From: a virus | Taxonomy: Duplodnaviria; Caudoviricetes | DNA length: 64,000 nucleotides | Reading direction: 5' to 3' (one strand) | IMG/VR virus record: IMGVR_UViG_2767802067_000002 | Span: 47,332-111,331 of that record | Part shown: one piece after another, positions 1 to 64,000 of the stretch | How positions within the stretch are numbered: position 1 is the stretch's first letter | Layout of the letters: every line of letters starts with the position of its first letter | Position numbers and translations under genes: made by a program | Notes under the pieces: model-generated | What the model was told of the DNA's origin: nothing | The model's input: the letters and a program-made list of their open reading frames with translations, nothing else | Database searches by the model: none

Positions 1-423
1 GGCGAGGAGCTGGAGCACGTCGTCGTCCAGGCCGGAGTAGGCCCGCCAGTCGACGTCCTCGATGGCGTCGTACAGCTGCTTGAGGGTCGCCGGGTCGTCC
101 TTGCCGGTGATGGCGTTGTGGGAGAGCTGGCGGGCGATCAGCTCGTCCTTGTGCTGCGGGTCGGAGATCAGCATGACGTCGATCTCTTCGAGGCCGGCGG
201 CCACCGAGGCGTCGCAGCGGTGGTTGCCGGACAGGACGAGCTCGCGGCCTTCCTCGTACTCGCCGGCGCCGCCGTAGATCAGGGGGACGCTGGTCAGGCA
301 GCCGTCGGCCTTGACGTTGGCCACCAGCCGGTCGAACTCCTCCTTCGTCTGGTAGTGCGCGTTCACCTGGAGGCGGGTGAGGAGCCGCGGGTCGCGGCGG
401 ACCAGGCGGGGCTTGATCGTCAT
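1..423 (-). CDS. ParB/Srx-like N-terminal domain protein (runs off the window edge)
   Basis: Hand translation from ATG at 423: MTIKPRLVRRDPRLL...NAHYQTKEEFDRLVANVKADGCLTSVPLI...VLSGNHRCDA...QLSHNAITGKDD. Has the ParB-type GxHR motif. Start overlaps the upstream stop (ATGA). Confidence 0.8.
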   Translation of the reverse strand, partial: MTIKPRLVRRDPRLLTRLQVNAHYQTKEEFDRLVANVKADGCLTSVPLIYGGAGEYEEGRELVLSGNHRCDASVAAGLEEIDVMLISDPQHKDELIARQLSHNAITGKDDPATLKQLYDAIEDVDWRAYSGLDDDVLQLLA

Positions 424-1778
424 CGGTTGAGGTCCTTTCCGTGCTTGCGCTTCCACAGGTCGAGGGCGCCGTCGAGGTCGTAGGTGCCGAGGGGGCCGCC
501 GTACTGCAGCTGGTAGGCGTGGATGCCGTCGCCGGGGTCCTTCGCGCTGGCCTGGGTGCGCTTCTGGAGCTTCACGCCGGGGATGCCGCGGCCGTACTTC
601 GCCGAGTTGGGCCGGTCGGTGAACGCCGTGGTGGACCAGGCGTCGATCCGCTTGGACAGGGACCGCTGAACGAGGAGCTGCGCCTCCTTTGTGGAGGCGG
701 CCATGACGATCAGCTTGGCCAGGCGCCGGTACCGCGACCACGACACCGGGAAGTCGGACATCAGGTAGGCGCAGTTCGGGTCGAACTTCGGCGGCAGGTA
801 GGCGAACGCGCCGATCAGCTTGCCGTCGACGGAGACGCCGCAGGCGAGCAGCGGGCTGCCGGGCAGGATGCTCTTGGACATGAACTGCGAGCGGATCGCG
901 GCGAACTGGCCGCCGGTCAGGACGTGCAGGGCCATCCGCTCGCCCAGTTCCTCGTCCTGGCCGATCTTCGGCATCTTGATCGTCTCGATGGGCTGGTGGG
1001 GCCGGACGATCCGGCGGGGTCCGGAGGCGGCGTACACGTAGATCGGCAGGCCGCGGTTGGCGGTCTGGACGACGCCGGCGAGCTGCGGGCGCAGCTCCGG
1101 GCGTTCGATGTGCAGGCCGAGGACCCAGTGCGGCCGGTCCTGGACCTGCTCGATGATCCGCTCCTTGCCTTCCTCGGTGAGGTCGCCGAACGTCGGCTCG
1201 GGCCAGGCGAACGCGGCGTCGATCGGGGCGAACTGGGCCTGGTAGTCGCCCGAGTAGAACGGCGGGAACATCACCACCGGCGCCTCGGGCGGCACCTCCT
1301 GGTCGAGGTAGTCGCGGACGTCGCCGGCGAAGAACCCGCCGAGCTTCGTCTGCAAGCCCTTGAGCTTGGTGGCGGTCTTCTCGTGCATCCGGGGCCACTG
1401 GTCCTGCGTCGCGGCCATCATCCGCCGGTAGTAGGCGCCCTCCTTGCCGACGAACTGGAGGAAGCGGGTGCCGAGCATCAGCGTCGCCATCAGGTCGGTG
1501 CGGTCATCCAGGTACGGGTGGAGCCAGCCCAGCTCGTCCTCGTACTCGGGGCGCAGCGTGAACTCCAGCGGCTGCCCGGCGAGGAACCAGCCGAGGGAGC
1601 ACGAGTACGCCTGGATGTCGTTGCCGTGGACGCGGCGGGCGTCGCCGAAGCGGGAGTGGAGCACCCGCTCGATCGTGAAGTTGCCGGAGCAGCCGACGTA
1701 GATGTCCTCCCCGGGCCACTCGCCGGCGTGCTCGTAGATGATCGAGCGGAGCGGGGCGGGGATCGAGCCACGGAACAC
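420..1778 (-). CDS. DNA modification protein: N-terminal adenine-MTase-like fold fused to C-terminal GNAT/Mom-like domain
   Basis: GTG at 1778 with GGAGG RBS. N-half has IYVGCSGNFTIE, VHGND, FAGDV and VMFPPFY (motif I-IV-like). C-half has GVSVDGKLIGAFAY...YLMSDF...RYRRLAKLIV...STTAFT (GNAT-like strand/helix order). Confidence 0.6.
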   Translation of the reverse strand: MFRGSIPAPLRSIIYEHAGEWPGEDIYVGCSGNFTIERVLHSRFGDARRVHGNDIQAYSCSLGWFLAGQPLEFTLRPEYEDELGWLHPYLDDRTDLMATLMLGTRFLQFVGKEGAYYRRMMAATQDQWPRMHEKTATKLKGLQTKLGGFFAGDVRDYLDQEVPPEAPVVMFPPFYSGDYQAQFAPIDAAFAWPEPTFGDLTEEGKERIIEQVQDRPHWVLGLHIERPELRPQLAGVVQTANRGLPIYVYAASGPRRIVRPHQPIETIKMPKIGQDEELGERMALHVLTGGQFAAIRSQFMSKSILPGSPLLACGVSVDGKLIGAFAYLPPKFDPNCAYLMSDFPVSWSRYRRLAKLIVMAASTKEAQLLVQRSLSKRIDAWSTTAFTDRPNSAKYGRGIPGVKLQKRTQASAKDPGDGIHAYQLQYGGPLGTYDLDGALDLWKRKHGKDLNR

Positions 1779-1849
1779 GTCGGCCTCCTGGTGCGCCTGG
1801 GGAAGGGCGCCGGCCAGCGGCTGACCTGCACCGGCCCGCGCGGCCAGGA

Positions 1850-1867
1850 ATGATGACACATCAGACG
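1850..1867 (-). promoter_or_regulatory. Motif CGTCYGATGTGTCATCAT, copy upstream of the modification gene
   Basis: 17/18 identical to 2098-2115. Confidence 0.55.
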
Positions 1868-1947
1868 TGGGCGGACGTTACTGGACAGTCCTGGACGGTT
1901 CCGGACGATCGTGGACGCCCGGCGCCGGTCGCCGCGGCCCGGAACGG

Positions 1948-1979
1948 GCGAAGCCCCCGCCGCGGGGCGGGGGCTTCGC
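1948..1979 (-). terminator. 14-bp perfect stem-loop just downstream of tRNA-Gly
   Basis: GCGAAGCCCCCGCC-GCGG-GGCGGGGGCTTCGC. Confidence 0.7.
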
Positions 1980-1984
1980 TGGGG

Positions 1985-2056
1985 AGCGCCAGCCAGGATT
2001 TGAACCTGGGCCTCTCAACCTGGAAGGCGAGCGTGCTCACACTGCACTACCGGCGC
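1985..2056 (-). tRNA. Atypical tRNA-Gly (anticodon TCC)
   Basis: Acceptor GCGCCGG/CTGGCGC plus discriminator U. D-stem GTGC/GCAC. Anticodon loop CTTCCAG. T-arm CCAGG-TTCAAAT-CCTGG. D-loop lacks GG, anticodon stem is bulged, no encoded CCA. Confidence 0.8.
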
Positions 2057-2097
2057 ACGCCCGGCTGCGACGCTGCACGCTCAGCCGGACAGGACAG

Positions 2098-2115
2098 ATG
2101 ATGACACATCGGACG
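2098..2115 (-). promoter_or_regulatory. Motif CGTCYGATGTGTCATCAT, copy upstream of tRNA-Gly
   Basis: 17/18 identical to 1850-1867; lies about 40 nt before the tRNA 5' end. Confidence 0.55.
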
Positions 2116-2363
2116 GTGGGGCCGGTAACGGATCACGTACGGAGCGTGTCCGGCGGGCCCTGTGGCGGCCTGTCGGGCGGGTCGTGGGAGGGGGGAGGGC
2201 ATCGGGGGGTGGCACTCTTAGACGTGCCGGAGGGGCCTTGCGGGGGCTTCACCCCTCCGATCCGGGCCGGACCTTCTGGGCAGTCGGGCGGCGCGGGAGC
2301 TGGAGAAGGCCGAAGGGCCAGGGCGCTCGGTCCACCCTGGCCCTTCGCCGCGCTCGGCGCCGG

Positions 2364-4379
2364 TCAACCCTCCCAGCAGGCGACCACCATCCCGGCCGCC
2401 GGGGCGGGTGCGGTCGCGGCCTCGGCGATGATCTCGGCCATGCTCACGTCCAGGCGGAAGCGGTGGCCGGTCATCTCCTCCGCGAGGGCATAGCGGGCGG
2501 CCAGCGCGGGCTGCAGGTGGGCGGCACGCACGAGCGCGGCCCGGGAGGCCAACACGCAGTTGCCCGTCATCAGGTCCTCGGCCAGCGCGAACGCCTGGGC
2601 GCCGGGGACGACCGCGCAGTACACCTCCTCGACCCGATCGGTCGGGGTCACCTCGTCGACCACCCACAGCCTGTCGTGCGCTTCGCGGACGGTGGCCTTC
2701 TCGGCAATCCGGTCGCGGTGGGCGTCGATCTTCCAGAACCAGTCCGGCAGGTCGGTGGCGTCCAGCGTGATCGTGTAGAGCGGCGTGGCCGCCTTGCCCG
2801 TCCCGACCCGCATCGACGTCCTCACCGGCCCGTACCCGACGCCGCACACCGCGGCGACATCCCGGATCACCTGCATCGACTCCTTGCTCGCCGAGGCCAT
2901 CCGGGCGGAGCCGTGCTCGGTCACGGTTCCGTCGGCCGCGAAGTAGCCAGCGAGCCAGGACAGCAGGAACGACCGGGACTCCCGCAAGTCCGGGCCTTCC
3001 TTCCAGAGCCGGGGCAGGCCGTAGATCCTCAGTGCGTCCTTGCCGTTCAGCCTGGTCGGCTTGGGCCGGTGCGCGGCGAAGTAGGGCAGGATCGCACCGT
3101 CCTTCTCAGCCAGGTGGATGTCGAGGCATGCGGGGCGGTCGCCCGACCCCTTCGTCCCGTCGCCGTACACGAAGCCCTGCGCGACCGCGAACGGTACTTC
3201 CCCGCCCTGGGCCAGCGACTGCGCCTTCACGCTGCGCAGCCTGGTGCCCAGGGTCAGCTCGCTGGTGACCAGCTCGACCGTCACGTCCTCGTAGCCGTTG
3301 TGGCGGCCGTCCTTCTTCGGCGGCCGCAGCTTCCGGTCCCAGGTCAGCCACCGGTGCTCGGCGGTGGCGTGGACGATCCGGGTCTGCCGCCCGCGGTGCA
3401 TCGTGATGCGCCACAGCCGCTGGACGCCGAACGCTCGGACTTCCACCTCCTTGAACGATCCGGCCCCGCTCAGCCCGTACGGAGTGACCTTCGGGATCAG
3501 CAGCTCATGTCGCCCGCCGGCGAGCTCCGCGATCGGGCGCAGCCCGGCCCGGGTCACGACCTCGGTCTCACCGGCGAGGCAGAACACGCAGCTCAGGCGC
3601 GGCATCCCAGCCTTGTAGGCGGGGTGCGGGCGGGTGCCCGCGACGAAGATCGCGGCCCAGACGTCCGCCGTTGACCAGCCGTGGATAGGCAGCCAGGTGT
3701 CCACCCACCGCAGGGTGTTCGACGCACCGTGCTGCATCCGGTCCTTGGCCGGGATCTTCTTCGGTTTGAGCCCGGCGGCCTCGGCGGCCTTGGCGGCCTC
3801 CTTCGCGGCCTCGGTGGCCTTCCGGCGCCGCTGGCACTCCGCGCACGGGCAGGTCTTCGAGCCGTCGTGGCAGAAGGGCACGAGCTTGCGCCGGGCGGCG
3901 CTCTCGTCCGCGCGCAGGCCCATCACGTTGAGGATCCGGACCACGCCGACGTGGCCGGCGGCCCGGGCCTCGTTCACCAGCATGGTGATCAGCTTCCGGA
4001 TCGGCCCGCGCTTAAAATCCGATGTACACCACCTGTTGTCGGCCGAAGGCCACATGCCGCGTTCTTCGACGCGCTCGATCAGGTTGGAGCCGACCCGCTG
4101 CACCGTCTCGAACCGCAGGCCGTAGTGCCGGGCGTGCTCCTCGGCGAGCTCCCGCACCCCGGGCCACTCGACGATCCCGAGGTCCGCGTGCACCACCACG
4201 ACCCGGTCCGCGACGCCGGCCGCCGTGGCGTGCAGCATCAGCTCCGCGAGCATCGCCTGCGAGTCCTTGCCCCCACTGACGTTCGCGATGATCCACCGGT
4301 ACGAGGCGAGGTCCGGCACCTCGGGGCGCAGCTCGACCAGGTCGAACGCGGCCTGCCCGGGGATGACTCGTCGCGCCAT
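2364..4379 (-). CDS. PAPS reductase family (PP-loop) protein interrupted by an intein
   Basis: ATG at 4379 with AGGAGG RBS. Motifs ANVSGGKDS, RWCTSDFKRGPI, GLRADESAAR, LPIHGWS, HPAYKAGMPRLSCVF. Confidence 0.9.
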   Translation of the reverse strand: MARRVIPGQAAFDLVELRPEVPDLASYRWIIANVSGGKDSQAMLAELMLHATAAGVADRVVVVHADLGIVEWPGVRELAEEHARHYGLRFETVQRVGSNLIERVEERGMWPSADNRWCTSDFKRGPIRKLITMLVNEARAAGHVGVVRILNVMGLRADESAARRKLVPFCHDGSKTCPCAECQRRRKATEAAKEAAKAAEAAGLKPKKIPAKDRMQHGASNTLRWVDTWLPIHGWSTADVWAAIFVAGTRPHPAYKAGMPRLSCVFCLAGETEVVTRAGLRPIAELAGGRHELLIPKVTPYGLSGAGSFKEVEVRAFGVQRLWRITMHRGRQTRIVHATAEHRWLTWDRKLRPPKKDGRHNGYEDVTVELVTSELTLGTRLRSVKAQSLAQGGEVPFAVAQGFVYGDGTKGSGDRPACLDIHLAEKDGAILPYFAAHRPKPTRLNGKDALRIYGLPRLWKEGPDLRESRSFLLSWLAGYFAADGTVTEHGSARMASASKESMQVIRDVAAVCGVGYGPVRTSMRVGTGKAATPLYTITLDATDLPDWFWKIDAHRDRIAEKATVREAHDRLWVVDEVTPTDRVEEVYCAVVPGAQAFALAEDLMTGNCVLASRAALVRAAHLQPALAARYALAEEMTGHRFRLDVSMAEIIAEAATAPAPAAGMVVACWEG
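2559..3581 (-). mobile_element. Intein (341 aa) with LAGLIDADG homing endonuclease
   Basis: Begins CLAGETEV. Block B HATAEHRW. LAGLIDADG-like AQGFVYGDG and LAGYFAADG. Ends EEVYCAVV...MTGN, followed by Cys+1. Confidence 0.92.
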
Positions 4380-4438
4380 CTGCTCCTCCTTCGGGGTGGG
4401 GGCCGGGACCTTACGGCCCCGGCCCGGCTGTCGGTCGG

Positions 4439-4735
4439 TCAGCTCGCCTGGTAGGCGGTCAGGTCGCTGTCGGGGGCCAGCGCGAGGCCCAGGCGGGCGA
4501 GCAGCCGGTCGACGGCCTCGCGGGCGGTGGCGCCCCGGGCCGTGTCGACGCGACCGAGGGCGTCCATCGCTTCGACGCCGAGCTCCTCGAGGACCCGCGC
4601 GCGCCGGACCGGGTCGGTCGGAGCGGGCGCGGCGTCCCACAGGGTGTAGCCGGCGCCGTCGCGGCCGACGATGACGAACTCGCGCTCGCCGGGGTCGGCG
4701 GTGCCGGTCGCGGGGGTCTGGGCGGTGGTGCTCAT
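4439..4735 (-). CDS. hypothetical protein (98 aa)
   Basis: AAGGAG RBS; GC3-rich frame. Confidence 0.75.
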   Translation of the reverse strand: MSTTAQTPATGTADPGEREFVIVGRDGAGYTLWDAAPAPTDPVRRARVLEELGVEAMDALGRVDTARGATAREAVDRLLARLGLALAPDSDLTAYQAS

Positions 4736-4768
4736 CGGGCTCTCCTTCGTGGTGGTGGGTGGGGGTCG

Positions 4769-4800
4769 GGGCGCGGCCGGATTCCCGCCCGGCCGCGCCC
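4769..4800 (-). repeat. Intergenic hairpin family H1 (loop GCGGGAAT). Copies also at ~6575-6606, 7118-7149, 9042-9078, 10503-10539, 28370-28404.
   Basis: Core GGA(T/C)TCCCGCCC on the + strand inside inverted repeats, each just after a stop codon. Confidence 0.85.
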
Positions 4801-4807
4801 GGCGCGG

Positions 4808-5281
4808 TCAGGCCGCGGTCGCCAGGCAGGCGGCCAGCACCTCCCGCGCGGTCTCGTCGACCGAGGTCGCGATCAGGTCGGTGACCGTCTCGGGGCACAG
4901 CGGGTACGGGTACTCGCCGCCGGTGTACCGGTCGCCCTTGCCGAGCAGCCGGTCGGCCTCGTCGCTGGTCAGCGCGGTGCCGTCCGCCAGGTTCCAGGCC
5001 CACAGGCCGTGCGCGCCGTCGTCGTTGACGTCCGGGACGGTCACGGCCACGACGGCGGGCGCGTCGTCGTCCAGCGCGGTGGCGATCGTGTCGAGCAGCC
5101 GGCCGAGCTCCAGCCGGTCGAAGCCGACCTCCCACTCGGGGCCGAGCTCGCCGACGGCCTGGGCGAAGCCGCCGCGCTCGGCGATGACCGCGAGGGTGAT
5201 CCGGGCGTCGTCTTCGAAGACGACGTTGAACGCGGCGGTGACGACCTGGGCGGCCCGGGCGATGGTGGAGGTGCTGCGCAT
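4808..5281 (-). CDS. hypothetical protein (157 aa)
   Basis: MRSTSTIARAAQ start with GAGGG RBS. Confidence 0.75.
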   Translation of the reverse strand: MRSTSTIARAAQVVTAAFNVVFEDDARITLAVIAERGGFAQAVGELGPEWEVGFDRLELGRLLDTIATALDDDAPAVVAVTVPDVNDDGAHGLWAWNLADGTALTSDEADRLLGKGDRYTGGEYPYPLCPETVTDLIATSVDETAREVLAACLATAA

Positions 5282-5421
5282 CGTGATCCCTCTCTGGGTG
5301 GTCGTGTGGGAGGCTGTGGGGGTCGCGTTCGCCTGGGGTCGAGGTACCTGGTGGGGCGGGCGCGACCAGCGCGGCCGACGGATTCCCACGCTTTTGCGCC
5401 CGTCGGCCGCGCACCTGCCGG

Positions 5422-6540
5422 TCAGGCCGCGGCGGCCTCGTCGCCGTTCTCCTCGGCGGCGAACATCGCGTCGAGCTGTCCCAGCTGGTCGACCTGCTCG
5501 GCGGTGAGCGCACCGTCCGGGTCGCCGACCGTGTCGTACAGTTCGACCGCCGTGCGCAGCGCGCCGCGCACTCCGAGCCCGCCGACCAGGCGCAGCGGGC
5601 CGTCGAGGTCGCCGTCGTAGTCGGCGAACAGGCCGGCGAGCTTGGTCACCTGCCCGACCTGTGCGCTGCTGAGCTGGTCGTACGGGTCGCCGTAGGAGCC
5701 CAGCAGCTCGACGGCCGCGCGCACCGCGCTCAGCACGCCCACCGCGCCGAGCAGTTCGAGCGCCCCGGCGATCGGCCGGGTGGTCGCGGCGCGCGGGGTG
5801 CCGGGCAGGGCGACGGTGAACACCCCAGTGCCGCGCCCCTCCTCCTCCCAGCCGAAGTCGCCCAGGATCTCCTCGTCGGTCCGGACGAAGGTCAGGGTGT
5901 CGGTCAGGTAGCCGTTCGCGTCGAAGGCGAGCTTGTCGAACGCGCCGTCCTGGGGCTCCGTCCACACGGTCTCGGTGCCCTGGTGGACGGCGGCCAGGGC
6001 CAGGCCCTTGGTGCGGACCGTGATGTCGGTCGCGTCCGGGTACTGCTCGCGGACGGCCATGCCGATCATCGCGAGCCCGGCCTTCATCATGGCCTCGCGG
6101 GCGCGCTGCGCGTCCTCGAACGCCCACTCGTAGCTGCCGGTGATGTCGTCGGCCTCCGCCTGGGCAGGGGCCGGGGCGGCGGCCGCGGCCTGCTGGACGC
6201 GGTTGGCGGCGTTCCGCCGCCGGATGCGGGCGATCTCCGCGACCGCGCTCCGGACTGCGCTGCGCCGGGTGTGGCCGGTGGCCCACACCTTCTTGAAGCC
6301 GTCGACGTCCCGGACCTCCCAGCCGCCGAACGACCGGTAGACGGTCACCTGCCAGTCGGTGGCGTCCTCCGCCGGCGGGACGTCCGCCGGGAAGTCGGCG
6401 GGCACGGTGAACAGGTAGCCCTCGCGGCCGTACAGGGCGTCCGTCTCGATCGGGGCCGGGCCGGGCCGGTTCGGGCCGTACTTGGTGAGCTTGACGGCCA
6501 GGTCGATGCCGTCGGCGGTGGTGGTGGTGATGGTGGTCAT
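5422..6540 (-). CDS. hypothetical multi-domain protein (372 aa); middle domain paralogous to 6614-6985
   Basis: AGGAG RBS; shared AIHQGxETVW and DxExLxDFGWE...VFTVxLP. Confidence 0.8.
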   Translation of the reverse strand: MTTITTTTADGIDLAVKLTKYGPNRPGPAPIETDALYGREGYLFTVPADFPADVPPAEDATDWQVTVYRSFGGWEVRDVDGFKKVWATGHTRRSAVRSAVAEIARIRRRNAANRVQQAAAAAPAPAQAEADDITGSYEWAFEDAQRAREAMMKAGLAMIGMAVREQYPDATDITVRTKGLALAAVHQGTETVWTEPQDGAFDKLAFDANGYLTDTLTFVRTDEEILGDFGWEEEGRGTGVFTVALPGTPRAATTRPIAGALELLGAVGVLSAVRAAVELLGSYGDPYDQLSSAQVGQVTKLAGLFADYDGDLDGPLRLVGGLGVRGALRTAVELYDTVGDPDGALTAEQVDQLGQLDAMFAAEENGDEAAAA

Positions 6541-6613
6541 CGGGTTCTCCTCTTGGCTGGTGGCTTGGGGGTCGGGGCGCGGCCGGATTCCCGCCCGGCC
6601 GCGCCCGGGGCGG

Positions 6614-6985
6614 TCAGGCCGCGGTCGGCAGGGGGACGGTGAACACCTCCACCTGGTGCTCGTCCTGCTCCCAGCCGAAGTCGCACAGGGTCTCGTCGTC
6701 GCCGTCCCGGACGAAGCCCAGGAGGTCGGCCAGCATGCGGTGGACGTCGTCGGCGAGCAGGTTGAAGACCTTGGGGTCGTGGGCCCACACGGTCTCGCCG
6801 CCCTGGTGGATGGCGGTCAGCGTCGCGTTCGCGGCGTGGATCGTGATGCCGGTCGCGCCGGGGTGCTCGGCGCGGATGGCCTCGGCGATCATCGCGACGC
6901 TGGCGGTCGCCAGGGCTTCGCGGGCGTGGAGCGCGGCGGCGTAGGCCGCTTCGCTGGCGGCGATGAGGGCGGTGGTGATGCGCAT
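6614..6985 (-). CDS. hypothetical protein (123 aa)
   Basis: GAGGAG RBS; first gene after an A-type promoter. Confidence 0.8.
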   Translation of the reverse strand: MRITTALIAASEAAYAAALHAREALATASVAMIAEAIRAEHPGATGITIHAANATLTAIHQGGETVWAHDPKVFNLLADDVHRMLADLLGFVRDGDDETLCDFGWEQDEHQVEVFTVPLPTAA

Positions 6986-7006
6986 CGGGTTCTCCTCTGG
7001 CGGTCT

Positions 7007-7053
7007 TAGTGGGTAGGCACTATGTTCAACGCCGGGGCGTCCCTGGAGTACCG
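7007..7053 (-). promoter_or_regulatory. A-type element: CGGTAC-N16-CGTTGA promoter followed by TAGTG-N6-CACTA operator
   Basis: Same architecture at 13221, 14887, 21219 and 24991. Confidence 0.8.
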
Positions 7054-7157
7054 GGGTGACGCCGGGTATTTTCAGAAAATCGCAGCTCAGCGGGCATTTG
7101 TCCTCACCCGGAGCCGGGGGCGCAGCCGGACTCCCGCCCGGCCACGCCCGGTGCGGG

Positions 7158-9002
7158 TCAGGCCGCGAGGGCCAGCCAGGGGCGCCCCTGGCCCGGCGCG
7201 TACCGGCTGATCTCCTCGCCGGTGATGCACTCGGTCAGGGCGCACATCAAGATCTCGGCGACGTTGGGCGTCACCGCGTTGCCGTACTGCTTGACCCGGG
7301 CCCTCTTCGAGCCGAGCACGATGTAGTCGTCCGCGAAGCTCATCGCGCGGCCGATCTCGTGGGGCTGGAGCATCCGGAACAGGACCCGCGAGAGGTCCCA
7401 CTCGCCGTCCGGGGTGATGAACGCGAACCTGTCGCGGGTCGACTGGGTGCCCATCGGCTCGCTCACCGGCTTGGCCCGGCCGTTGCCGTAGTACGGGACG
7501 AGGAGGCCGTCCCCGGGGGTCACCAGCGACTGGTGGCCCGCCGCGGTCAGGGTCCGCAGCGGCTCGCTGACCGGGGTGCACATCTGACCGGGATCGCCGT
7601 TCGGGGTGTTGTTCCGCATCACGAACGCGGAGGTCACCAAGCCGTGGTGGTTGCCGCCGGCCGACACGGTGTGCAGCGGCTCCCGGATGTGCCTGGCCTT
7701 CTCCAGGTCGCCGCCGCCGCGCATCGGGATGATGAACGGCGCGTAGGCGAGGGCCGTCTCCAGCCTGGTCGTCTGGGTGCGCAGCGGGTCGTCCAGGCGC
7801 ATCGCCTTCTTCCCGTCGCGGCCCTCGCAGGGAATCAGCAGCGGCGGGATCACCAGGCCGTCGCTCTCGCGGGTGGTGCGGGTCGCCATCGGGTCGCAGA
7901 CGCTCGCGGCGCCGTTCCGCCAGGTGCCGCCGGTCGGGACGAGCAGCGGGCCCGGCTGGCCGCCGGTCAGATCGTCGCCGAACAGCGCACCCTGCTGGTC
8001 CCCGAGCGGGCCGCCGGGGGTCGGCCAGAACTTCTCGACCCCGGCCCGGATGCGGGCCATCGTGTTCGGGGCCAGCCCTTCCGGGCACTCCTCGGACTTC
8101 GGCCGGTCACCGATGGGCGTTCCTTCGATCCCCCAGTCGATCGCCGCGGCGGCCGGGAGGACGTCGGGCTCGACGACCTGGCCGCACGAGGACTTCGGGC
8201 ACCGGTAGGTGTAGCTGGCGCGGTACCGGCCCATGTCCTGGCCTGGCTTGTTGAACACCTGCATCGAGTCGACCCACTCGGCGCAGTTGACGCAGAACGC
8301 CTTGGGGCGGAGCCACTTGTCCCAGTCGGGGTGGCGGCCAAGGGACTTGTGCCAGTACGCGACGTACAGCCGGTCGCGGCTCTGCGGGGCACGGTGCACG
8401 CTGCGCGGGTCGGCGTGCATCGAGTTCAGCGCGATGACCCGCACGAAGTAGCCGAGCTTGCGGATCTCGTTCAGCCACTGGTCCCAGTCGACCCAGCTCC
8501 TGACGTCCGTCACGTTCTCGACCACTCCGGCCTTGACCAGGCCGCCGCGCTCGATCACCCCGCGCAGGTAGAGCGGCACCTCCTCCATCAGGGCCCGCGA
8601 CTCTTCCTCCTCCTTCGTGGGGCCGACCGGCTGCCCGTTCTCGTCGAGGAGCGCGGCCTCCTGCTCGGCGTACAGGCTCAGCAGGTCACCCTGCATCGCC
8701 TTGTCGAAGTCCCGCTTCTTGCCCTTGGCGGATGACCAATTGGTGCACTCTGGGGAGGCCCAGAACAGGTCCGTAATCTCCCACGCCCAGACCGGGGCCT
8801 TGCGGATGTCGCCCCGGTAGTGGGCGACGCCGGGGAAGTTGGCCTCGTGGCTGTCGATGGCCTGCTTCCAGTGGTTCGCCGCGCGGGCCACCCGCAGGCC
8901 GGGCACCGCGTGCATGCCCTGGGACGAGCCGCCTGCCCCGCTGAACCAGTCTTGGACCGTGAGCTCGTTCTGGTCGGCCCACTTCGTCCGCATCGCTGCC
9001 AT
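7158..9002 (-). CDS. DNA (cytosine-5) methyltransferase
   Basis: DWFSGAGG (I), WASPECT (IV), VVENV (VI), PQSRDR (VIII), RMLQPHEIGRAMSF (IX), QYGNAV (X). Confidence 0.93.
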   Translation of the reverse strand: MAAMRTKWADQNELTVQDWFSGAGGSSQGMHAVPGLRVARAANHWKQAIDSHEANFPGVAHYRGDIRKAPVWAWEITDLFWASPECTNWSSAKGKKRDFDKAMQGDLLSLYAEQEAALLDENGQPVGPTKEEEESRALMEEVPLYLRGVIERGGLVKAGVVENVTDVRSWVDWDQWLNEIRKLGYFVRVIALNSMHADPRSVHRAPQSRDRLYVAYWHKSLGRHPDWDKWLRPKAFCVNCAEWVDSMQVFNKPGQDMGRYRASYTYRCPKSSCGQVVEPDVLPAAAAIDWGIEGTPIGDRPKSEECPEGLAPNTMARIRAGVEKFWPTPGGPLGDQQGALFGDDLTGGQPGPLLVPTGGTWRNGAASVCDPMATRTTRESDGLVIPPLLIPCEGRDGKKAMRLDDPLRTQTTRLETALAYAPFIIPMRGGGDLEKARHIREPLHTVSAGGNHHGLVTSAFVMRNNTPNGDPGQMCTPVSEPLRTLTAAGHQSLVTPGDGLLVPYYGNGRAKPVSEPMGTQSTRDRFAFITPDGEWDLSRVLFRMLQPHEIGRAMSFADDYIVLGSKRARVKQYGNAVTPNVAEILMCALTECITGEEISRYAPGQGRPWLALAA

Positions 9003-9094
9003 CGTTTCGCTCTCTTCCCGCTGGGGTCGGTGGTGGGTTGGCCGGCCGGGCGGGATTCCCGCCCCGCCCGGTCGGCGGGGGTGGTGAGGGTAGG

Positions 9095-9190
9095 TCAGCC
9101 GCGGCGCGCGGCGCTGGTCTGGACGACGCTTCCGCGCAGCCTCTCGGGGAGGCCCCCGAGGCTCGGGGCGCTGTCGCTGGTGGCTCGCAT
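9095..9190 (-). CDS. possible 31-aa peptide MRATSDSAPSLGG...
   Basis: GAAGGAAG RBS right after a B-type promoter; stop precedes an H1 hairpin. Confidence 0.4.
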   Translation of the reverse strand: MRATSDSAPSLGGLPERLRGSVVQTSAARRG

Positions 9191-9227
9191 GTTCTTCCTT
9201 CGCTGGTGGGTTGGTGTGTTGTTGATC

Positions 9228-9290
9228 TACTTCCATCATTCCCAAGTGGATTTGAGCTAACCCATTTGACCAAATGGATTTAGGAAAGAT
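9228..9290 (-). promoter_or_regulatory. B-type element: AT-rich, three ~12-bp CAAAT-NN-ATTTG-like boxes at 14-bp period plus AATGAT
   Basis: Boxes start at 9243, 9257, 9271; eight related elements in the window. Confidence 0.75.
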
Positions 9291-9352
9291 TCGGGGCTCG
9301 CAGGCGAACGGGCGGCGGGCATTGTGCCCGCCGCCCGCCTCCTGGCGCTCGG

Positions 9353-10471
9353 TCAGGCCGCGGCGCTGGTGCGGCGCTCGGCGCGGCGGGCGCGGTCGCG
9401 CTCGCGGCGGCAGGTGCGGCAGGTCCGGCGGCTCTTGTGCCGGTAGGTGTTCGCCTCGTCGTAGGCGTGGCCGTTCTTGCAGCGCTCGACCGGCTCCGGG
9501 TGCTGCTCGGCACCGCACTTCGGGCACTGCGCCTCGTGCGCCTCGGGGAACGCGCCGCAGTCGCAGGACCAAGTCTCGATGCACCAGGTCCAGCCGCTGC
9601 CGCCGCCGATGGCGTACAGGCCGTCGGCGTCGCGGGCGATGATCTCGACCGTGCGCTCCGGGTCGCGCTCGTCGTAGTGCTGCCAGCCGACGAGCATCAC
9701 GACGGCCAGGGCGTCGCCGCCGAGGCCGCCGTCGATGACGTGGACGGTATCGAAGGTGCCCGCGCCGTACTGCTCGTTCAGGCGGGCGGTGTCGGCCGCG
9801 AGCTGGCGAGCGGCGTCCAGGGTGAAGCGCGGGCTGACGTAACTGTTCCGGGTGGCGGGCGGGGTGACCCGGGCCGGTGCGCTGATGACGTCGGTGTCGA
9901 TGCACACCCGGGTGTCGATGTCGCCGGCGGGCTCGGGCTTCGCGGCCCGTGCGGCGGCCTGCTGCTCGGCGGCCTGGTTCGCGGCGTACTGCTCGGCCTT
10001 CTCGTCGGCAGGCATCTCGCAGTCCTCGCGGAGCTGGCCGCAGCCCGAGCAGTGGGTCTCGTGCCAGTCGGTGCCGTCGTCGCAGTCGACGCACCACCAG
10101 GACGCCGCGTACCAGCACCACTCCCAGCCGCCGATGCCGTACAGGCCGTCCTCGTCGGGCTCGATGATGTCCGTGCATTCCTCGGGGCCGGAGTCGGGGA
10201 GGTACTGCCAGGAGACCTTGGTGACGATCGCGCGCGGGGTGCCGTCCGGGTTGGTGCCGCCTTCGACGATGTGGACGGTGTCGACGCAGTCGCGGCCGAA
10301 CTCCTCGGCCTGCTGGTCGAGGAACTTGGCGAGCTTGCGGACGGTGGTCAGGTCGAAGCAGGGTGACAGCCAGCCGTTCCACCGGTTGGTCGGGTCGACC
10401 ATGGCCGGGAAGTCGGGGCCGTCGAGGGTCACGAGGGTGGCGACACGGTTGGGGTAGCGGGTGGAGGTCAT
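9353..10471 (-). CDS. hypothetical protein with two copies of a ~120-aa domain, Zn ribbons and a C-terminal CxxGH..CxxC motif
   Basis: PxFxLxxxR...DTVH...GLYxIGG..WxW occurs twice; RCKNGHAYDEANTY...CRTC. Confidence 0.8.
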   Translation of the reverse strand: MTSTRYPNRVATLVTLDGPDFPAMVDPTNRWNGWLSPCFDLTTVRKLAKFLDQQAEEFGRDCVDTVHIVEGGTNPDGTPRAIVTKVSWQYLPDSGPEECTDIIEPDEDGLYGIGGWEWCWYAASWWCVDCDDGTDWHETHCSGCGQLREDCEMPADEKAEQYAANQAAEQQAAARAAKPEPAGDIDTRVCIDTDVISAPARVTPPATRNSYVSPRFTLDAARQLAADTARLNEQYGAGTFDTVHVIDGGLGGDALAVVMLVGWQHYDERDPERTVEIIARDADGLYAIGGGSGWTWCIETWSCDCGAFPEAHEAQCPKCGAEQHPEPVERCKNGHAYDEANTYRHKSRRTCRTCRRERDRARRAERRTSAAA

Positions 10472-10553
10472 CGTTCGCTCCTGCTGGGGTCGGTGGTGGG
10501 TGGCCGGCCGGGCGGGATTCCCGCCCCGCCCGGTCGGCGGAGGTGAGTGGGGG

Positions 10554-11045
10554 TCAGGCGGTGGCGTCGGCGGGCGCGGCCTGGTCGTCGCGGGCGCGGC
10601 CGCAGTTCTCGCAGGTGGCGGTGTGCCACTCGTCGCGCAGGCCGCAGGCGCACTGCCAGGACGCCGTCTCCCAGGCCCAGTGGTTGCCGATCCAGTACCG
10701 GCCGGTGCGGTCCGGGGTGACGATGCGGGTCGCGGCTCGCGGGCTATTGACCGCGCGGTCCCAGGTGATGACCATGACGACGGCCATCGGGACGGACGGG
10801 TCCTCGTCCTCGTCCTCGTCGTCGAAGTCGCGGGGTGCGGGGTCGTTGCCGCTGTCGTCGCCGAGGACGTGGACGGTCACGGTGCCGTCGTGGCCGGCGC
10901 GCTCGGCGAGGGCCTGCGTGGCGGTGGCGAGGGCGCGGGCGTCGGCCAGGGAGAAGGCGTGAGCGCGGTCGGGGGCGTCGAGGTCCACTTCGGCGTTCAC
11001 GACCTGGTCGCCGTCCAGGAGGAGGCGGGTGGGGGTGAGGTGCAT
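10554..11045 (-). CDS. hypothetical protein, paralog of the 9353-10471 domain
   Basis: AFSLADARALA...TVHVL...GRYWIGNHWAW..CACG. Confidence 0.8.
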   Translation of the reverse strand: MHLTPTRLLLDGDQVVNAEVDLDAPDRAHAFSLADARALATATQALAERAGHDGTVTVHVLGDDSGNDPAPRDFDDEDEDEDPSVPMAVVMVITWDRAVNSPRAATRIVTPDRTGRYWIGNHWAWETASWQCACGLRDEWHTATCENCGRARDDQAAPADATA

Positions 11046-11109
11046 GGCGTTCTCCTCTGTCGGGGTCTGCGGTTGCTGGTGGGCTGTGCTGGATGGGGCT
11101 GGCGGTCGG

Positions 11110-11565
11110 TCAGAACAGGGCCGGCTGAGCGAGGGCCGGGGCGGGGGCGGGGCGGCGGATGCGCGGCTTGGCGCCGAGCTCGGGGACCTGCTGGCCGGTC
11201 CGCTCGGTCCACCAGCTCGCGAAGTGCTGGCGGTGGCAGAAGTTGCCGGGCTTGCTCAGAACGTCGAAGCACAGGAGGACGAGCGGGGTGTCTCCGGCGC
11301 CGATCGCGTCGCCGATGGCCTCCAGTTCGGCGCGGACCTTGGCGACGCCGACCTTGTCGAGCTGGTCGCGGTAGCGGAGCTCGTAGGCGTCCTCGGCGAG
11401 GTCCGCGGCGAGGAGCCCCCAGCTCGGGGTGAGGGTGCGGGCGTGCCCGGCGACCGGCTCGAAGAAGGACCGGGCCGCCCCGGCCGTGGTGCGCACGGGG
11501 ACGCCCATCGTGAGCCGGTACTCCTGGTAGGTGCAGGTCGCGAGGTTCAGCTGGCCAGGGAGCAT
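11110..11565 (-). CDS. DUF488-like protein
   Basis: LTPSW...YELRY...LVLLCFD...CHR motif. Confidence 0.7.
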   Translation of the reverse strand: MLPGQLNLATCTYQEYRLTMGVPVRTTAGAARSFFEPVAGHARTLTPSWGLLAADLAEDAYELRYRDQLDKVGVAKVRAELEAIGDAIGAGDTPLVLLCFDVLSKPGNFCHRQHFASWWTERTGQQVPELGAKPRIRRPAPAPALAQPALF

Positions 11566-11605
11566 CGCGCGTCCTTCCTGTCGGGGTCTGTGGTGGTTTG
11601 TGGTG

Positions 11606-11692
11606 CTACCAAGATCATTTCCCGTGGGGCCCTGGCTAACCCATTTGGCCAAATGAATTTGACAAAGAGTTCGCCAGGAACCCGCAGGTCAG
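11606..11692 (-). promoter_or_regulatory. B-type element with CTGACCTGCG motif
   Basis: Boxes at 11636 and 11650; GAAATGAT. Confidence 0.7.
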
Positions 11693-12075
11693 AGGGCTTC
11701 CGGCTCGAACGGGATCAGCGGGAACAGGCCGTCCGTCGCGTACCAGCACCACTCGTGGCCGCCGACCGCGTACCGGCCGTCCGCGTTCGGCCGCAGGATC
11801 TCGGCGGCCTCCTCGGCGCGCTCGCCGCCGAGGTACATCCAGCACACGACCAGCACGACCGCGTGCGCGGTGCCGCTCACGTCGCCGTCCAGCACGTGCA
11901 CCGTGTCCACCGAGCCGTGCCCGTACCGGGCGGCCTCCTCCTGGCTGGCGGCCGCGATCTCGCGCACGGTCTCCAGGTCGAACCAGGGCTTCACGTAGCC
12001 GTCGCGCTGGTCGGCGGGGTCCACCATCGCCGGGTACCGGTCGCGGTCGTTGCAGCACACCAGGGTCTGGATCAT
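11689..12075 (-). CDS. hypothetical protein, single-domain paralog of 9353-10471
   Basis: YPAMVDP...PWFDLETVR...DTVHVLDG...YAVGGHEWCWY. Confidence 0.8.
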   Translation of the reverse strand: MIQTLVCCNDRDRYPAMVDPADQRDGYVKPWFDLETVREIAAASQEEAARYGHGSVDTVHVLDGDVSGTAHAVVLVVCWMYLGGERAEEAAEILRPNADGRYAVGGHEWCWYATDGLFPLIPFEPEAL

Positions 12076-12151
12076 CGGTCTCTCCTCCGGTTATGGGTCC
12101 GGCCGGGTCCGGGGCTCGCGCCCCGGCCCGGCCGGCTGGTCTGGCGGTCGG

Positions 12152-12616
12152 TCAGTCGAGCGGCAGGGTCGCCGCGAGGCCCAGGTCGACCCGGTAGGCG
12201 GGGCGGCCGCCCCGGCTGGGCAGTGCGGTGCACACCGGGCGCCAGGTCGGCGCCGTCGACTCGTCCAGGTACTGCGTCCACTCGGTGACGTCGTGCAGGC
12301 CCACCTCGGCGTCCTCGACACCCGGGGTGGTCGCGAACGTCAGCTCCTCCCAGCCGCCCGTCCAGTAGCGGCCGGTCAGGGACAGCTCGCCGTCCGCGCC
12401 CTGGACCAGCTCGGCGTGCGCGGCGTCGAAGCCGGCGCCGGGCTCGCAGTTCGTCAGGATGTCGCGCACCGCGGCGGCCAGGACGACGAGCATCACGCGG
12501 CCCAGCCGCTGGCGGTCGCCCTGCTCCTCGATGAGAACGGCGTCGACCGCAGCGCCGATCGCCTCGCCGTCGGGCAGGTTGTAGGCGGGGGGCTGGGTGG
12601 GGCTGTGGGCGGGCAT
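12152..12616 (-). CDS. hypothetical protein (154 aa)
   Basis: MPAHSPTQ start with AGGAGG RBS. Confidence 0.75.
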   Translation of the reverse strand: MPAHSPTQPPAYNLPDGEAIGAAVDAVLIEEQGDRQRLGRVMLVVLAAAVRDILTNCEPGAGFDAAHAELVQGADGELSLTGRYWTGGWEELTFATTPGVEDAEVGLHDVTEWTQYLDESTAPTWRPVCTALPSRGGRPAYRVDLGLAATLPLD

Positions 12617-12702
12617 TGGGCCTCCTGTGCGGGGTCGGGTGGGGTGAGGGAAGCCGGCCGGGCCGGGGCGCCGCTTGGGGGTGCCCTGGCCCGGCCTGGC
12701 GG

Positions 12703-13146
12703 TCAGAGATCGAACAGGGTGGGCGGCGCGGCGGGCGCCTGCCGGGGCTGGGCGCCCAGCTCGGGGATCACCTCGCCGGTGACCTCCTCGTACCACCGCG
12801 AAAACTGGTTCCGGTGGCACCAGTTGCCGGGCTTGCTGAGCACGTCGAAGCAGAGCAGGACGAGCGGGGTGTCGCCCGCCCCGCTCCGGCGGGCGATGAA
12901 CTCCAGCTCGGCGCGGATCGCGTCGATGCCGGTCGCGTTGAGCATCCGCCGGTACTGGAGCTCGTAGGCGTCGGCCGGGAGGCCGTTGCGGGCGGCGTCG
13001 ACCAGGTCGCGGCTCGGGGTGATGCTCTGGGCGTGGCCGGCGACCGGCTCGGTGAAGAACCTGGCTCCTCCGACCGTGGTCCGGACCGCCAGGCCCATCG
13101 GGGGCCGGTACTCCTGGTAGGTGCAGGTCGCGAGGTTGAGGATCAT
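12703..13146 (-). CDS. DUF488-like protein, paralog of 11110-11565
   Basis: LNLATCTYQEYR and GDTPLVLLCFDVLSKPGNxCHR shared. Confidence 0.7.
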   Translation of the reverse strand: MILNLATCTYQEYRPPMGLAVRTTVGGARFFTEPVAGHAQSITPSRDLVDAARNGLPADAYELQYRRMLNATGIDAIRAELEFIARRSGAGDTPLVLLCFDVLSKPGNWCHRNQFSRWYEEVTGEVIPELGAQPRQAPAAPPTLFDL

Positions 13147-13220
13147 GCTGGGCGGTTCCTTTCGGTGCTGCTGGTGGTGGGGGGTCATCTTGGGGCCTTT
13201 CGCGGTTCGGGGTGGCGGTG

Positions 13221-13267
13221 TAGTGGGTAGCCACTATGGCCAACGCCTGAGCCGCCCTGTGGTTCCG
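13221..13267 (-). promoter_or_regulatory. A-type promoter/operator (CGGAAC-N16-CGTTGG)
   Basis: TAGTGGGTAGCCACTA at 13221-13236. Confidence 0.8.
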
Positions 13268-13309
13268 GGAGGACCCCGGGGGTTCGCTGCAAAACCGCAG
13301 GTCACCGGC

Positions 13310-14140
13310 TTACGCGGCGATGCCGAACAAGCCGAGCTGGAGCGGCTGGCGCTGGAGCCAGTCGTAGGTGCGGAGCGGGCCGCCCGCGTACCCGGGGATG
13401 AACACCAGGCAGGTCCGGACGTTCGTCCCGCAGACCGCGAAGCTGTCCTCGGGCAGAGCCTCGATCTCGCCGCCGACCTCCTCGACCATCGCGCGGAACT
13501 CGACCGAGGCGCGGTCGCTCCACCACATCAGGCCCTGGGACATCACGGAGACCAGGATCCCGTCGTCCTTCATGAACCCGATCGCGTGCTTGATGTGGTC
13601 CAGGCCCCTGGCGAAGGGCGGGTTCATCACGATCCGGTCGAAGCCCTCCGGGTAGTCCAGTGGGTCCAGGGAGAGGAAGTCGTCGCGGATCACCGCCCGG
13701 CAGTCGCCCTGCCGGCGGAGGACGTCGGCGCGCACGGGGTCGATCTCGACGGCGTCGACCAGGGCGCCGCGCCTGGCGAGCTCGGCGGTCAGGGCGCCCG
13801 ACCCGGCCGAGGGCTCCAGGACGGTCGTCCCGGCGTAGACGCCGGCGAGGTCGCAGATCTGCATGGTCAGGCTCGGCGGGGTCGGGAACCAGCCCTGCTC
13901 GGTGCGGGTGGGGAACTCGCCGGCCGTGAGGCACTGCCGCATGTGCTCCTCGACCCGGTACGGGAAGACGTGGGCTCGGACCGCCGTGCGGCTGTCCCAG
14001 CGGCCGCCCATCTCCTTGAGGACGCGGTCCACCTGCTCGTACACGGGGCGGTCGAGCTCGAAGGGGATGCGCACCCGGTCGTCGCGGATCTCGGTGCGCG
14101 GGTCGGTGAGGACGGCCAGGGCGTCGCTGGGGAATCGCAT
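13310..14140 (-). CDS. SAM-dependent amino (N6-adenine-type) DNA methyltransferase
   Basis: WFPTP, VLEPSAGSG, AVEID, DFL, IVMNPPF; C-terminal QLGLF. Confidence 0.88.
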   Translation of the reverse strand: MRFPSDALAVLTDPRTEIRDDRVRIPFELDRPVYEQVDRVLKEMGGRWDSRTAVRAHVFPYRVEEHMRQCLTAGEFPTRTEQGWFPTPPSLTMQICDLAGVYAGTTVLEPSAGSGALTAELARRGALVDAVEIDPVRADVLRRQGDCRAVIRDDFLSLDPLDYPEGFDRIVMNPPFARGLDHIKHAIGFMKDDGILVSVMSQGLMWWSDRASVEFRAMVEEVGGEIEALPEDSFAVCGTNVRTCLVFIPGYAGGPLRTYDWLQRQPLQLGLFGIAA

Positions 14141-14173
14141 GGGGCTCCGATCTCTCTCGGCTGGGGGTGGGGT

Positions 14174-14206
14174 GGGGCGCACCGCGGTTCGGTCGGGGTG
14201 CGCCCC
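14174..14206 (-). repeat. Intergenic hairpin family H2 (loop ACCGAAC on the minus strand). Copies also at ~14972-15004, 22898-22947, 47022-47060.
   Basis: CGGTTCGGTCGGG core within differing inverted-repeat stems. Confidence 0.75.
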
Positions 14207-14216
14207 TGGGTGGCCT

Positions 14217-14232
14217 TAGTGGCTACCCACTA
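14217..14232. promoter_or_regulatory. Stand-alone A operator (inverted). Others at 15018-15033, 20307-20322, 21722-21737, 22283-22298.
   Basis: TAGTGGCTACCCACTA. Confidence 0.8.
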
Positions 14233-14240
14233 TGTGAGGG

Positions 14241-14858
14241 TCAAGCGGAAATCCGGGTGTAGACGAGCTGCCAGAACTTGTCGACCGGAATGCCGTACTG
14301 GGCGGCCCGGGCGTACCCGAGGGTGATGGTGCCGGGGGCGACCTTGAGCTGCTGGAAGTCGGCCGGGAACTGGGCGTCGACCAGTTCGGCGAGATCGGCG
14401 CCGGCGATGGTGCCGACCTGCTCGGGCTCGACGTGGCGCTCCTTGCGGAACGCCACGGTCTCGATCTTGTAGGTGGCGTCCGTGTCGACGTCCAGAATCG
14501 GGGTGCTGACCTTGGTGTAGATGCGCCGGCGGGTCATCTGGCCGTTCTTCTTGCTGGGCAGCGTCCAGCGCACGGTGATGGTGGAGGAGCCCTCCTCCTG
14601 CTCGATCACGTTGTAGGGGGCCACGAGGCAGGCGTAGAGCTCGGCGCGGAGGTCGGCGCCGGACACGTACTGCTCTCCGCTGGAGTCGCTCTTGCCGTCG
14701 AACCACACCTCGCCCTGGGAGAGGTAGACCGCGGCGGTGTCGATCGCGTAGCTCTCCAGGACGGCTTCGACCATCTCGCGGATGCCGGGGCGGCCGACGG
14801 CCGAGCGGGGGATGGTGTGGCGGATGATGGCGGCCGCGGCGGGAGTGGTGGTGCGCAT
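14241..14858 (-). CDS. hypothetical protein (205 aa)
   Basis: AAGGAG RBS; follows an A-type promoter. Confidence 0.8.
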   Translation of the reverse strand: MRTTTPAAAAIIRHTIPRSAVGRPGIREMVEAVLESYAIDTAAVYLSQGEVWFDGKSDSSGEQYVSGADLRAELYACLVAPYNVIEQEEGSSTITVRWTLPSKKNGQMTRRRIYTKVSTPILDVDTDATYKIETVAFRKERHVEPEQVGTIAGADLAELVDAQFPADFQQLKVAPGTITLGYARAAQYGIPVDKFWQLVYTRISA

Positions 14859-14886
14859 TGGGGCTCCTTGGTGAGGCGGGATGGCT

Positions 14887-14933
14887 TAGTGGGTAGCCAA
14901 TATGACTAACGCTTGAGGGGGCTTGTGGTGCCG
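14887..14933 (-). promoter_or_regulatory. A-type promoter/operator (CGGCAC-N16-CGTTAG)
   Basis: TAGTGGGTAGCCAATA at 14887-14902. Confidence 0.75.
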
Positions 14934-15041
14934 GGTGGATCGCGGTGAATTCGCAGGGGAGGGCGGGTGGTGGGGCGCGCCCCGGTTCGGTCGGGACGCA
15001 CCCCGTGGGGCCACTCATAGTGGCTACCCACTATCAACAGG

Positions 15042-16253
15042 TCAGGCGGCGGCCAGCTCCGGGTTGATCCGGATGATGGAGCCCTCGCGCACCGAGGCGA
15101 TGGCCTCGGCCTTCCGCATGTTGGCCTGCGCCTTGGAGATGACGTCGGCCAGGTGCTTGAGGCGCAGCGAGTAGCCGCCGACTCCGCCGGGGGTGCCGGC
15201 GAGCAGCAGGGCCAGCTCCTCCGGGTCGGCCGCGGCCAGGTCGGCGAGCACCTGGCCCGCGCCGCTCATGCTGTCGACCCGGCCGACGAGCTTCTTGCGC
15301 TCGCCCTGGATGCGCTCGCGCTCGGACTCGGGGAGGTGCGCCGCACCTCCGGGCAGCAGCTCGCCCTGCTGGTCCTTCGTCTGCCGCGGGGCCTCGTCGG
15401 CGAGGACGAAGAAGCTGCCCTGGTCGGCCTGCCGCTTCTCCTCGGAGTGGGCGGCCTGGGCGAACGCCTCGGCGTCGCGGACGGTCTTGAACTCGCCGCG
15501 CGCCCACTTCCCGAGGAACCGCTGCTGGTTGTCGGGGCTGAGCTGCGCGACGTACCAGGAGAGGCCGACCGGCAGGTGGCCCTTGGCGAGGGCGTCCTGC
15601 GCGGCGTCGCTGAGCTTGAGGAGGTCGATCCGCCAGCCCACGTACTGGACGGACTTGCCGACCATCTTCGCGACCTGGGCGGGCTCGTAGCCGTGCTCGT
15701 CCACGAGGCGCTTGAAGGACTTCGCCTCCTCCATCGGGGTCATGTCCGCGCGGGCCGCGTTCTCGGCGACCTGCTCGGCCAAGGTCTTGCCCGCCTCGGC
15801 CTCCCCGCCGCTTCGGACGACGGTCTTCATGTGGGTGAGGCCGGCGAGCTGCGCGGAGTGCCACCGTCGCTCGCCCACCACGATCACGTAGCGCTTGACG
15901 CCGATCTTGCGGACGGTGATCGCCTGGAGCTGGCCGAGCTCCTTCATCGACTCGGCGAGCTCCTGGATCTTGACCGGGTCGAACTCCTCGCGGGGCTGGT
16001 CCGGGTCGGGCTCGATCTGCTCGATCGGGATCAGCTTGTGCGTCTCGCGCACCTCACTGGCGGCCGCTTCGACCTTCTCGGCGGCCACCTCGCGGCGCTT
16101 CTGGACCCGGGTGGGCTCGATCGGCTCGGCGGCCTTCTTCGCGGCGCGCGGCTTGGCGGGGGCCGCCTTCTTCGCGGCCGCCGGCTTGGCGGGCGCGGCG
16201 GCCTTCTTCGCGGCGCGGGGCTTGGCGGCCTTGGTGGCAGGGGTGGCGGTCAT
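15042..16253 (-). CDS. ParB/RepB/Spo0J-family protein (403 aa; shortest in-frame unit of a 1183-aa frame)
   Basis: IEPDPDQPR, GQLQAITVR, IVVGERRW, ENAARADMTPMEEA, HTH; Lys/Ala-rich N-tail; own RBS and B-type promoter. Confidence 0.88.
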   Translation of the reverse strand: MTATPATKAAKPRAAKKAAAPAKPAAAKKAAPAKPRAAKKAAEPIEPTRVQKRREVAAEKVEAAASEVRETHKLIPIEQIEPDPDQPREEFDPVKIQELAESMKELGQLQAITVRKIGVKRYVIVVGERRWHSAQLAGLTHMKTVVRSGGEAEAGKTLAEQVAENAARADMTPMEEAKSFKRLVDEHGYEPAQVAKMVGKSVQYVGWRIDLLKLSDAAQDALAKGHLPVGLSWYVAQLSPDNQQRFLGKWARGEFKTVRDAEAFAQAAHSEEKRQADQGSFFVLADEAPRQTKDQQGELLPGGAAHLPESERERIQGERKKLVGRVDSMSGAGQVLADLAAADPEELALLLAGTPGGVGGYSLRLKHLADVISKAQANMRKAEAIASVREGSIIRINPELAAA

Positions 16254-16928
16254 GGCGCTGGCCTTCTGGGTGGGGTGGTGGGTGGCTACACCATCATCAT
16301 TTCCGGAAGTCGACTTGTCCAAACCAATTTGAGCAAAGTAGTTGCCGCAAATCCGCAGGTCAGAGGCCGCGCCAGCCCCCTGCTCGACCTCGTCGGCGGG
16401 CTCCTCGATCGGCTCGACCAGGGTCGGTTCACCGGCGGGCACGCGGAAGAGCTGGCCGTTCGGCCGGACCGCCCAGTCCTCGCCGTCCGCGAGGCCGAGC
16501 TGCGCCATGTTCACCGGCTTCCCGCAGGCGTCGCAGCCGAAGTCGCCGCGCTCGCGGGCGCGCACCGGGGCGCTCTCGTCGCAGTGCGCACAGACCATCG
16601 GGACCAGGTCGTCGCGGTCCTCGCCGGGTCGTGCGGCCGGGGCCGGCTGGGCGGCGCCCACCGCGACCGCGTAGGCGTTCGCGTAGGGGGCCAGCTTGTT
16701 GCGGGAGTCGTTGCCCCGATAGAGGGAGCGGATCGGGTCCTGCCGGAAGCCCTTCACCCAGACTTCCAGCGGCTCGGGCGCGTAGTGGCCGTCGGTGCCG
16801 CCGAGCTCGTAGGAGACGTGGCCGCTGTACGCGGCGCGCTCGAACTCCTCGGCGCCCATGGCCAGCGGCTTGTTCTCGCCGAGCAGGGCCTGGAACCAAT
16901 CCGCGTAGGGGGTGGTGGCGTTGGGCAT
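15042..16928 (-). CDS. Internal-start form: hypothetical Zn-ribbon domain fused in frame to ParB (628 aa)
   Basis: GAAGGCCAGCGCC-ATG behind a B-type promoter; CAHC...CDAC; no stop before ParB. Confidence 0.6.
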   Translation of the reverse strand: MPNATTPYADWFQALLGENKPLAMGAEEFERAAYSGHVSYELGGTDGHYAPEPLEVWVKGFRQDPIRSLYRGNDSRNKLAPYANAYAVAVGAAQPAPAARPGEDRDDLVPMVCAHCDESAPVRARERGDFGCDACGKPVNMAQLGLADGEDWAVRPNGQLFRVPAGEPTLVEPIEEPADEVEQGAGAASDLRICGNYFAQIGLDKSTSGNDDGVATHHPTQKASAMTATPATKAAKPRAAKKAAAPAKPAAAKKAAPAKPRAAKKAAEPIEPTRVQKRREVAAEKVEAAASEVRETHKLIPIEQIEPDPDQPREEFDPVKIQELAESMKELGQLQAITVRKIGVKRYVIVVGERRWHSAQLAGLTHMKTVVRSGGEAEAGKTLAEQVAENAARADMTPMEEAKSFKRLVDEHGYEPAQVAKMVGKSVQYVGWRIDLLKLSDAAQDALAKGHLPVGLSWYVAQLSPDNQQRFLGKWARGEFKTVRDAEAFAQAAHSEEKRQADQGSFFVLADEAPRQTKDQQGELLPGGAAHLPESERERIQGERKKLVGRVDSMSGAGQVLADLAAADPEELALLLAGTPGGVGGYSLRLKHLADVISKAQANMRKAEAIASVREGSIIRINPELAAA

Positions 16929-18593
16929 GGCGCTGGCCTTCCGGGTGGAGTGGTGATTGGTTACACCTCCATCCTTTCCGGAAGTCGACTTGTCCAAACC
17001 AATTTGAGTAAAGAAGTTACCGCAAATCCGCAGGTCAGAGGCCATCTCCGGCTCCGGCTCGGCCTTCGCGGCGGGCTCCTCCGTGACGGGCTCCGGCTCG
17101 ACCGGCGGGACGTCGGGCGCAGCCGGCTGCCCGGCCGGGACCGGCTCCGGCGCCTGCTGCTCGGCCGCCGCCGGGACCGGCTCGATGGCGCACACGATGC
17201 CCTGGCCCGGCGAGCCCTTCCAGCTTCCCCGGTGCCGGTAGCCGTGCTCGGCCAGCACCGCGGTCACCTGGGCCAGCAGGGCGCTCGACCACACCGACTC
17301 GGTGTACTTCCGTCCCTCCGCCGCCCGGATCGTCACCGGCTCGTGCGCGCCGTGCGGCTTGCCCACCCCGTTCAGCCAGGACAGCGCCGCCTCCGTGGCG
17401 TCCCACCGGCACTCGACCTTCACCCGCTTTGGCACCTTCGGGTCGGCCCGCTTCTTCGGCGCCTTCGGCTTCGCCGCTGCGGCCTCGCGCAGGGCGCTCG
17501 CCGGGTGCGCCGCCGACGCCTCCCGGGCCGTCTTGAGGCCGGGGACCTTCCCGTCCGCCATGTAGGCGTCCATCGTCGCCTCCGGGCACCGGCCCTTGAC
17601 CTTCGTGTAGTCCGCCGTGTGCGTGCCGACCAGGCCGTCCTGCGTGGCGTCCGCCACGGTCAGCACGTTGCCGGACAGTCGCAGGTTCCACGCGATCGAC
17701 AGCGACTTTGCGTTCACCCGGGCCACCTGGTGCCAGGTGCCGATGTAGCAGACGTAGTCGCCCGGCACGAAGTCCTCCGGGCGCCAGATCTTGGCGCCGG
17801 CGGCCTCGGCGTCGGCGACGACCCGCCGCCAGTAGCCGAGCTCGTCGGCCAGGTCCAGCAGGTCCAGGTCGTTCGCCGCGAGGACGTCGACCAGCACCTC
17901 GGGCCCGATCTTCCCCGCGATGGCGCTCTTCACTGCCTTGCTCTGCTGGCGGTGCAGCCCGCGCTCCTCGGCCTCCAGCTTGGCGATCCGGCGCAGGGTG
18001 ACGCCCGGGTCCTTGCGGTGCTGCTCGTAGTGCTCGGCGGACACCGCGCGGTCCGCCCAGTGCCGGAAGCGGTCGGCCGCCTCGATCGACTTCCGCATGT
18101 GCGAGTCGATCCGCTCGGCGTCCTTCTCGGCGCGGCGCTGGCTGTGGTGGCCGACGAGGATCGGCTGCCCGAAGGGGATGTGGCGCACGATGTCCCCGGC
18201 CGCCTTGTGGCGGGCGTCGGACTCGGCGGCGGCCCGGCCCGCGTAGCCCTCGAAGCGCTCGGCGCGGTCCTCGGCCCGCTCGGTGCGGTCGTCCTCGGCC
18301 TCGGCGAAGGACCGGCGCACGTACTCGTCGACCTCCACCGTCACCGGGTAGCCGGCGGCCTCCAGGGCCCGCTGGATCTCGTTGATCTTCCAGCTGGCCC
18401 GCTTGTCGCGCGAGTTCCGCAGGTACAGGCCGACCGTCCTGGACGAGCGGACGCCGAGCGGGTGGACGATCTCCCAGACGCCGTCGCCCGGGCTGGAGCC
18501 GTCCAGCAGGGTGCCCGCCTCGCGGGTGTGCGTGATCGTGATGTGCGGCTTCGGCCGGGCGCTGTCGGCCGGGGTCTTCTCGGTGCTCTCCAT
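15042..18593 (-). CDS. DUF3560-domain protein reading in frame through to ParB (1183 aa)
   Basis: MESTEK start with GAGGAAG RBS; ERAEDRAERF...IPFGQPILVGHHS is the DUF3560 signature; no stop codon until 15042. Confidence 0.7.
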   Translation of the reverse strand: MESTEKTPADSARPKPHITITHTREAGTLLDGSSPGDGVWEIVHPLGVRSSRTVGLYLRNSRDKRASWKINEIQRALEAAGYPVTVEVDEYVRRSFAEAEDDRTERAEDRAERFEGYAGRAAAESDARHKAAGDIVRHIPFGQPILVGHHSQRRAEKDAERIDSHMRKSIEAADRFRHWADRAVSAEHYEQHRKDPGVTLRRIAKLEAEERGLHRQQSKAVKSAIAGKIGPEVLVDVLAANDLDLLDLADELGYWRRVVADAEAAGAKIWRPEDFVPGDYVCYIGTWHQVARVNAKSLSIAWNLRLSGNVLTVADATQDGLVGTHTADYTKVKGRCPEATMDAYMADGKVPGLKTAREASAAHPASALREAAAAKPKAPKKRADPKVPKRVKVECRWDATEAALSWLNGVGKPHGAHEPVTIRAAEGRKYTESVWSSALLAQVTAVLAEHGYRHRGSWKGSPGQGIVCAIEPVPAAAEQQAPEPVPAGQPAAPDVPPVEPEPVTEEPAAKAEPEPEMASDLRICGNFFTQIGLDKSTSGKDGGVTNHHSTRKASAMPNATTPYADWFQALLGENKPLAMGAEEFERAAYSGHVSYELGGTDGHYAPEPLEVWVKGFRQDPIRSLYRGNDSRNKLAPYANAYAVAVGAAQPAPAARPGEDRDDLVPMVCAHCDESAPVRARERGDFGCDACGKPVNMAQLGLADGEDWAVRPNGQLFRVPAGEPTLVEPIEEPADEVEQGAGAASDLRICGNYFAQIGLDKSTSGNDDGVATHHPTQKASAMTATPATKAAKPRAAKKAAAPAKPAAAKKAAPAKPRAAKKAAEPIEPTRVQKRREVAAEKVEAAASEVRETHKLIPIEQIEPDPDQPREEFDPVKIQELAESMKELGQLQAITVRKIGVKRYVIVVGERRWHSAQLAGLTHMKTVVRSGGEAEAGKTLAEQVAENAARADMTPMEEAKSFKRLVDEHGYEPAQVAKMVGKSVQYVGWRIDLLKLSDAAQDALAKGHLPVGLSWYVAQLSPDNQQRFLGKWARGEFKTVRDAEAFAQAAHSEEKRQADQGSFFVLADEAPRQTKDQQGELLPGGAAHLPESERERIQGERKKLVGRVDSMSGAGQVLADLAAADPEELALLLAGTPGGVGGYSLRLKHLADVISKAQANMRKAEAIASVREGSIIRINPELAAA
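16254..16368 (-). repeat. B-type element embedded in coding frame; near-identical copy at 16929-17043
   Basis: Shared TTTCCGGAAGTCGACTTGTCCAAACCAATTTGAG..CGCAAATCCGCAGGTCAGAGGCC. Confidence 0.9.
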
Positions 18594-18658
18594 CGTCTTC
18601 CTCTCGCTCGTGGCATGGGGCGGCCCGGCCCCCGGGCTGGGGCCGGGCCGGTGGCCGG

Positions 18659-19042
18659 TCAGAACAGCGGGTCCTGCCCGTCGGACGGGGCCGGGCCGGA
18701 GGGGGCCGCGTCGAGCCGGGCCCGGTCGAGCTGGGCGCGCATCTCGCGGATCGCCGCGGCGACCCGCTCGCCGAAGGCCGCCAGGTCCTCGCCCTCCTCC
18801 GGGCGCATGTCCCGGCTGGTGCTGAGGTTGCCCTTGGCGACGGTCACCCCGATCAGGTCCTCGTCGAGGGCGTCGTCGTAGATGCCCGCGAAGATGACCT
18901 CCAGGACGCCGTCCTCGATGACCTCGCGGTGTCCGAGCTCTCGGCCCGTCCAGCTGGGGCCGAGGAGGCGGGCGACGTAGGGGGCCAGGTCGCACAGGTA
19001 GAAGGTGGTCGCGGCCGGGTCGGGCGTGGCGGTGGCGGTCAT
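18659..19042 (-). CDS. hypothetical protein (127 aa)
   Basis: GAAAGG RBS; ends QDPLF. Confidence 0.75.
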   Translation of the reverse strand: MTATATPDPAATTFYLCDLAPYVARLLGPSWTGRELGHREVIEDGVLEVIFAGIYDDALDEDLIGVTVAKGNLSTSRDMRPEEGEDLAAFGERVAAAIREMRAQLDRARLDAAPSGPAPSDGQDPLF

Positions 19043-19106
19043 GGCGGGGCCTTTCTGGGCTAGTGGGCAGGGGCCCGGCCCCCGAGGTGGGGGCCGGGCG
19101 GGCCGA

Positions 19107-19544
19107 TCAGAGCTCGATCGGGGCGTCGATCCAGGTCGCGCTGGTCGTGGGGGTCAGGCCGAGCGCGTCGGTCGCGACCCGGAGGCGGGCGTCCCACGCG
19201 GGGTCGACGGCCGGCTCGTCGTCGTCCATCTCGATCTGGCTGGCGACCAGGAAGTAGCCGGTGCCCAGGCCCGGGATCTCCATGAACCCGACCTGGACGC
19301 CGACCCGGGCGTCCGCCTCGCGCACGCGGGCCCAGTAGCCGGCCCAGTCGCCCGTCACCTCGGGCATGGCCTCGGTGAAGCTGGCGAGGCGGGCGCGGAG
19401 GGCAGCCTGCATGGCGTCCACCAGGTCCTCCTCCTCGTACCAGTCGGTGGCCAGGTCGCCGCTCTCGGTGGTCTCGGCGGCCTTCCAAGCTCCGGGGCCG
19501 CCGAGGTAGATCGCGTAGCTCTTGGTCTCGGTCGCGTAGCGCAT
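19107..19544 (-). CDS. hypothetical protein (145 aa)
   Basis: MRYATETK start with AAGGAG RBS, after a B-type element. Confidence 0.75.
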   Translation of the reverse strand: MRYATETKSYAIYLGGPGAWKAAETTESGDLATDWYEEEDLVDAMQAALRARLASFTEAMPEVTGDWAGYWARVREADARVGVQVGFMEIPGLGTGYFLVASQIEMDDDEPAVDPAWDARLRVATDALGLTPTTSATWIDAPIEL

Positions 19545-19581
19545 GGGGGCTCCTTGGCTCTTGGGGTGGTGGCTTGTTGTC

Positions 19582-19658
19582 CTACTTTCATCATTTCCGG
19601 AAATCCATTTGGCCAAACCAGTTTTACAAAATGGATTTCCGGAGTTTTCGCAGGTCAG
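19582..19658 (-). promoter_or_regulatory. B-type element
   Basis: Boxes at 19600, 19614, 19628; GAAATGAT; CTGACCTGCG. Confidence 0.75.
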
Positions 19659-20284
19659 GCCGCCTGTCCGGGCTCCTCCGGTGCGGTCAGCCAGTCTGCG
19701 ATGTACTCGACGCAGGCGGGCACCCCGGTCTCGATCGGGGTGGACAGGGCCAGGCGCTCCGCGTGGTCGCGGCCGACGGCCAGGACGAACCACTCGCTCC
19801 CGCCCAGCTCCGCGAGCGGCATGTCCACGCAGGTGTCCGGCAGGTCCCAGCCCTCGGCCGCCGAGGTGTCCACGTAGATCACCGCGTAGCTCCCACCCGG
19901 CCCGTCGACCTCCAGCCAGCTGTTGCCGACGTCCTCGCCGTGCTGGGCCGTGATCCCGTACTCGGCGAGGGCCAGGCGCATCACGTCCGCCGGGGTCCGC
20001 AGCATCGCCCGGTCGGCCGCGAACTCGGCGCGGGCCTGGCCGGCCGCGGCGTCCGCGCTCACGGCCGCGTACTCCAAGACCTGGAGGTTGCCCTGCTCGG
20101 TCACCGCCTGGTCGAGCAGTTCCTGCTTGCGCTCGGCGCGGGTGGCCGGGTCGGCCGGGGCGGCCTCGACGTGGAGCACGTCGCGCTCCGGCTCCCGGAG
20201 CCCGAGCCAGAAGTCCGGGTGGGTCGGCTCCTCGTCGTTCACCACGAGGAGGAACGTGCAGGGGGCCTTGGTCATCTCGCGCAT
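19655..20284 (-). CDS. hypothetical protein (209 aa)
   Basis: GAGAGG RBS; A operator upstream. Confidence 0.75.
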   Translation of the reverse strand: MREMTKAPCTFLLVVNDEEPTHPDFWLGLREPERDVLHVEAAPADPATRAERKQELLDQAVTEQGNLQVLEYAAVSADAAAGQARAEFAADRAMLRTPADVMRLALAEYGITAQHGEDVGNSWLEVDGPGGSYAVIYVDTSAAEGWDLPDTCVDMPLAELGGSEWFVLAVGRDHAERLALSTPIETGVPACVEYIADWLTAPEEPGQAA

Positions 20285-20391
20285 GGGGTGCGCCTCTCTC
20301 TGGGCTTAGTGGGTAGGCACTACGTCCGCCGCGTGGCTGGACGCAGGGAATCGCGGCCCGGGCCGGTCGCCCGGGCCGCCGGTGCTGCGCC

Positions 20392-20856
20392 CTACTCGGC
20401 GGGGCGCTCGCAGTCGTCGTGCCGGTCGCACCGGCAGGACCCGCAGCCGACGCACATCTCGATCGCCTGGGTGTCGCAGGCGGGGCACCCGCCGGTGGCC
20501 TCGGTCTCGGCCTCGTCCTCGGCGAGCAGGCGGTCGATCTCCGCCTCGCGCGCGGCGGCCCTCTCGCGGACCACCTCGTCCTGGGCCTCCAGCGCGGCCT
20601 TCGTCCAGGTCTCGATCAGCATCTTCCCGGCCGCGGCGGCGGCGTCGCCGGGGGTGAGGCCGTCGGCCAGGCCGCGGGTGTACACCGCCGCGATGGCGGC
20701 CACCGAGTGGTCGTTGGTGAAGTGCTCGGTCAGCATCTCCCGCGACAGGTTCGGGTTCAGCTCGTTCAGCCACTTCGCGGTCCAGCCGGCGATGCGGCCC
20801 ACGGCGTCGCCGAGCTGGGCGGGGTCGGTGGGGAAGGCGATGGTGCTCGCGGTCAT
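20392..20856 (-). CDS. hypothetical protein with Cys-rich C-terminus
   Basis: CPAC...CVGCGSCRCDRHDDC. Confidence 0.75.
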   Translation of the reverse strand: MTASTIAFPTDPAQLGDAVGRIAGWTAKWLNELNPNLSREMLTEHFTNDHSVAAIAAVYTRGLADGLTPGDAAAAAGKMLIETWTKAALEAQDEVVRERAAAREAEIDRLLAEDEAETEATGGCPACDTQAIEMCVGCGSCRCDRHDDCERPAE

Positions 20857-20922
20857 GGTGCGCGTCCTCTCTGGGTGGGGCCGGCCGGGCGGGCGCCCGG
20901 CCGGTCGGGGTGCGGGCTCGGG

Positions 20923-21192
20923 TCAGAGCACGCGGGTGGCGGCCATCGCGGCCTCGACGATCTGGATGGTCTGGCCCCAGGCGGCCGGGACGTCCAGGAA
21001 CTCGGTGTTGCCCCAGGCCGCGCAGTAGGTGATCCGGGCCCGGCCGGGCTGGTCGCCGGCGGGCAGCTCGATCGTCCAGTCGTAGCCCTCGTGGCTGACC
21101 ACGGTGCGCGGCCCGAGGTTCGTCCGGATCCAGTAGGTGGAGCTCGCGGCGGCGGCGAACACGGCGGTGGCGGTCTCGGCGGTGACGGTCAT
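20923..21192 (-). CDS. hypothetical protein (89 aa)
   Basis: Follows an A-type promoter; paralog of 21289-21663. Confidence 0.75.
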   Translation of the reverse strand: MTVTAETATAVFAAAASSTYWIRTNLGPRTVVSHEGYDWTIELPAGDQPGRARITYCAAWGNTEFLDVPAAWGQTIQIVEAAMAATRVL

Positions 21193-21218
21193 GGCGCTGG
21201 CCTCTCGGACTTGGGGCT

Positions 21219-21265
21219 TAGTGGGTAGGCACTATGTTCAACGCGGAACCCGCCCTGGAGTACCG
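21219..21265 (-). promoter_or_regulatory. A-type promoter/operator (CGGTAC-N16-CGTTGA)
   Basis: Near-identical to the 7007 copy. Confidence 0.8.
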
Positions 21266-21288
21266 GGGTGACGCGAAGAAATCGCAGG

Positions 21289-21663
21289 TCAGGCCATGTT
21301 TTCGGCGACCAGCCCGGCGCGCCGCTGGCCGGGCAGCAGGCCGCGCGCGGAGGCGGGCCGCTCGCCGGCGGCCAGGCTCGCGACGATCGCTGCCGCCTGC
21401 TCCCCGGTGGCCCGGACGTCGACGGGCTCGCAGCCGCCGAGTCCCTGCCGGTGGGTGATGCGGGCCTGGGCCGGGATCGCGCGGCCCTTGCGGTCGGTGC
21501 CCGCCGGGACCAGGGCGACCGTCCAGCCGTAGCCGTCGCGGCCGACGATGGCTTCCAGGCCGCCGTCGACCGGGCGCCAGGTGCCGCGCGCGGCGGCCGC
21601 GGCGAGGACTGCGGCGGCGGTGGCGATGTCGACCCGGGTGCGGCGGGGGGTGGGGATGCGCAT
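21289..21663 (-). CDS. hypothetical protein (124 aa), paralog of 20923-21192
   Basis: AVxAAAA...GYxWT...ARIT...DVxA shared. Confidence 0.7.
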   Translation of the reverse strand: MRIPTPRRTRVDIATAAAVLAAAAARGTWRPVDGGLEAIVGRDGYGWTVALVPAGTDRKGRAIPAQARITHRQGLGGCEPVDVRATGEQAAAIVASLAAGERPASARGLLPGQRRAGLVAENMA

Positions 21664-21755
21664 GGTGCTGTCCTCTCGGCTGGAACGGGGCCGGCCGGGC
21701 ATGATGCCCGGCCGGAGCCTTTCGTGGCTACCCACTACGCGGTGGGCGCGCAGAA

Positions 21756-22124
21756 TCAGTCGGCGTCGATCTCGAAGTTCTCCGTGGCGACCAGGAAGCG
21801 GCGCTGCCCTTCCAGCTCGGCCAGGGACGCCGCGGTGACCACCAGGCTGGTGCTGGAGGAGAACCCGCAGCCGATCACGGCCTCCGTGGCCTCCTGGCGC
21901 GTCTTTGCCAGGGCCTCGCGGATGCCCATGCGCTCGGCCCGCTTGCTGAGCTTGATCCACGGCTTGGCCTTCGCCTCGGCGGCCAGCACCTCGTCCATCA
22001 GGCCGGGCAGGAAGGCGCCGGGCGCGGCCAGCGCGGTGGTCAGGCGGGCGCGGGCGTCGGCCGCGGCGGTGAAGGCGCGAGCGCCGAGGGTGGCGATGCG
22101 GTCGGTGGCGGTGGTGACGTTCAC
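21756..22124 (-). CDS. hypothetical helical protein (122 aa)
   Basis: GTG with AAGGAG RBS after a B-type element. Confidence 0.75.
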   Translation of the reverse strand: MNVTTATDRIATLGARAFTAAADARARLTTALAAPGAFLPGLMDEVLAAEAKAKPWIKLSKRAERMGIREALAKTRQEATEAVIGCGFSSSTSLVVTAASLAELEGQRRFLVATENFEIDAD

Positions 22125-22161
22125 GGCTGACTCCTTGGTCGGTGCTTGGTGGCTTGTTGTT

Positions 22162-22238
22162 CTACTTTCATCATCCCCGGTGACCCATTTGACCAAACCA
22201 GTTTTACCAAATGAGTTTCACGTATTTTCGCAGGTCAG
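22162..22238 (-). promoter_or_regulatory. B-type element
   Basis: Boxes at 22180, 22194, 22208; closely resembles the 19582 copy. Confidence 0.75.
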
Positions 22239-22308
22239 CGACGCTGCGCCCGGTCGCGCCGCCCCGCGTCGGCCCCTGCGCATAGTGGGTGCCCACTATG
22301 CTGGCCGC

Positions 22309-22578
22309 ATGGCCTCCACCCCCCTGCCCGAGCCGTTCGCCGCCCTCGCCGAGCTCATCGCCGGCGGCCCCACGATGCACACCGCCGCCCAGCTCGGCGA
22401 AGCCCTCAACGCCGTTCCGCAGCTCCAGCGCTGGCTGCGCGAGCAGCGACAGGACGTCTTCCAGGCGCTCAAGACCACCCACTCCAACGGTGAGATCGCC
22501 ACGCACCTCGGCCTCACCACGCAGCGGGTCGCGGACATCGCCTCCGGGCACTCCCACACCAAGGCGCCGAAGCGCTGA
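22309..22578 (+). CDS. small HTH regulator (89 aa), probably leaderless
   Basis: SNGEIATHLGLTTQRVADIASG HTH; TATGCT -10 (22297-22302) lies 6 nt before ATG and overlaps an A operator. Confidence 0.8.
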   Translation: MASTPLPEPFAALAELIAGGPTMHTAAQLGEALNAVPQLQRWLREQRQDVFQALKTTHSNGEIATHLGLTTQRVADIASGHSHTKAPKR

Positions 22579-22629
22579 CCGCTGCGCGCCGCACCGGCCC
22601 AGGCCCGGACGCTTCGTAGGCTCGGGCCC

Positions 22630-22884
22630 ATGAAGGACACGACCGCATTCGTCCTGGCCTGTGGGATCGCCGGCGCGTCCGGCGTCCTCTGGAAACTGAT
22701 CATCACCTGGGGCCAGGTCCGCATCACCCGGGTGGAGACCGACAACATCCACGCCCGCGCGGACCTCGCGCGGGCCGACCGGCCGGCCCCGCCGGTACCT
22801 GGCCGCTACGCCCCGCCGCAGAGCGGCGGCGACCTCGAGTCCGGTCCGCTCTCCAACGTCCGCATCACCCGCCCCGGGGACTGA
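22630..22884 (+). CDS. small membrane-anchored protein (84 aa)
   Basis: N-terminal hydrophobic helix; TAGGCT -10 just upstream of ATG. Confidence 0.65.
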   Translation: MKDTTAFVLACGIAGASGVLWKLIITWGQVRITRVETDNIHARADLARADRPAPPVPGRYAPPQSGGDLESGPLSNVRITRPGD

Positions 22885-22964
22885 CCCCGGCACGGAGAAG
22901 CGCCCGCCTCCGCCCCCGGTTCGGTCGGGGTGGTGGCGGGCGCTTCGCTGTCGCCGGCGGCCGG

Positions 22965-23405
22965 TCAGATCAGGGCGGCCACGGCGGCCCGGAGGGCGGC
23001 GACGTCCTCGTACACGATCTCGACGCAGCCGAGGCGGCCGTCCTCGCGGCCCTCCTCGTAGCGGTACAGCTCGGCGGTGATGACGAGGCGGCCGTCGACG
23101 CCCTCGGCGCGGGCGGTGGTGCGCGGCTCGCCGCCCTCGGCGATCCAGCGCGGGTAGCCGGGGTGGCCGAGGATCTGGTCCAGCATGGCGATGAACGCCT
23201 CGGGCGTGCCGGGGACCTGCGTCCTCTCGGCGTCGACGATCACCCAGGAGGCGTCCAGCTCCTCGGGGGTGGCCACGCCCTCCTCGAAGCGCTCGCGGCT
23301 GGTCGCCGCGTTGTAGACCGTCGCGTAGAGGTACGCGGACTCGCCGCGCATCTCGATGTTCCACCAGGGGGTCATCGCGGGGGTGGGGTCCAGGCAGGCG
23401 CCCAT
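22965..23405 (-). CDS. hypothetical protein (146 aa)
   Basis: AAGGAG RBS. Confidence 0.75.
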   Translation of the reverse strand: MGACLDPTPAMTPWWNIEMRGESAYLYATVYNAATSRERFEEGVATPEELDASWVIVDAERTQVPGTPEAFIAMLDQILGHPGYPRWIAEGGEPRTTARAEGVDGRLVITAELYRYEEGREDGRLGCVEIVYEDVAALRAAVAALI

Positions 23406-23446
23406 CGGGTTCTCCTTCGGTCGGGCGTGATCAGGCTATCGGTGGG

Positions 23447-24973
23447 TCAGGCGGCGATCAGGTCGAACAGGCCAAGCTGCTCCGAGCCGCTGGGGACGGC
23501 CGGGAGCGGTGCGCGCTCCGGCCGGGCCGGGGTGCGCGGGTTTGGCAGGGCCGGGCGGGGCTCCGGGTTGGCGGCTTCCTCGCGGAGCTCGCGGACCACG
23601 GTCGGCGCGAGGCCGTGCCGCGCGGCCTCGTCGTCAGTGGGCGCCCAGCCGGCCGGGCGGGGCGCGACCGGGTTGCGGATGCCCTCGACCTTGGCCCAGG
23701 CGGCGCGCATCCGGGCCTGCCGCTCCTCCCAGGTGAGGAGCTGGTCCAAGGCGTCGTGGAACGCCTGGCTGGTGGCGTCGCGGGCGGCGTCCTCCTCGCG
23801 GCGCTCGCGGTCCCGGCAGAGGGCTTCCTGGCCGCCGAAGAGCGGGACGAGCGGCATCAGCTCCTCGTACCAGGGGCGGCGGGGCTCCTTGTTGGCCTCC
23901 CAGCGCTTCCAGACCTCCACGGCGCGGCGGCCGTCGGCGGTGAGGGCGACCGGCCTGCAGCCCGCCGCGTCGGCCGGGGCGGTGGTCAGGAATCCGGCGC
24001 GGGTGAGCGGGAGGAGGCGGCGCAGGTCGAGGCGGCGGCCGGGGCGGCCGGGCGCGGACATGTGGCGCAGGACGTCGCCGGGGTCGATGCGGAGCTGGCC
24101 GCCTGCGGCGGTGAGCATCAGGTCAGCCTGCGTGCTGGTCCAGTTGAGCGCTTCGGCCTGGCGCCGCTCCATCCGCTCCCGGGCCTCCTGGATGACCGCG
24201 GCCTTGCGCCGGTCCTCCTCCTGGCCGCCGATGAGCGGCTGGAGCTCCGTCCGCTCCTTGATGGCCGGGTCGGGCCGCCAGCGCCTCCACAGCTGGAGTG
24301 CGTGCCGTCCGTCCTCGGTGGTGCTGATGCGCTTGCTGCCGGGGCCGTACGGCTCGGTGATGGCGAGGAACCCGGCGTCCACGAGCGGGGCGACGCGCTC
24401 GTCCTCGACGACCCGTCCGATCTCGCCGGGCACCGGGCAGTGCCGCAGGGCGCCCTGCTCGTCGCGGTCGTAGAGGAGCCGCACCGAGCCGGCCGCGTCC
24501 ATCAGGGCGGCCTGGCCGATCGACCAGTCCAGGGCGTACGCCTGACGGCGCTCGGCGATGGCCATCGCGGTGAGTCCGGCGTCCGGGTCCGGCTGCGCCT
24601 CCGGCTCGGCCGCGGCAGGCACCTCGGCGGTCGAAGCGGTCACCGGCTCGGCCTCGGCCGCTGGCGGGGTGTCTCGGATGCGGGAGCCGTAGTTCGCGAT
24701 GGTGGCGAACGGCCGGGGCTTGCCGTCGATGTAGCGCACCGAGACGCGGAACGAGAAGCCGTCCTCGTTGGCCAGCTTCTCGATCTCGTCGGCGTGCTCG
24801 GTGGCGACCTCGTCCGCGCGGCGGGTGAGGAGCAGGGCGAAGGTGCCGATGCGCTCGCCGTTGCGGTACTCGCCCGTGACGCGGAAGTCGCCGCCCTTGC
24901 CCTGGGTCAGGCCGAGGGAGCGCAGGACGCGGGCGAGGGCCACGGCCGGGGTCTTGGGAGGCTGGGGGGTCAT
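23447..24973 (-). CDS. hypothetical protein with an internal ~110-aa duplication (winged-helix-like)
   Basis: ERRQAxALxW...PLxxAGFL...TxDGRxAxxxWxRW occurs twice; ends EQLGLFDLIAA. Confidence 0.8.
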   Translation of the reverse strand: MTPQPPKTPAVALARVLRSLGLTQGKGGDFRVTGEYRNGERIGTFALLLTRRADEVATEHADEIEKLANEDGFSFRVSVRYIDGKPRPFATIANYGSRIRDTPPAAEAEPVTASTAEVPAAAEPEAQPDPDAGLTAMAIAERRQAYALDWSIGQAALMDAAGSVRLLYDRDEQGALRHCPVPGEIGRVVEDERVAPLVDAGFLAITEPYGPGSKRISTTEDGRHALQLWRRWRPDPAIKERTELQPLIGGQEEDRRKAAVIQEARERMERRQAEALNWTSTQADLMLTAAGGQLRIDPGDVLRHMSAPGRPGRRLDLRRLLPLTRAGFLTTAPADAAGCRPVALTADGRRAVEVWKRWEANKEPRRPWYEELMPLVPLFGGQEALCRDRERREEDAARDATSQAFHDALDQLLTWEERQARMRAAWAKVEGIRNPVAPRPAGWAPTDDEAARHGLAPTVVRELREEAANPEPRPALPNPRTPARPERAPLPAVPSGSEQLGLFDLIAA

Positions 24974-24990
24974 CTGGCTCCGTTCATGGT

Positions 24991-25037
24991 TAGTGGGTAG
25001 GCACTATGTCCAACGCTGGGGACACCCTGGGGTACCG
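24991..25037 (-). promoter_or_regulatory. A-type promoter/operator (CGGTAC-N16-CGTTGG)
   Basis: TAGTGGGTAGGCACTA at 24991-25006. Confidence 0.8.
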
Positions 25038-25063
25038 GGGAATCGCGGTGGATCGCGGGCCGC

Positions 25064-25268
25064 CCGGACACGGTGTCCGGACATGTCCGCCGGTGTCCGC
25101 CGGACATCTGCGGACACTGTCCGCGCTGCGCCCGTTTCCGCAGGTCAGGCGTGTCCGGACACTGTCCGGACAACCGGCGCCCGGGTGTCCGCCCGGGCGC
25201 CGGCCGCCCAGGCGTCAGCCCGAGGCGCGGACACTGTCCGGACGTCCGGCGTCCGCGTGTCCGGACAC
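25064..25268. repeat. TGTCC/GGACA cluster. Other clusters at ~27292-27331, 39966-40016, 41639-41872, 42374-42484, 53962-54174.
   Basis: Dense TGTCCGGACA and GGACAC(T/GG)GTCC in both orientations. Confidence 0.85.
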
Positions 25269-25787
25269 GTCGAAGAGGGCGAGCGGTCCGGTCGGCGGGA
25301 GCGGCTGGTCCTGCGGGGCGGGGCCCTCGACGTCCCACTCGATCCGGGCGTCCTTCCAGCCCATCTCGCGCATCTCGGCGAAGGAGAAGGCGGACCGCCA
25401 GCGCTGGCCGCCCATGTCCATCGTGAGCTTGCCGCAGGGCCACAGGTGGCAGTCGACGGCCTGGCCGCCGACCGGGTGGACGCGGAACCGGCGGGTGCCC
25501 TCGGGCAGCTCGGGCGCGACGCGCACCGGGGCGGGGCGGCGGATCTGGAACACCTCGCCGGCCGGGTAGGAGCGCGGGTCGCAGGTGTCGAAGGCGAGGA
25601 TCACCCAGCCCGGGTGCTCCGGGTCCGTGGTGGGGTCGGCGAGCAGGATCGACAGGGCGCCGGCGGCGGACACGGTGTCGCCCTTGCGCATGTCGGCGGC
25701 CGGGGTGCAGCGCTCGTCGGGGAAGTGCTCGCCGCGCGGGGCGATGCAGCGGGGGGTGCAGGGTCCGAGCGCGAGGTAGACGGTCAC
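25215..25787 (-). CDS. hypothetical protein (190 aa)
   Basis: GTG with AAGGAG RBS. Confidence 0.7.
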   Translation of the reverse strand: MTVYLALGPCTPRCIAPRGEHFPDERCTPAADMRKGDTVSAAGALSILLADPTTDPEHPGWVILAFDTCDPRSYPAGEVFQIRRPAPVRVAPELPEGTRRFRVHPVGGQAVDCHLWPCGKLTMDMGGQRWRSAFSFAEMREMGWKDARIEWDVEGPAPQDQPLPPTGPLALFDVSGHADAGRPDSVRASG

Positions 25788-25855
25788 GGCTGGTGGCTCC
25801 TTGCTGGTGGTGGTCCGGGCGCCCGGGCCGGCTGCCCGGGCGCCGCGAGGGGTGG

Positions 25856-26497
25856 TCAGGCGGACAGCACGGCCTCGGCGTGGCGGGCGGTCTCCTGGCT
25901 GTTCACGAGCCGGGCCCGGGTGGCGGCGGTGAGCGCCGCGTCCAGGTACAGGCCCTTGAGGACCCGGGTGTTCAGGCCCTCGGTCGCCGCGTACCGGTGG
26001 GCCATGGCCATCCGTCCGGCCGTCGAGATCCACACCCGGTCGCTGTACGGCTGCTCGGCCAGCCAGCCGCGCTGGAGCAGGATCTCCGTCTGGACGCGCG
26101 GGATCGCGCAGAGGCCGGCGAGGATCTGCACCGGGTGCCCGTGCCCGTCGCGGACGACCCGGGCGCGGTGCTCGCTGCGGGCGATGATCTCCAGATCCTC
26201 GGCCTGGCGGCCGGTCAGCTTCCGGGCGTGCGCGACGACGTCCAGGCGCACGAAGCTGCCGGGGCGGCGCTCGCTGTGGATCGTCAGGGCACCGGTCACG
26301 TCCGGGACGATCCGCTGGCCGCGGTTGCGGGCGATGTCCACCCGCAGGTCCGTCTCCCGGCCGGTCAGGTAGCCGAAGTCGTAGCTGCCGCTGGCGGTGA
26401 ACGGCGACTCCTTGAACGCCGCTCCGGTGAACCCGGTCGGGGCGTACGAGCGCGGGGTGAGGATGTGGGTCCGCTTGAACCTCGTGTTGGGGTGCAT
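25856..26497 (-). CDS. hypothetical protein (213 aa)
   Basis: MHPNTRF start with AGGAG RBS. Confidence 0.75.
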   Translation of the reverse strand: MHPNTRFKRTHILTPRSYAPTGFTGAAFKESPFTASGSYDFGYLTGRETDLRVDIARNRGQRIVPDVTGALTIHSERRPGSFVRLDVVAHARKLTGRQAEDLEIIARSEHRARVVRDGHGHPVQILAGLCAIPRVQTEILLQRGWLAEQPYSDRVWISTAGRMAMAHRYAATEGLNTRVLKGLYLDAALTAATRARLVNSQETARHAEAVLSA

Positions 26498-26514
26498 GGT
26501 GGTCGGTCTCCTGT

Positions 26515-27204
26515 TCAGCGGCTGGTGTAGGGCTTGAGGGCCCTGTCGGCGGTCTTCGTGAGGTGGGCGGCGGTGCGCTGGCCGGGCAGGGCGCCGGAGA
26601 CCCGCAGGACGTCGGCGATCCGGTCGGCGGGGACGATGCGCACGCCGTCGACGGTGAGCTCGCGCACGGCCTGGCCGTTCGCGCCGACGAGCGGCGCGCC
26701 GTCCATCACCGCGATCGGCGTGACCGGGACGCCGAGGACGCCGGCGACCGCGCGGGCCTCGTGGCGCAGGCCGTCGAGTCGGCCGGTGACGTCGCGGTCG
26801 CCGTGGAACAGGCGTCCGCCGCTCACGGTCACCGGGTAGTGCCTCGACCAGCGCTTGGCGTCCGGGAGGAACACCCGGCCGGTCGGGCTGATGGCCAGGC
26901 AGTCGACGTTCGCCCGGCCAGTGGGCAGCGCGCGGTCGAAGCGCAGCGTCCACTTATCGCGGATGAGCGGGGCGAGGCGGTCGGCAACGCGGCGTTCGCC
27001 TTCGGCTCCGGCCGCCCAGCGGGCGGCCTGCTTCCCGGCGTCGGTCTGGATGCCGAGTGCGGCGGCCAGGCGCACGCGCAGGGTCCGCAGCTCGCGGGCG
27101 CGGGCGGCGGCGGAGGCTCCGGCACCGGTCCCGCCGCTCTGGCCGTACCGGTGCCAGGCCCAGACCGCCGCGGCGATCAGGGCGAGCACGAGCAGTCCTG
27201 ACAT
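26515..27204 (-). CDS. NERD-domain (PD-(D/E)XK-like) protein with N-terminal TM helix
   Basis: GAEGERRVA...ANVDCLAISPTGRVFLPDAKRW. Confidence 0.82.
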   Translation of the reverse strand: MSGLLVLALIAAAVWAWHRYGQSGGTGAGASAAARARELRTLRVRLAAALGIQTDAGKQAARWAAGAEGERRVADRLAPLIRDKWTLRFDRALPTGRANVDCLAISPTGRVFLPDAKRWSRHYPVTVSGGRLFHGDRDVTGRLDGLRHEARAVAGVLGVPVTPIAVMDGAPLVGANGQAVRELTVDGVRIVPADRIADVLRVSGALPGQRTAAHLTKTADRALKPYTSR

Positions 27205-27336
27205 GGGCGTCTTCCTCTTTTCGGGGGTCGGCTGAGGGGCCCTGGCCGGGCCCCTCACCGGGGTGGGTGGTCAGGTGGGTTGTCCGTGGGTTGTCCGGGA
27301 CGCGGGGCGGACACTGTCCGCCCCGTGTCCGGGCGG

Positions 27337-27699
27337 TCAGTTGCGGTCGGGGTCCTCGCCGCCGTGGGCCTCGATCAGGGCGCGGACCGCGTCGACCGGG
27401 ACGGTGAGGAACAGGCGGCCGTCGATCTTCGCGGTGATGTGCGCGGCGACCAGCACCGCCGTGTCGACCTCCGTGCGCCAGTCGGCGCCGGCCGGGGCGT
27501 CCAGGCCCGGGAAGAGGTAGACCTCCAGGCTGGTGAACGGGCCCGCGTAGTCGTCGGGCACGCCGTTCTCGCCGGGGGCGGGCTCGCAGGCCGCGCGCGG
27601 ACCGGCGGCGAGGGACAGGCTGTTGCCGTCCGCGAGGCGGATCGTGCGGGCGCCGTAGCCGGTGCCCTGGGCGGCGGTCAGGTTGAGGAGCTGGGTCAT
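27337..27699 (-). CDS. hypothetical protein (120 aa)
   Basis: GGAG RBS. Confidence 0.72.
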   Translation of the reverse strand: MTQLLNLTAAQGTGYGARTIRLADGNSLSLAAGPRAACEPAPGENGVPDDYAGPFTSLEVYLFPGLDAPAGADWRTEVDTAVLVAAHITAKIDGRLFLTVPVDAVRALIEAHGGEDPDRN

Positions 27700-27733
27700 C
27701 GCGGGGGTCTCCGTTCTGCGGGGTGAGGGCAAG

Positions 27734-28342
27734 TCAGCGGGCGGCGACGGTGACCGCGTTGATGAAGGCGGGCGCGAGGCGGTCGACGAACTGGGCGGCC
27801 TGCTCGCGGACGTGCGCGCGAGCGGCGAGGCGGGCGGCCTGCTGGTCGCCGCGCTCGTCGACGTGGCCGCAGGTGCAGCGGGCGGCGGTCTTGACGGCCT
27901 CGGCGTAGTGGGCGGCGGCGACCAGGCCGAGGCCGCCCGCGAGGGTCAGGCGGACCTTGCGGTGCGCGCCGTACTCGGCGACCAGGCCGCGGGCCAGCAG
28001 GCGGGCGGTCGCGCCGGGCGCGATGGAGTTCATGAACGTGTGGATCGCCTCGCCGCTCGCGCCGCTCTCGATCCAGGCGTCGCCGGTGGCGACGATCGCG
28101 AGGTAGGGCAGGACCGTGGCGTCCAGCGGTTCGGGGGTCGCGGCCGGGGTGAGCTCGATCGAGCGGATCGCGACCGCGCCGCCGCCCGCCGGGCGGGACC
28201 AGGTGATCCGGGCGCCGCCCTCCGGGGTGGCCTCGATCGCGGCGTCCTGCTGGCGGGCGCGCCGCAGCAGCATCAGGGCGTGGGCCTCGGCGGCGATGCC
28301 GGGGGTGGAGCCTCCTGCGTGGGTGACGACCTCGACGAACAT
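27734..28342 (-). CDS. hypothetical protein (202 aa)
   Basis: AGGAG RBS; C-terminal CxC...H motif. Confidence 0.75.
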   Translation of the reverse strand: MFVEVVTHAGGSTPGIAAEAHALMLLRRARQQDAAIEATPEGGARITWSRPAGGGAVAIRSIELTPAATPEPLDATVLPYLAIVATGDAWIESGASGEAIHTFMNSIAPGATARLLARGLVAEYGAHRKVRLTLAGGLGLVAAAHYAEAVKTAARCTCGHVDERGDQQAARLAARAHVREQAAQFVDRLAPAFINAVTVAAR

Positions 28343-28420
28343 GGCGTTCTCCTGTCCTGGTGGGGGTGGCCGGCCGGGCGGGATTCCCGCCCCGCCCGGC
28401 GGCCGGGGGGTTGGTGGGGG

Positions 28421-28840
28421 TCAGGCCGCGATGCCCAGGGCGATCGGGGCGCTCTGCTCGGCGGTGGCCCGCACGGTCAGGGCGATCACCGCGATGCGGT
28501 GCTTGCACATGTGCTGGCCGCGCAGCCCGGCCTTGCAGGTGCAGGCGGCGCGCGCGGTGCGGTAGGTCTGGCTGCCGTCCTCGCTGACCACGAGGAAGAC
28601 CTCGTTCTTGCCGCTCTTGCGGAGCGGCTGGACCGCGCCCTGCTCCAACATCTCGACGGCCTTCTCGACGAGGGCCGGCTTGAAGGCGGCCATCGCGGGC
28701 GCCTTGGTGGCCTTGCGGACCCGGCCCCTGCACTTGGGGCCGAGCCCGTCCGGGCTCGCGTTGCGCAGGATCCGGTGGCACTTGATGCAGCGCTGCTGCT
28801 CGGGCTGGGCGGGGGCCTTGGTGGTCGCGGTGCTGGCCAT
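28421..28840 (-). CDS. Zn-finger protein (CxxC..GxGPxC domain plus SWIM-like finger)
   Basis: CIKCHRIL...GLGPKC; CTCKAG...CKH. Confidence 0.78.
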   Translation of the reverse strand: MASTATTKAPAQPEQQRCIKCHRILRNASPDGLGPKCRGRVRKATKAPAMAAFKPALVEKAVEMLEQGAVQPLRKSGKNEVFLVVSEDGSQTYRTARAACTCKAGLRGQHMCKHRIAVIALTVRATAEQSAPIALGIAA

Positions 28841-28881
28841 GTGGGGGCCCTCGCTCTCTTGGGGTGGGGTGGCGTGTGGTT

Positions 28882-28951
28882 CTATTCACATCATTTCCGG
28901 AAGTCGATTTGACTAACCCAGTTTTCCCAAGTTGGTTTGGCAAAGAGTTGG
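28882..28951 (-). promoter_or_regulatory. B-type element
   Basis: Boxes at 28900, 28913, 28928; GAAATGAT. Confidence 0.75.
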
Positions 28952-29048
28952 CAAAGGCTCTCCGGGTCGGGCATGACGGAGCCCCGCCCCCGGGGTCGGG
29001 GACGGGGCTCCGTCGGCCGCCGCACGGCGGCCGGTGGCTGGCGCGCGG

Positions 29049-29429
29049 TCAGGCGAGCGCGGCGGCCAGGGCGGCCTCGTCCTCGCAGCCGAAGATCGGG
29101 CGGACCACGCACGTCCCGTCGCAGTAGTCGGTCTCGCCCAGGCCCACGTCCGGGTTGTCGTCGTGGCCCTCGCACTCCTCCCAGTCGCCGCGGGCGGTGC
29201 TCATGACCCGCACGGTGACGCCTCGGACGTCGAGCACACCGACGCCCTCGATGTCGGCGCGGGAGCGGAGGTCGCCGACCTCGTGGACCATCTCGCGGTC
29301 CTCGCCGTCGCCGATGGGCTGGCCAGCGGCACGGGCGACGGCCCAGACCAGATTGCGGAGCTCGCCGCCGTCCTTCGCGGTGAAGGTGCGGCTGATCAGG
29401 GCGGGGTGGCTGACGCGGATCTCGTACAT
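29049..29429 (-). CDS. hypothetical protein (126 aa)
   Basis: AGGAGG RBS; ECEGH...YCDGTC motif. Confidence 0.75.
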   Translation of the reverse strand: MYEIRVSHPALISRTFTAKDGGELRNLVWAVARAAGQPIGDGEDREMVHEVGDLRSRADIEGVGVLDVRGVTVRVMSTARGDWEECEGHDDNPDVGLGETDYCDGTCVVRPIFGCEDEAALAAALA

Positions 29430-29497
29430 GGGGGTTCCTCCTGGTGGGATGGGGCGGGCCGCCGGGCGGGCGCCCGGCGGCCGGTGGGCGGGGCCGG

Positions 29498-30994
29498 TCA
29501 GGCGCGGGTGCTGGCGCCGGTGAAGGCGCGGATCCAGGCGTCGACCTCGCGGGCGATGCGCTCGGCGTCGGCGCGGGCGTCGAGGTGGCCGGAGAAGTTC
29601 GGGCCGATCTCGGTGACGTAGTCGCCGTCGGCGCCGTGGAGGTGAGCGGACCAGGGCTCGTCGTGCTCGGCGGTGGGTCGGTCGGCCTGCTCGCCGGCGT
29701 AGATCAGGATGTGCGGGCCGCCGAGCGCGTCGCCGTGGTCGTCAACCTGCCGGTCCAGGGCGACGACCAGATGGGTCATGCCGGTGCCCTCGTCGTTGAG
29801 CCAGCAGCGCCGGTCGAGCTTGGCGAGCTCGGCGATGACCAGGTCGCCTTCGGTCGGCGCGGCGGCGCGCTGGGCGGTGACGAAGAAGCCGTCCGAGTGG
29901 GCGGTCCAGCCCGCGGCGGTGAACTTGGCGGCCATCGCGGTCAGGCGCATGCCTCCGGTGGCACCGCGCCGGACGTTGGCGAGCTGGCCGGCCTCCATCC
30001 AGAACCCACGGACCTCGCCTTCGGCGCGGGGCTCGACGAAGAAGCCATGGACGTCCGGCCCGGCATCCTCGGGGTCGAAGTCGTCGTCGAGCCGGGCGGG
30101 GGGCATGGGCAGGAGCGCGGCGCGGGCGGCGACCACGTCGGGGTGGGTGTCGTGGCGCGGGTAGGTGCCGAGCGCGGCCGGGGCCGGCTGCGGCTGCTGG
30201 AACGCGAGCTGCCAGTGGTTCGGGGCGAGCGGGATGTCGACCTTGGCCATGCTCGGCTCCACCCGGTTGGCGAAGGCGTCGGCGAGCGCGTCGAGAACGG
30301 ATTCGCCGCGCCGCCCGCCGGCCGGGGTCCAGTGCGGTTCGGGCATCGGCGAGGCGGTCAGGGCGGGCAGGTGGGCCAGCGCCGGGTGCGCGGCCGGGGC
30401 CTGGGCGGTGACGTCGCGGACCGCGCTGGCGGTGAGGCCGTAGCTGGCGGCGTGCTGGACGGCCAGGTCGCGGCTGTGGAAGCTCGGCCAGTGCTCCTCG
30501 GAGCCGACCATGGCCAGGTATCGGCCGCGGGTGGTGGTCCCCTCGTCGGGGTCGGCCGGGGCGGGCAGGTGGCGGGCGTCGATCGGGAAGCCGTACTGAC
30601 CGGCGAGTTCGGTCGCGCGGCCCAGGCTCCGGCCGTATCGCTCGGCGTCGATCGGGCCGGCCGGGAGGTTCAGGTCGCCGCGCTCCTGGGTGATGGCGAC
30701 CGGCCGGTTCCCGATCAGGACGCCGATGACGCCCTCGCTGGGGATGACCAGGACGTCGCGGTCGCTGATGTCGGTGCGCCGCTCGATGTCGGCGCGCATC
30801 TCCTTGCTGCTGCCGAAGAAGTGGGTGTTCGGCATGTCCGCGTACGCGGCGTCGATCTCGGCCTCGGCTTCGGCCAGGGCGCGCTCGGCGTCGACCTCGG
30901 CGACGGTCTCGCCGAAGAGGAGGGCGGCCTTCGCGAGCGGGGAGTGCGCGGCCAGGTACTCGGCGTAGCTCGCGCGGTCGGTGCGGTCGGTCAC
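29498..30994 (-). CDS. hypothetical multi-domain protein (498 aa)
   Basis: GAGAGG RBS; first gene of the cassette array, behind a B-type element. Confidence 0.78.
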   Translation of the reverse strand: MTDRTDRASYAEYLAAHSPLAKAALLFGETVAEVDAERALAEAEAEIDAAYADMPNTHFFGSSKEMRADIERRTDISDRDVLVIPSEGVIGVLIGNRPVAITQERGDLNLPAGPIDAERYGRSLGRATELAGQYGFPIDARHLPAPADPDEGTTTRGRYLAMVGSEEHWPSFHSRDLAVQHAASYGLTASAVRDVTAQAPAAHPALAHLPALTASPMPEPHWTPAGGRRGESVLDALADAFANRVEPSMAKVDIPLAPNHWQLAFQQPQPAPAALGTYPRHDTHPDVVAARAALLPMPPARLDDDFDPEDAGPDVHGFFVEPRAEGEVRGFWMEAGQLANVRRGATGGMRLTAMAAKFTAAGWTAHSDGFFVTAQRAAAPTEGDLVIAELAKLDRRCWLNDEGTGMTHLVVALDRQVDDHGDALGGPHILIYAGEQADRPTAEHDEPWSAHLHGADGDYVTEIGPNFSGHLDARADAERIAREVDAWIRAFTGASTRA

Positions 30995-31026
30995 TGGGGG
31001 CCTCTCGGTGGGGTGGTGTGGAGTGG

Positions 31027-31146
31027 TACACCTCCATCATTTCCTCAAATCCATTTGGCTAACCCAGGTTTCCCAAGTTAATTTTCCGAACTTCTCTCGA
31101 ACCTGCATCCCAAAGCGGGTTTGCCCAAGCCGGTTCGTGGCACACT
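31027..31146. promoter_or_regulatory. Divergent control region with about five B-type boxes
   Basis: CAAATCCATTTG at 31046, plus boxes at 31059, 31074, 31111, 31126. Confidence 0.7.
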
Positions 31147-31152
31147 CCAGGC

Positions 31153-31683
31153 ATGCCGACCGATCACGCCACCACCGCCCCGCCGTACGAGCCCAGCGCC
31201 GCCCTGACCGGCGCGCTCAAGGCGTGGCACGACTCCGTCGAGGAGGAGGAGCGGCTTCGCCATGCCGCCCGCAAGGCCGTCGCCGACGACCTCCGCGAGT
31301 ACCGCATCCCCGTGGCCGAGATCGCCGAGCACGTCCCGTGGACCACCGCGACGATCCACGGCATCACCAACGAGTACGGCGTCGGCGACCTCATCCGCAG
31401 CAACGCCCCTGGCCACGCCGACCGCCCGAAGTACAAGCCCAGCCCCGCGCTGGCCGCCGCGCTCAAGGCGTGGGCTCAGTCCGTCACGGACGAGGAGATC
31501 GCGCGCAAGACCGCCCGCGAGGCCGTCGCCGACGACCTCAAGGCGTCGATGATCTCCAACTCGGAGATGGCCGAGCACGTCCCGTGGACCGAGGAGACCG
31601 TGCGCGTCATCGCCAAGGAGTACGGCGTCCCGGGCGGGCGCCGCCGCAAGACGCGGACGCTGCGCTCCAAGCTCGCCGGCTGA
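31153..31683 (+). CDS. tandem-duplicated HTH regulator (176 aa)
   Basis: Two repeats YxPSxALxxALKAW...AVADDL...ExAEHVPWT.....I..EYGV; CACACT -10 lies 6 nt before ATG. Confidence 0.8.
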   Translation: MPTDHATTAPPYEPSAALTGALKAWHDSVEEEERLRHAARKAVADDLREYRIPVAEIAEHVPWTTATIHGITNEYGVGDLIRSNAPGHADRPKYKPSPALAAALKAWAQSVTDEEIARKTAREAVADDLKASMISNSEMAEHVPWTEETVRVIAKEYGVPGGRRRKTRTLRSKLAG

Positions 31684-31695
31684 CCCCGGGCAGCA

Positions 31696-31736
31696 CGAAG
31701 GGCCGTACCCCTAACCGTTAGGGGTGCGGCCCTTCG
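31696..31736. terminator. bidirectional hairpin between convergent genes
   Basis: CGAAGGGCCGTACCCCTAAC-C-GTTAGGGGTGCGGCCCTTCG. Confidence 0.75.
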
Positions 31737-31758
31737 TCGCGACCGGCGCGGCCCGCGG

Positions 31759-31998
31759 TCAGCCGAAGACGTGGTGCCAGACCCAGGAGGCGGCGAGGAG
31801 CGCGACGACCGCGAGGACGGCCTTCCACTCCTGGGAGGTCTGCGGGAGGAACGGCTCGTTCGCGACCAGGCACTCGCCGTCCGGGAAGTCGCCGCCGTGG
31901 GCGCGGGCCCGGTGCTCGGCGCCGTGCTCCCGGGCTCCGGCGGCCGTCAGGAACGCGCGTGACGTGAGACCGCACTTCTCGCAGCGGTAGGCCGGCAT
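31759..31998 (-). CDS. small C2H2-type Zn finger plus TM protein (79 aa)
   Basis: YRCEKC...HGAEH; C-terminal hydrophobic helix. Confidence 0.7.
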   Translation of the reverse strand: MPAYRCEKCGLTSRAFLTAAGAREHGAEHRARAHGGDFPDGECLVANEPFLPQTSQEWKAVLAVVALLAASWVWHHVFG

Positions 31999-32228
31999 TG
32001 CTGCTCCCCCCTTCTCCGGGGCGTGATCACTCCGTGTGACTCCACGATAGCGCGCTGCGCAAGAGGGAAGGGGCGCTCTGGCCGCGAGAGCTGAGGCCGG
32101 AGCGCCCCTTCCGGGGTGGTCGCCGGGGTGGTCGCCGGGCAACCGGAGGCGGTTGATGCCGTCAACCGGCAACGGTAGATGCGCAGGTCAGGGGCCATGG
32201 TCGATGGGGCAACCGGGTCCGATCGGGC

Positions 32229-33497
32229 TCACGCGACCTGGTCGGGGGAGGGGCCCTTGACGAGGTGCAGAATCCGGGCCATCGCGGGCTGCTCGGCGGC
32301 CGGGACGGGGGCCTCTGCGAGGGGTGCCGCGGGGGCCGGGACGGGGGCCTCTGCCGGGGGTGCCGCGGGGGCCGAGACCGGGGGCGCGGCAGGGGCCGGG
32401 GCGGGGGCCACGGGGGCGGCCGGAACGGGGGCCGGGGCGGGGGCCACGGGGGCGGCCGGAGGGGCTGCGGGGGCGGCCGGGGCGGGTGCCCCGGGGGCGG
32501 CCTGGGCGGGTGCCCCGGGGGCCGGCGGGACGGCGGCCCGAGCGGCCACCTGCTCGGGCCAGAAGGAGGTGCCGATGAGGTGCGGCCCGGGGGCGTCGGC
32601 GAACATGGCCAGACACTCCTCCGGGGACCGGCTGAGGGCGCGCTTCAAGGCGTCGATGTGGATGCCCCAGGTGTTGCCGAACCCGCGGATCTGCATCTTC
32701 TGGACGGGGATGCGGTAGCGGGCGAGGACCATGCGCAGCAGGGAGACGTCCCACCCTGGGGGCATGGCCTCGACCAGGGCGGAGAGGTGCACGCCCTTCC
32801 GGCCGGCCGCGACGGCGGCCAGGACCTCGGAGAGGGCGTGCCGCATCAGGGCCTCCTCGGCCTGCGCGAAGGTGAGGGCCGGGACCGCGGGGGAGTGGCA
32901 CTCCCCCGCCGCTTCATGATCGTTTTCGGCGTCGGCCTCCTCCTCGTCGTAGTACTCCCACTCCCCGTCCTCGTCGCCCTCCGCGTCTTCCTCGGTGTCC
33001 TCCTCCTCGGCCTCCTCCTCCTCGTCCTCCTCGGCAGCCCGGGTGCGCGGCTGGCTCAGGCTGACGCCGGCGGCGGCGAGGTACCAGGCGACGATCAGCA
33101 CGCCGATGATGTAGCCGTGCCAGGGAGTGAGGAGCGCCCAGAGGAGGCCGCCGAACGCGCCGCCGGTGCCGACCGCGGCGGCGACGCACAGCGCGGCGAT
33201 CCCCAGGCCCTCCAGGGTGTCGGCGATGGACTTCCCCTTCGCCTTCGCCTTGCCCTTTCCCTTGGCGGCCTTCGTCTTCGGCTTGCCCTCCTCCCCGTCC
33301 TCCTCCTCGGCCGGCTTGTCCTCCTGCTGCATGTTGGCCGCGGCCCGGAGCGCGCGGATCAGGAGCAGCAGGAGCAGCTTGGCCAGGACGACGGAGCCGC
33401 GGAGAACGGCGATCGGGCCGAGGGCCCGGAGGACGGCGCGGGCGTCGAGCTCGTCCTCCGGTGCAGCCTCGGTGGTGGTGGTCTCCCCCTTCGTCAT
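32229..33497 (-). CDS. membrane protein with acidic linker and Pro/Ala-rich tail (422 aa)
   Basis: About three hydrophobic segments; follows 33501 closely. Confidence 0.75.
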   Translation of the reverse strand: MTKGETTTTEAAPEDELDARAVLRALGPIAVLRGSVVLAKLLLLLLIRALRAAANMQQEDKPAEEEDGEEGKPKTKAAKGKGKAKAKGKSIADTLEGLGIAALCVAAAVGTGGAFGGLLWALLTPWHGYIIGVLIVAWYLAAAGVSLSQPRTRAAEEDEEEEAEEEDTEEDAEGDEDGEWEYYDEEEADAENDHEAAGECHSPAVPALTFAQAEEALMRHALSEVLAAVAAGRKGVHLSALVEAMPPGWDVSLLRMVLARYRIPVQKMQIRGFGNTWGIHIDALKRALSRSPEECLAMFADAPGPHLIGTSFWPEQVAARAAVPPAPGAPAQAAPGAPAPAAPAAPPAAPVAPAPAPVPAAPVAPAPAPAAPPVSAPAAPPAEAPVPAPAAPLAEAPVPAAEQPAMARILHLVKGPSPDQVA

Positions 33498-33500
33498 GGG

Positions 33501-33911
33501 TCAGCCCAGCTTTCCGGACATCTTGATGATCGCGTTCACGGCCGTGCCGCCGAGGCCACCGGCGGCTTGGGCCGAGACGGCCATGCTGATGCCGAGGACG
33601 GCAGGGACGATCATCTTCTTCCACTTGAAGCAGAGCGCGGTGATCCCGAGGCACAGGACGACGCCACCGGGCCCGACGTTGCCGACCCCGCCGTCTCCGA
33701 ACACGGAGGAGGGGATCTCGTTGACGTTGTTGGCGAAGTCCAGCCACATGCTCCCCGCGGCGATCCAGAGACTCCCGGTGACGAAGCCAAGGCCGGTAGC
33801 CGTGTCCCGCTTGAGGCTGATCCGGTCGCTACCGCGCAGTCCGGCGATGAGTGCGAGGGAGGACCCGGCGGCGAAGCCGGTGGAGGTGATCGCGCCGATC
33901 ATCTGGCTCAT
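33501..33911 (-). CDS. small multi-TM membrane protein (136 aa)
   Basis: MSQMIGAI start with GAAAGG RBS; Gly-rich hydrophobic helices. Confidence 0.75.
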   Translation of the reverse strand: MSQMIGAITSTGFAAGSSLALIAGLRGSDRISLKRDTATGLGFVTGSLWIAAGSMWLDFANNVNEIPSSVFGDGGVGNVGPGGVVLCLGITALCFKWKKMIVPAVLGISMAVSAQAAGGLGGTAVNAIIKMSGKLG

Positions 33912-33925
33912 GGTGCGGGTGCCTT

Positions 33926-35245
33926 TCAGAGGGTGGGGCCGGGGGCGTACAGGAGGGTGGCGACGGCGGCCGTGGCGAGGGGGATGCGGAGGATGAAGCG
34001 GACCAGGGCGCCGCGGTGACGGACCCTCCGGTCCACCAGGAAGTACAGGCCGCCGTTGACGATCCCGGCGGTGAGGATCAGGGAGACGGCGTTGGGGCCC
34101 AGGCCCCATTCGGTGCCGTACTGGTTGACCCAGCGGACGCCGACCGGGGCGAGGTTGCGGGCGAGCTCCCCTGCGGCGAGGGTGCCGACGAACCGGGCGA
34201 TGAACGGGTACGGGAGGACGTGCTGCACGGCCTGGTGGCCGAGGAGCTTCCACGCGCCGTACCAGCCGGCCAGGTTGAAGGCGAGGCCGAAGGTGCCGAC
34301 GATGCCGTGCTCGGCGGCGGGCATGAAGCCGGAGACGTAGTCGGAGCCGCCGACGCCGTAGCCGATCGCGGCGGCGGCGCCGTTGAACAGCACGAACCGC
34401 GTGCGCTTGTCCTTCGGCTTCCAGCTGCCGCCCGTCTTCGACTCGGACTTCGCGGCCGGGGCGGCGGGGGCGCCGGCGGTCGGGGGCTGGCTCGGCTTCG
34501 GCGGGACGGGCGCGCCCGGGGCCTGGCCTCCGTCCGGGGGCGCCGGGGTGGCGGAGGGGGCGTTCTTCGCGAACGCCTTCACCTTGACGGAGGACCACCA
34601 GGGGAAGACGGCCTCCGGCTCCTGCTGCTCCTCCTCGGGCTCCTCGTCGTCGTCCGGCTCCGGCTCCGGGGCGGGGGCGGGGGCGGGGGCGGGCTCCGGC
34701 TCGGGCTGCGGGGTCAGGTCGACGGTCTCCCCCGGGCGCGGGTACCGGCCGCCGCCGACGATGTGCCCCTCGGGAAGGTCGTACTTCTGGGTGCGCACCT
34801 CGGCGGGCGGCTCGGTGGGCTGCGCCGGGATGACCGGGGCCGGGGCCGCCGGGGGCTCCTCCTCAACGGCGGCCGGCTCGGCGGCCTCCTCTTCGGCGGG
34901 CTGAGCCGGGACCGCGGGCAACTCGGCGGGCTGAGCCGGGACCGCGGGCAACTCGGCGGGCTGCGCCGGGATGGCCGGGGCCGCCGAGGGCTCGGGGTCG
35001 ACCACGATCATCGGGCCGAAGGCGTCGCCGACGGCGTCGTGGAAGGCGTCCGTCGCGTCGGCCGCCACCATGCTGGTCAGCAGGGCATCGACCTCGATCG
35101 GGACGGCCCGGGCCGTCCCGACGGCCTGCTCGACGACCGTAGCCGCAGCCTCGACGACGGCCAGGTCCGCGGCGGCGTCCGCCGCGTCGTCCTCGGCCAT
35201 CCCGGCGAGCAGGTCGTTCACGTCGCTGGGCGGGGTGGCGCTCAT
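33926..35245 (-). CDS. Pro/Glu-rich protein with C-terminal multi-TM domain (439 aa)
   Basis: PAQPAELPAV repeats; 4-5 hydrophobic helices at C-terminus. Confidence 0.75.
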   Translation of the reverse strand: MSATPPSDVNDLLAGMAEDDAADAAADLAVVEAAATVVEQAVGTARAVPIEVDALLTSMVAADATDAFHDAVGDAFGPMIVVDPEPSAAPAIPAQPAELPAVPAQPAELPAVPAQPAEEEAAEPAAVEEEPPAAPAPVIPAQPTEPPAEVRTQKYDLPEGHIVGGGRYPRPGETVDLTPQPEPEPAPAPAPAPEPEPDDDEEPEEEQQEPEAVFPWWSSVKVKAFAKNAPSATPAPPDGGQAPGAPVPPKPSQPPTAGAPAAPAAKSESKTGGSWKPKDKRTRFVLFNGAAAAIGYGVGGSDYVSGFMPAAEHGIVGTFGLAFNLAGWYGAWKLLGHQAVQHVLPYPFIARFVGTLAAGELARNLAPVGVRWVNQYGTEWGLGPNAVSLILTAGIVNGGLYFLVDRRVRHRGALVRFILRIPLATAAVATLLYAPGPTL

Positions 35246-36414
35246 GCCGTCTTGCTCCTCTTCTTCGGAGTCGGGTTCTCGATCCGGCGGCGGGTGCGCG
35301 GCACGGTCTCGGCGTAGGTCCGGCTGGGGCCGTGGACGCTGGCGACGTGCGCGATCAGGTCGTCGTCGCTGATGGCCGGGTTGACCGCGAGGGCGGCGCG
35401 GATGGTAGCCGCGACGGACGGGGTCCCGCCGACGGCCTGGAGGGGCGGTGCGGCCGGGGCCGGCTGCGGCGCGGGCGCGGCCGGGGCGGGCGGGGCCGCC
35501 GGAGCGGCGGGCGCGGCCGGGGCAGCGACCGAAGCGACCGGCGCCGGAACCTGCGCGGCCGGAACGGGCGGAACGGGCGGGGCGGGCGGCGCGGGCACCG
35601 GAGCCGGAGCGGCGGGCGCCGCCGGTGCCGGGATGGCCGGTGCCGGGACGGGCTGGAGCTCGGGCTGCGCCGGGATCGGCGCGGCCTCGAGTACCGCCGG
35701 TGCGGCAGCCGGGAGCTCCGGCGCCGGGGCGGGCCGGGGCGGCTCGATGGCCCGCGCGGCCTCCGGGCCGTAGACCGCGGCCAGGTACGCCTGGACGCCG
35801 TCGAGGCGCTGCTGCTCCCCCAGCACGACCCGGTTGACGGCCAGCTCCTCGCGCTTCTGCTGGAGGAAGGAAGCGGCGCCCTCACCGAGCGGCACCGCGA
35901 ACATCCGCATCACCACCAGCCACATCCCCTTCGCGAGGATGCTGACGCCGCCGCCGATCACCCCGGCCGCGACCTTCTCCTTGCCCACGCCGTGGGTGAT
36001 GACCGAGGCGACGACGACCGCCAGCGCGAGGAAGCCGCCGACCATCGCCGGCTTCGCACGCGCAGGGTCGTAGCGCAGCAGCCACTCGATCACCTGGAGA
36101 CCGATCCACGTCAGCTCGAAGAGAGCCGCCGCGCCGTAGGCGATCCAAGGCGTCACCACCCCGGACAACTGGTCGCCGATGCTCGCCGTCGACCAGGCCA
36201 CCGACACGGCGGTCATACCGACCGCGAGGCCGACGACCGCCCGCAGCCCGATCGCGTCGAAGTTGCGCGGCGGTACCGGCTCCCACTCCTGGTAGGTCTG
36301 CGGGGTGAGCCGGGTCTCGCCGCCGATCGTCGTCTCGACCATCCGCTGCCGGGTCACCAAGCGGTACTTCACGCCAGGGACGCGGGGCTGCTCGGTCGGG
36401 GTCTCGGTCGTCAT
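35242..36414 (-). CDS. SpdB2/DUF2637-like membrane protein (4 TM, Pro-rich linker, C-terminal helical domain)
   Basis: SVAWSTASIG...AYGAAALFELTW...GGGVSILAKGMW architecture. Confidence 0.6.
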   Translation of the reverse strand: MTTETPTEQPRVPGVKYRLVTRQRMVETTIGGETRLTPQTYQEWEPVPPRNFDAIGLRAVVGLAVGMTAVSVAWSTASIGDQLSGVVTPWIAYGAAALFELTWIGLQVIEWLLRYDPARAKPAMVGGFLALAVVVASVITHGVGKEKVAAGVIGGGVSILAKGMWLVVMRMFAVPLGEGAASFLQQKREELAVNRVVLGEQQRLDGVQAYLAAVYGPEAARAIEPPRPAPAPELPAAAPAVLEAAPIPAQPELQPVPAPAIPAPAAPAAPAPVPAPPAPPVPPVPAAQVPAPVASVAAPAAPAAPAAPPAPAAPAPQPAPAAPPLQAVGGTPSVAATIRAALAVNPAISDDDLIAHVASVHGPSRTYAETVPRTRRRIENPTPKKRSKTA

Positions 36415-36507
36415 GCTGCTGCGCCCTTCGCGCTCGGTCCTACAGGGTGCGGCCGGGCCCACGGGGGTGGGCCCGGCCGGTGAACAGGGCGGGCAGGCCG
36501 GGAAGCG

Positions 36508-36729
36508 CTACCGGCCGCCGAAGCGGCGCTGCTCGCCCGCCTGGTGCGCCGCGCGACCCGCGCGGTCCGCCGCGCCGACCGCCTTGGAGCGGCGCCGGTT
36601 CTCCTTGGTCTCCCGCGCCTGGCGCTTCTCGCGGTCCTTCCGGGTGGCCCGGTCGGAGGCGGACTCACGGCCGGAGTAGGCGGTGGCCGCGGTCTCGCCG
36701 TCGTTGCCGCCGAACAGCCAGTCGAGCAT
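36508..36729 (-). CDS. small basic protein (73 aa)
   Basis: YSGRESASDRA; TGATG coupling with the upstream gene. Confidence 0.7.
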   Translation of the reverse strand: MLDWLFGGNDGETAATAYSGRESASDRATRKDREKRQARETKENRRRSKAVGAADRAGRAAHQAGEQRRFGGR

Positions 36730-36887
36730 CAGAGACCCACCGATCCGGCGGCCTCGTTGCCGTGGCTCTGCGCGCCAGCGAGCTGATCGCGCGCGTCCAC
36801 CGACCGCTGCTCGCGCTGCTCAGGGGTGCCGTACGCCTGACGGGCGAGCTCGTGCTCGCGGGCCGCGCCCTCGGTGATGTCCGCCAT
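36729..36887 (-). CDS. small protein (52 aa)
   Basis: MADITEGAARE; TGATG coupling on both sides. Confidence 0.6.
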   Translation of the reverse strand: MADITEGAAREHELARQAYGTPEQREQRSVDARDQLAGAQSHGNEAAGSVGL

Positions 36888-37336
36888 CAGGCCGCCACCT
36901 CCGCGCGCGGGCCCTTCGAGCCACCGGGGGCGGGCTGGTCCTTCGGACCGCGCGGGCCCTCCGCCAAGTCCTCCGGGCCCTTCGCCGGCTGCTCCTTGCG
37001 CGGGTGCGGGAACCCGGGGATCGACGGGATCACCGGCTCGTTGTCCGCCTCGGTCCACTCGTAGCCGGCCGCGCGGGCCGCCTTGAGGAGAACCAGCGCG
37101 TACTCGCCGCGGGTGATGCCGCCCGTGATCTCCGGGAGGAGACGGAGGGCGATCTGCGCGAGCAGCCCGGCCTCCGCCTCGGCGTCGACCGCCTTGTACG
37201 CCTCGGCGAACAGCAGGCCGTACACCGAGCCGCCCAGCGCGGCACCCGGGTACGCGGTGCGCAGCGTCTCGGCGACGCGCGCCAGAACGGCACCGGCCGC
37301 CTCTTCGGGGGGCGTGATCACATCGGTAAGGTTCAT
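36887..37336 (-). CDS. hypothetical protein (149 aa)
   Basis: AGGAG RBS; first gene of the membrane operon. Confidence 0.75.
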   Translation of the reverse strand: MNLTDVITPPEEAAGAVLARVAETLRTAYPGAALGGSVYGLLFAEAYKAVDAEAEAGLLAQIALRLLPEITGGITRGEYALVLLKAARAAGYEWTEADNEPVIPSIPGFPHPRKEQPAKGPEDLAEGPRGPKDQPAPGGSKGPRAEVAA

Positions 37337-37376
37337 GCGTCTGCTCCTGGTGACTCAGGGGTGGACGTCCCGGCCC

Positions 37377-37471
37377 GTGTGCAACCACGGGGCGGGGTTG
37401 TTAGGCGCTGCCCGGTGTGCAACCACCGGGCAGCGTCGTTTTCAGCGACCCTGGCCTCCGTGTGCAACCAC
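37377..37471. repeat. three direct repeats GTGTGCAACCAC in a divergent intergenic region
   Basis: Copies near 37377, 37415 and 37460. Confidence 0.85.
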
Positions 37472-37551
37472 GTCGGCCGGGGTGACCGCTGATGAGTACG
37501 AGACTACCCACCTGCTTGCGCTGGCGCAAGCAGGTCTGAGAGGATGGAGCC

Positions 37552-37869
37552 GTGTCCGACTCCCCGAACGAGCGTCAAGCCGGGGCCGAAGAGGCGCAGT
37601 TGAAGCTCTGCACCATCCCGGAGATGCCCGATCTCCTGGCGGAGGCCGGTCTCAAGCGCCTGACCGAGGCGCGCATCCGGCAGCTTGCCGCCACCCCCGA
37701 GTTCCCTGGCCCCGTCTGGGAGCGGGGCAACCTGCGCCTGTTCAACTGGCCCCCAGTGCTCGAGTACTTCCGCGAGCGCAAGCTGCGCCCCGGGGAGCGG
37801 ACTGACCTCAAGCGAGATCAGGAGGCTCCCCCCAGCGATGAGCACCACGACAAGGCAGGACCCCAGTAG
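37552..37869 (+). CDS. AlpA/MerR-like HTH protein (105 aa)
   Basis: LTEARIRQLAATPEFPGPV...RLFNWPPVLEYF. Confidence 0.72.
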   Translation: MSDSPNERQAGAEEAQLKLCTIPEMPDLLAEAGLKRLTEARIRQLAATPEFPGPVWERGNLRLFNWPPVLEYFRERKLRPGERTDLKRDQEAPPSDEHHDKAGPQ

Positions 37870-38467
37870 CGAGACGAGGCGCGCGGCGGTGTACCGGCTG
37901 TACGCCGCCGACGGCGCGCTGCTCTACATCGGCTCCTCGTACGACCCCGAAGGACGCTGCAAGGGCCACCAGCGCACAGCGTGGTGGCCCTTGGTCGAGC
38001 GCCGCACGGACGAGTGGTACGACAGCCGTGACATCGCGTACGGGGAGGAGCGCCGCGCGATCAAGGAGGAGAACCCGGCGTACAACTTCGCCTGCACCGA
38101 CCAGCACACCGGCCCGGCGCAGGTCCAGGTCGTGCGCCAGGCCGGGGCCGCCGAGGAAGAGGCGCAGCGCTTCATGGCCGCCGTAGAAGTCCTCAAGCAG
38201 ATGAAGGACCCGGCGGCGCAGGCACGCGCCATCACCCAGGTCTTGCAGGCCCAGCCCGGCGCAGTGAAGGCCCTCAAGGGGATTCGGCGCGAGTACGTCC
38301 TCAGGCAGCGCGCCGCCAAGATCACGTTCCGGGCCATCGCGGCCGACCTCGGCGTCTCCGTCGGCACCGTCCAGGACATCGTGCGCGGCTACTCCGGCTC
38401 GTACCAGGACCGGCCCCGCACGGGGGCCGGGAAGGTGTCGGCGTCCGAGACGCCGCCGTCCAAGTAG
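37838..38467 (+). CDS. GIY-YIG domain plus C-terminal HTH protein (209 aa)
   Basis: AVYRLYAADGALLYIGSS...R...E...ENPAYN; TFRAIAADLGVSVGTVQDIVRG. Confidence 0.82.
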   Translation: MSTTTRQDPSSETRRAAVYRLYAADGALLYIGSSYDPEGRCKGHQRTAWWPLVERRTDEWYDSRDIAYGEERRAIKEENPAYNFACTDQHTGPAQVQVVRQAGAAEEEAQRFMAAVEVLKQMKDPAAQARAITQVLQAQPGAVKALKGIRREYVLRQRAAKITFRAIAADLGVSVGTVQDIVRGYSGSYQDRPRTGAGKVSASETPPSK

Positions 38468-38567
38468 TTCACCACCTCGGCGGCGTCGACGCCGCCCGGC
38501 GCGGCCCCGGCATGCCCAGTGGCCGCTACCCTCTGCACCCACCTCAGCACAGAGAGCAGGTTCCACC

Positions 38568-39071
38568 ATGCGCAGGATCACCGCCGCGGTGCTCGCGGCC
38601 GCCGTCTCCGTCGGTCTGCTGGCCGGCTGCAACGGCGCGAAGCCGAGCAAGTCGAAGCCGTCGTCGTCCGCGTCGAAGAAGGCGAAGCCGGCGCCGTCGA
38701 AGTCGAAGGCGAAGTCGAAGGCGAAGTCGAAGGCGAAGCGGGCGTTCAAGCCCGGGGAGGTCGGCGATGACGACGGGTTCGCCTCGGTGGTGTCGGCCGG
38801 GTACCAGGATCATGCGGTGTGGGGGGCGCACGCCTACGTCGTGCAGTGGTCGATCACGTCGACGGACGACGACACCGAGTCGTACATGGCGAAGCTGACG
38901 TTCGCCGATCGGGACGGGAACACGCTCGGCAGCACGGCCGTGACCGCCTTGGACTTGGCGGCGGGTGCGACCGCGGAGGGCGAGACGGCGCCGCTGGGTG
39001 CGGAGATCCAGTCGGGCCGGGCCGGGGACATCGTCTCGGTGCGGGTGACGCACATCGAGGAGCTGACCTGA
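38568..39071 (+). CDS. lipoprotein
   Basis: Signal peptide with LAGC lipobox, Lys/Ser linker, beta-rich domain. Confidence 0.8.
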   Translation: MRRITAAVLAAAVSVGLLAGCNGAKPSKSKPSSSASKKAKPAPSKSKAKSKAKSKAKRAFKPGEVGDDDGFASVVSAGYQDHAVWGAHAYVVQWSITSTDDDTESYMAKLTFADRDGNTLGSTAVTALDLAAGATAEGETAPLGAEIQSGRAGDIVSVRVTHIEELT

Positions 39072-39382
39072 CGTGGATGTCGACTGGGTGGAGGTGGTCT
39101 GTGCTGGCCGGCGGCGGGTGCTGTCCGGTGCGTCTGGTGAGGCGGTGGACGAGGTAGCGGCGCTGGTGCAGGGCCTTGCTGGTGGTCGCGGCCCGGGCGG
39201 CGTGGACGGCCGCCCGGGCGGTACGGCCCAACCGGCTGGGGAGAGTACCTGATCCGGCCGTCCATGCATTCGAGAGTGGCCCCTGCCCTTCTGGGCGGGG
39301 GCCACTGGCGTTTCCGTCGCGGGGTGTCCGCGCTGGTCGGGGCGGGCTCCGGGTGTGCTGGGCGGCCCTAGACTGATCACTC

Positions 39383-39919
39383 ATGAGCAATGACCGGGAC
39401 GCCCTGCTGGCGCAGATCAAGGACAAGGCCGTCGTGCACGGCAAGGTCACCCTCTCCTCCGGCCTGGAGGCTGATTACTACGTGGACCTGCGCCGGATCA
39501 CGCTGGACGCGGAGGCGGCGCCGCTGGTCGGCAAGGTGATGTTGGACGCGGCGGCGGACCTGGAGTTCGACGCGGTGGGCGGGCTGACTCTGGGCGCGGA
39601 CCCGGTGGCGGCGGCGATGCTGCACGCGGCGGCGGCGCGCGGTCGGAAGCTGGACGCGTTCGTGGTGCGGAAGGCGGGCAAGGCGCACGGGTTGCAGCGC
39701 CGGATCGAGGGCCCGGACGTGAAGGGCCGCCGGGTGCTGGCGGTGGAGGACACCTCGACGACCGGCGGTTCGGTGCTGACCGCGGTGGAGGCGCTGCGCG
39801 AGGCGGGCGCCGAGGTGGTGGGTGTCGCGGTGATCGTGGAGCGCGGCGCGGCCCCGGCGATCGCCGAGACGGGCCTGCCGTACGTGACCGCGTACACCTT
39901 GGACGACCTGGGGCTGTGA
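39383..39919 (+). CDS. pyrE: orotate phosphoribosyltransferase
   Basis: VTLSSG..DYYVDLR, VVRKAGKAHG, PRPP loop VLAVEDTSTTGGS; TAGACT -10 near ATG. Confidence 0.95.
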   Translation: MSNDRDALLAQIKDKAVVHGKVTLSSGLEADYYVDLRRITLDAEAAPLVGKVMLDAAADLEFDAVGGLTLGADPVAAAMLHAAAARGRKLDAFVVRKAGKAHGLQRRIEGPDVKGRRVLAVEDTSTTGGSVLTAVEALREAGAEVVGVAVIVERGAAPAIAETGLPYVTAYTLDDLGL

Positions 39920-40000
39920 GCCCGGGTCGGCGGCCCCCTCCCCTTCCGGGGTGGGGGCCGCTGTCGTGTCCGGACACTGTCCGGACGGTGTCCGTGCTGG

Positions 40001-40480
40001 TCAGGCGCGGTGTCCGGGCCCGGCGGCGACGGCGGCGGCGAGGGCGATCCATCCCTTGTGCCACGCCTGGTCGAGGAGGGCTCCGGCGCGGTGGTCGCGG
40101 GTGAGCCATCCGCCCTTCCCCGCGCGGTGGGCGGCGCGGACGAGCAGCGGGGCGTCGGGGCCGGTCTCGGCCCAGTGCCCGGCGCAGCGGTCGGCGGCGT
40201 AGTGCGTGAGCGCCGAGACGGCCAGGCCGGCGGCGGCCCGGGCCGGGCTGATGCCGAGGCCGAGGTAGCGGTTCGCGGCCCAGAGGGCGAGCGCCTGGGT
40301 GGCGGTGTAGCTGGCGACGTGGCGTGCGCAGGCGGCGGCGCCGGCCGGGCCGCGGTGGCCCTTCGCGGCGGCGTCCTCGTCCCGCTGGACCAGGTAGTCA
40401 CCGATCTCGTGGGCGGCGGTCAGGGCGGCGTACGCGGCGGCGGCGCGGGTGGCCGCGGTGGTGGTGGGCTGGGCGGGCAT
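40001..40480 (-). CDS. DUF3307-like membrane protein
   Basis: AHEIGDYLVQ...AKG...HVASY...HYAAD...DQAWH. Confidence 0.75.
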   Translation of the reverse strand: MPAQPTTTAATRAAAAYAALTAAHEIGDYLVQRDEDAAAKGHRGPAGAAACARHVASYTATQALALWAANRYLGLGISPARAAAGLAVSALTHYAADRCAGHWAETGPDAPLLVRAAHRAGKGGWLTRDHRAGALLDQAWHKGWIALAAAVAAGPGHRA

Positions 40481-40673
40481 GGTGGCTCCTTCGAGCTGAC
40501 GTGTCATCAGTTTCCCGGCTGCTGCCGGGTGGTGGTGCCCAGTGCTGGGCGCTGGGGGCGTGGCGGGGCTCACGCGGAGTTGGGCCGGGCTTCTGCGGCA
40601 GATGGCGCAGAAGCGGCCTTGACTCGTGACGGCGGGTCAGGGAGATTGGCCGTAGCGTGATCACTTCTTGCTC

Positions 40674-40757
40674 GGGCGAGTGGCGGAACCGGCAGACGCA
40701 GCGACCTTAAAAGTCGCGGCCGCTCGCGGCGTGTGGGTTCGACTCCCACCTCGCTCA
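40674..40757 (+). tRNA. tRNA-Leu (anticodon TAA), bldA-type specificity
   Basis: Acceptor GGGCGAG/CTCGCTC plus A73; anticodon arm GCGAC-CTTAAAA-GTCGC; long variable arm GCCGC-TC-GCGGC; T-arm GTGGG-TTCGACT-CCCAC. Confidence 0.93.
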
Positions 40758-40774
40758 CGGCTCCCGGAAACGGT

Positions 40775-40812
40775 GAGAGGCCCCCGCAGGCGGCGGGGGC
40801 CTCTCGCTTTTT
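40775..40812 (+). terminator. intrinsic terminator after tRNA-Leu
   Basis: GAGAGGCCCCCGC/GCGGGGGCCTCTC stem followed by a T run. Confidence 0.8.
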
Positions 40813-40860
40813 GGTGCCGCTGACCTGCGGCTTTGTAGGGGCGGTTCTACTTTTGGGCCC

Positions 40861-41451
40861 TCATTTGAGGGGGTTCCAGCCGGGTGGCGGGGGCGGGGTG
40901 CTGGTCTGGGCGACGACCATCAGGGCGTGCGGGCCGACCGGCGGGCCGTCGCCGTGCGGGCCGGTGCCCCAGGTGTTCGTCGCGATGGTGCGGCAGTGGA
41001 GCAGCAGGCGGTCCGGGTTGGGGACCAGCTCCACTTCGTGGGTGAGGCCGGGGAAGAGGAGGTGCGTCCACGCGCCCCGGGTGGTGGAGGGCAGCCACAT
41101 CTCGGCGGCGATGAGGCGGACCGCGGGCGGGATGCCGGGGGCGGTGTCGGTGACGCAGGCCGCGAGGAGGCGGGTGCCGTCGGCGGTGGGGAGCGGGATG
41201 CGCAGCGCGGTCATGCGCTGGCCGGCGAGCGGGCGGCCGAGCTGGTCGTAGCTGCCGGAGAGGTGCGCGGCGTCCGGGGGGACGGACCGGCCGCGGATCG
41301 TCCACGGGTCGCTGCCCGGCGTGGAGAACGGCTCCCTGGGCGGCGCGTGGAAGGTGAAGGCGGGCGGGGCGTCGGGCTGGAGGACGGTCAGGCGCAGGGC
41401 GTCCGGCCGGAAGTGGAGCGGCGTCTCCTCCTCGTCGGTGGGGTGGGTCAT
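40861..41451 (-). CDS. hypothetical protein (196 aa), paralog of the middle domain of 41448-42983
   Basis: RPxAxRxTVL...PFxTPxxDPW...DGxRLL...ExWxP...GxWxH. Confidence 0.72.
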   Translation of the reverse strand: MTHPTDEEETPLHFRPDALRLTVLQPDAPPAFTFHAPPREPFSTPGSDPWTIRGRSVPPDAAHLSGSYDQLGRPLAGQRMTALRIPLPTADGTRLLAACVTDTAPGIPPAVRLIAAEMWLPSTTRGAWTHLLFPGLTHEVELVPNPDRLLLHCRTIATNTWGTGPHGDGPPVGPHALMVVAQTSTPPPPPGWNPLK

Positions 41452-42983
41452 TCGAACCCTCCTGTGGTGTCGCAGGCCGACGGGCCGGCGTCGTGGGCGG
41501 GTGCCGGGTCGCACGCGGGCGGGACGGCCTCGGTGGGCCCGGCGATCAGGTCGACGGGGATCTCCAAGGCGGCGGCAAACGCGGCGGCGAGCTGTCGGCG
41601 GCGGGTCTCGTCCTCGAGTCCGCTGGTGTTGATCACGATGTCCGGACACTGTCCGCCGCCGTGTCCGCCGGTGTCCGGACACCGGTTGTCCGCCGTGTCC
41701 GGGCGGCAGGTGTCCGGGCAGTCCGGGCCCGCGTCCGGACACGGTTGTCCGGGCGGTGTCCGGGCGGTGTCCGCCCTGGTCGGGAACGTGCAGCCGGTCC
41801 CGCCCTCGCCGATCACGGGCAGGCTGCGGACATGTCCGCCGGTGGCGTGTCCGGTGTCCGGGCGGGTGTCCGTGGCCGACGGGATCGCGGCCGCCACGGT
41901 GGTCAGCGGCCCCGTGCGGGGGCCGACCGGTGCCGAGCACTGGAACCGCATCAGGTCGTCGTCGATCTCCGGTCCGGACGGGCCGGAGAGCCCGCCGAAC
42001 GTCGCGTGGACCCACTCGCCGGGCAGCTCGGCGGGAGCCCAGAGCTCCACGCTGACCATCCGCATCTTCGGCGGGTAGTCGGCGCCGGGGACGGTGCACA
42101 TGTCCAGCAGGCGCAGGCCGTCGTCGACCGGGAGGGCGATGTCGAGGACCACCGTCATGTCGCCGGCCGTCGGTGCGGGCCGGGTGAAGGCGTCGGCCGG
42201 GGCCCGGGTGACGACACGGCCCGCGGTCGCCCACGGGTCGGTCTCCGGCGTGGTGAACGGGTCGGGCTCCGGGAGGTGGACGACGAGGGCGGTCGTCGGC
42301 GAGCCGTCGGTGCCGAGGACGGTCACCCGGACAGCGGTCGGCCGGTGTCGGAACGGGAGCCGGAGCGCTCCGTTGTCCCGGCGCTGCGTCCGGACGGTGT
42401 CCGCCCTGGTCGCGGGCAGGGCGCGGGCGTGTCCGCCGGGGGCGTGTCCGGCTGTCCGGACGCTGTCCGCCGCCGTGTCCGGACGCGGCGGCTTCGCGTA
42501 CGAGGACTGGTAGCCGAGGGCGACGAGCGCGGCGTCGACGGCGTGCCAGATCAGGCTGTTGCGGGCGACGCCGTGAACGGCGCCGGAGGCGTCGCGGGGC
42601 AGCGTGCCGATCATGGCGAAGACCGCGTCCCACGCCGGCTGGCGCGGGTCCTGGCCGCGCGCGGAGATCGTGGCGGCGCTCGGGCCGGTGCGGCGGACGG
42701 GCTCGACGGCCTGGGCGAGGACGTCGAGCGCGGCTTCGGCTTCCCGGCGCCTGCGGGACGGGACGCCGGTGTCGCAGCACGCCTCCCGGCCCCAGGCGAA
42801 CCGATCGGGGTCGAGGCGGGCGCCGTGGTAGCGGCAGGCGGCGGGCAGGTCGCCGAGGGCCTGGCGCAGCAGCGGCATGGCGTGCCGGGTGCAGGCCGCC
42901 GCCGCCTCGGCGGATTCCAGCCGGTCGTAGAGCTCGTCGAGCTGGTCGCTGGTGAGGTCGTCGAGCGGGATGCGGCCGGTCAT
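41448..42983 (-). CDS. hypothetical multi-domain protein (511 aa)
   Basis: MTGRIPLDDLTSDQLDELYD start; ATGA coupling. Confidence 0.7.
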   Translation of the reverse strand: MTGRIPLDDLTSDQLDELYDRLESAEAAAACTRHAMPLLRQALGDLPAACRYHGARLDPDRFAWGREACCDTGVPSRRRREAEAALDVLAQAVEPVRRTGPSAATISARGQDPRQPAWDAVFAMIGTLPRDASGAVHGVARNSLIWHAVDAALVALGYQSSYAKPPRPDTAADSVRTAGHAPGGHARALPATRADTVRTQRRDNGALRLPFRHRPTAVRVTVLGTDGSPTTALVVHLPEPDPFTTPETDPWATAGRVVTRAPADAFTRPAPTAGDMTVVLDIALPVDDGLRLLDMCTVPGADYPPKMRMVSVELWAPAELPGEWVHATFGGLSGPSGPEIDDDLMRFQCSAPVGPRTGPLTTVAAAIPSATDTRPDTGHATGGHVRSLPVIGEGGTGCTFPTRADTARTPPGQPCPDAGPDCPDTCRPDTADNRCPDTGGHGGGQCPDIVINTSGLEDETRRRQLAAAFAAALEIPVDLIAGPTEAVPPACDPAPAHDAGPSACDTTGGFE

Positions 42984-43615
42984 GCGGTCGCCGCCGGGCG
43001 GAGGTGGACGATGGCGTGCGCCAGGAGGACGTCGGCGGTGTCGGCGAGGGTGCTCCGGCCTTCCACGTACATGTCCGGCAGGACCACGCCCAGGATCTTG
43101 GCGACGTCCTCGCGGGTGGCCCGGGTCGGCCAGCCTCCGGCCGGGGGCTCGCTGTCCCACCGCGGGTAGATGTCGGCCTGGGCGATGAGCCGGCCCGCGA
43201 GGTCCCGGTGGTGGGCCGGGTCCAGGCGGTCCGCCTCCGGGCAGCGCTCCAGCATGGCGAGGACGTCCTCCTCGATGGCCGGGGGCCGCTCGATCGCGGG
43301 CGTGATGAGCAGCGGCACCGGGATGGCGTCCGGGTGGGCGAGGAGCTGGGCGACCTGGTCGGCGGGGTCGGCCAGGGCCTCGTCCCAGCGGTAGTCGCAG
43401 CGGGAGCAGCAGCGCTCCAGGCGTTCGGGCAGGGGGCCGCGCTGGTCGGTGCGGCCGTTGAACTCGGAGCGCTGCCGGGGCAGGGGCGGCCGGTAGTAGG
43501 TCAGGGCTCCGGCCCAGCGGCACTTCGGGCAGGGCGGCTCGTCGCCGCTGAACGGCGGCAGCGGCACGGCGGCCTGGTCGGCGCGGTCCGGCGCGGTGAG
43601 GAGGATCTGTTCCAC
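42980..43615 (-). CDS. Zn-ribbon protein (211 aa)
   Basis: CPKC...LERCCSRCDYRW. Confidence 0.75.
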   Translation of the reverse strand: MEQILLTAPDRADQAAVPLPPFSGDEPPCPKCRWAGALTYYRPPLPRQRSEFNGRTDQRGPLPERLERCCSRCDYRWDEALADPADQVAQLLAHPDAIPVPLLITPAIERPPAIEEDVLAMLERCPEADRLDPAHHRDLAGRLIAQADIYPRWDSEPPAGGWPTRATREDVAKILGVVLPDMYVEGRSTLADTADVLLAHAIVHLRPAATA

Positions 43616-43669
43616 GGGGTTCTCCTTGCGGGGTGGGCCCGGCCGCGGTGCGCGGCCGGGCTCGGGTGG

Positions 43670-43894
43670 TCAGTTGTCGGTGAGGGTGACGCCGTTGCGG
43701 GCGAACGCCCGGACCACGGCGGGGTGGTCGGCGAAGTGGGCCAGCGAGTCGTACTCGGTGTCCCAGTCCTCTTCGCGCAGCACGCCGATCACCTGGGCGA
43801 GGACGTCCTCCGTGCGCTTGGGCTCGGCGCCGGTGTCCACCAGGAGCCGGGCGATCGGGTCGAAGAGCTTGGGTCCGGCGGAGCTCCATCCCAT
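43670..43894 (-). CDS. hypothetical protein (74 aa)
   Basis: MGWSSAG...EEDWDT; GGAGG RBS. Confidence 0.75.
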   Translation of the reverse strand: MGWSSAGPKLFDPIARLLVDTGAEPKRTEDVLAQVIGVLREEDWDTEYDSLAHFADHPAVVRAFARNGVTLTDN

Positions 43895-43897
43895 GGG

Positions 43898-44239
43898 TCA
43901 GCCCTCCATGGGGGTGTGGACGGACTCCCGCAGGTGGCGGGCGGCGAACTGGACGGCGTCGCGGACCTCGCGGCTGGTCCACTCCTCGGGGCCGACCTTC
44001 CCCTCGCGCATCGCCTGGGCGACCTCGTCCATGTGGTCGGCGTTGGCCGGGGTGACGTACCGCCAGATCGCGGCGGCGGCGGCGCCCCAGGCGCGCTGGA
44101 TGGCCTCGGGGAGGTCGCCCCAGGCGGGCATCGGGTCGCCGAGGAAGTTCCGGCCGCCGGTGGCGTTGCCGTAGGCGGCGTAGGCGAGCGCGGCGGCCGT
44201 CGCGAGGTCGGCGGGGACGGGCTGGGCGGTGTCGGTCAC
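43898..44239 (-). CDS. hypothetical protein (113 aa)
   Basis: AYAAYG...MPAWGDLPEAIQRAW. Confidence 0.75.
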   Translation of the reverse strand: MTDTAQPVPADLATAAALAYAAYGNATGGRNFLGDPMPAWGDLPEAIQRAWGAAAAAIWRYVTPANADHMDEVAQAMREGKVGPEEWTSREVRDAVQFAARHLRESVHTPMEG

Positions 44240-44242
44240 GGG

Positions 44243-44806
44243 TCAGTTCTCCTTGAGGGCGGTGTCGATGGCGTGGCGGGCGTCCCACTGGGCGTCTTCC
44301 ATGCCGCGGGTGTACTGGTAGTTGCCGGGGTCGAGCTGCCGGTGGCGGGCGTCCCGCTCGTCCTCGGTCTCGCCGGGGTGCTGGTCGAGGGCGCGCACGG
44401 CGGCGACGGCGGCCCGCAGGCGGGCGTTCTCGGCTTCCGCGGTGGCGGCGCGGCGGGCCTGGTGCCCGACGTTGTCCCGGGTGGTCAGGGCGCGGCGCTT
44501 CCACCGGGCGGCCTGCTTGAGGACCGCGGTGATCTCGCGGCGGTGGCGGTGGTAGGTGTCCAGCAGCCGGCCGTTGTGGCGCAGGAGGCGTTCGGTGCGG
44601 CCGTCGGGGTCCGGGTTCTGGCGGTCGGTGAGGTAGCCGTCGCGGTCGAGGGCGGCGAGGGCGTAGTGGAGCAGGTCGCGCAGGTCCGGGATGCCGTCGG
44701 TGGCGTCGAGGGCGTCGGCGGCGCCGGTCACGGCGGAGTCGAGGGCGCCGTCGGGCAGCTCCGGCAGGGGCGGTGCGGCGTGGTCGAGGGTGCTGGGGCG
44801 GGTCAT
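44243..44806 (-). CDS. hypothetical coiled-coil protein (187 aa)
   Basis: ATGA coupling; AAGGAG RBS. Confidence 0.7.
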   Translation of the reverse strand: MTRPSTLDHAAPPLPELPDGALDSAVTGAADALDATDGIPDLRDLLHYALAALDRDGYLTDRQNPDPDGRTERLLRHNGRLLDTYHRHRREITAVLKQAARWKRRALTTRDNVGHQARRAATAEAENARLRAAVAAVRALDQHPGETEDERDARHRQLDPGNYQYTRGMEDAQWDARHAIDTALKEN

Positions 44807-45108
44807 CCGGAGTTCTCCTTGGCGGTCATGACCGGGCAGTCGTGGTCGTGGAGGGTGCCGCAGCTGGTCCACCAGCGCTCGCAGGCGCAGGAGCGGGCCA
44901 TGAGGGAGGCCACCAGCAGGTCGAGGTTCAGCTGTTCGGGGATGCGGGGGCGGCGTCCGTTGGTGGCCATGCGCGGCTTCGGGCGGGCGGGCGGCCGTTG
45001 GGGGATGGCGTACCGGCCGAGGGCGAAGAACAGCCAGCCGGCGGCGCGGTGCGCGGCGGCGAGCAGGAGTCGGGGAAGGGCCGCTGCGGCGCGGGTGAGG
45101 GCGTTCAC
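44803..45108 (-). CDS. hypothetical protein (101 aa)
   Basis: GTGA coupling; SCACERWWTSCGTLHDHDC. Confidence 0.65.
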   Translation of the reverse strand: MNALTRAAAALPRLLLAAAHRAAGWLFFALGRYAIPQRPPARPKPRMATNGRRPRIPEQLNLDLLVASLMARSCACERWWTSCGTLHDHDCPVMTAKENSG

Positions 45109-45533
45109 GGGGCGACGGCCGCGGCCAGGCCGTTGCGGGCGGCGGCCTCGTGGATGAGGCGGGCCAGGTTCAGCGTGTGGACGTTCTCCCGGGCGGCGAG
45201 CCAGTCGCGGCGGCGGGTCTCGTCGTGGGGGAAGGTCGCGGCGACGCCGGCGACGGCCGCCTGGTAGGCGTTCAGCTCGTCGTCGAGCATCGCGGCGACC
45301 GCGAGGCCGAAGTCCGGGTTGGCGAGGGCGAGGTAGGGCAGGTCGACGTCCTCGCCCGGCTGGTCGGCGGAGCGGTCGGCGACGATGTTGCCGTTCTCGG
45401 CGTACAGGACGTCGCCCTGGTCGGCGGGCCCGGTGCGGTCGATGGCCCACGGGGTCGGCGCGGGCACCTTCGCGGCGCGTGCGGCGGCGCGGAGCAGGTC
45501 GGCGGCGGAGGCGATGCTGTCGGCGTAGTCCAC
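45105..45533 (-). CDS. hypothetical protein (142 aa)
   Basis: GTG with GAAGGG RBS; TPW...YLALANP motif. Confidence 0.7.
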   Translation of the reverse strand: MDYADSIASAADLLRAAARAAKVPAPTPWAIDRTGPADQGDVLYAENGNIVADRSADQPGEDVDLPYLALANPDFGLAVAAMLDDELNAYQAAVAGVAATFPHDETRRRDWLAARENVHTLNLARLIHEAAARNGLAAAVAP

Positions 45534-45593
45534 GGTGTGGTTCCCTTCGTGCGGGGCGGCCACCGCCCGGTGCGGGCGGTGGCCGCATGGGGG

Positions 45594-46286
45594 TCAGGAC
45601 GGGTCGGCGGCCGGGGCGGGCTCGGTGCCGGGGGTGAGGGCTTCGCGGCAGGCGCGGCACAGCGGGTGCTTGGCGTCGTGCTCGGCGGAGATCGGGCCGG
45701 TGGCCGGCACGCGGCAGACAGTGAGGCCGTCGTCCTCCAGGACGTGCTTGGTCTGGGGGAAGGCGGCGGTGGCGTCGTGGACACGCATCCGCTCGGGGGC
45801 GGGCTCGGGCAGGTACGCGAGGACCACGAGCGGCCTCTCGCCGGAGCCGTCGCAGCGGCGGCCGTACAGGTCCGGGCGGTGGACGGGGAGCCGGCCGCGC
45901 TTCGTCAGGTGAAATCCCTGGGTCGGGCCCATCGGGCAGCGGTCCCCCTCGGGGCAGACCCCGAGGCCGACGAACGCCGGGTAGTCGGTGAACCCGGCCT
46001 CCATCATCGTGCGGATCCTGGCCCGCTCGATCTCGCCGCGGTCCGGCCCAGGCAGGGGCGGGAACTGGAGGACGGGGGTGCCGTAGGCGGCCAGCCGCTC
46101 GCGGGCCTCGGCTAGGAGCGTGGTCAGCAGGTCCACCTCGGCGAGGAGCTTGACGGCGTGGACGTCGGCGACGCGCATCCCGGCGGCGAACCGCTCCCCA
46201 CCGGCGGGGACGCCGGTCCACTTCCCGGAGACCGCGAGTTCCACGTCGGCGCGGATCGCGGCCAGTTCTTCGGCGGTGAGTCCCAT
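45594..46286 (-). CDS. hypothetical protein (230 aa), Cys/His motifs
   Basis: TGATG coupling. Confidence 0.72.
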   Translation of the reverse strand: MGLTAEELAAIRADVELAVSGKWTGVPAGGERFAAGMRVADVHAVKLLAEVDLLTTLLAEARERLAAYGTPVLQFPPLPGPDRGEIERARIRTMMEAGFTDYPAFVGLGVCPEGDRCPMGPTQGFHLTKRGRLPVHRPDLYGRRCDGSGERPLVVLAYLPEPAPERMRVHDATAAFPQTKHVLEDDGLTVCRVPATGPISAEHDAKHPLCRACREALTPGTEPAPAADPS

Positions 46287-46489
46287 CAGCTCTCACCTCG
46301 GGCGGCGGCAGTGGTGACGTCGACCAGGGCGGCGACGAACGCCTGCAGTCCGGTGGCGGGGATCACGATGCCCGCCGGGGTGGTTGTGACGCGGACACCG
46401 GGGCCCATGCCGGTGTCCGGGACGGGGGCGAGGCCGATGGTGCCCCCGTCGGGGCCGGTGCAGGACCAGTCCGGGACGAGGCCGCTCAC
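46286..46489 (-). CDS. hypothetical protein (67 aa)
   Basis: GTGA coupling; resembles the repeats of 46486-46992. Confidence 0.62.
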   Translation of the reverse strand: MSGLVPDWSCTGPDGGTIGLAPVPDTGMGPGVRVTTTPAGIVIPATGLQAFVAALVDVTTAAARGES

Positions 46490-46992
46490 CGGGCACCGCC
46501 CTGGTGCTGCTCGGCGGCGCGGGCGGTGGTGAGGAGCCAGCCGGTGACGAGGGGCAGGGCCGCGAGCGGGATCGAGCAGCCCGCGGGGCTCGTGACGACG
46601 TGGACGGCCGGGGTGCCGTCCGGGAGCGCGGACCACTTCATGCGGACGACGTCCTTGTCCGCGTCCACGTAGTGGTACCCGGTGAGCTTGCTGTACGGGC
46701 CGGGCTCCGGCTCGCCGATCTCCACCGGTCCGTGCTCGTCGGCGCCGGTGGCGCTCTGGCCGACGGTGCGCAGCTCGCGGACGAACCAGCCCGCGGCTTC
46801 GGCGGGGATCAGGCAGCCGGCCTTGCGGGTGACGATGTGGATGCCGGGGCCGAGGGCGGGGATCACGGCGGTGAACACCGCCAGCTTGTCGCCGTTGGCG
46901 TCGGTGTAGGCGTAGGCGGGCCCGCCGGTTCGGGGCGGGATGACGGCGATCAGTTCGGTGGTGCGGCCTTCGCCGTCGGTGACGCGGATCAT
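46486..46992 (-). CDS. hypothetical protein with two internal repeats (168 aa)
   Basis: YxDAxxD...PxxHxVT..AGCxIP occurs twice. Confidence 0.72.
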   Translation of the reverse strand: MIRVTDGEGRTTELIAVIPPRTGGPAYAYTDANGDKLAVFTAVIPALGPGIHIVTRKAGCLIPAEAAGWFVRELRTVGQSATGADEHGPVEIGEPEPGPYSKLTGYHYVDADKDVVRMKWSALPDGTPAVHVVTSPAGCSIPLAALPLVTGWLLTTARAAEQHQGGAR

Positions 46993-47063
46993 GCGGTGCT
47001 CCGGGGTCGTGTGGTTGGCTGGGCGGGCGCCCGCCCCGGTTCGGTCGGGGCGGGCTGCCTCGT

Positions 47064-47903
47064 TCACGGGGTGGCGGGCTGGACGAGGAAGACGCGGTCG
47101 TGGCTGATCCAGACCTCGTCGCCCGGGCCGGGGCGCAGGCTGCCCGCGCTACCGGTGGTGCAGCGGACCTTCACCCGGTCCTTGCCGAGCTTGATGACGG
47201 GGCCGAGGATCGTGGCCTGGTAGCGGCCGGACGTGGTCCCGCCGACGGTGTCGCCCTCGTATCCGGTGCGGCCCGCGGCGTCCCGGAAGGACGGCCGGGG
47301 CGCGGGCTCCGAGGTGACGGGGAGCCGGTGCATGTGTTCCTTGCAGTCGGCGCAGCGGCGGCTCTGCCAGCGCTGCCCGTCTTCCTCGTACTCGGAGGTG
47401 ATCTCCCACGACTCGTGGGGGCACGGGAGCTCCGCGCCGATCTCCTTGGCGTACTGGGCGAGGAGGGCGGCGGCCCACTCGCGGGCGTCCTCCGGGTGCG
47501 CGCCGGTCTCCTCGTAGAGGTCGACGAGGCGCTGCACCGCGGTACGGTCCGCGGCCTGCTCCTCGGGGTCCTCGTAGTGCGCCTCGACGGGCCGCCACGC
47601 GGTGACGACGATCGGGACCTCCTCGACCTCGACGGCGGTGACGGTGTCGCCGGTCCAGCCGTGGTTCTCCGGTGCGCCGCCGCCGACCTCGAAGTCCCCG
47701 AGGTCCAGCTCGGCCTCGTAGGTGACGGTGTAGGTCCGGTTGTCGCCGTCGGCGTCGCGGAACACCACGGCGCGCTCCTGGCTGTACTTGAGCGTGTAGA
47801 GCTTCTGGTCGTCGAGGATGACGTCGCCGTCGATGTCGTCCGGGCTGCCGGGCGGGACGCCGAGGGCGCCGAGCTCGGCGTGGGTGAACTCTCGGGTGAT
47901 CAC
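47064..47903 (-). CDS. hypothetical multi-domain protein (279 aa)
   Basis: GTGA coupling; GAGGA RBS. Confidence 0.72.
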   Translation of the reverse strand: MITREFTHAELGALGVPPGSPDDIDGDVILDDQKLYTLKYSQERAVVFRDADGDNRTYTVTYEAELDLGDFEVGGGAPENHGWTGDTVTAVEVEEVPIVVTAWRPVEAHYEDPEEQAADRTAVQRLVDLYEETGAHPEDAREWAAALLAQYAKEIGAELPCPHESWEITSEYEEDGQRWQSRRCADCKEHMHRLPVTSEPAPRPSFRDAAGRTGYEGDTVGGTTSGRYQATILGPVIKLGKDRVKVRCTTGSAGSLRPGPGDEVWISHDRVFLVQPATP

Positions 47904-48118
47904 GGTTGGTTGTCCTCTCGGTCGGGGTGCTGCTCGGGCTGGCAGGGCGGCGTCTTGTCGCCCTGGAGGGTGTTCCAGGACTGCTCGCCGCGGGTCCACT
48001 CGGTCCACCACTGGCGGCCGTAGGGGTTCGGGCGGCGGATGGCCAGCAAGTCGCAGGCACCGCAACGCTTGCGGTGGCTGCCGACCTCGGCCCAGCGGTG
48101 GCGGGTCGCGGCGGTCAC
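47900..48118 (-). CDS. small Cys-containing protein (72 aa)
   Basis: HRW...CGACDL...TPPC; GTGA coupling. Confidence 0.65.
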   Translation of the reverse strand: MTAATRHRWAEVGSHRKRCGACDLLAIRRPNPYGRQWWTEWTRGEQSWNTLQGDKTPPCQPEQHPDREDNQP

Positions 48119-48507
48119 CGGCCGGCCGCCGGGGAGGTGCAACCACGTCCGGTCTTCTGGCAGGTGCGGGCGGCGAGCAGGACGTCGCCGGCGGCCACCC
48201 ACTCCTGGTAGCGGGCCTCGTCGGAGGGGCGCCGCTCGTCCTCGTCGATCGCCTCCAGCCGGCGGAGGGCTTCGCCGCCGATCAGGTCGGCGCCCTCGGC
48301 GAGGATCGCGTCGCGGAACGCGACGTCCTCCGGGCGTTCGGGGGCGGTGACGGTCGGGGCGGGCGGTGCGGTGGGCTCGGGCCAGCCGAGGACGTCGCGG
48401 ATCTCGTACGCCGAGTAGCGCTGCTCGGAGACGAGGCGGCCGTTCTCCCAGGTCTGGCCGGCGGCGAGGAGCGCGGCGAGGGCGTTCAGCCGGTTTTCGG
48501 TGGTCAT
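48115..48507 (-). CDS. hypothetical protein (130 aa)
   Basis: AAGGGAG RBS. Confidence 0.7.
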   Translation of the reverse strand: MTTENRLNALAALLAAGQTWENGRLVSEQRYSAYEIRDVLGWPEPTAPPAPTVTAPERPEDVAFRDAILAEGADLIGGEALRRLEAIDEDERRPSDEARYQEWVAAGDVLLAARTCQKTGRGCTSPAAGR

Positions 48508-48532
48508 CTTCGTGGTCTCCCTTGGTGGTTGG

Positions 48533-49426
48533 TCAGGCCGCCGCGTGGCGGCCTCGGGTCCGCCGGAGCCCTTCGGCGTCTCGGCGGCAGATCGCGCAGT
48601 TCGCGGAGCCGTCCGGCTGGAGGCGGAGCGCGGCGCCGAGGACGTGCCCGCGGGTGCAGGTGTCGCGGACCTCGCCCTTGCCGAGGAGGTAGCGGACCTG
48701 GAGGCGGACCTCGGTGCGCCCGGCGGCGTCGTCGAGGTGATCGGGGGTCAGGCACCCGCGGTAGCCGCACTCGGGCAGGACGCTGCCGACCGGGGCCCGG
48801 CCGTTGGCCCACTCGAAGCCGAGGCGTGCGGGGGAGGTGCAGCGGCCCCGGATCCTGAGCGTCGGGGAGCCGCCGGGCCGGTAGCGCGGGCCGTTCCACT
48901 CCATGTGGCCGCCGTCGACGAGGACCAGGTGCTCGGCCCAGCGCTCGGTGACCGACCTGGTCTTGCGGGGCTGCTTGAACTGAATGCCCGTCGCGACGCG
49001 GATCCGGCTGACGACGGTCTTGTCCACGCCGAGCTCGGCGGCGATCTGGATGTTCGTCGCGCGGCCGAGGCGGGCCACGATCGCGTCGTGCTTGCGGTGC
49101 CGGCGGGTGCGGTCGGGCAGGATCGTCGCCGGCCCGAACTTGCCGAGGCGGCGGTAGCGGCGGACGGTGTCCGTGGCGGCGCCGGTGCGCCGGTGGATCT
49201 CCGCGTTGGTGTAGCCCTCATCGAGGAGCAGCCGGATCAGCCGTCCCTGCGGGTGGTCGATCCGGCCCCGGTACTCGGCTTGCGAGACGTCCGGGATGCC
49301 GTGGGCACGGCGGATCCGGCCGACCCGGGCACGCCCGGCGCCGGTACGGCGGGCGATCTCGGCGTTGGTCAGCCCCTGGCCGATCAGCGTCAGGATGTCG
49401 GCCTCGGGGACGTCTACGGTGCTCAA
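48533..49426 (-). CDS. triple-HTH protein with a degenerate HNH-like/Zn domain
   Basis: TNxxIxxxxG HTH three times; GHMEWNG...ECGYRGCLTPDHL; CTRGH...CAIC. Confidence 0.72.
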   Translation of the reverse strand: MSTVDVPEADILTLIGQGLTNAEIARRTGAGRARVGRIRRAHGIPDVSQAEYRGRIDHPQGRLIRLLLDEGYTNAEIHRRTGAATDTVRRYRRLGKFGPATILPDRTRRHRKHDAIVARLGRATNIQIAAELGVDKTVVSRIRVATGIQFKQPRKTRSVTERWAEHLVLVDGGHMEWNGPRYRPGGSPTLRIRGRCTSPARLGFEWANGRAPVGSVLPECGYRGCLTPDHLDDAAGRTEVRLQVRYLLGKGEVRDTCTRGHVLGAALRLQPDGSANCAICRRDAEGLRRTRGRHAAA

Positions 49427-49546
49427 CTGCGGTTTCCTCCTCTGCGGGGCTGGTCGTTGATCGGCTCGTGTGGGGTGCCGGTGGGGCTCTCGCGGCCCCG
49501 ACGCCCGGGGCGGCCCCCGGGCGTCGGACCGGAGGCTGACGGGTCG

Positions 49547-49978
49547 TCATACGGCCTCCCGCGGGGGCCCGGTGTCCTCGCCGGCCGGGCGCACCGACGG
49601 GTGCCGGGTCCGGTTGGCGAGCGCCCGGGCCAGGGCGCGCGCGCCGTACCGCTCGGCGGCGGCCTGCTCGCCGTGCTCGTCGACCAGGGCGAGGACCATC
49701 TCGGTGGTGACGCCCTCCGGGGTCGGCGGGGCCGGGCGGCGGGCGGCTGCTCCGCACAGCAGGCAGTTGCTCGGCGCGGTCGGGTCGACCGGGCCGGCCG
49801 GGTGCCGGGCGCAGCTGTTCGTCCGGGCGGCGCCGCGCACGACGGCGACCAGGCCCCGGCAGCGGTCCAGCTTCTCGGCGATCTCACCGAGGGTGCCGTC
49901 GGTCAGCTCGTGCTGGTCCGGGATCGCGCCCAGCTCCCGCAGGGCTGCGGCCAGTGCCGGGATGTGGTCGGGGTTCAT
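49547..49978 (-). CDS. hypothetical protein (143 aa)
   Basis: CARHP...CLLCG; AAGGAG RBS. Confidence 0.72.
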   Translation of the reverse strand: MNPDHIPALAAALRELGAIPDQHELTDGTLGEIAEKLDRCRGLVAVVRGAARTNSCARHPAGPVDPTAPSNCLLCGAAARRPAPPTPEGVTTEMVLALVDEHGEQAAAERYGARALARALANRTRHPSVRPAGEDTGPPREAV

Positions 49979-50036
49979 GGCCTCGCTCCTTCGTACGGGT
50001 CGGTCGTCGAACGGGTCGTCAGGGGCGGTGCGGGGG

Positions 50037-51329
50037 TCATCCGGTCACCGCTGCGTCGCTGGTCCCGTACCGGCAGCGCTGGCAGCAGTAGTCGTGCTCG
50101 TCGGCGGGCCGGTAGGTGCCGCCGCAGCCGACGCACGTCTGCTCGCCCTCGGCCAGGCCGCCCGCGAGCAGGCCGAGCAGCGGCCTCTGCCCAGGCACCT
50201 GGCCCTTCGCCGGCCGGGCCGGACGGCCCTCGCCGCGCACCGACGTCAGGGCGGGCCGCTGGGCGTCGTCCTGGGGCTCCCAGCCGGGGTACTCGTCGGG
50301 CTCGATGAGCTCGCCGGACGGGCCCCACAGCGGCAGGTCGGCTTCCGGATCCACCGGGGTGGCCGGAGCGGCCGGAGCAGGGGCGGCCGGGGCCGAGGCG
50401 GGCTTGTCGCCGCCCAGCACCAACGCCGCGCTCTCGTTGTCCCGGCGCAGTTGCTCGGCCCGCCGCCGTTCCTGCTCGGCCCGGCTCTCGGCCTCGCGTT
50501 CGTCCCGGAGGCACCCGCCGCAGCGGTCACGGTCCGCCCGGACGATCCGGCCCTTGCCGCAGGCGCAGACCCGCACGGCCGTCGCCTGCTCGGCCGGGGC
50601 CGCGCCAGCGGCTCCCGTGCCGAGCCCACCCGCCACCGGCTCGTTCTTCCGCTGACGAGAGATCAAATCGGTTTGGCCGTGAGCCTCGCTCGCGCGGAGG
50701 GGTTGCTGACCAACTACATCAGCCATCTCCCTGTTGTTCTCCTGGGAACCCCCTGTGTTGTTCGGACCACCGTGGTCCGAACCGGTCGTGCCACTGTGGT
50801 CCGAACTCGGTCGTGCCACTGTGGTCCGAACTTCTTCCGGGGTTCCCTGCGGAAGTTCAGGCCACTGTGGTCCGAACTCCGAGTTCGAGCCACTGTGGTC
50901 CGAACTTCCCGCCGGGGCATCGCCTTCGTCGTCCTTCGGCGTGCGAGCGGTCCCCTTGAGGTAGACCAGCGCGGCCTCCCAGTTCGGGAAGGGGCACAGC
51001 ACGAGCATGTAGAGCGTCGACTTGCCCCGCTTGCTCTCACCGATGACCACGACGATCCCGGCCAGCACGCCGGCCTGGAGCATCCGGCGCATGTCCGGCT
51101 CGCGGAGCCCGCACCACTTCGCCATGTCCTGGATGCGGTACGCCTTGCCGTCCCGGTGGCGCAGCTCGCCGCTCTTGTGCGCCACGGCGCGGAGCTGGGC
51201 CATCACCCCCGCGAACTTGTACTTCTTCAAGGCAGCGGGCATCGCGGGAGTCCAGTGCTGCAACAGCCTCAGGCCGAAGGTGTGCACGGGGCACCCGTCC
51301 TTCTGCTGCTGATCTGCATTGGTGCTCAA
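50037..51329 (-). CDS. phage replication initiator (N-terminal winged helix, internal iterons); start uncertain
   Basis: YRIQDMAKWCGLREPDMRRMLQAGVLAG..GKSTLY; repeated SDHSG peptide encoded by the iterons; TTG with GAGGA RBS. Confidence 0.72.
   Translation of the reverse strand: MSTNADQQQKDGCPVHTFGLRLLQHWTPAMPAALKKYKFAGVMAQLRAVAHKSGELRHRDGKAYRIQDMAKWCGLREPDMRRMLQAGVLAGIVVVIGESKRGKSTLYMLVLCPFPNWEAALVYLKGTARTPKDDEGDAPAGSSDHSGSNSEFGPQWPELPQGTPEEVRTTVARPSSDHSGTTGSDHGGPNNTGGSQENNREMADVVGQQPLRASEAHGQTDLISRQRKNEPVAGGLGTGAAGAAPAEQATAVRVCACGKGRIVRADRDRCGGCLRDEREAESRAEQERRRAEQLRRDNESAALVLGGDKPASAPAAPAPAAPATPVDPEADLPLWGPSGELIEPDEYPGWEPQDDAQRPALTSVRGEGRPARPAKGQVPGQRPLLGLLAGGLAEGEQTCVGCGGTYRPADEHDYCCQRCRYGTSDAAVTG
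50761..50905. repeat. putative replication origin: five CCAC(T/C)GTGGTCCGAAC iterons, the first in a palindrome
   Basis: Copies near 50767, 50791, 50816, 50862, 50890; palindrome TTCGGACCAC-C-GTGGTCCGAA at 50761-50781. Confidence 0.85.
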
Positions 51330-51376
51330 GGGGTCGATTCCTCTGCTTGGGCTGGGCGGTGGGCAGTAGGGCGGGG

Positions 51377-51883
51377 TCACTCGCCGGGGAGCCTCGCGGG
51401 CGGCGGCGGGGCCGGCCTGGGGAAGCTCCCCGGTGCCGCCAGCAGTTCCGCGAGGGCCGCCACGAATCCCGGGTCCGCCTGAGCGTGGATCAGCTCAGCG
51501 GCGTCCCTGACGTCTCCATGCAGCGGAAGGCGCACGTACGCCGGGCCCCGGACGCTCTGCGTGTTGAAGCGGGGGCGCTCGTTCCGCAGGGCGGTCCGCT
51601 CCGGTTCCACCGCCGAGCCGTACGCCCCGTAGAAGGACAGGGCGATGTACTCCGCCAGCGACCACCACTTCGAATCGCGCCGGTGGGCCTTGAGGCGGGT
51701 CGACACCGTGGAGGTCTGGCCGATGTAGAGGGCCTGGCGGCTGGCGTCGTACACGCGGTAGAGCACCGCTGCGCACTGGGCGCCGTCAGGGATGTGCAGC
51801 GAGGCCACCGGGTCCTCGCGGTCCAGCCGTTGGAGCGGCATGTGCACCGGCATCCAGGCAGGCGTATCCGCGTTCTCGATCAT
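51377..51883 (-). CDS. GIY-YIG domain protein (168 aa)
   Basis: VLYRVYDASRQALYIGQT...RLKAH...ERPRFN; TACAAT -10 lies 6 nt before ATG. Confidence 0.8.
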   Translation of the reverse strand: MIENADTPAWMPVHMPLQRLDREDPVASLHIPDGAQCAAVLYRVYDASRQALYIGQTSTVSTRLKAHRRDSKWWSLAEYIALSFYGAYGSAVEPERTALRNERPRFNTQSVRGPAYVRLPLHGDVRDAAELIHAQADPGFVAALAELLAAPGSFPRPAPPPPARLPGE

Positions 51884-51961
51884 GCTCGAATTGTACAACA
51901 CGACGCATACGCAAGTACGACGGACATTCACGTCCGCCGGGCAGGCATGTACGCTTGCGTT

Positions 51962-52162
51962 ATGAGTCAGTCGCAGGAAGACCGCATGGGCGTATCCGAC
52001 GCCCGCGCCAACCTCACCGAGGTCATCGCCAAGGCACGGCTGCTGGACCAGCGCATCGTGCTCACCCGCCGGGACAAGCCCCAGGCCGTCCTCGTGTCCC
52101 CCGAGTTCTACGAGCGCGCCTTGGCGGCCCTCGGTGAGAAGCCCGAGGGCCAGGCCGACTGA
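51962..52162 (+). CDS. Phd/YefM-family antitoxin-like protein (66 aa)
   Basis: MGVSDARANLTEVI...LTRRDKPQAVLVS; TACGCT -10 lies 6 nt before ATG. Confidence 0.88.
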   Translation: MSQSQEDRMGVSDARANLTEVIAKARLLDQRIVLTRRDKPQAVLVSPEFYERALAALGEKPEGQAD

Positions 52163-52221
52163 CTCTCCGCACGCCACAGGCCGCCCCCAGCGAGGGCGGC
52201 CGTTTCGGCATGTCCTGGTGC

Positions 52222-52692
52222 TCACCGGCGGTTGAGCTGGCGCGGGATGCCCATGCCCTCGCGGCGCGCCGCGACCTCCAGGGCCGCCCACCGGCGGTCG
52301 AGCTGGCGGCGCTCCTTGGGCGTGAGCCGCACCGCCCGGTCGATGACCTGGACGACGACGGCCGCCGAGCAGATGAAGGTGTCGAAGGCGTCCTCGGTGC
52401 TGCGCACCACCTCGCCCTCGGGCTCGACCCGGTACAGGTCGCCGAGCCACCGCATCGAGGCGTAGTAGCGGGCGTACAGCTTGTCCGTGCTGATGTAGAC
52501 CTTGTCGGGCTGGCCGGTCGGCGGTTCGCTGAGTCGACCGTCGGGCAGCCGGATCTGCACGCCGGCGGCGCGGGCCTTGCACTCCGGGCAGTTCGGGTGC
52601 GCGATCAGGGGCGGCTTGGGCACGAGCCGGTCGCCGACCTGGAGGCCGGCCGCCCCGCCGTGGAAGTAGCGGGTGCGGGTGTCGTTCGTCAT
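52222..52692 (-). CDS. Arr-like ADP-ribosyltransferase fold protein
   Basis: YFHGGAAGLQVGDRL...VYISTD..YA..YA...LYRVEPEG...D. Confidence 0.7.
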   Translation of the reverse strand: MTNDTRTRYFHGGAAGLQVGDRLVPKPPLIAHPNCPECKARAAGVQIRLPDGRLSEPPTGQPDKVYISTDKLYARYYASMRWLGDLYRVEPEGEVVRSTEDAFDTFICSAAVVVQVIDRAVRLTPKERRQLDRRWAALEVAARREGMGIPRQLNRR

Positions 52693-52790
52693 CAGGGCTC
52701 CGGAACTGGCGGGGCCCGGGCACCACGGCGGTGCCCGGGACGGGGACTTCGGGGAGGGCCGGACGGCCGGGAGCCGGCCGCCCGGCCGGG

Positions 52791-53036
52791 CTACTCCGCG
52801 GCCGGGCGCTTCTCGTGCGACCCGCGCGCACCGCCGCGGTTGCGGAAGGTGACCTTCATGTCCCCGAGGAGGCGGTGCATCGCGCCATAGGACAGGTCGT
52901 AGGTCTCCGCGAGGGACCGGATCGACGCGCCGCCGTCGTACGACTTCGCGGCGGCCTTGCCGACCTTCTCGCGCTTCTCGCCGGTCAGCCGGTTGTACTT
53001 CTTCGGCCCGGGACGGGCGACGCCAGCGTTCGACAT
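52791..53036 (-). CDS. small HTH DNA-binding protein (81 aa)
   Basis: YDGGASIRSLAETYDLSYGAMHRLL...RNRGG. Confidence 0.85.
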   Translation of the reverse strand: MSNAGVARPGPKKYNRLTGEKREKVGKAAAKSYDGGASIRSLAETYDLSYGAMHRLLGDMKVTFRNRGGARGSHEKRPAAE

Positions 53037-53145
53037 GGGTGGTGTCCTCTTCTCTTCTACTGGGGAGGCCGGCCCGCCGGGGGGCGGGACGACCACGGGT
53101 GCGTGTTCCAGCCCCGACCCGGGCCGGACTTCCAGGTAGGGGCGC

Positions 53146-53322
53146 TCACCGGGCCGCCGGGCCGGGCAGCCGGTCCAGGGCGTCGCCGAGCTCGTCCGCG
53201 ATGCCGCGGCGGCGGTCGGCGAGCTCCGGCGCGTCCGGCTCGACCACCGCGGCGCCCAGCAGCAGGCAGTCGACGATCTCGACCACCTCCGCCACACCGA
53301 GGCCCTTCACGGTCGCGGCCAT
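53146..53322 (-). CDS. hypothetical protein (58 aa)
   Basis: MAATVKGLGVAE by hand translation; GAGGAG RBS. Confidence 0.55.
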   Translation of the reverse strand: MAATVKGLGVAEVVEIVDCLLLGAAVVEPDAPELADRRRGIADELGDALDRLPGPAAR

Positions 53323-53334
53323 CTCGGCTTCTCC

Positions 53335-53574
53335 TCACATCTCGTCGGGTAGGGCTGTCCTCGAGTACGCGGCGACCTGCGCCGCGACGTTCTTCGCGGC
53401 GGCCCGCTCGGCGCACACCTTGTGAGCCGGCCGCCGTTCCTCGTCCCGCAGGTGGGTCAGGTCCCCGCAGTACCGGCAGGGCGCGACGCGGTCCGACCAG
53501 TGCCGCGCGGCCCGCCAGTCCAGGAGCACGGACTGGGCGGGCGGCTCAGGCGGCCGCCGCCGTGGCGAGGGCAC
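53335..53574 (-). CDS. small Zn-binding protein (79 aa)
   Basis: LLDW...PCRYCG..T.LRD...AHKVCAE. Confidence 0.7.
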   Translation of the reverse strand: MPSPRRRPPEPPAQSVLLDWRAARHWSDRVAPCRYCGDLTHLRDEERRPAHKVCAERAAAKNVAAQVAAYSRTALPDEM

Positions 53575-53959
53575 GCGCCCCCTCCTCGTCGTCGTCGCCG
53601 TCGGCCTGGTCCTCGCCGTCGTCCTGCTCGGCCTCCTCGGTGACCGGCGGGATGTACGGGCGGCCGTCCGCCACCGCGGCGGCCCACTGGGCGGCGTCCG
53701 GGCGGCGCTTCACGAGCGCGCGCCGCTCCGGCTCGGACATGCCGCCCCACACCCCGTGCCGCTCGCCCCGCTCCAGGGCGCCGGCGAGGCAGCGCAGCGA
53801 CACCGGGCACACGCTGCACTCGGCCTTGGCCTCCTGGATGTCGGCCGCCGTATCGCCGAAGAACAGGTCGGGGTACTCGGAGTCCCGGCACACCGCCTTC
53901 TCCGACCAGTGCGCGGGCCGCGGCAGGTTGTCCGGCGCGTACTTGTTCCGCCTCGACAT
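53546..53959 (-). CDS. WhiB-family transcription factor
   Basis: C..DLFF..AKAECSVCPVSLRC..GVWGGMSEPER; GGAGG RBS. Confidence 0.93.
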   Translation of the reverse strand: MSRRNKYAPDNLPRPAHWSEKAVCRDSEYPDLFFGDTAADIQEAKAECSVCPVSLRCLAGALERGERHGVWGGMSEPERRALVKRRPDAAQWAAAVADGRPYIPPVTEEAEQDDGEDQADGDDDEEGARALATAAAA

Positions 53960-54270
53960 CAGGACACCTCCCCGCCGTGTCCGGACACCGGCCCACGGCC
54001 GTGTCCGGACACGCCCCGGACAGTGTCCGTGCAGGTCATCGGGTACTCGGCGGACGGCATCCGCCGCCTGTCCGGACATCCGCGCGCGCTGCGGACACGC
54101 CTGTCCGGACACCTTGCGTACGTCCGGACATCGCTGTCCGGACGTGTCCGGGCCGGTGTCCGGACCGTCCGGACGATCAGCAGCACGCTGACGACGACGG
54201 CGACCGGCGCCCACCACGGCCAGATCGCGACGGCCGAGATCCCGACGAAGACCAGGTCGATCAGCCGCAC
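53959..54270 (-). CDS. small membrane protein whose tail is encoded by a TGTCC/GGACA cluster
   Basis: Hydrophobic N-terminus; TGATG coupling to whiB. Confidence 0.5.
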   Translation of the reverse strand: MRLIDLVFVGISAVAIWPWWAPVAVVVSVLLIVRTVRTPARTRPDSDVRTYARCPDRRVRSARGCPDRRRMPSAEYPMTCTDTVRGVSGHGRGPVSGHGGEVS

Positions 54271-54533
54271 GACGTCACCCCCGCCTGCTGCTCCTCCGCT
54301 TGCAGCCACCAGCGCGTCACCGTCCGGTCCGCGACGCCGATCCGCTCGGCGATCGCCGGCCCGGGCACGCCCGTCCGCGCCGCCTCCACCACGGCGTACC
54401 GCTGCTCCTCCTCGGACAACTCCGGGCACGGGCCGCGCATCGACAGCGCCCGCCGCACCGCGACCAGGTCGACGCCCCGGTGCCACGTCGCCCCCTCCGG
54501 GACCTCCCACCACATCGGCCGGCTGGCGCTCAC
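54261..54533 (-). CDS. small HTH protein (90 aa)
   Basis: VDLVAVRRAL...AIAERIGVADRTVTRW. Confidence 0.75.
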   Translation of the reverse strand: MSASRPMWWEVPEGATWHRGVDLVAVRRALSMRGPCPELSEEEQRYAVVEAARTGVPGPAIAERIGVADRTVTRWWLQAEEQQAGVTSCG

Positions 54534-55123
54534 TGGCACACCCCGCCCGGCGTCAGCCGCCACAGGCGGATCGTGCAGCCTGCGGTGTCCAGCACCCCGG
54601 GGACCGCCGGGTGGTCGGTGACGTACCGCTTCTCCAGCCGCACGTAGCCGACCAGCAGCGCGTCGTCCCGGTACACCTGAGCCGTCGTCAGCGCGTCCTC
54701 CGTGCTCCGCGCCAGCTTGCTGAGGTCAGGGGTGACGTCCGGCATGAGCGGCGCCGACGGGCGCAGCAGCTCCGAGTTCCGGCCGGTGCCGTAGTGCCCG
54801 CGCGGCCTCGGGAAGCTGAACACCATCTCGGCCAGCAGCGGCCCGGACAGCGTCACCAGGCCCGCCCGCCGCCGGGCGGCCGACGCCGTCCACGCCACCG
54901 CGTCCCGCCACGGCTTGACCTTTGCCGACGACTCGATCATCCGGCCGCCGCCCTTGTGCGTCTTCGAGCCCTGCGGCCCCGGCAGGCCGACCACGGCCAC
55001 CTCGAAGACCGGCGCCCACGGCGGCGGCGTCGGCGCCCACAGCGCCGTCGGCGCGACCGGCGCGGCGGCCTCCTCCGTCGGCTGCCCGGTCACGTCGAAC
55101 ATCGGGATCGTGTCGATGCTCAC
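54530..55123 (-). CDS. rusA: RusA-family Holliday junction resolvase
   Basis: GLPGPQGSK...KPWR...FxFPRP..PDLSKLARSTEDALT...YRDDA. Confidence 0.9.
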   Translation of the reverse strand: MSIDTIPMFDVTGQPTEEAAAPVAPTALWAPTPPPWAPVFEVAVVGLPGPQGSKTHKGGGRMIESSAKVKPWRDAVAWTASAARRRAGLVTLSGPLLAEMVFSFPRPRGHYGTGRNSELLRPSAPLMPDVTPDLSKLARSTEDALTTAQVYRDDALLVGYVRLEKRYVTDHPAVPGVLDTAGCTIRLWRLTPGGVCQ

Positions 55124-56013
55124 CGGCCGCCCTCCTCGCCGATCGCGGCCTGCGGGGCCTCCGCCAGCGGCATCACGGCCGCCGTCTCGGTGAGCGCCTG
55201 GCCGTCGCCGGCCGGGGGAACCACCGCCACCGGGATGACCGCCGCCGGGATCCCGCCGAGCACCTCCACCACGGGCAGGACCGCCGTCGGGGCCTCCGAC
55301 GCCGGGACCGGGGACAGGGCGTCGTCCACACGCCCGGTGCCCTTCTCGGCGACGACCGGCGGGGGGAGCAGCCGAATTCCCGTCAGGACGACGTCCTCCA
55401 CCGAGCCCGGCAAGTTCGTCATCACCGCCAGCGGCCGACCGACCAGCTCCTCCGCCGTCAGCTCCGTTGCCACGAGGAGCTGGTCGAGCAGCACCGTCAC
55501 CAGCTCCGGGCCGATCGCGTACACCATCACCTCGGCCGTGCGGGTCGTCGAGTCGACCGCGACGACCGACGCCGCCGACTCGACCCGCTCCTCCTCCAGC
55601 GCCCGCAGGTAGACCGCGCCGAGCTCGGTCAGCTCCGGGTGCGACCCGACCATGCCGACGAACCGGCGGGCGGCCAGCGCGAACACCTGCTCCTGCGACT
55701 CGACCGGGTCGCCGAGGTCAGCGACCAGGCGCAGCACCTCGACCTGGTCGTCCGGGAGCCGACGCTCCTCGTCCAGGGCGAGCTGCGTCACCCGCAGCCG
55801 CCCGGCCCGCCACGCCGCGGTGCCCGGCGTCTCCTCGCTGCTGCACGGGCACCCGGCGACCGTGGCCCGGGTCTCCGGGGCGGCAGTGCACCCCAGGCAC
55901 TCCAGGATGGTCGTCGCGCCCCGCGCGCACAGGGCCTCGGTGCAGCACTCGCAGTGCTCGCACTCCTTCCGCGCGGGCCGAACGTACTCAGGACCGAACG
56001 TCTCCACGCTCAT
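55120..56013 (-). CDS. hypothetical protein with Cys-rich N-terminus (297 aa)
   Basis: CEHCECCTEALC...GCPCS; ATGA coupling. Confidence 0.75.
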   Translation of the reverse strand: MSVETFGPEYVRPARKECEHCECCTEALCARGATTILECLGCTAAPETRATVAGCPCSSEETPGTAAWRAGRLRVTQLALDEERRLPDDQVEVLRLVADLGDPVESQEQVFALAARRFVGMVGSHPELTELGAVYLRALEEERVESAASVVAVDSTTRTAEVMVYAIGPELVTVLLDQLLVATELTAEELVGRPLAVMTNLPGSVEDVVLTGIRLLPPPVVAEKGTGRVDDALSPVPASEAPTAVLPVVEVLGGIPAAVIPVAVVPPAGDGQALTETAAVMPLAEAPQAAIGEEGGR

Positions 56014-56294
56014 CGCGCGCCTCCAGGGGTAGTGGTGTGCCCGCAGTCCCAGCAGCGCCGGGAGCCGTCCAGGCTCACCGCGTGCGCGGTCCGGCGCCCC
56101 TCGCGCGGGCAGTCGAAGAAGTCGGCCAGTTCGAGTTCGGCCTCCGGCAGCACCAGCACGCGGCCTCGCGCCCGCACCGGCACCGGCGCCATCCGCATCG
56201 CCCGGCGGGCAGGCAGCACCAGGACAGCCAGCAGGAACAGCACCGCGCCGACCGTCACCATCCCGACGACGGCGAACGCCCCGGTGGCCGTCAT
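56010..56294 (-). CDS. small TM plus Zn-ribbon protein (94 aa)
   Basis: CPRE...H...CWDCG. Confidence 0.68.
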   Translation of the reverse strand: MTATGAFAVVGMVTVGAVLFLLAVLVLPARRAMRMAPVPVRARGRVLVLPEAELELADFFDCPREGRRTAHAVSLDGSRRCWDCGHTTTPGGAR

Positions 56295-57037
56295 GCCGCC
56301 ACCCCCGCCGGGATCAGCGGCCACTCGGTGCGCACCGTGTCCGCCCGCCGACCGTCACCGTCCTGGCGCCGGAAGTACGACGCCAGGGACAGCGCCTGGG
56401 ACCGCGCCCACCCGACCTGCATCTCGTGCAGCCGGTCCGGCTCGATCCGACCCAGCCACTGGTGCCGGTGGGCGAGTTGCAGCGTCACCTCGACCGCGGC
56501 CAGGGCGTCGGCGTCCGCGTGGTGCGCGCCGTGGTGCTGCACCTCGTAGTGGCGGCACAGCATGCCCAGCGTGCGGGGGCCCGTCCGGTACGGGTCGACC
56601 TGCTTGTCCAGGACCCGCAGGTCCAGGATCAGCGGCCGGTACTCCCGCTCCGACAGCGGCACAACGCCGTGCCGCCGGGCCTCCCGGTCCAGCAGCGACA
56701 GGTCGAACGGCGCGTTCATCGCCACCAGCGGCCGGCCGTCCTGCGCGCACTCGGCCAGCGCGGTGACGATCTCCTCCACGACCCGGGCGGCCGGATCGCC
56801 GGACTCCCGCGCGACCTCCGTCCGGATGCCGTGGATCGCCGATGCCTGCTCCGGGATCACCGCCCCGTCCAGGTCCGACAGCCAGGTGCGCGTCCTCACC
56901 GGCCCGCCCCCGCCGAGGTGCAGCACGCACCCCGTCACGATCCGGTCCGTCTCCACGTCCACGCCGGTGCTCTCCAAGTCGAAACCAGCGAGCGGGCCGT
57001 TCGGCCATGGCCCCGGCGACTGCTTCTTCGTGGGCAA
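56291..57037 (-). CDS. DnaQ-like DEDDh 3'-5' exonuclease
   Basis: FDLESTG, NAPFD, AHHADADA. Confidence 0.92.
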   Translation of the reverse strand: MPTKKQSPGPWPNGPLAGFDLESTGVDVETDRIVTGCVLHLGGGGPVRTRTWLSDLDGAVIPEQASAIHGIRTEVARESGDPAARVVEEIVTALAECAQDGRPLVAMNAPFDLSLLDREARRHGVVPLSEREYRPLILDLRVLDKQVDPYRTGPRTLGMLCRHYEVQHHGAHHADADALAAVEVTLQLAHRHQWLGRIEPDRLHEMQVGWARSQALSLASYFRRQDGDGRRADTVRTEWPLIPAGVAA

Positions 57038-57115
57038 CTCGTTCTCCTCCTCACGGTTGACGCCCGAGCCCCGGGCCCGACGAGCGGGCCCGGGGCAGGC
57101 AGGGAAGGGGCTGGG

Positions 57116-58108
57116 TCAGCGGCGTGCGGGCTTCCGGCCGCCGCGCGGCCTCTTGGGCTTCGAGCGGCCCGGCTTCTTCGCCACCCACGGCGTCACCGGC
57201 ACTGCCGGGACGTCCTGACCGGCCTCCGCCGCCGCGGCGGCCTGCTCGGCCTCGGCGACGAGCACCTGGTCCGCCCCGGTCGGCGCGTGGAGGATCTGCA
57301 CCTGCCCGGCGTCACCGGCGTCCTCCGCCGCGGTGAGCATCCGCAGCTCCGGGCTGGTCGGCACGACCTTCGCCAGGCGGCGCAGCGCCGTCTTCGCCCA
57401 CATGTCGTCGAAGTGCGTGTGCCAGAAGCTGTCCTTCGCGCCGTTCTCCTCGGCCCGCCGGTACGCCTCGCTGTACTCGTCGCGGACCGCCTCGGCCTCC
57501 TCGCGGTTCAGCACGACGACCTGCGACCGGGAGCCGTTGAGCATCCACGCGAAGGCGTAGGCCAGGACGACCGGGCCGCGCTTCGCCAGCGGCTCCTTGA
57601 CCTCGGGCTTGTGCACCAGGTCGAGCGGGGACGGGGCGGTCGGCTCGAAGGCGAACTCGTCGTGCTCCCGCACGAACCCGACGTGCACCGACCCGACCCG
57701 GCCCGAGCGGTACATCAGGTCGATGTAGCCGCGGTACATCGGCACCCACACCGCCAACGGGCCGTCCGCCTTGAGCACCGAGTGCACGCCGTCCGGCACC
57801 AGGCCGAACTGAGCGGCCGTCAGCACCGACTGGAGCAGCGACGCCGGCGTGCACCGGGCCAGCCCCGGCAGCGCCGCCTTCACCGCCGCCAGGAACACGG
57901 CGGGCTCGATGCAGTCCGGCAGGGCCGCGGTGATGTCCTTGCGGTACCGCTCCAGCCAGCCCATCACCACGTCGGCGGCCTGGCCGCCGTCGGCCTGCTG
58001 CGCGGCGTGCAGCTCCTCCGCCGTGGCGCCCTCCACGACCTCGACCACGGGGGCCGGGACGGTGGGCGCGGTGGCCGCCTTCACGCGGTCCTTGAGGGAC
58101 AGAGCCAT
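57116..58108 (-). CDS. recT: RecT-family recombinase
   Basis: CTPASLL..AAQFGLVP..YRGYIDLMYRSG..W.THFDDMWAKTALRRLAK..P. Confidence 0.9.
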   Translation of the reverse strand: MALSLKDRVKAATAPTVPAPVVEVVEGATAEELHAAQQADGGQAADVVMGWLERYRKDITAALPDCIEPAVFLAAVKAALPGLARCTPASLLQSVLTAAQFGLVPDGVHSVLKADGPLAVWVPMYRGYIDLMYRSGRVGSVHVGFVREHDEFAFEPTAPSPLDLVHKPEVKEPLAKRGPVVLAYAFAWMLNGSRSQVVVLNREEAEAVRDEYSEAYRRAEENGAKDSFWHTHFDDMWAKTALRRLAKVVPTSPELRMLTAAEDAGDAGQVQILHAPTGADQVLVAEAEQAAAAAEAGQDVPAVPVTPWVAKKPGRSKPKRPRGGRKPARR

Positions 58109-58110
58109 CG

Positions 58111-59190
58111 TCAGATCTCCTTCGTGGGGACGCGCAGCGTGCGGGCCCGGTAGGCGGCGTACAGCTCGGGCTGCTCGACCTTGAGGCGGTCGACGTCCAG
58201 CTCTTCGACGGTGCGGACGTACTCCGCGGCGAGCTCCGGGTGCTCCTTGGCGAAGCGCGACCCGGCGAAGGTGCCGTTGGCCTTCCACGTCCAGGCCACG
58301 GACTTGCCGACCTTCACGGTCTCGGCGGCGCCAGCCACCAGGCGCATCTCGTTCTCGACGGCCGCCAGCTCCGCGCCGAGGGCCTTCTCCTTCTCCTTGA
58401 GCTCCGCCCGGCGGGCCCGCAGAGCCTTCGCCTTGGCCATGTCGACCTCGGCGATGTCGTCCGGCTTCACCTTCCACAGGCGGCCCAGCAGGTTCTTCGT
58501 GTCCTCCAGGCCGTCCGGCGGCGGCGGGAAGCCCTCCACCACGTGCCGCTGGAACCAGCGCCCGCAGTGCTCGACGATGTCGCCGATCAGCTCCTGGTCG
58601 CGCTCCAGCCGGTGGTAGCGCAGCTTGTTGCCGCCGACCAGCGCCGCCACCCAGGCGTGCGACCAGCCGCCGACGGCCATGTACCAGTACGACTGGAGAG
58701 CCGGGCCGTCGGGGACGCCGTCCTCCCAGTCGTCGATCTGGAACTCGGAGCGGTTCTTGCACTCCAGCGGCGCGACGACCAGGCCGGTCGCCGGGTCGAG
58801 GACGTACCGGTCGACGTTCGCCCGCATCCACGAGTGCTCGACGTGGACCAGCGTCCCCGGTGGCATCCCGATCGGCAGCCCCGAGCGCTTCGCGAACAGC
58901 CGGGCGATGAAGTCTTCGATTTCGCGGCCGACTTCGGCGTACTCGGTGTCGACGTCGCCGGCCACCTTCCGGCCGTGCTTGGCCTCGAAGACCCGGCGCG
59001 GGCTGTTGTACTTCCCGGCCAGGCCGAGGATCGCGGCGACGTCGCTGCCGCCGATCCCGGAGCGGCGCACCGCGTGCCACTCCTCCTCGGGCGCGCCGTT
59101 CGGCAGCAGCAGGCGGGCGGTCGGAGCGTCCAGGCGCTCGACGGTCTCGCCGGCGAGGTTGAACAGCGGGGTCTCCAGGACGGCGGTCAT
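58111..59190 (-). CDS. YqaJ-like (lambda exonuclease family) recombination nuclease
   Basis: WHAVRRSGIGGSDVAAILG...RANVDR...LECKN...QSYWYM. Confidence 0.92.
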   Translation of the reverse strand: MTAVLETPLFNLAGETVERLDAPTARLLLPNGAPEEEWHAVRRSGIGGSDVAAILGLAGKYNSPRRVFEAKHGRKVAGDVDTEYAEVGREIEDFIARLFAKRSGLPIGMPPGTLVHVEHSWMRANVDRYVLDPATGLVVAPLECKNRSEFQIDDWEDGVPDGPALQSYWYMAVGGWSHAWVAALVGGNKLRYHRLERDQELIGDIVEHCGRWFQRHVVEGFPPPPDGLEDTKNLLGRLWKVKPDDIAEVDMAKAKALRARRAELKEKEKALGAELAAVENEMRLVAGAAETVKVGKSVAWTWKANGTFAGSRFAKEHPELAAEYVRTVEELDVDRLKVEQPELYAAYRARTLRVPTKEI

Positions 59191-59735
59191 CAGCCGATCA
59201 CCTCGACCGGCCGGGACGGAGGCGCGACAGGCAGCGGCCGCAGCCGGGCCTCTCGCAGCACCGCCGCGAACATGTCCACGTGGCCGCAACCGTTGGTCCA
59301 GGTGTCGACCCCGTACCAGGCGCCGTCCTCGCAGGTCCAGTTCGGCCTGACGGTGTCCCAGCCGCGCGGGCCGCCGCACTCGGCGCACGTCGCGGCGATC
59401 GTCACGGTGACGACCTCCAGGCCGACGTAGCCGCGGGTGCCGTCGCCGCGGTCGGCGACCCGGACGGTCATCCGGTCGGGCAGCGGCGCCACCGGCTCGC
59501 CGTGGCCGATGTACCGCACCCAGACCGACTCCTGGTCCCCGGCGGGGGCGGCGTACGCCTCCCAGGCACCGGCAGGCTGGTACGCCGGGTAGTTCGGGAG
59601 GCGGCCGGAGCTGATGTTCCGGGCGACGGACTTGGCGGTCAGGCTGCTCGGGAAGTTCCCGGCGAAGGTCCACTTGCCGGGCAGCGCCCGCGCGGCGGCC
59701 GCGGCGGCGGCGTGGTCGTTTCGGGTGCGTCCCAT
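59190..59735 (-). CDS. hypothetical protein with C-terminal Zn ribbon (181 aa)
   Basis: CAECGGPRG...WTNGCGHVD; TGATG coupling. Confidence 0.72.
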   Translation of the reverse strand: MGRTRNDHAAAAAAARALPGKWTFAGNFPSSLTAKSVARNISSGRLPNYPAYQPAGAWEAYAAPAGDQESVWVRYIGHGEPVAPLPDRMTVRVADRGDGTRGYVGLEVVTVTIAATCAECGGPRGWDTVRPNWTCEDGAWYGVDTWTNGCGHVDMFAAVLREARLRPLPVAPPSRPVEVIG

Positions 59736-59905
59736 CACCGGCCGCCCTTCCGGGTCTGGCGCGGCAGGGCGGAGAGGGCGGCCCGGGCGGGCTGCTGGGA
59801 CGGGTGGCGCAGGGGCGCGCAGAGGCGGCAGCCCGCCGCCCGGTGCGCCGCGTGCGCCCCCTCGGGGTGGTCGTGGCTTCCCGAGTGATCTGTACTCTGG
59901 CTCAC
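59735..59905 (-). CDS. small protein (56 aa)
   Basis: GTG with GAGGA RBS; CRLC..LRHPS. Confidence 0.5.
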   Translation of the reverse strand: MSQSTDHSGSHDHPEGAHAAHRAAGCRLCAPLRHPSQQPARAALSALPRQTRKGGR

Positions 59906-59985
59906 TGTTCCTCGATTCCGAGAGTTGAGGGACTGGTGACAGGGCTGCCTGTCGACCCGGCACGGTCCGGGCGGCCCTGTTGCCG

Positions 59986-60261
59986 TCATCCGGCGTGGCG
60001 ATTCCTGGCCCTGGAGGGGCGGAGGGCGCGGAGCCGGTCGGCGGAGGGGTTGTCGTCGGCCGGCGGCGCGACGACGGTCAAGTGCCGCACCTCGGCGGGG
60101 ACTTCGACGGTGAACATCTCCTGCATCGCGCGGAGATCGCACTCGCAGAAGGAGATCGACCCGCCGACCTTCATGTGGGGCAATTTCTTGATCTGGTCGC
60201 GCAGGAAGCGGGCCTTGCACCGCAGCTTCGCGGCGGCCTCGTCGCAGTCGTACGCCTGCAC
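59986..60261 (-). CDS. excisionase-like HTH protein
   Basis: YDCDEAAAKL...LPHMKVGGSISF...DL; follows the Cro-like gene. Confidence 0.72.
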   Translation of the reverse strand: MQAYDCDEAAAKLRCKARFLRDQIKKLPHMKVGGSISFCECDLRAMQEMFTVEVPAEVRHLTVVAPPADDNPSADRLRALRPSRARNRHAG

Positions 60262-60296
60262 AACTACGCATGTGCAGTGCGGTCGTTGACGCCGCA

Positions 60297-60563
60297 TCAG
60301 GACTTCGAGCCGTTCTGCGGAGCCGGTTTCTTGGCTTCCAGGACGACCATGGGGCAGCCCAGCGCGTCGGCCATGGCCTTGAGCCGGGGAGGGGTGGCGT
60401 TGCGGCGGCCGGCCTCGATGTCGCACATCAACTGCTCGGAGATCCCGAGCTGAGCCGCCAGCGCCCGCTTCGTCAGCCCGGCCTTCTCCCGGGCGTAGGT
60501 CACGGCCGCGGGGGCGTGGTTCATCGGGGCACCCCGTGGGCGCCGCTTCGACGGGTGATCCAT
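60297..60563 (-). CDS. Cro-like XRE HTH regulator
   Basis: AREKAGLTKRALAAQLGISEQLMCDIEAGRRN; TAGCGT -10 lies 6 nt before ATG (alternative start 60524). Confidence 0.88.
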   Translation of the reverse strand: MDHPSKRRPRGAPMNHAPAAVTYAREKAGLTKRALAAQLGISEQLMCDIEAGRRNATPPRLKAMADALGCPMVVLEAKKPAPQNGSKS

Positions 60564-60714
60564 AGCTGCACGCTAGCGCGTAGTAGCGCTAGTAGCAACT
60601 ACTTCAAGTTAGTGGCGCTAGTCGGGGCGTGACTACGCCTTCGCGCGACACAAATGCGCCTTAGCGCCTAGCCCTAGTAGCGAAGTAGCGCGTAGTACTG
60701 CGAAACTGAGCTAC
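60564..60714. promoter_or_regulatory. divergent immunity switch region with repeated TAGCGCGTAGTA / CTAGTAGC boxes
   Basis: TAGCGCGTAGTA near 60574 and 60686; low-GC interval between divergent HTH genes. Confidence 0.75.
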
Positions 60715-61179
60715 ATGGACATGAGCACGCGACCCGCCCCACCCCCGGAGGCCGCGGCCCTCAAGGCGGGGCTCAGCCGCTCCGGGCTGACGGCCAAACA
60801 GGCCGCGCTGGAGTCGGGCCTCAGCGACGCCAGATGGCGGCAGATCGTCAGCGGCTACCAGTCAGTTGGGGGCGTCCCCGTCCCCGTGAAAGCCCCGACG
60901 GAGACCCTCGCCCGGATGGCGCTCACCGTCGGCGTCACCCCGGACGAACTCCGGGAGGCCGGCCGCCACGACGCCGCCGACGAGCTAGCGCGACTACGCC
61001 CCGCGCGCCCCCAGGGCCCCGGCCTGGAAGCGACGCGCCCGACCATCAACGCCGTCGCCACCCTGCTGGCCGGCCTCCCGCCAGAAGCTCAAGACGAGGT
61101 TCTGCGCCTCATCGGCAGGGAGGTACCCGACCGACCCGGGCAAGACAACGGTCGGGAGCACTGGAAGCACACCGCCTGA
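60715..61179 (+). CDS. CI-like immunity repressor (XRE HTH)
   Basis: GLTAKQAALESGLSDARWRQIVSGY...TLARMALTVGVTPDELREAGR; divergent from the Cro-like gene. Confidence 0.85.
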   Translation: MDMSTRPAPPPEAAALKAGLSRSGLTAKQAALESGLSDARWRQIVSGYQSVGGVPVPVKAPTETLARMALTVGVTPDELREAGRHDAADELARLRPARPQGPGLEATRPTINAVATLLAGLPPEAQDEVLRLIGREVPDRPGQDNGREHWKHTA

Positions 61180-61287
61180 GCGAAGGTCACGGAATGGTCA
61201 CATTCTGTTTCTTCTCGTGAAAGTGCGCATATGCCGCGAGAAGGATTGGCCCCTCTTAAAGCACCCGAACGAACCAAAGGGGCCAAC

Positions 61288-62001
61288 GTGGTGCACCTGG
61301 CTGACGTCGTCCTGGCTGCAATCCTCGGGGCTGCCGTCCTCGCAATCGTCCTACTGGCCCGCTCGCACGCCCGTCACGCGAAGTTGATCAACGAGCTCCG
61401 CGCCGAGGTGACCGCCCAGAAGATCCTGGCGCTCACCTCGGCCGCCGCTCTCCCCGCAGCCACCGCTGGAGGCGAGGGCGAGATCACCGAGCCCTGCACC
61501 TCCCGCGCCAAGGCCAAGGGCCACCTTGCGCTCGTCGCCCACGAAGCCGACGCCGCCCCCGCCGTGCCCCGCCACCGGCTCCGCGCGTCCTGGGCAGCCC
61601 GGCGCCGCGCCCTCACCGTCGGCGTCACCGCCGCGACCGTCCTCGTCGGCGGCACCGCCGCCGCCATCGTCACCACCGGCACCACCGGGCGCCCCGCCGA
61701 CCCCTCCTCGGTCACCGTCCCGGCCGCCCCGCCCGCCCCCGGCAAGAAGAAGCAGCCGCCGATGGACTCCCGCAGCACCGAGGCCGACGAGTGCGAGCAC
61801 GACAAGCCCAGCACGCAGGTCCCCGAGGCCACGCCCGCACCCTCCATGTCCAGCGACAGCAGGCCCCGCCTGGCCGCGACCCGCGCCCACCAGGCGGACG
61901 GCCAGGTGCGCCACCCGAGGCTCCGCGCCGCCACGCCGGCCAGACAGACGCTCCGGGCCTCCGGAACCCTCCGTGCCCCGGCGCTCGGGCTCGCAAGCTG
62001 A
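61288..62001 (+). CDS. two-TM membrane protein in the immunity module
   Basis: GTG after AAAGGGG; hydrophobic segments separated by a coiled coil; Pro-rich tail. Confidence 0.65.
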   Translation: MVHLADVVLAAILGAAVLAIVLLARSHARHAKLINELRAEVTAQKILALTSAAALPAATAGGEGEITEPCTSRAKAKGHLALVAHEADAAPAVPRHRLRASWAARRRALTVGVTAATVLVGGTAAAIVTTGTTGRPADPSSVTVPAAPPAPGKKKQPPMDSRSTEADECEHDKPSTQVPEATPAPSMSSDSRPRLAATRAHQADGQVRHPRLRAATPARQTLRASGTLRAPALGLAS

Positions 62002-62015
62002 CGGCACCGCACGCA

Positions 62016-62050
62016 GAAGGGCCCCGGCGCGCACCGCGCCGGGGCCCTTC
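62016..62050. terminator. bidirectional hairpin between convergent genes
   Basis: GAAGGGCCCCGGCGCG-CAC-CGCGCCGGGGCCCTTC. Confidence 0.8.
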
Positions 62051-62056
62051 GCCCGC

Positions 62057-64000
62057 TCACACCTCCGCGCTGGCCGCCGCCGGATTGCTCCCACACTTCT
62101 CCAGCGCCTCGACCCGGGCCCGCCCGTACGCTTCCAGCACCGCGTCCCGGTCCGTTCCCCACGCCTCGGCGGTCGTCGCGCCGGTCGGCCGCCACTCCGC
62201 CTGGGGAATGCCGAGTTCGTCGGTGAAGCCGTCCTCCCAGTCCCAGAAGAAGCGCCCCACCGGCTCGCTCACGGCGGAGGGCAGCACGTACTCCGAGCCG
62301 TCACGGCGGTACATCGCCGGTCCGACGTACCAGACCTGCTCCCGCTCCGGCATCTCGGAGCGCACCGCGTTCAGCCCGCCCGGCACCTGGCGCGTCCACC
62401 AGGCCGCCGACCACACCTCGACCCGGGCCGGCTTGCCCCGGTCCACCTCCCACTGCGCCGCGACGGCCTGGGCGTGGCCCAGGTCCCAGAACCCGAGCGG
62501 GCGCCCGTCCACGTGCACCGCGTACACCCGCCGCCCGTCGCCCTGCTCCGGCGGGACCGGCGCGACGTCCGCCACCACCTGGCTCCCGGCGGGGCGGTGC
62601 CCGGGGCCGCGGCCGCCGGACAGCGCCCACTCGACCGTCTCCATGGCGTCGTCGTCCGCCTGCGGCAGCAGATGCCCGTACGTGTCCGACGTCGTCTGGA
62701 TGGACTCGTGGCCCAGGCGCCGCTGCACGTAGGTCAGGCTCCGGCCCGCGGTGATCAGCGCCGCCGCGTGGCCGTGCCGCAGGTCGTGGATCCCCGGGTC
62801 CTTGTCCGGGTCCAGGCCGACGGACTCCACCAGCGCCGCCGCGGTCAAGAACTCCTCGAACTTCGCGAACATCTCGGCGCTGTCCTCGTCGGCGCCCATC
62901 CCCACCGGCGAGTCGTAGCCGAGCAGCGCCAGCTCGTGGAACTCCACCGTGCTGGCGTCCCACTTCCTCTTCGCCTTGTCGACCGCCGCGATCCACCGGT
63001 CGTAGAACGTCGAGTACGGCAGGCGGTCGCCCTCGCCGTTGTGGAACAGCAGAGCGCCCGGGGACAGCTTGAGGAAGCCCGACTCGACTAGCTCGCGCCA
63101 GATCGTCTCGGGCAGCCTGATGACGCGCCTCGACGCCTTGCTCTTGGGCGTGCCGAGGTAGTAGCCCTTCTCCGGCGCCCACTTCCACGCACGGGCCACC
63201 CGCACCTTGACCTTGCCGTCCCGCGGGTCGCGGAAGATGTGCCGGCGCGTCAGCGCGGACAGCTCTCCCCAGCGCAGGCCGGTCGCGTACCCCAGCCGCA
63301 CGAGCAGCTTGTCCTCCGGCCGCTGGAGCTCGCCGACGATCGCCTCGACCTCGCGCGGCGTCAGGTAGCACCGGTCCTCGTCGTCGGAATCCTCGTCCGC
63401 GTCCACACCGGAGTCGTCCGTGCGCGGCAACGACACCAACTTGAACGGGTTCCTCGACCGGAGCGGCGGCTCCTCGTTGGTGGCCTCCTCCAGGATCGAC
63501 GACACCAGCCCGTGGATGTTCCGCAGCGTCTTCGGCGACATCGGCTTCTGCGTCGCGCCCCGCCACACCATCGTCTTCGACAGCACGAGGTCCCAGGCCG
63601 CCACCGTCGACTTGGAGAAGTCGGCGGCGGAGCGGATGTCGCAGTTCCCGAACGTGGGGAAGGCGTAGGTGCGCAACTCCCTGATGCACTGCTGCTTGTA
63701 CTTCCCGCCGACCCCGCCCCGGCGCTCGATCGACGCCAGCGCGTACGTCTCGAAGCGGTACTGCTCGGCGTCCTCCTCGGGCTCCGCCGCCGACTCGACC
63801 GGGTCGACGTACCCGACGCCCTTCACCCAGTTCTTGGGCCACTGCCAGCCGGCCGCCTCGACCTCGTCCCGGAACACGCCGGCACCGGGCTCGTCGGTGA
63901 ACGACTCGGACTGCCAGGGCCCGGTGCCGCCCAGGCGCCACTTCACCTGGTACGAGATGACCTCGCCGGCCCTGTTCTTGCGGGGGTAGACGCCTTTCAT
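62057..64000 (-). CDS. int: tyrosine integrase with C-terminal extension
   Basis: TGLRWGE (R), TPKS (K), HDLRH, LGH, TYGH (Y); N-terminal YQVKWR arm-binding-like segment. Confidence 0.93.
   Translation of the reverse strand: MKGVYPRKNRAGEVISYQVKWRLGGTGPWQSESFTDEPGAGVFRDEVEAAGWQWPKNWVKGVGYVDPVESAAEPEEDAEQYRFETYALASIERRGGVGGKYKQQCIRELRTYAFPTFGNCDIRSAADFSKSTVAAWDLVLSKTMVWRGATQKPMSPKTLRNIHGLVSSILEEATNEEPPLRSRNPFKLVSLPRTDDSGVDADEDSDDEDRCYLTPREVEAIVGELQRPEDKLLVRLGYATGLRWGELSALTRRHIFRDPRDGKVKVRVARAWKWAPEKGYYLGTPKSKASRRVIRLPETIWRELVESGFLKLSPGALLFHNGEGDRLPYSTFYDRWIAAVDKAKRKWDASTVEFHELALLGYDSPVGMGADEDSAEMFAKFEEFLTAAALVESVGLDPDKDPGIHDLRHGHAAALITAGRSLTYVQRRLGHESIQTTSDTYGHLLPQADDDAMETVEWALSGGRGPGHRPAGSQVVADVAPVPPEQGDGRRVYAVHVDGRPLGFWDLGHAQAVAAQWEVDRGKPARVEVWSAAWWTRQVPGGLNAVRSEMPEREQVWYVGPAMYRRDGSEYVLPSAVSEPVGRFFWDWEDGFTDELGIPQAEWRPTGATTAEAWGTDRDAVLEAYGRARVEALEKCGSNPAAASAEV

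Follow-up and report, generated by a model that had tools for sequence, protein, structure and literature searches.

Why would a temperate phage whose own genes scarcely use the leucine codon UUA carry a tRNA gene that reads it? The question is raised by a tRNA-Leu(UAA) gene within a stretch of 64,000 nucleotides of Kitasatospora DNA (hereafter the window; C11:229640-293639 of an 8.78-Mb, 253-contig assembly). The chromosomal tRNA with the same anticodon, bldA, is the classic tRNA switch for development and antibiotic production in Streptomycetaceae. We found that the phage has entered the host chromosome at bldA itself, a link that the earlier note on this DNA had not anticipated, and we consider it the most likely reading, at about even odds, that the phage gene is expressed, reads UUA, and safeguards or adds to bldA function in lysogens of a phage that integrates at bldA.

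The window is one part of a prophage of ~115.7 kb (C11:178055-293729; Table 1). The host is placed in Kitasatospora by the names found in the protein cluster of the flanking ABC-ATPase. Its G+C content is 70–77%, genes were called by third-position G+C, and nearly all of them fall on the minus strand. PHROG and Pfam comparisons identified RecE-like and RecT-like proteins, RusA, an exonuclease, and HNH endonucleases, as well as DNA methyltransferases, a ParB-like protein, a PAPS-reductase-like protein, and a Mom-like DAM/GNAT fusion. The large terminase and the long virion-type genes are on the same contig, beyond the left end of the window. The best match of the terminase among 50,697 phage records, to Saccharomonospora phage PIS 136, reaches 46% identity, and the phage is thus without a sequenced close relative. 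In the plus-strand block of Table 1, the PyrE-like gene at 39383-39919 (+) scores 122.7 bits with TIGR00336 (cut-off 106.8).

Some further elements were noted in the window. A second tRNA-like gene at 1983-2056 (-) (Rfam, 49.9 bits), to which ARAGORN gives a four-base "anticodon" tcca, lies just upstream of the gene of the Mom-like DAM-like/GNAT fusion (420-1778). Two motifs, GTGCCTACCCACTAAG-like and TTGA(C/G)CTAACCCA(T/G)TT-like, recur intergenically among the small early genes (~7006, 14216, 14886, 20306, 21218, and 24990; and ~9258, 11637, 28914, and 31060) and are candidate phage promoters or operators. On the minus strand, at 40498-40510, is a copy of a ATGATGACAC-type motif; it precedes the tRNA by ~165 nt and falls in the divergent intergenic region between the tRNA and the gene at 40001-40480 (-).

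Table 1. Features of the prophage discussed in the text; plain numbers are window positions
Feature	Position	Strand	Basis and remarks
Integrase-proximal 64 kb of the prophage (early, replication, and DNA-modification genes)	1..64000	-	PHROG, Pfam
Plus-strand block: GIY-YIG/HTH protein, unknown protein, PyrE-like orotate phosphoribosyltransferase	37889..39919	+	Pfam, NCBIfam; co-oriented with the tRNA, context only
Candidate own promoter of the tRNA, TTGACT-N17-GAGATT	40620..40648	+	By-eye reading, weak match; ends ~25 nt 5' of the tRNA
tRNA-Leu(UAA), complete class II, CCA not encoded	40674..40758	+	ARAGORN, Rfam RF00005
Intrinsic terminator, 16-pair hairpin (12 G-C) and T-run	40772..40813 (40772-40808 in the terminator scan)	+	Terminator scan; 14 nt 3' of the tRNA
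Tyrosine integrase, 647 aa	62057..64000	-	PF00589, PHROG integrase families; start codon is the window's final three bases
RsbA-like gene, outside the window near the far prophage end	L024:4116-4676 = C11:186116-186676	-	Gene call

The tRNA gene is intact. ARAGORN called it as tRNA-Leu(taa), one of two tRNA genes called in the window, and its RF00005 score of 51.8 bits compares with a gathering score of 29. In the ARAGORN cloverleaf, the acceptor stem has 7 bp (GGGCGAG/CTCGCTC, with one G.U), the D stem 3 bp with a GG loop, the anticodon stem 5 bp with the loop CU-UAA-AA, the variable-arm stem 4 bp, as expected of class II, and the T stem 5 bp with a GTTCGA loop; all 24 stem pairs are intact. 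The cloverleaf, the long variable arm, the T-loop, the 7-nt anticodon loop, and the discriminator A73 by which a class-II tRNA-Leu is recognized are all present, A73 being the main leucine identity nucleotide in bacteria. A sigma-70 consensus scan accepted no promoter.

Much of what the earlier note had read from the letters was reproduced here. ARAGORN, RF00005, and the terminator scan agree with its description of a complete type II tRNA with a UAA anticodon and its own terminator; the orientation against the lytic genes is seen in the flanking phage genes (40861-60524), which are on the minus strand, with the tRNA on the plus strand; the gene is phage-borne, being internal to the prophage; and the difference from canonical bldA that it named is substantial, with 59 identical positions in a 90-column alignment to Kitasatospora bldA (66%). 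The two tRNAs are alike in their anticodon, the anticodon loop CUUAAAA, the class-II architecture, and A73, but their acceptor stems differ (GGGCGAG in the phage tRNA, GCCCGGA in bldA). Unlike bldA, the phage gene is also off the syntenic locus and on the opposite strand: the native bldA locus at C11:293754 adjoins attL downstream of an ABC-ATPase gene, whereas the phage tRNA lies 23.4 kb inside the prophage. Taken as a candidate orthologue, the phage tRNA thus agrees with bldA in the anticodon UAA but not in sequence or synteny. The other leucine tRNAs of the host are at most 72% identical to it, and the range of 66–72% rules out both a duplicated host bldA and a mutated host Leu isoacceptor. 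An att remnant, an objection that had been foreseen, is ruled out as well, as the gene is complete, distant from attL, on the strand opposite to bldA, and unrelated to the 24-nt att core.

Where the gene came from is suggested by its nearest sequences. These come from metagenomic contigs of 61–65% G+C and are tRNA-Leu(UAA) genes, found with a degenerate acceptor-stem pattern that returned cellular-looking tRNAs only, at no more than 82% identity. They have the acceptor, D, and T arms in common with the phage tRNA, and in the anticodon stem both bases are changed in three of the five pairs, with the pairing kept. Exact-word scans for the phage tRNA in IMG/VR and in metagenomes gave no match, sequenced phages yielded no related tRNA at more than 80% identity, and BLAST detected no orthologue in 40 relatives, 4 related-integrase genomes, or 400 genomes from the phylum. 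As no relative was found in another phage, prophage, or viral contig, conservation is unusable as support for a role of the gene. By its sequence, the phage tRNA looks like an ordinary cellular tRNA-Leu(UAA) that was captured from another lineage and retained intact.

Such an origin brings up the reading that the gene is an inert passenger, taken from another high-G+C bacterium or left from an ancestor with a short core, and without a present role. Its uniqueness to this prophage among the genomes and phage collections searched, the cellular tRNAs of other lineages as its nearest relatives, and the GIY-YIG/HTH gene nearby would all fit. Decay should, however, leave defects, whereas the stems, loop sizes, and A73 are intact and the terminator is perfect, and we consider a relic quite improbable.

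Additional UUA decoders in other genomes are rare but recurring. A pattern search of other genomes revealed a second class-II tRNA-Leu(UAA) in another Kitasatospora, in DNA poor in high-G+C3 genes (G098:C14, L079:7984-8068), and, in a further genome, a type-I tRNA of 79 nt whose anticodon is UAA, surrounded by small phage-like genes (G138:C1, L078:7982-8060). The same search returned a chance match in G392 and a low-GC contaminant tRNA array in G019.

To whom would a UUA decoder be of use? The earlier reading had noticed no TTA codon in the called genes, and the count agrees with this: in-frame TTA codons number zero in the called genes of the window and one in the 33,250 codons of the whole prophage. 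The sole case is codon 176 of the 186-aa RsbA-like (anti-sigma regulatory) gene. In the host, the same gene caller gave 49 TTA in 2.27 million codons, distributed over 48 genes, a lower bound since the caller disfavours genes with low G+C3. A host gene with DJ-1-like and AraC-HTH domains and an AdpA-type N-terminus has TTA as codon 219, within the linker between the domains; PMC10732093 describes a UUA at that interdomain place in adpA of many Streptomyces species. With one TTA in the prophage and at least 48 TTA genes in the host, the phage has no need of its own for the tRNA, and the need for a UUA decoder is the host's.

A use during infection can also be imagined. Counter-defense is a known role for some phage tRNAs, as described in PMC10264068, and a nuclease-resistant stand-in for host tRNA-Leu(UAA), cut by an anticodon nuclease during infection, would be consistent with a tRNA body strongly different from that of host bldA. 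Yet the anticodon loop is the same as the host's and the phage has in essence no UUA codons to translate, so we regard this role as extremely improbable.

Two further observations on codons and tRNAs were made. UUA-triggered ribosome hops in the prophage were considered and rejected: among 27 coding-strand TTA triplets, one is in frame and none is found at a split gene. The host assembly contains a cluster of short, 74–77-nt tRNAs that are not of class II (C13:90398-91012 and C57:12071-12146), labeled Leu(CAG), Leu(GAG), and Leu(CAA) by ARAGORN; a class-II tRNA-Leu(CAA) was not found among its 104 tRNA calls, despite 5,706 TTG codons.

The prophage attachment site is bldA. For reference, we took the locus of a complete relative (G008) with a canonical bldA, GCCCGGATGGTGGAAC..., and compared it with the host genome using BLAST. 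The upstream flank matches C11:297739-293753 and the downstream flank C11:176911-173059, and the final 24–25 nt of bldA are present twice, at C11:293753-293730 and 178054-178030. The host thus contains a 115.7-kb insertion bounded by direct repeats of tRNA positions 51–74. In the eleven nearest relatives, the two flanks are contiguous around an identical intact bldA, and G008, G166, G180, and G083 have the flanks contiguous around an intact bldA. Of the 166 other Kitasatospora genomes, 158 have bldA as one copy. The att core, the 24 nt of the bldA 3' end at C11:293730-293753, lies 91–114 nt past the window end. The integrase gene starts 91 nt inside the right repeat, on the side where the host upstream flank adjoins it, and the host downstream flank and the native bldA terminator are just outside the left repeat. 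The four nearest integrase homologues (43–58% identity), from Streptomyces althioticus JCM 4344 and three Streptomycetaceae genomes, each follow an intact tRNA-Leu(taa) at a distance of ~100 nt, indicating that this integrase clade targets bldA. No second bldA-like gene was found in these four bldA-integrating elements. Our literature search found no report of bldA as attB.

The identity of the attachment site bears on the idea put forward in the earlier note, that the tRNA manipulates the host by means unconnected with att: a constitutive or phage-timed UUA decoder would uncouple TTA genes from development, either in the lysogen or on infection of young hyphae, with adpA and pathway regulators as targets. 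A gene with its own terminator that runs opposite to the lytic genes has the layout of a "moron" accessory gene, and the idea is further consistent with a phage that has no TTA demand and a host AdpA-type gene that retains its TTA. It nevertheless leaves the coincidence of attB and bldA unexplained, and the searches revealed no conserved family of phage tRNAs of this kind; in this form, we regard it as unlikely. Lysogenic conversion of development and secondary metabolism by the phage tRNA is, as far as sequence can suggest, plausible.

Integration into tRNA genes is well known from elements of the pSAM2, SLP1, and mycobacteriophage L5 type, in which the tRNA 3' end serves as attB. We know of no such element that carries a complete cognate tRNA. 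The Kitasatospora prophage has the same arrangement of tRNA, int, element, and direct repeat of the tRNA 3' end as these elements and as the reconstructing phages of PMC10865867 (Table 2 therein), and it resembles the pSAM2/SLP1/L5 type also in that int starts ~90–100 nt after the tRNA. In tRNA-dependent lysogeny, described for temperate actinophages, attB is in a single-copy tRNA gene, the core measures 8–17 bp, and the tRNA is not rebuilt; the cognate tRNA of the phage (Fionnbharth, LeBron, Gaia, and others) replaces the host gene and is required for lysogeny (PMC10865867). In the set of Guerrero-Bustamante & Hatfull (2024), the carriage of a cognate tRNA coincides almost perfectly with non-reconstruction, and rebuilding phages carry none (PMC10865867).

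Our prophage is like the tRNA-dependent phages in having a tyrosine integrase (PF00589), an attB in a single-copy host tRNA gene, and a tRNA with the cognate anticodon elsewhere in the phage. It is unlike them in its core, which at 24 bp is identical to the host sequence and predicts reconstruction, and in its target: the host tRNA is essential in their case, whereas bldA is a developmental regulator, dispensable for growth, as established for S. coelicolor (PMC2000904). Furthermore, the known cases concern Mycobacterium and Gordonia hosts, phages of ~40–80 kb, and other integrase families. Given the long core, the dispensable target, and the lack of a spare in related elements, we describe the prophage as working like tRNA-dependent lysogeny and do not file it as a shown member. 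As in the codon-compensating tRNA sets of large lytic phages, the phage tRNA serves a host-rare codon; unlike in those, it is a single tRNA, and the phage that carries it is temperate and avoids the codon in its own genes.

Whether the tRNA is a spare or a replacement depends on the state of bldA at attL. As deposited, the assembly runs from the host flank (...ggctcagggtgg) straight into the core; 11 nt of leader and bldA nucleotides 1–59 are missing, and BLAST found the 5' part of bldA in none of the 253 contigs. On the side of the reads, we used Logan contigs of SRR7783879, the probable source run, which cover the whole stretch and are identical to the assembly over 3.1 kb. The two disagree at attL by ~70 nt (L041:3526-3560 = C11:293724-293758, ~90–120 nt past the window end). 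An 871-nt Logan contig of chromosomal depth, 78, runs from the host flank to "tgg" and on through 66 letters absent from the assembly and 34 nt of the core region. Its spacing from "ggctcaggg" to the core is 73 nt, the same as in G180, where it consists of a 14-nt leader from tgg and bldA 1–59. The additional ~70 nt has the size of the intact bldA 5' part, whose canonical sequence, GCCCGGATGG...GTGC, precedes the core in intact bldA.

The phage-side Logan contig (L064), with 2,398 nt identical to the assembly, has the first base of the core as its own first base. In a k=31 graph, a contig beginning at the core implies different bases just before the core on the attL and attP paths, and canonical bldA indeed has C there and attP has G; the Logan alignment table, at odds with the C/G difference, lists no mismatch there. 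The right edge of the "deletion" in the assembly is a graph node boundary. Most contig ends of the deposited assembly overlap by 99 nt, which points to a k=99 de Bruijn product. We conclude that the truncation probably arose in assembly or polishing, as an error at a three-way junction, and that bldA is probably intact in the strain; a real truncation, at least in the sequenced isolate, is possible but on the unlikely side. That the phage gene might be the host's only bldA, a possibility that the earlier note had set against its own proposal, is thus literally true of the deposited assembly, because native bldA is truncated at attL and not because the phage gene is native; the truncation itself is contradicted by the read-derived contigs.

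The same data speak of the state of the phage. Depth is 182 on the phage side and 78 on the host side (window 62000-64000, L041:2900-4300), and a 36-nt Logan contig represents an exact attP-type junction (CCTCGG-type left arm, core, and TTAGCT). It follows that the phage is there in surplus copies, whether as excised, replicating DNA or as a tandem array, and the depth suggests that it is active. Depth and the attP-type contig come from one run, probably the assembly's own source, and are not independent support.

If the truncation were real, host bldA would have been destroyed at attL, the phage tRNA would be the sole UUA decoder, and development would depend on the prophage. The assembly as deposited speaks for this, with its host flank joined to the att core and no bldA 5' part; ARAGORN and a pattern search detected no tRNA-Leu(UAA) in it other than the phage gene, and where 163 of the other 166 Kitasatospora genomes have a 20-nt canonical bldA word, the host assembly has the phage variant only. 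Moreover, phages that integrate without reconstruction are characterized by a cognate tRNA of their own (PMC10865867). On the other hand, the Logan contigs have the ~70 nt more at attL at chromosomal depth, the phage-side contig starts where a canonical bldA would make it start, and a deletion edge that falls on a node boundary is expected of an artefact and unlikely for a random deletion. Recombination by the integrase within a 24-bp identical core, besides, cannot remove the 5' part of the gene. Full replacement of bldA by the phage gene is therefore rather unlikely in our view.

The reading that we prefer, a phage tRNA that secures or supplements bldA, can be laid out as follows. The phage brings a cognate, non-homologous copy of the tRNA whose gene it enters, most likely as a functional gene that is its own transcription unit. 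Once expressed from the prophage and aminoacylated, the tRNA would decode UUA, and the TTA-containing adpA-like gene and other TTA genes would be translated, leading to development and sporulation. In this way, bldA function would be secured whether or not the attL copy of bldA is intact or correctly expressed, a role other than phage codon usage. Several points count against a back-up role. The core at positions 51–74 is identical in attP and attB, so that integration should rebuild a normal bldA and a spare should not be needed; with bldA dispensable for growth, selection for a back-up is expected to be weaker than for an essential tRNA; the four related elements have no spare; and the consensus scan gave no promoter.

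The locus also offers material for experiments: the ~250-bp tRNA cassette is a candidate for bldA complementation, and the integrase, together with its att site, might be made into a tool for integration at bldA. Should the truncation prove true, native bldA would be dead at attL, and a cured strain would be bald, non-sporulating, and non-producing. This would be a tRNA-based addiction that hands developmental control to the prophage, and the first tRNA-dependent lysogeny on a regulatory, non-essential tRNA; as stated for full replacement, we think it rather unlikely that a master developmental tRNA has been truncated and replaced in this manner. With bldA intact or not, a phage that enters bldA with a UUA decoder of its own, differently built and separately transcribed, could set whether and when AdpA-type TTA regulators are translated. 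It would link sporulation and secondary metabolism to prophage carriage, and the connection between an attB tRNA and a cognate phage tRNA would be extended to a further family of hosts, to a phage of far greater size, and to a regulatory tRNA that is not essential.
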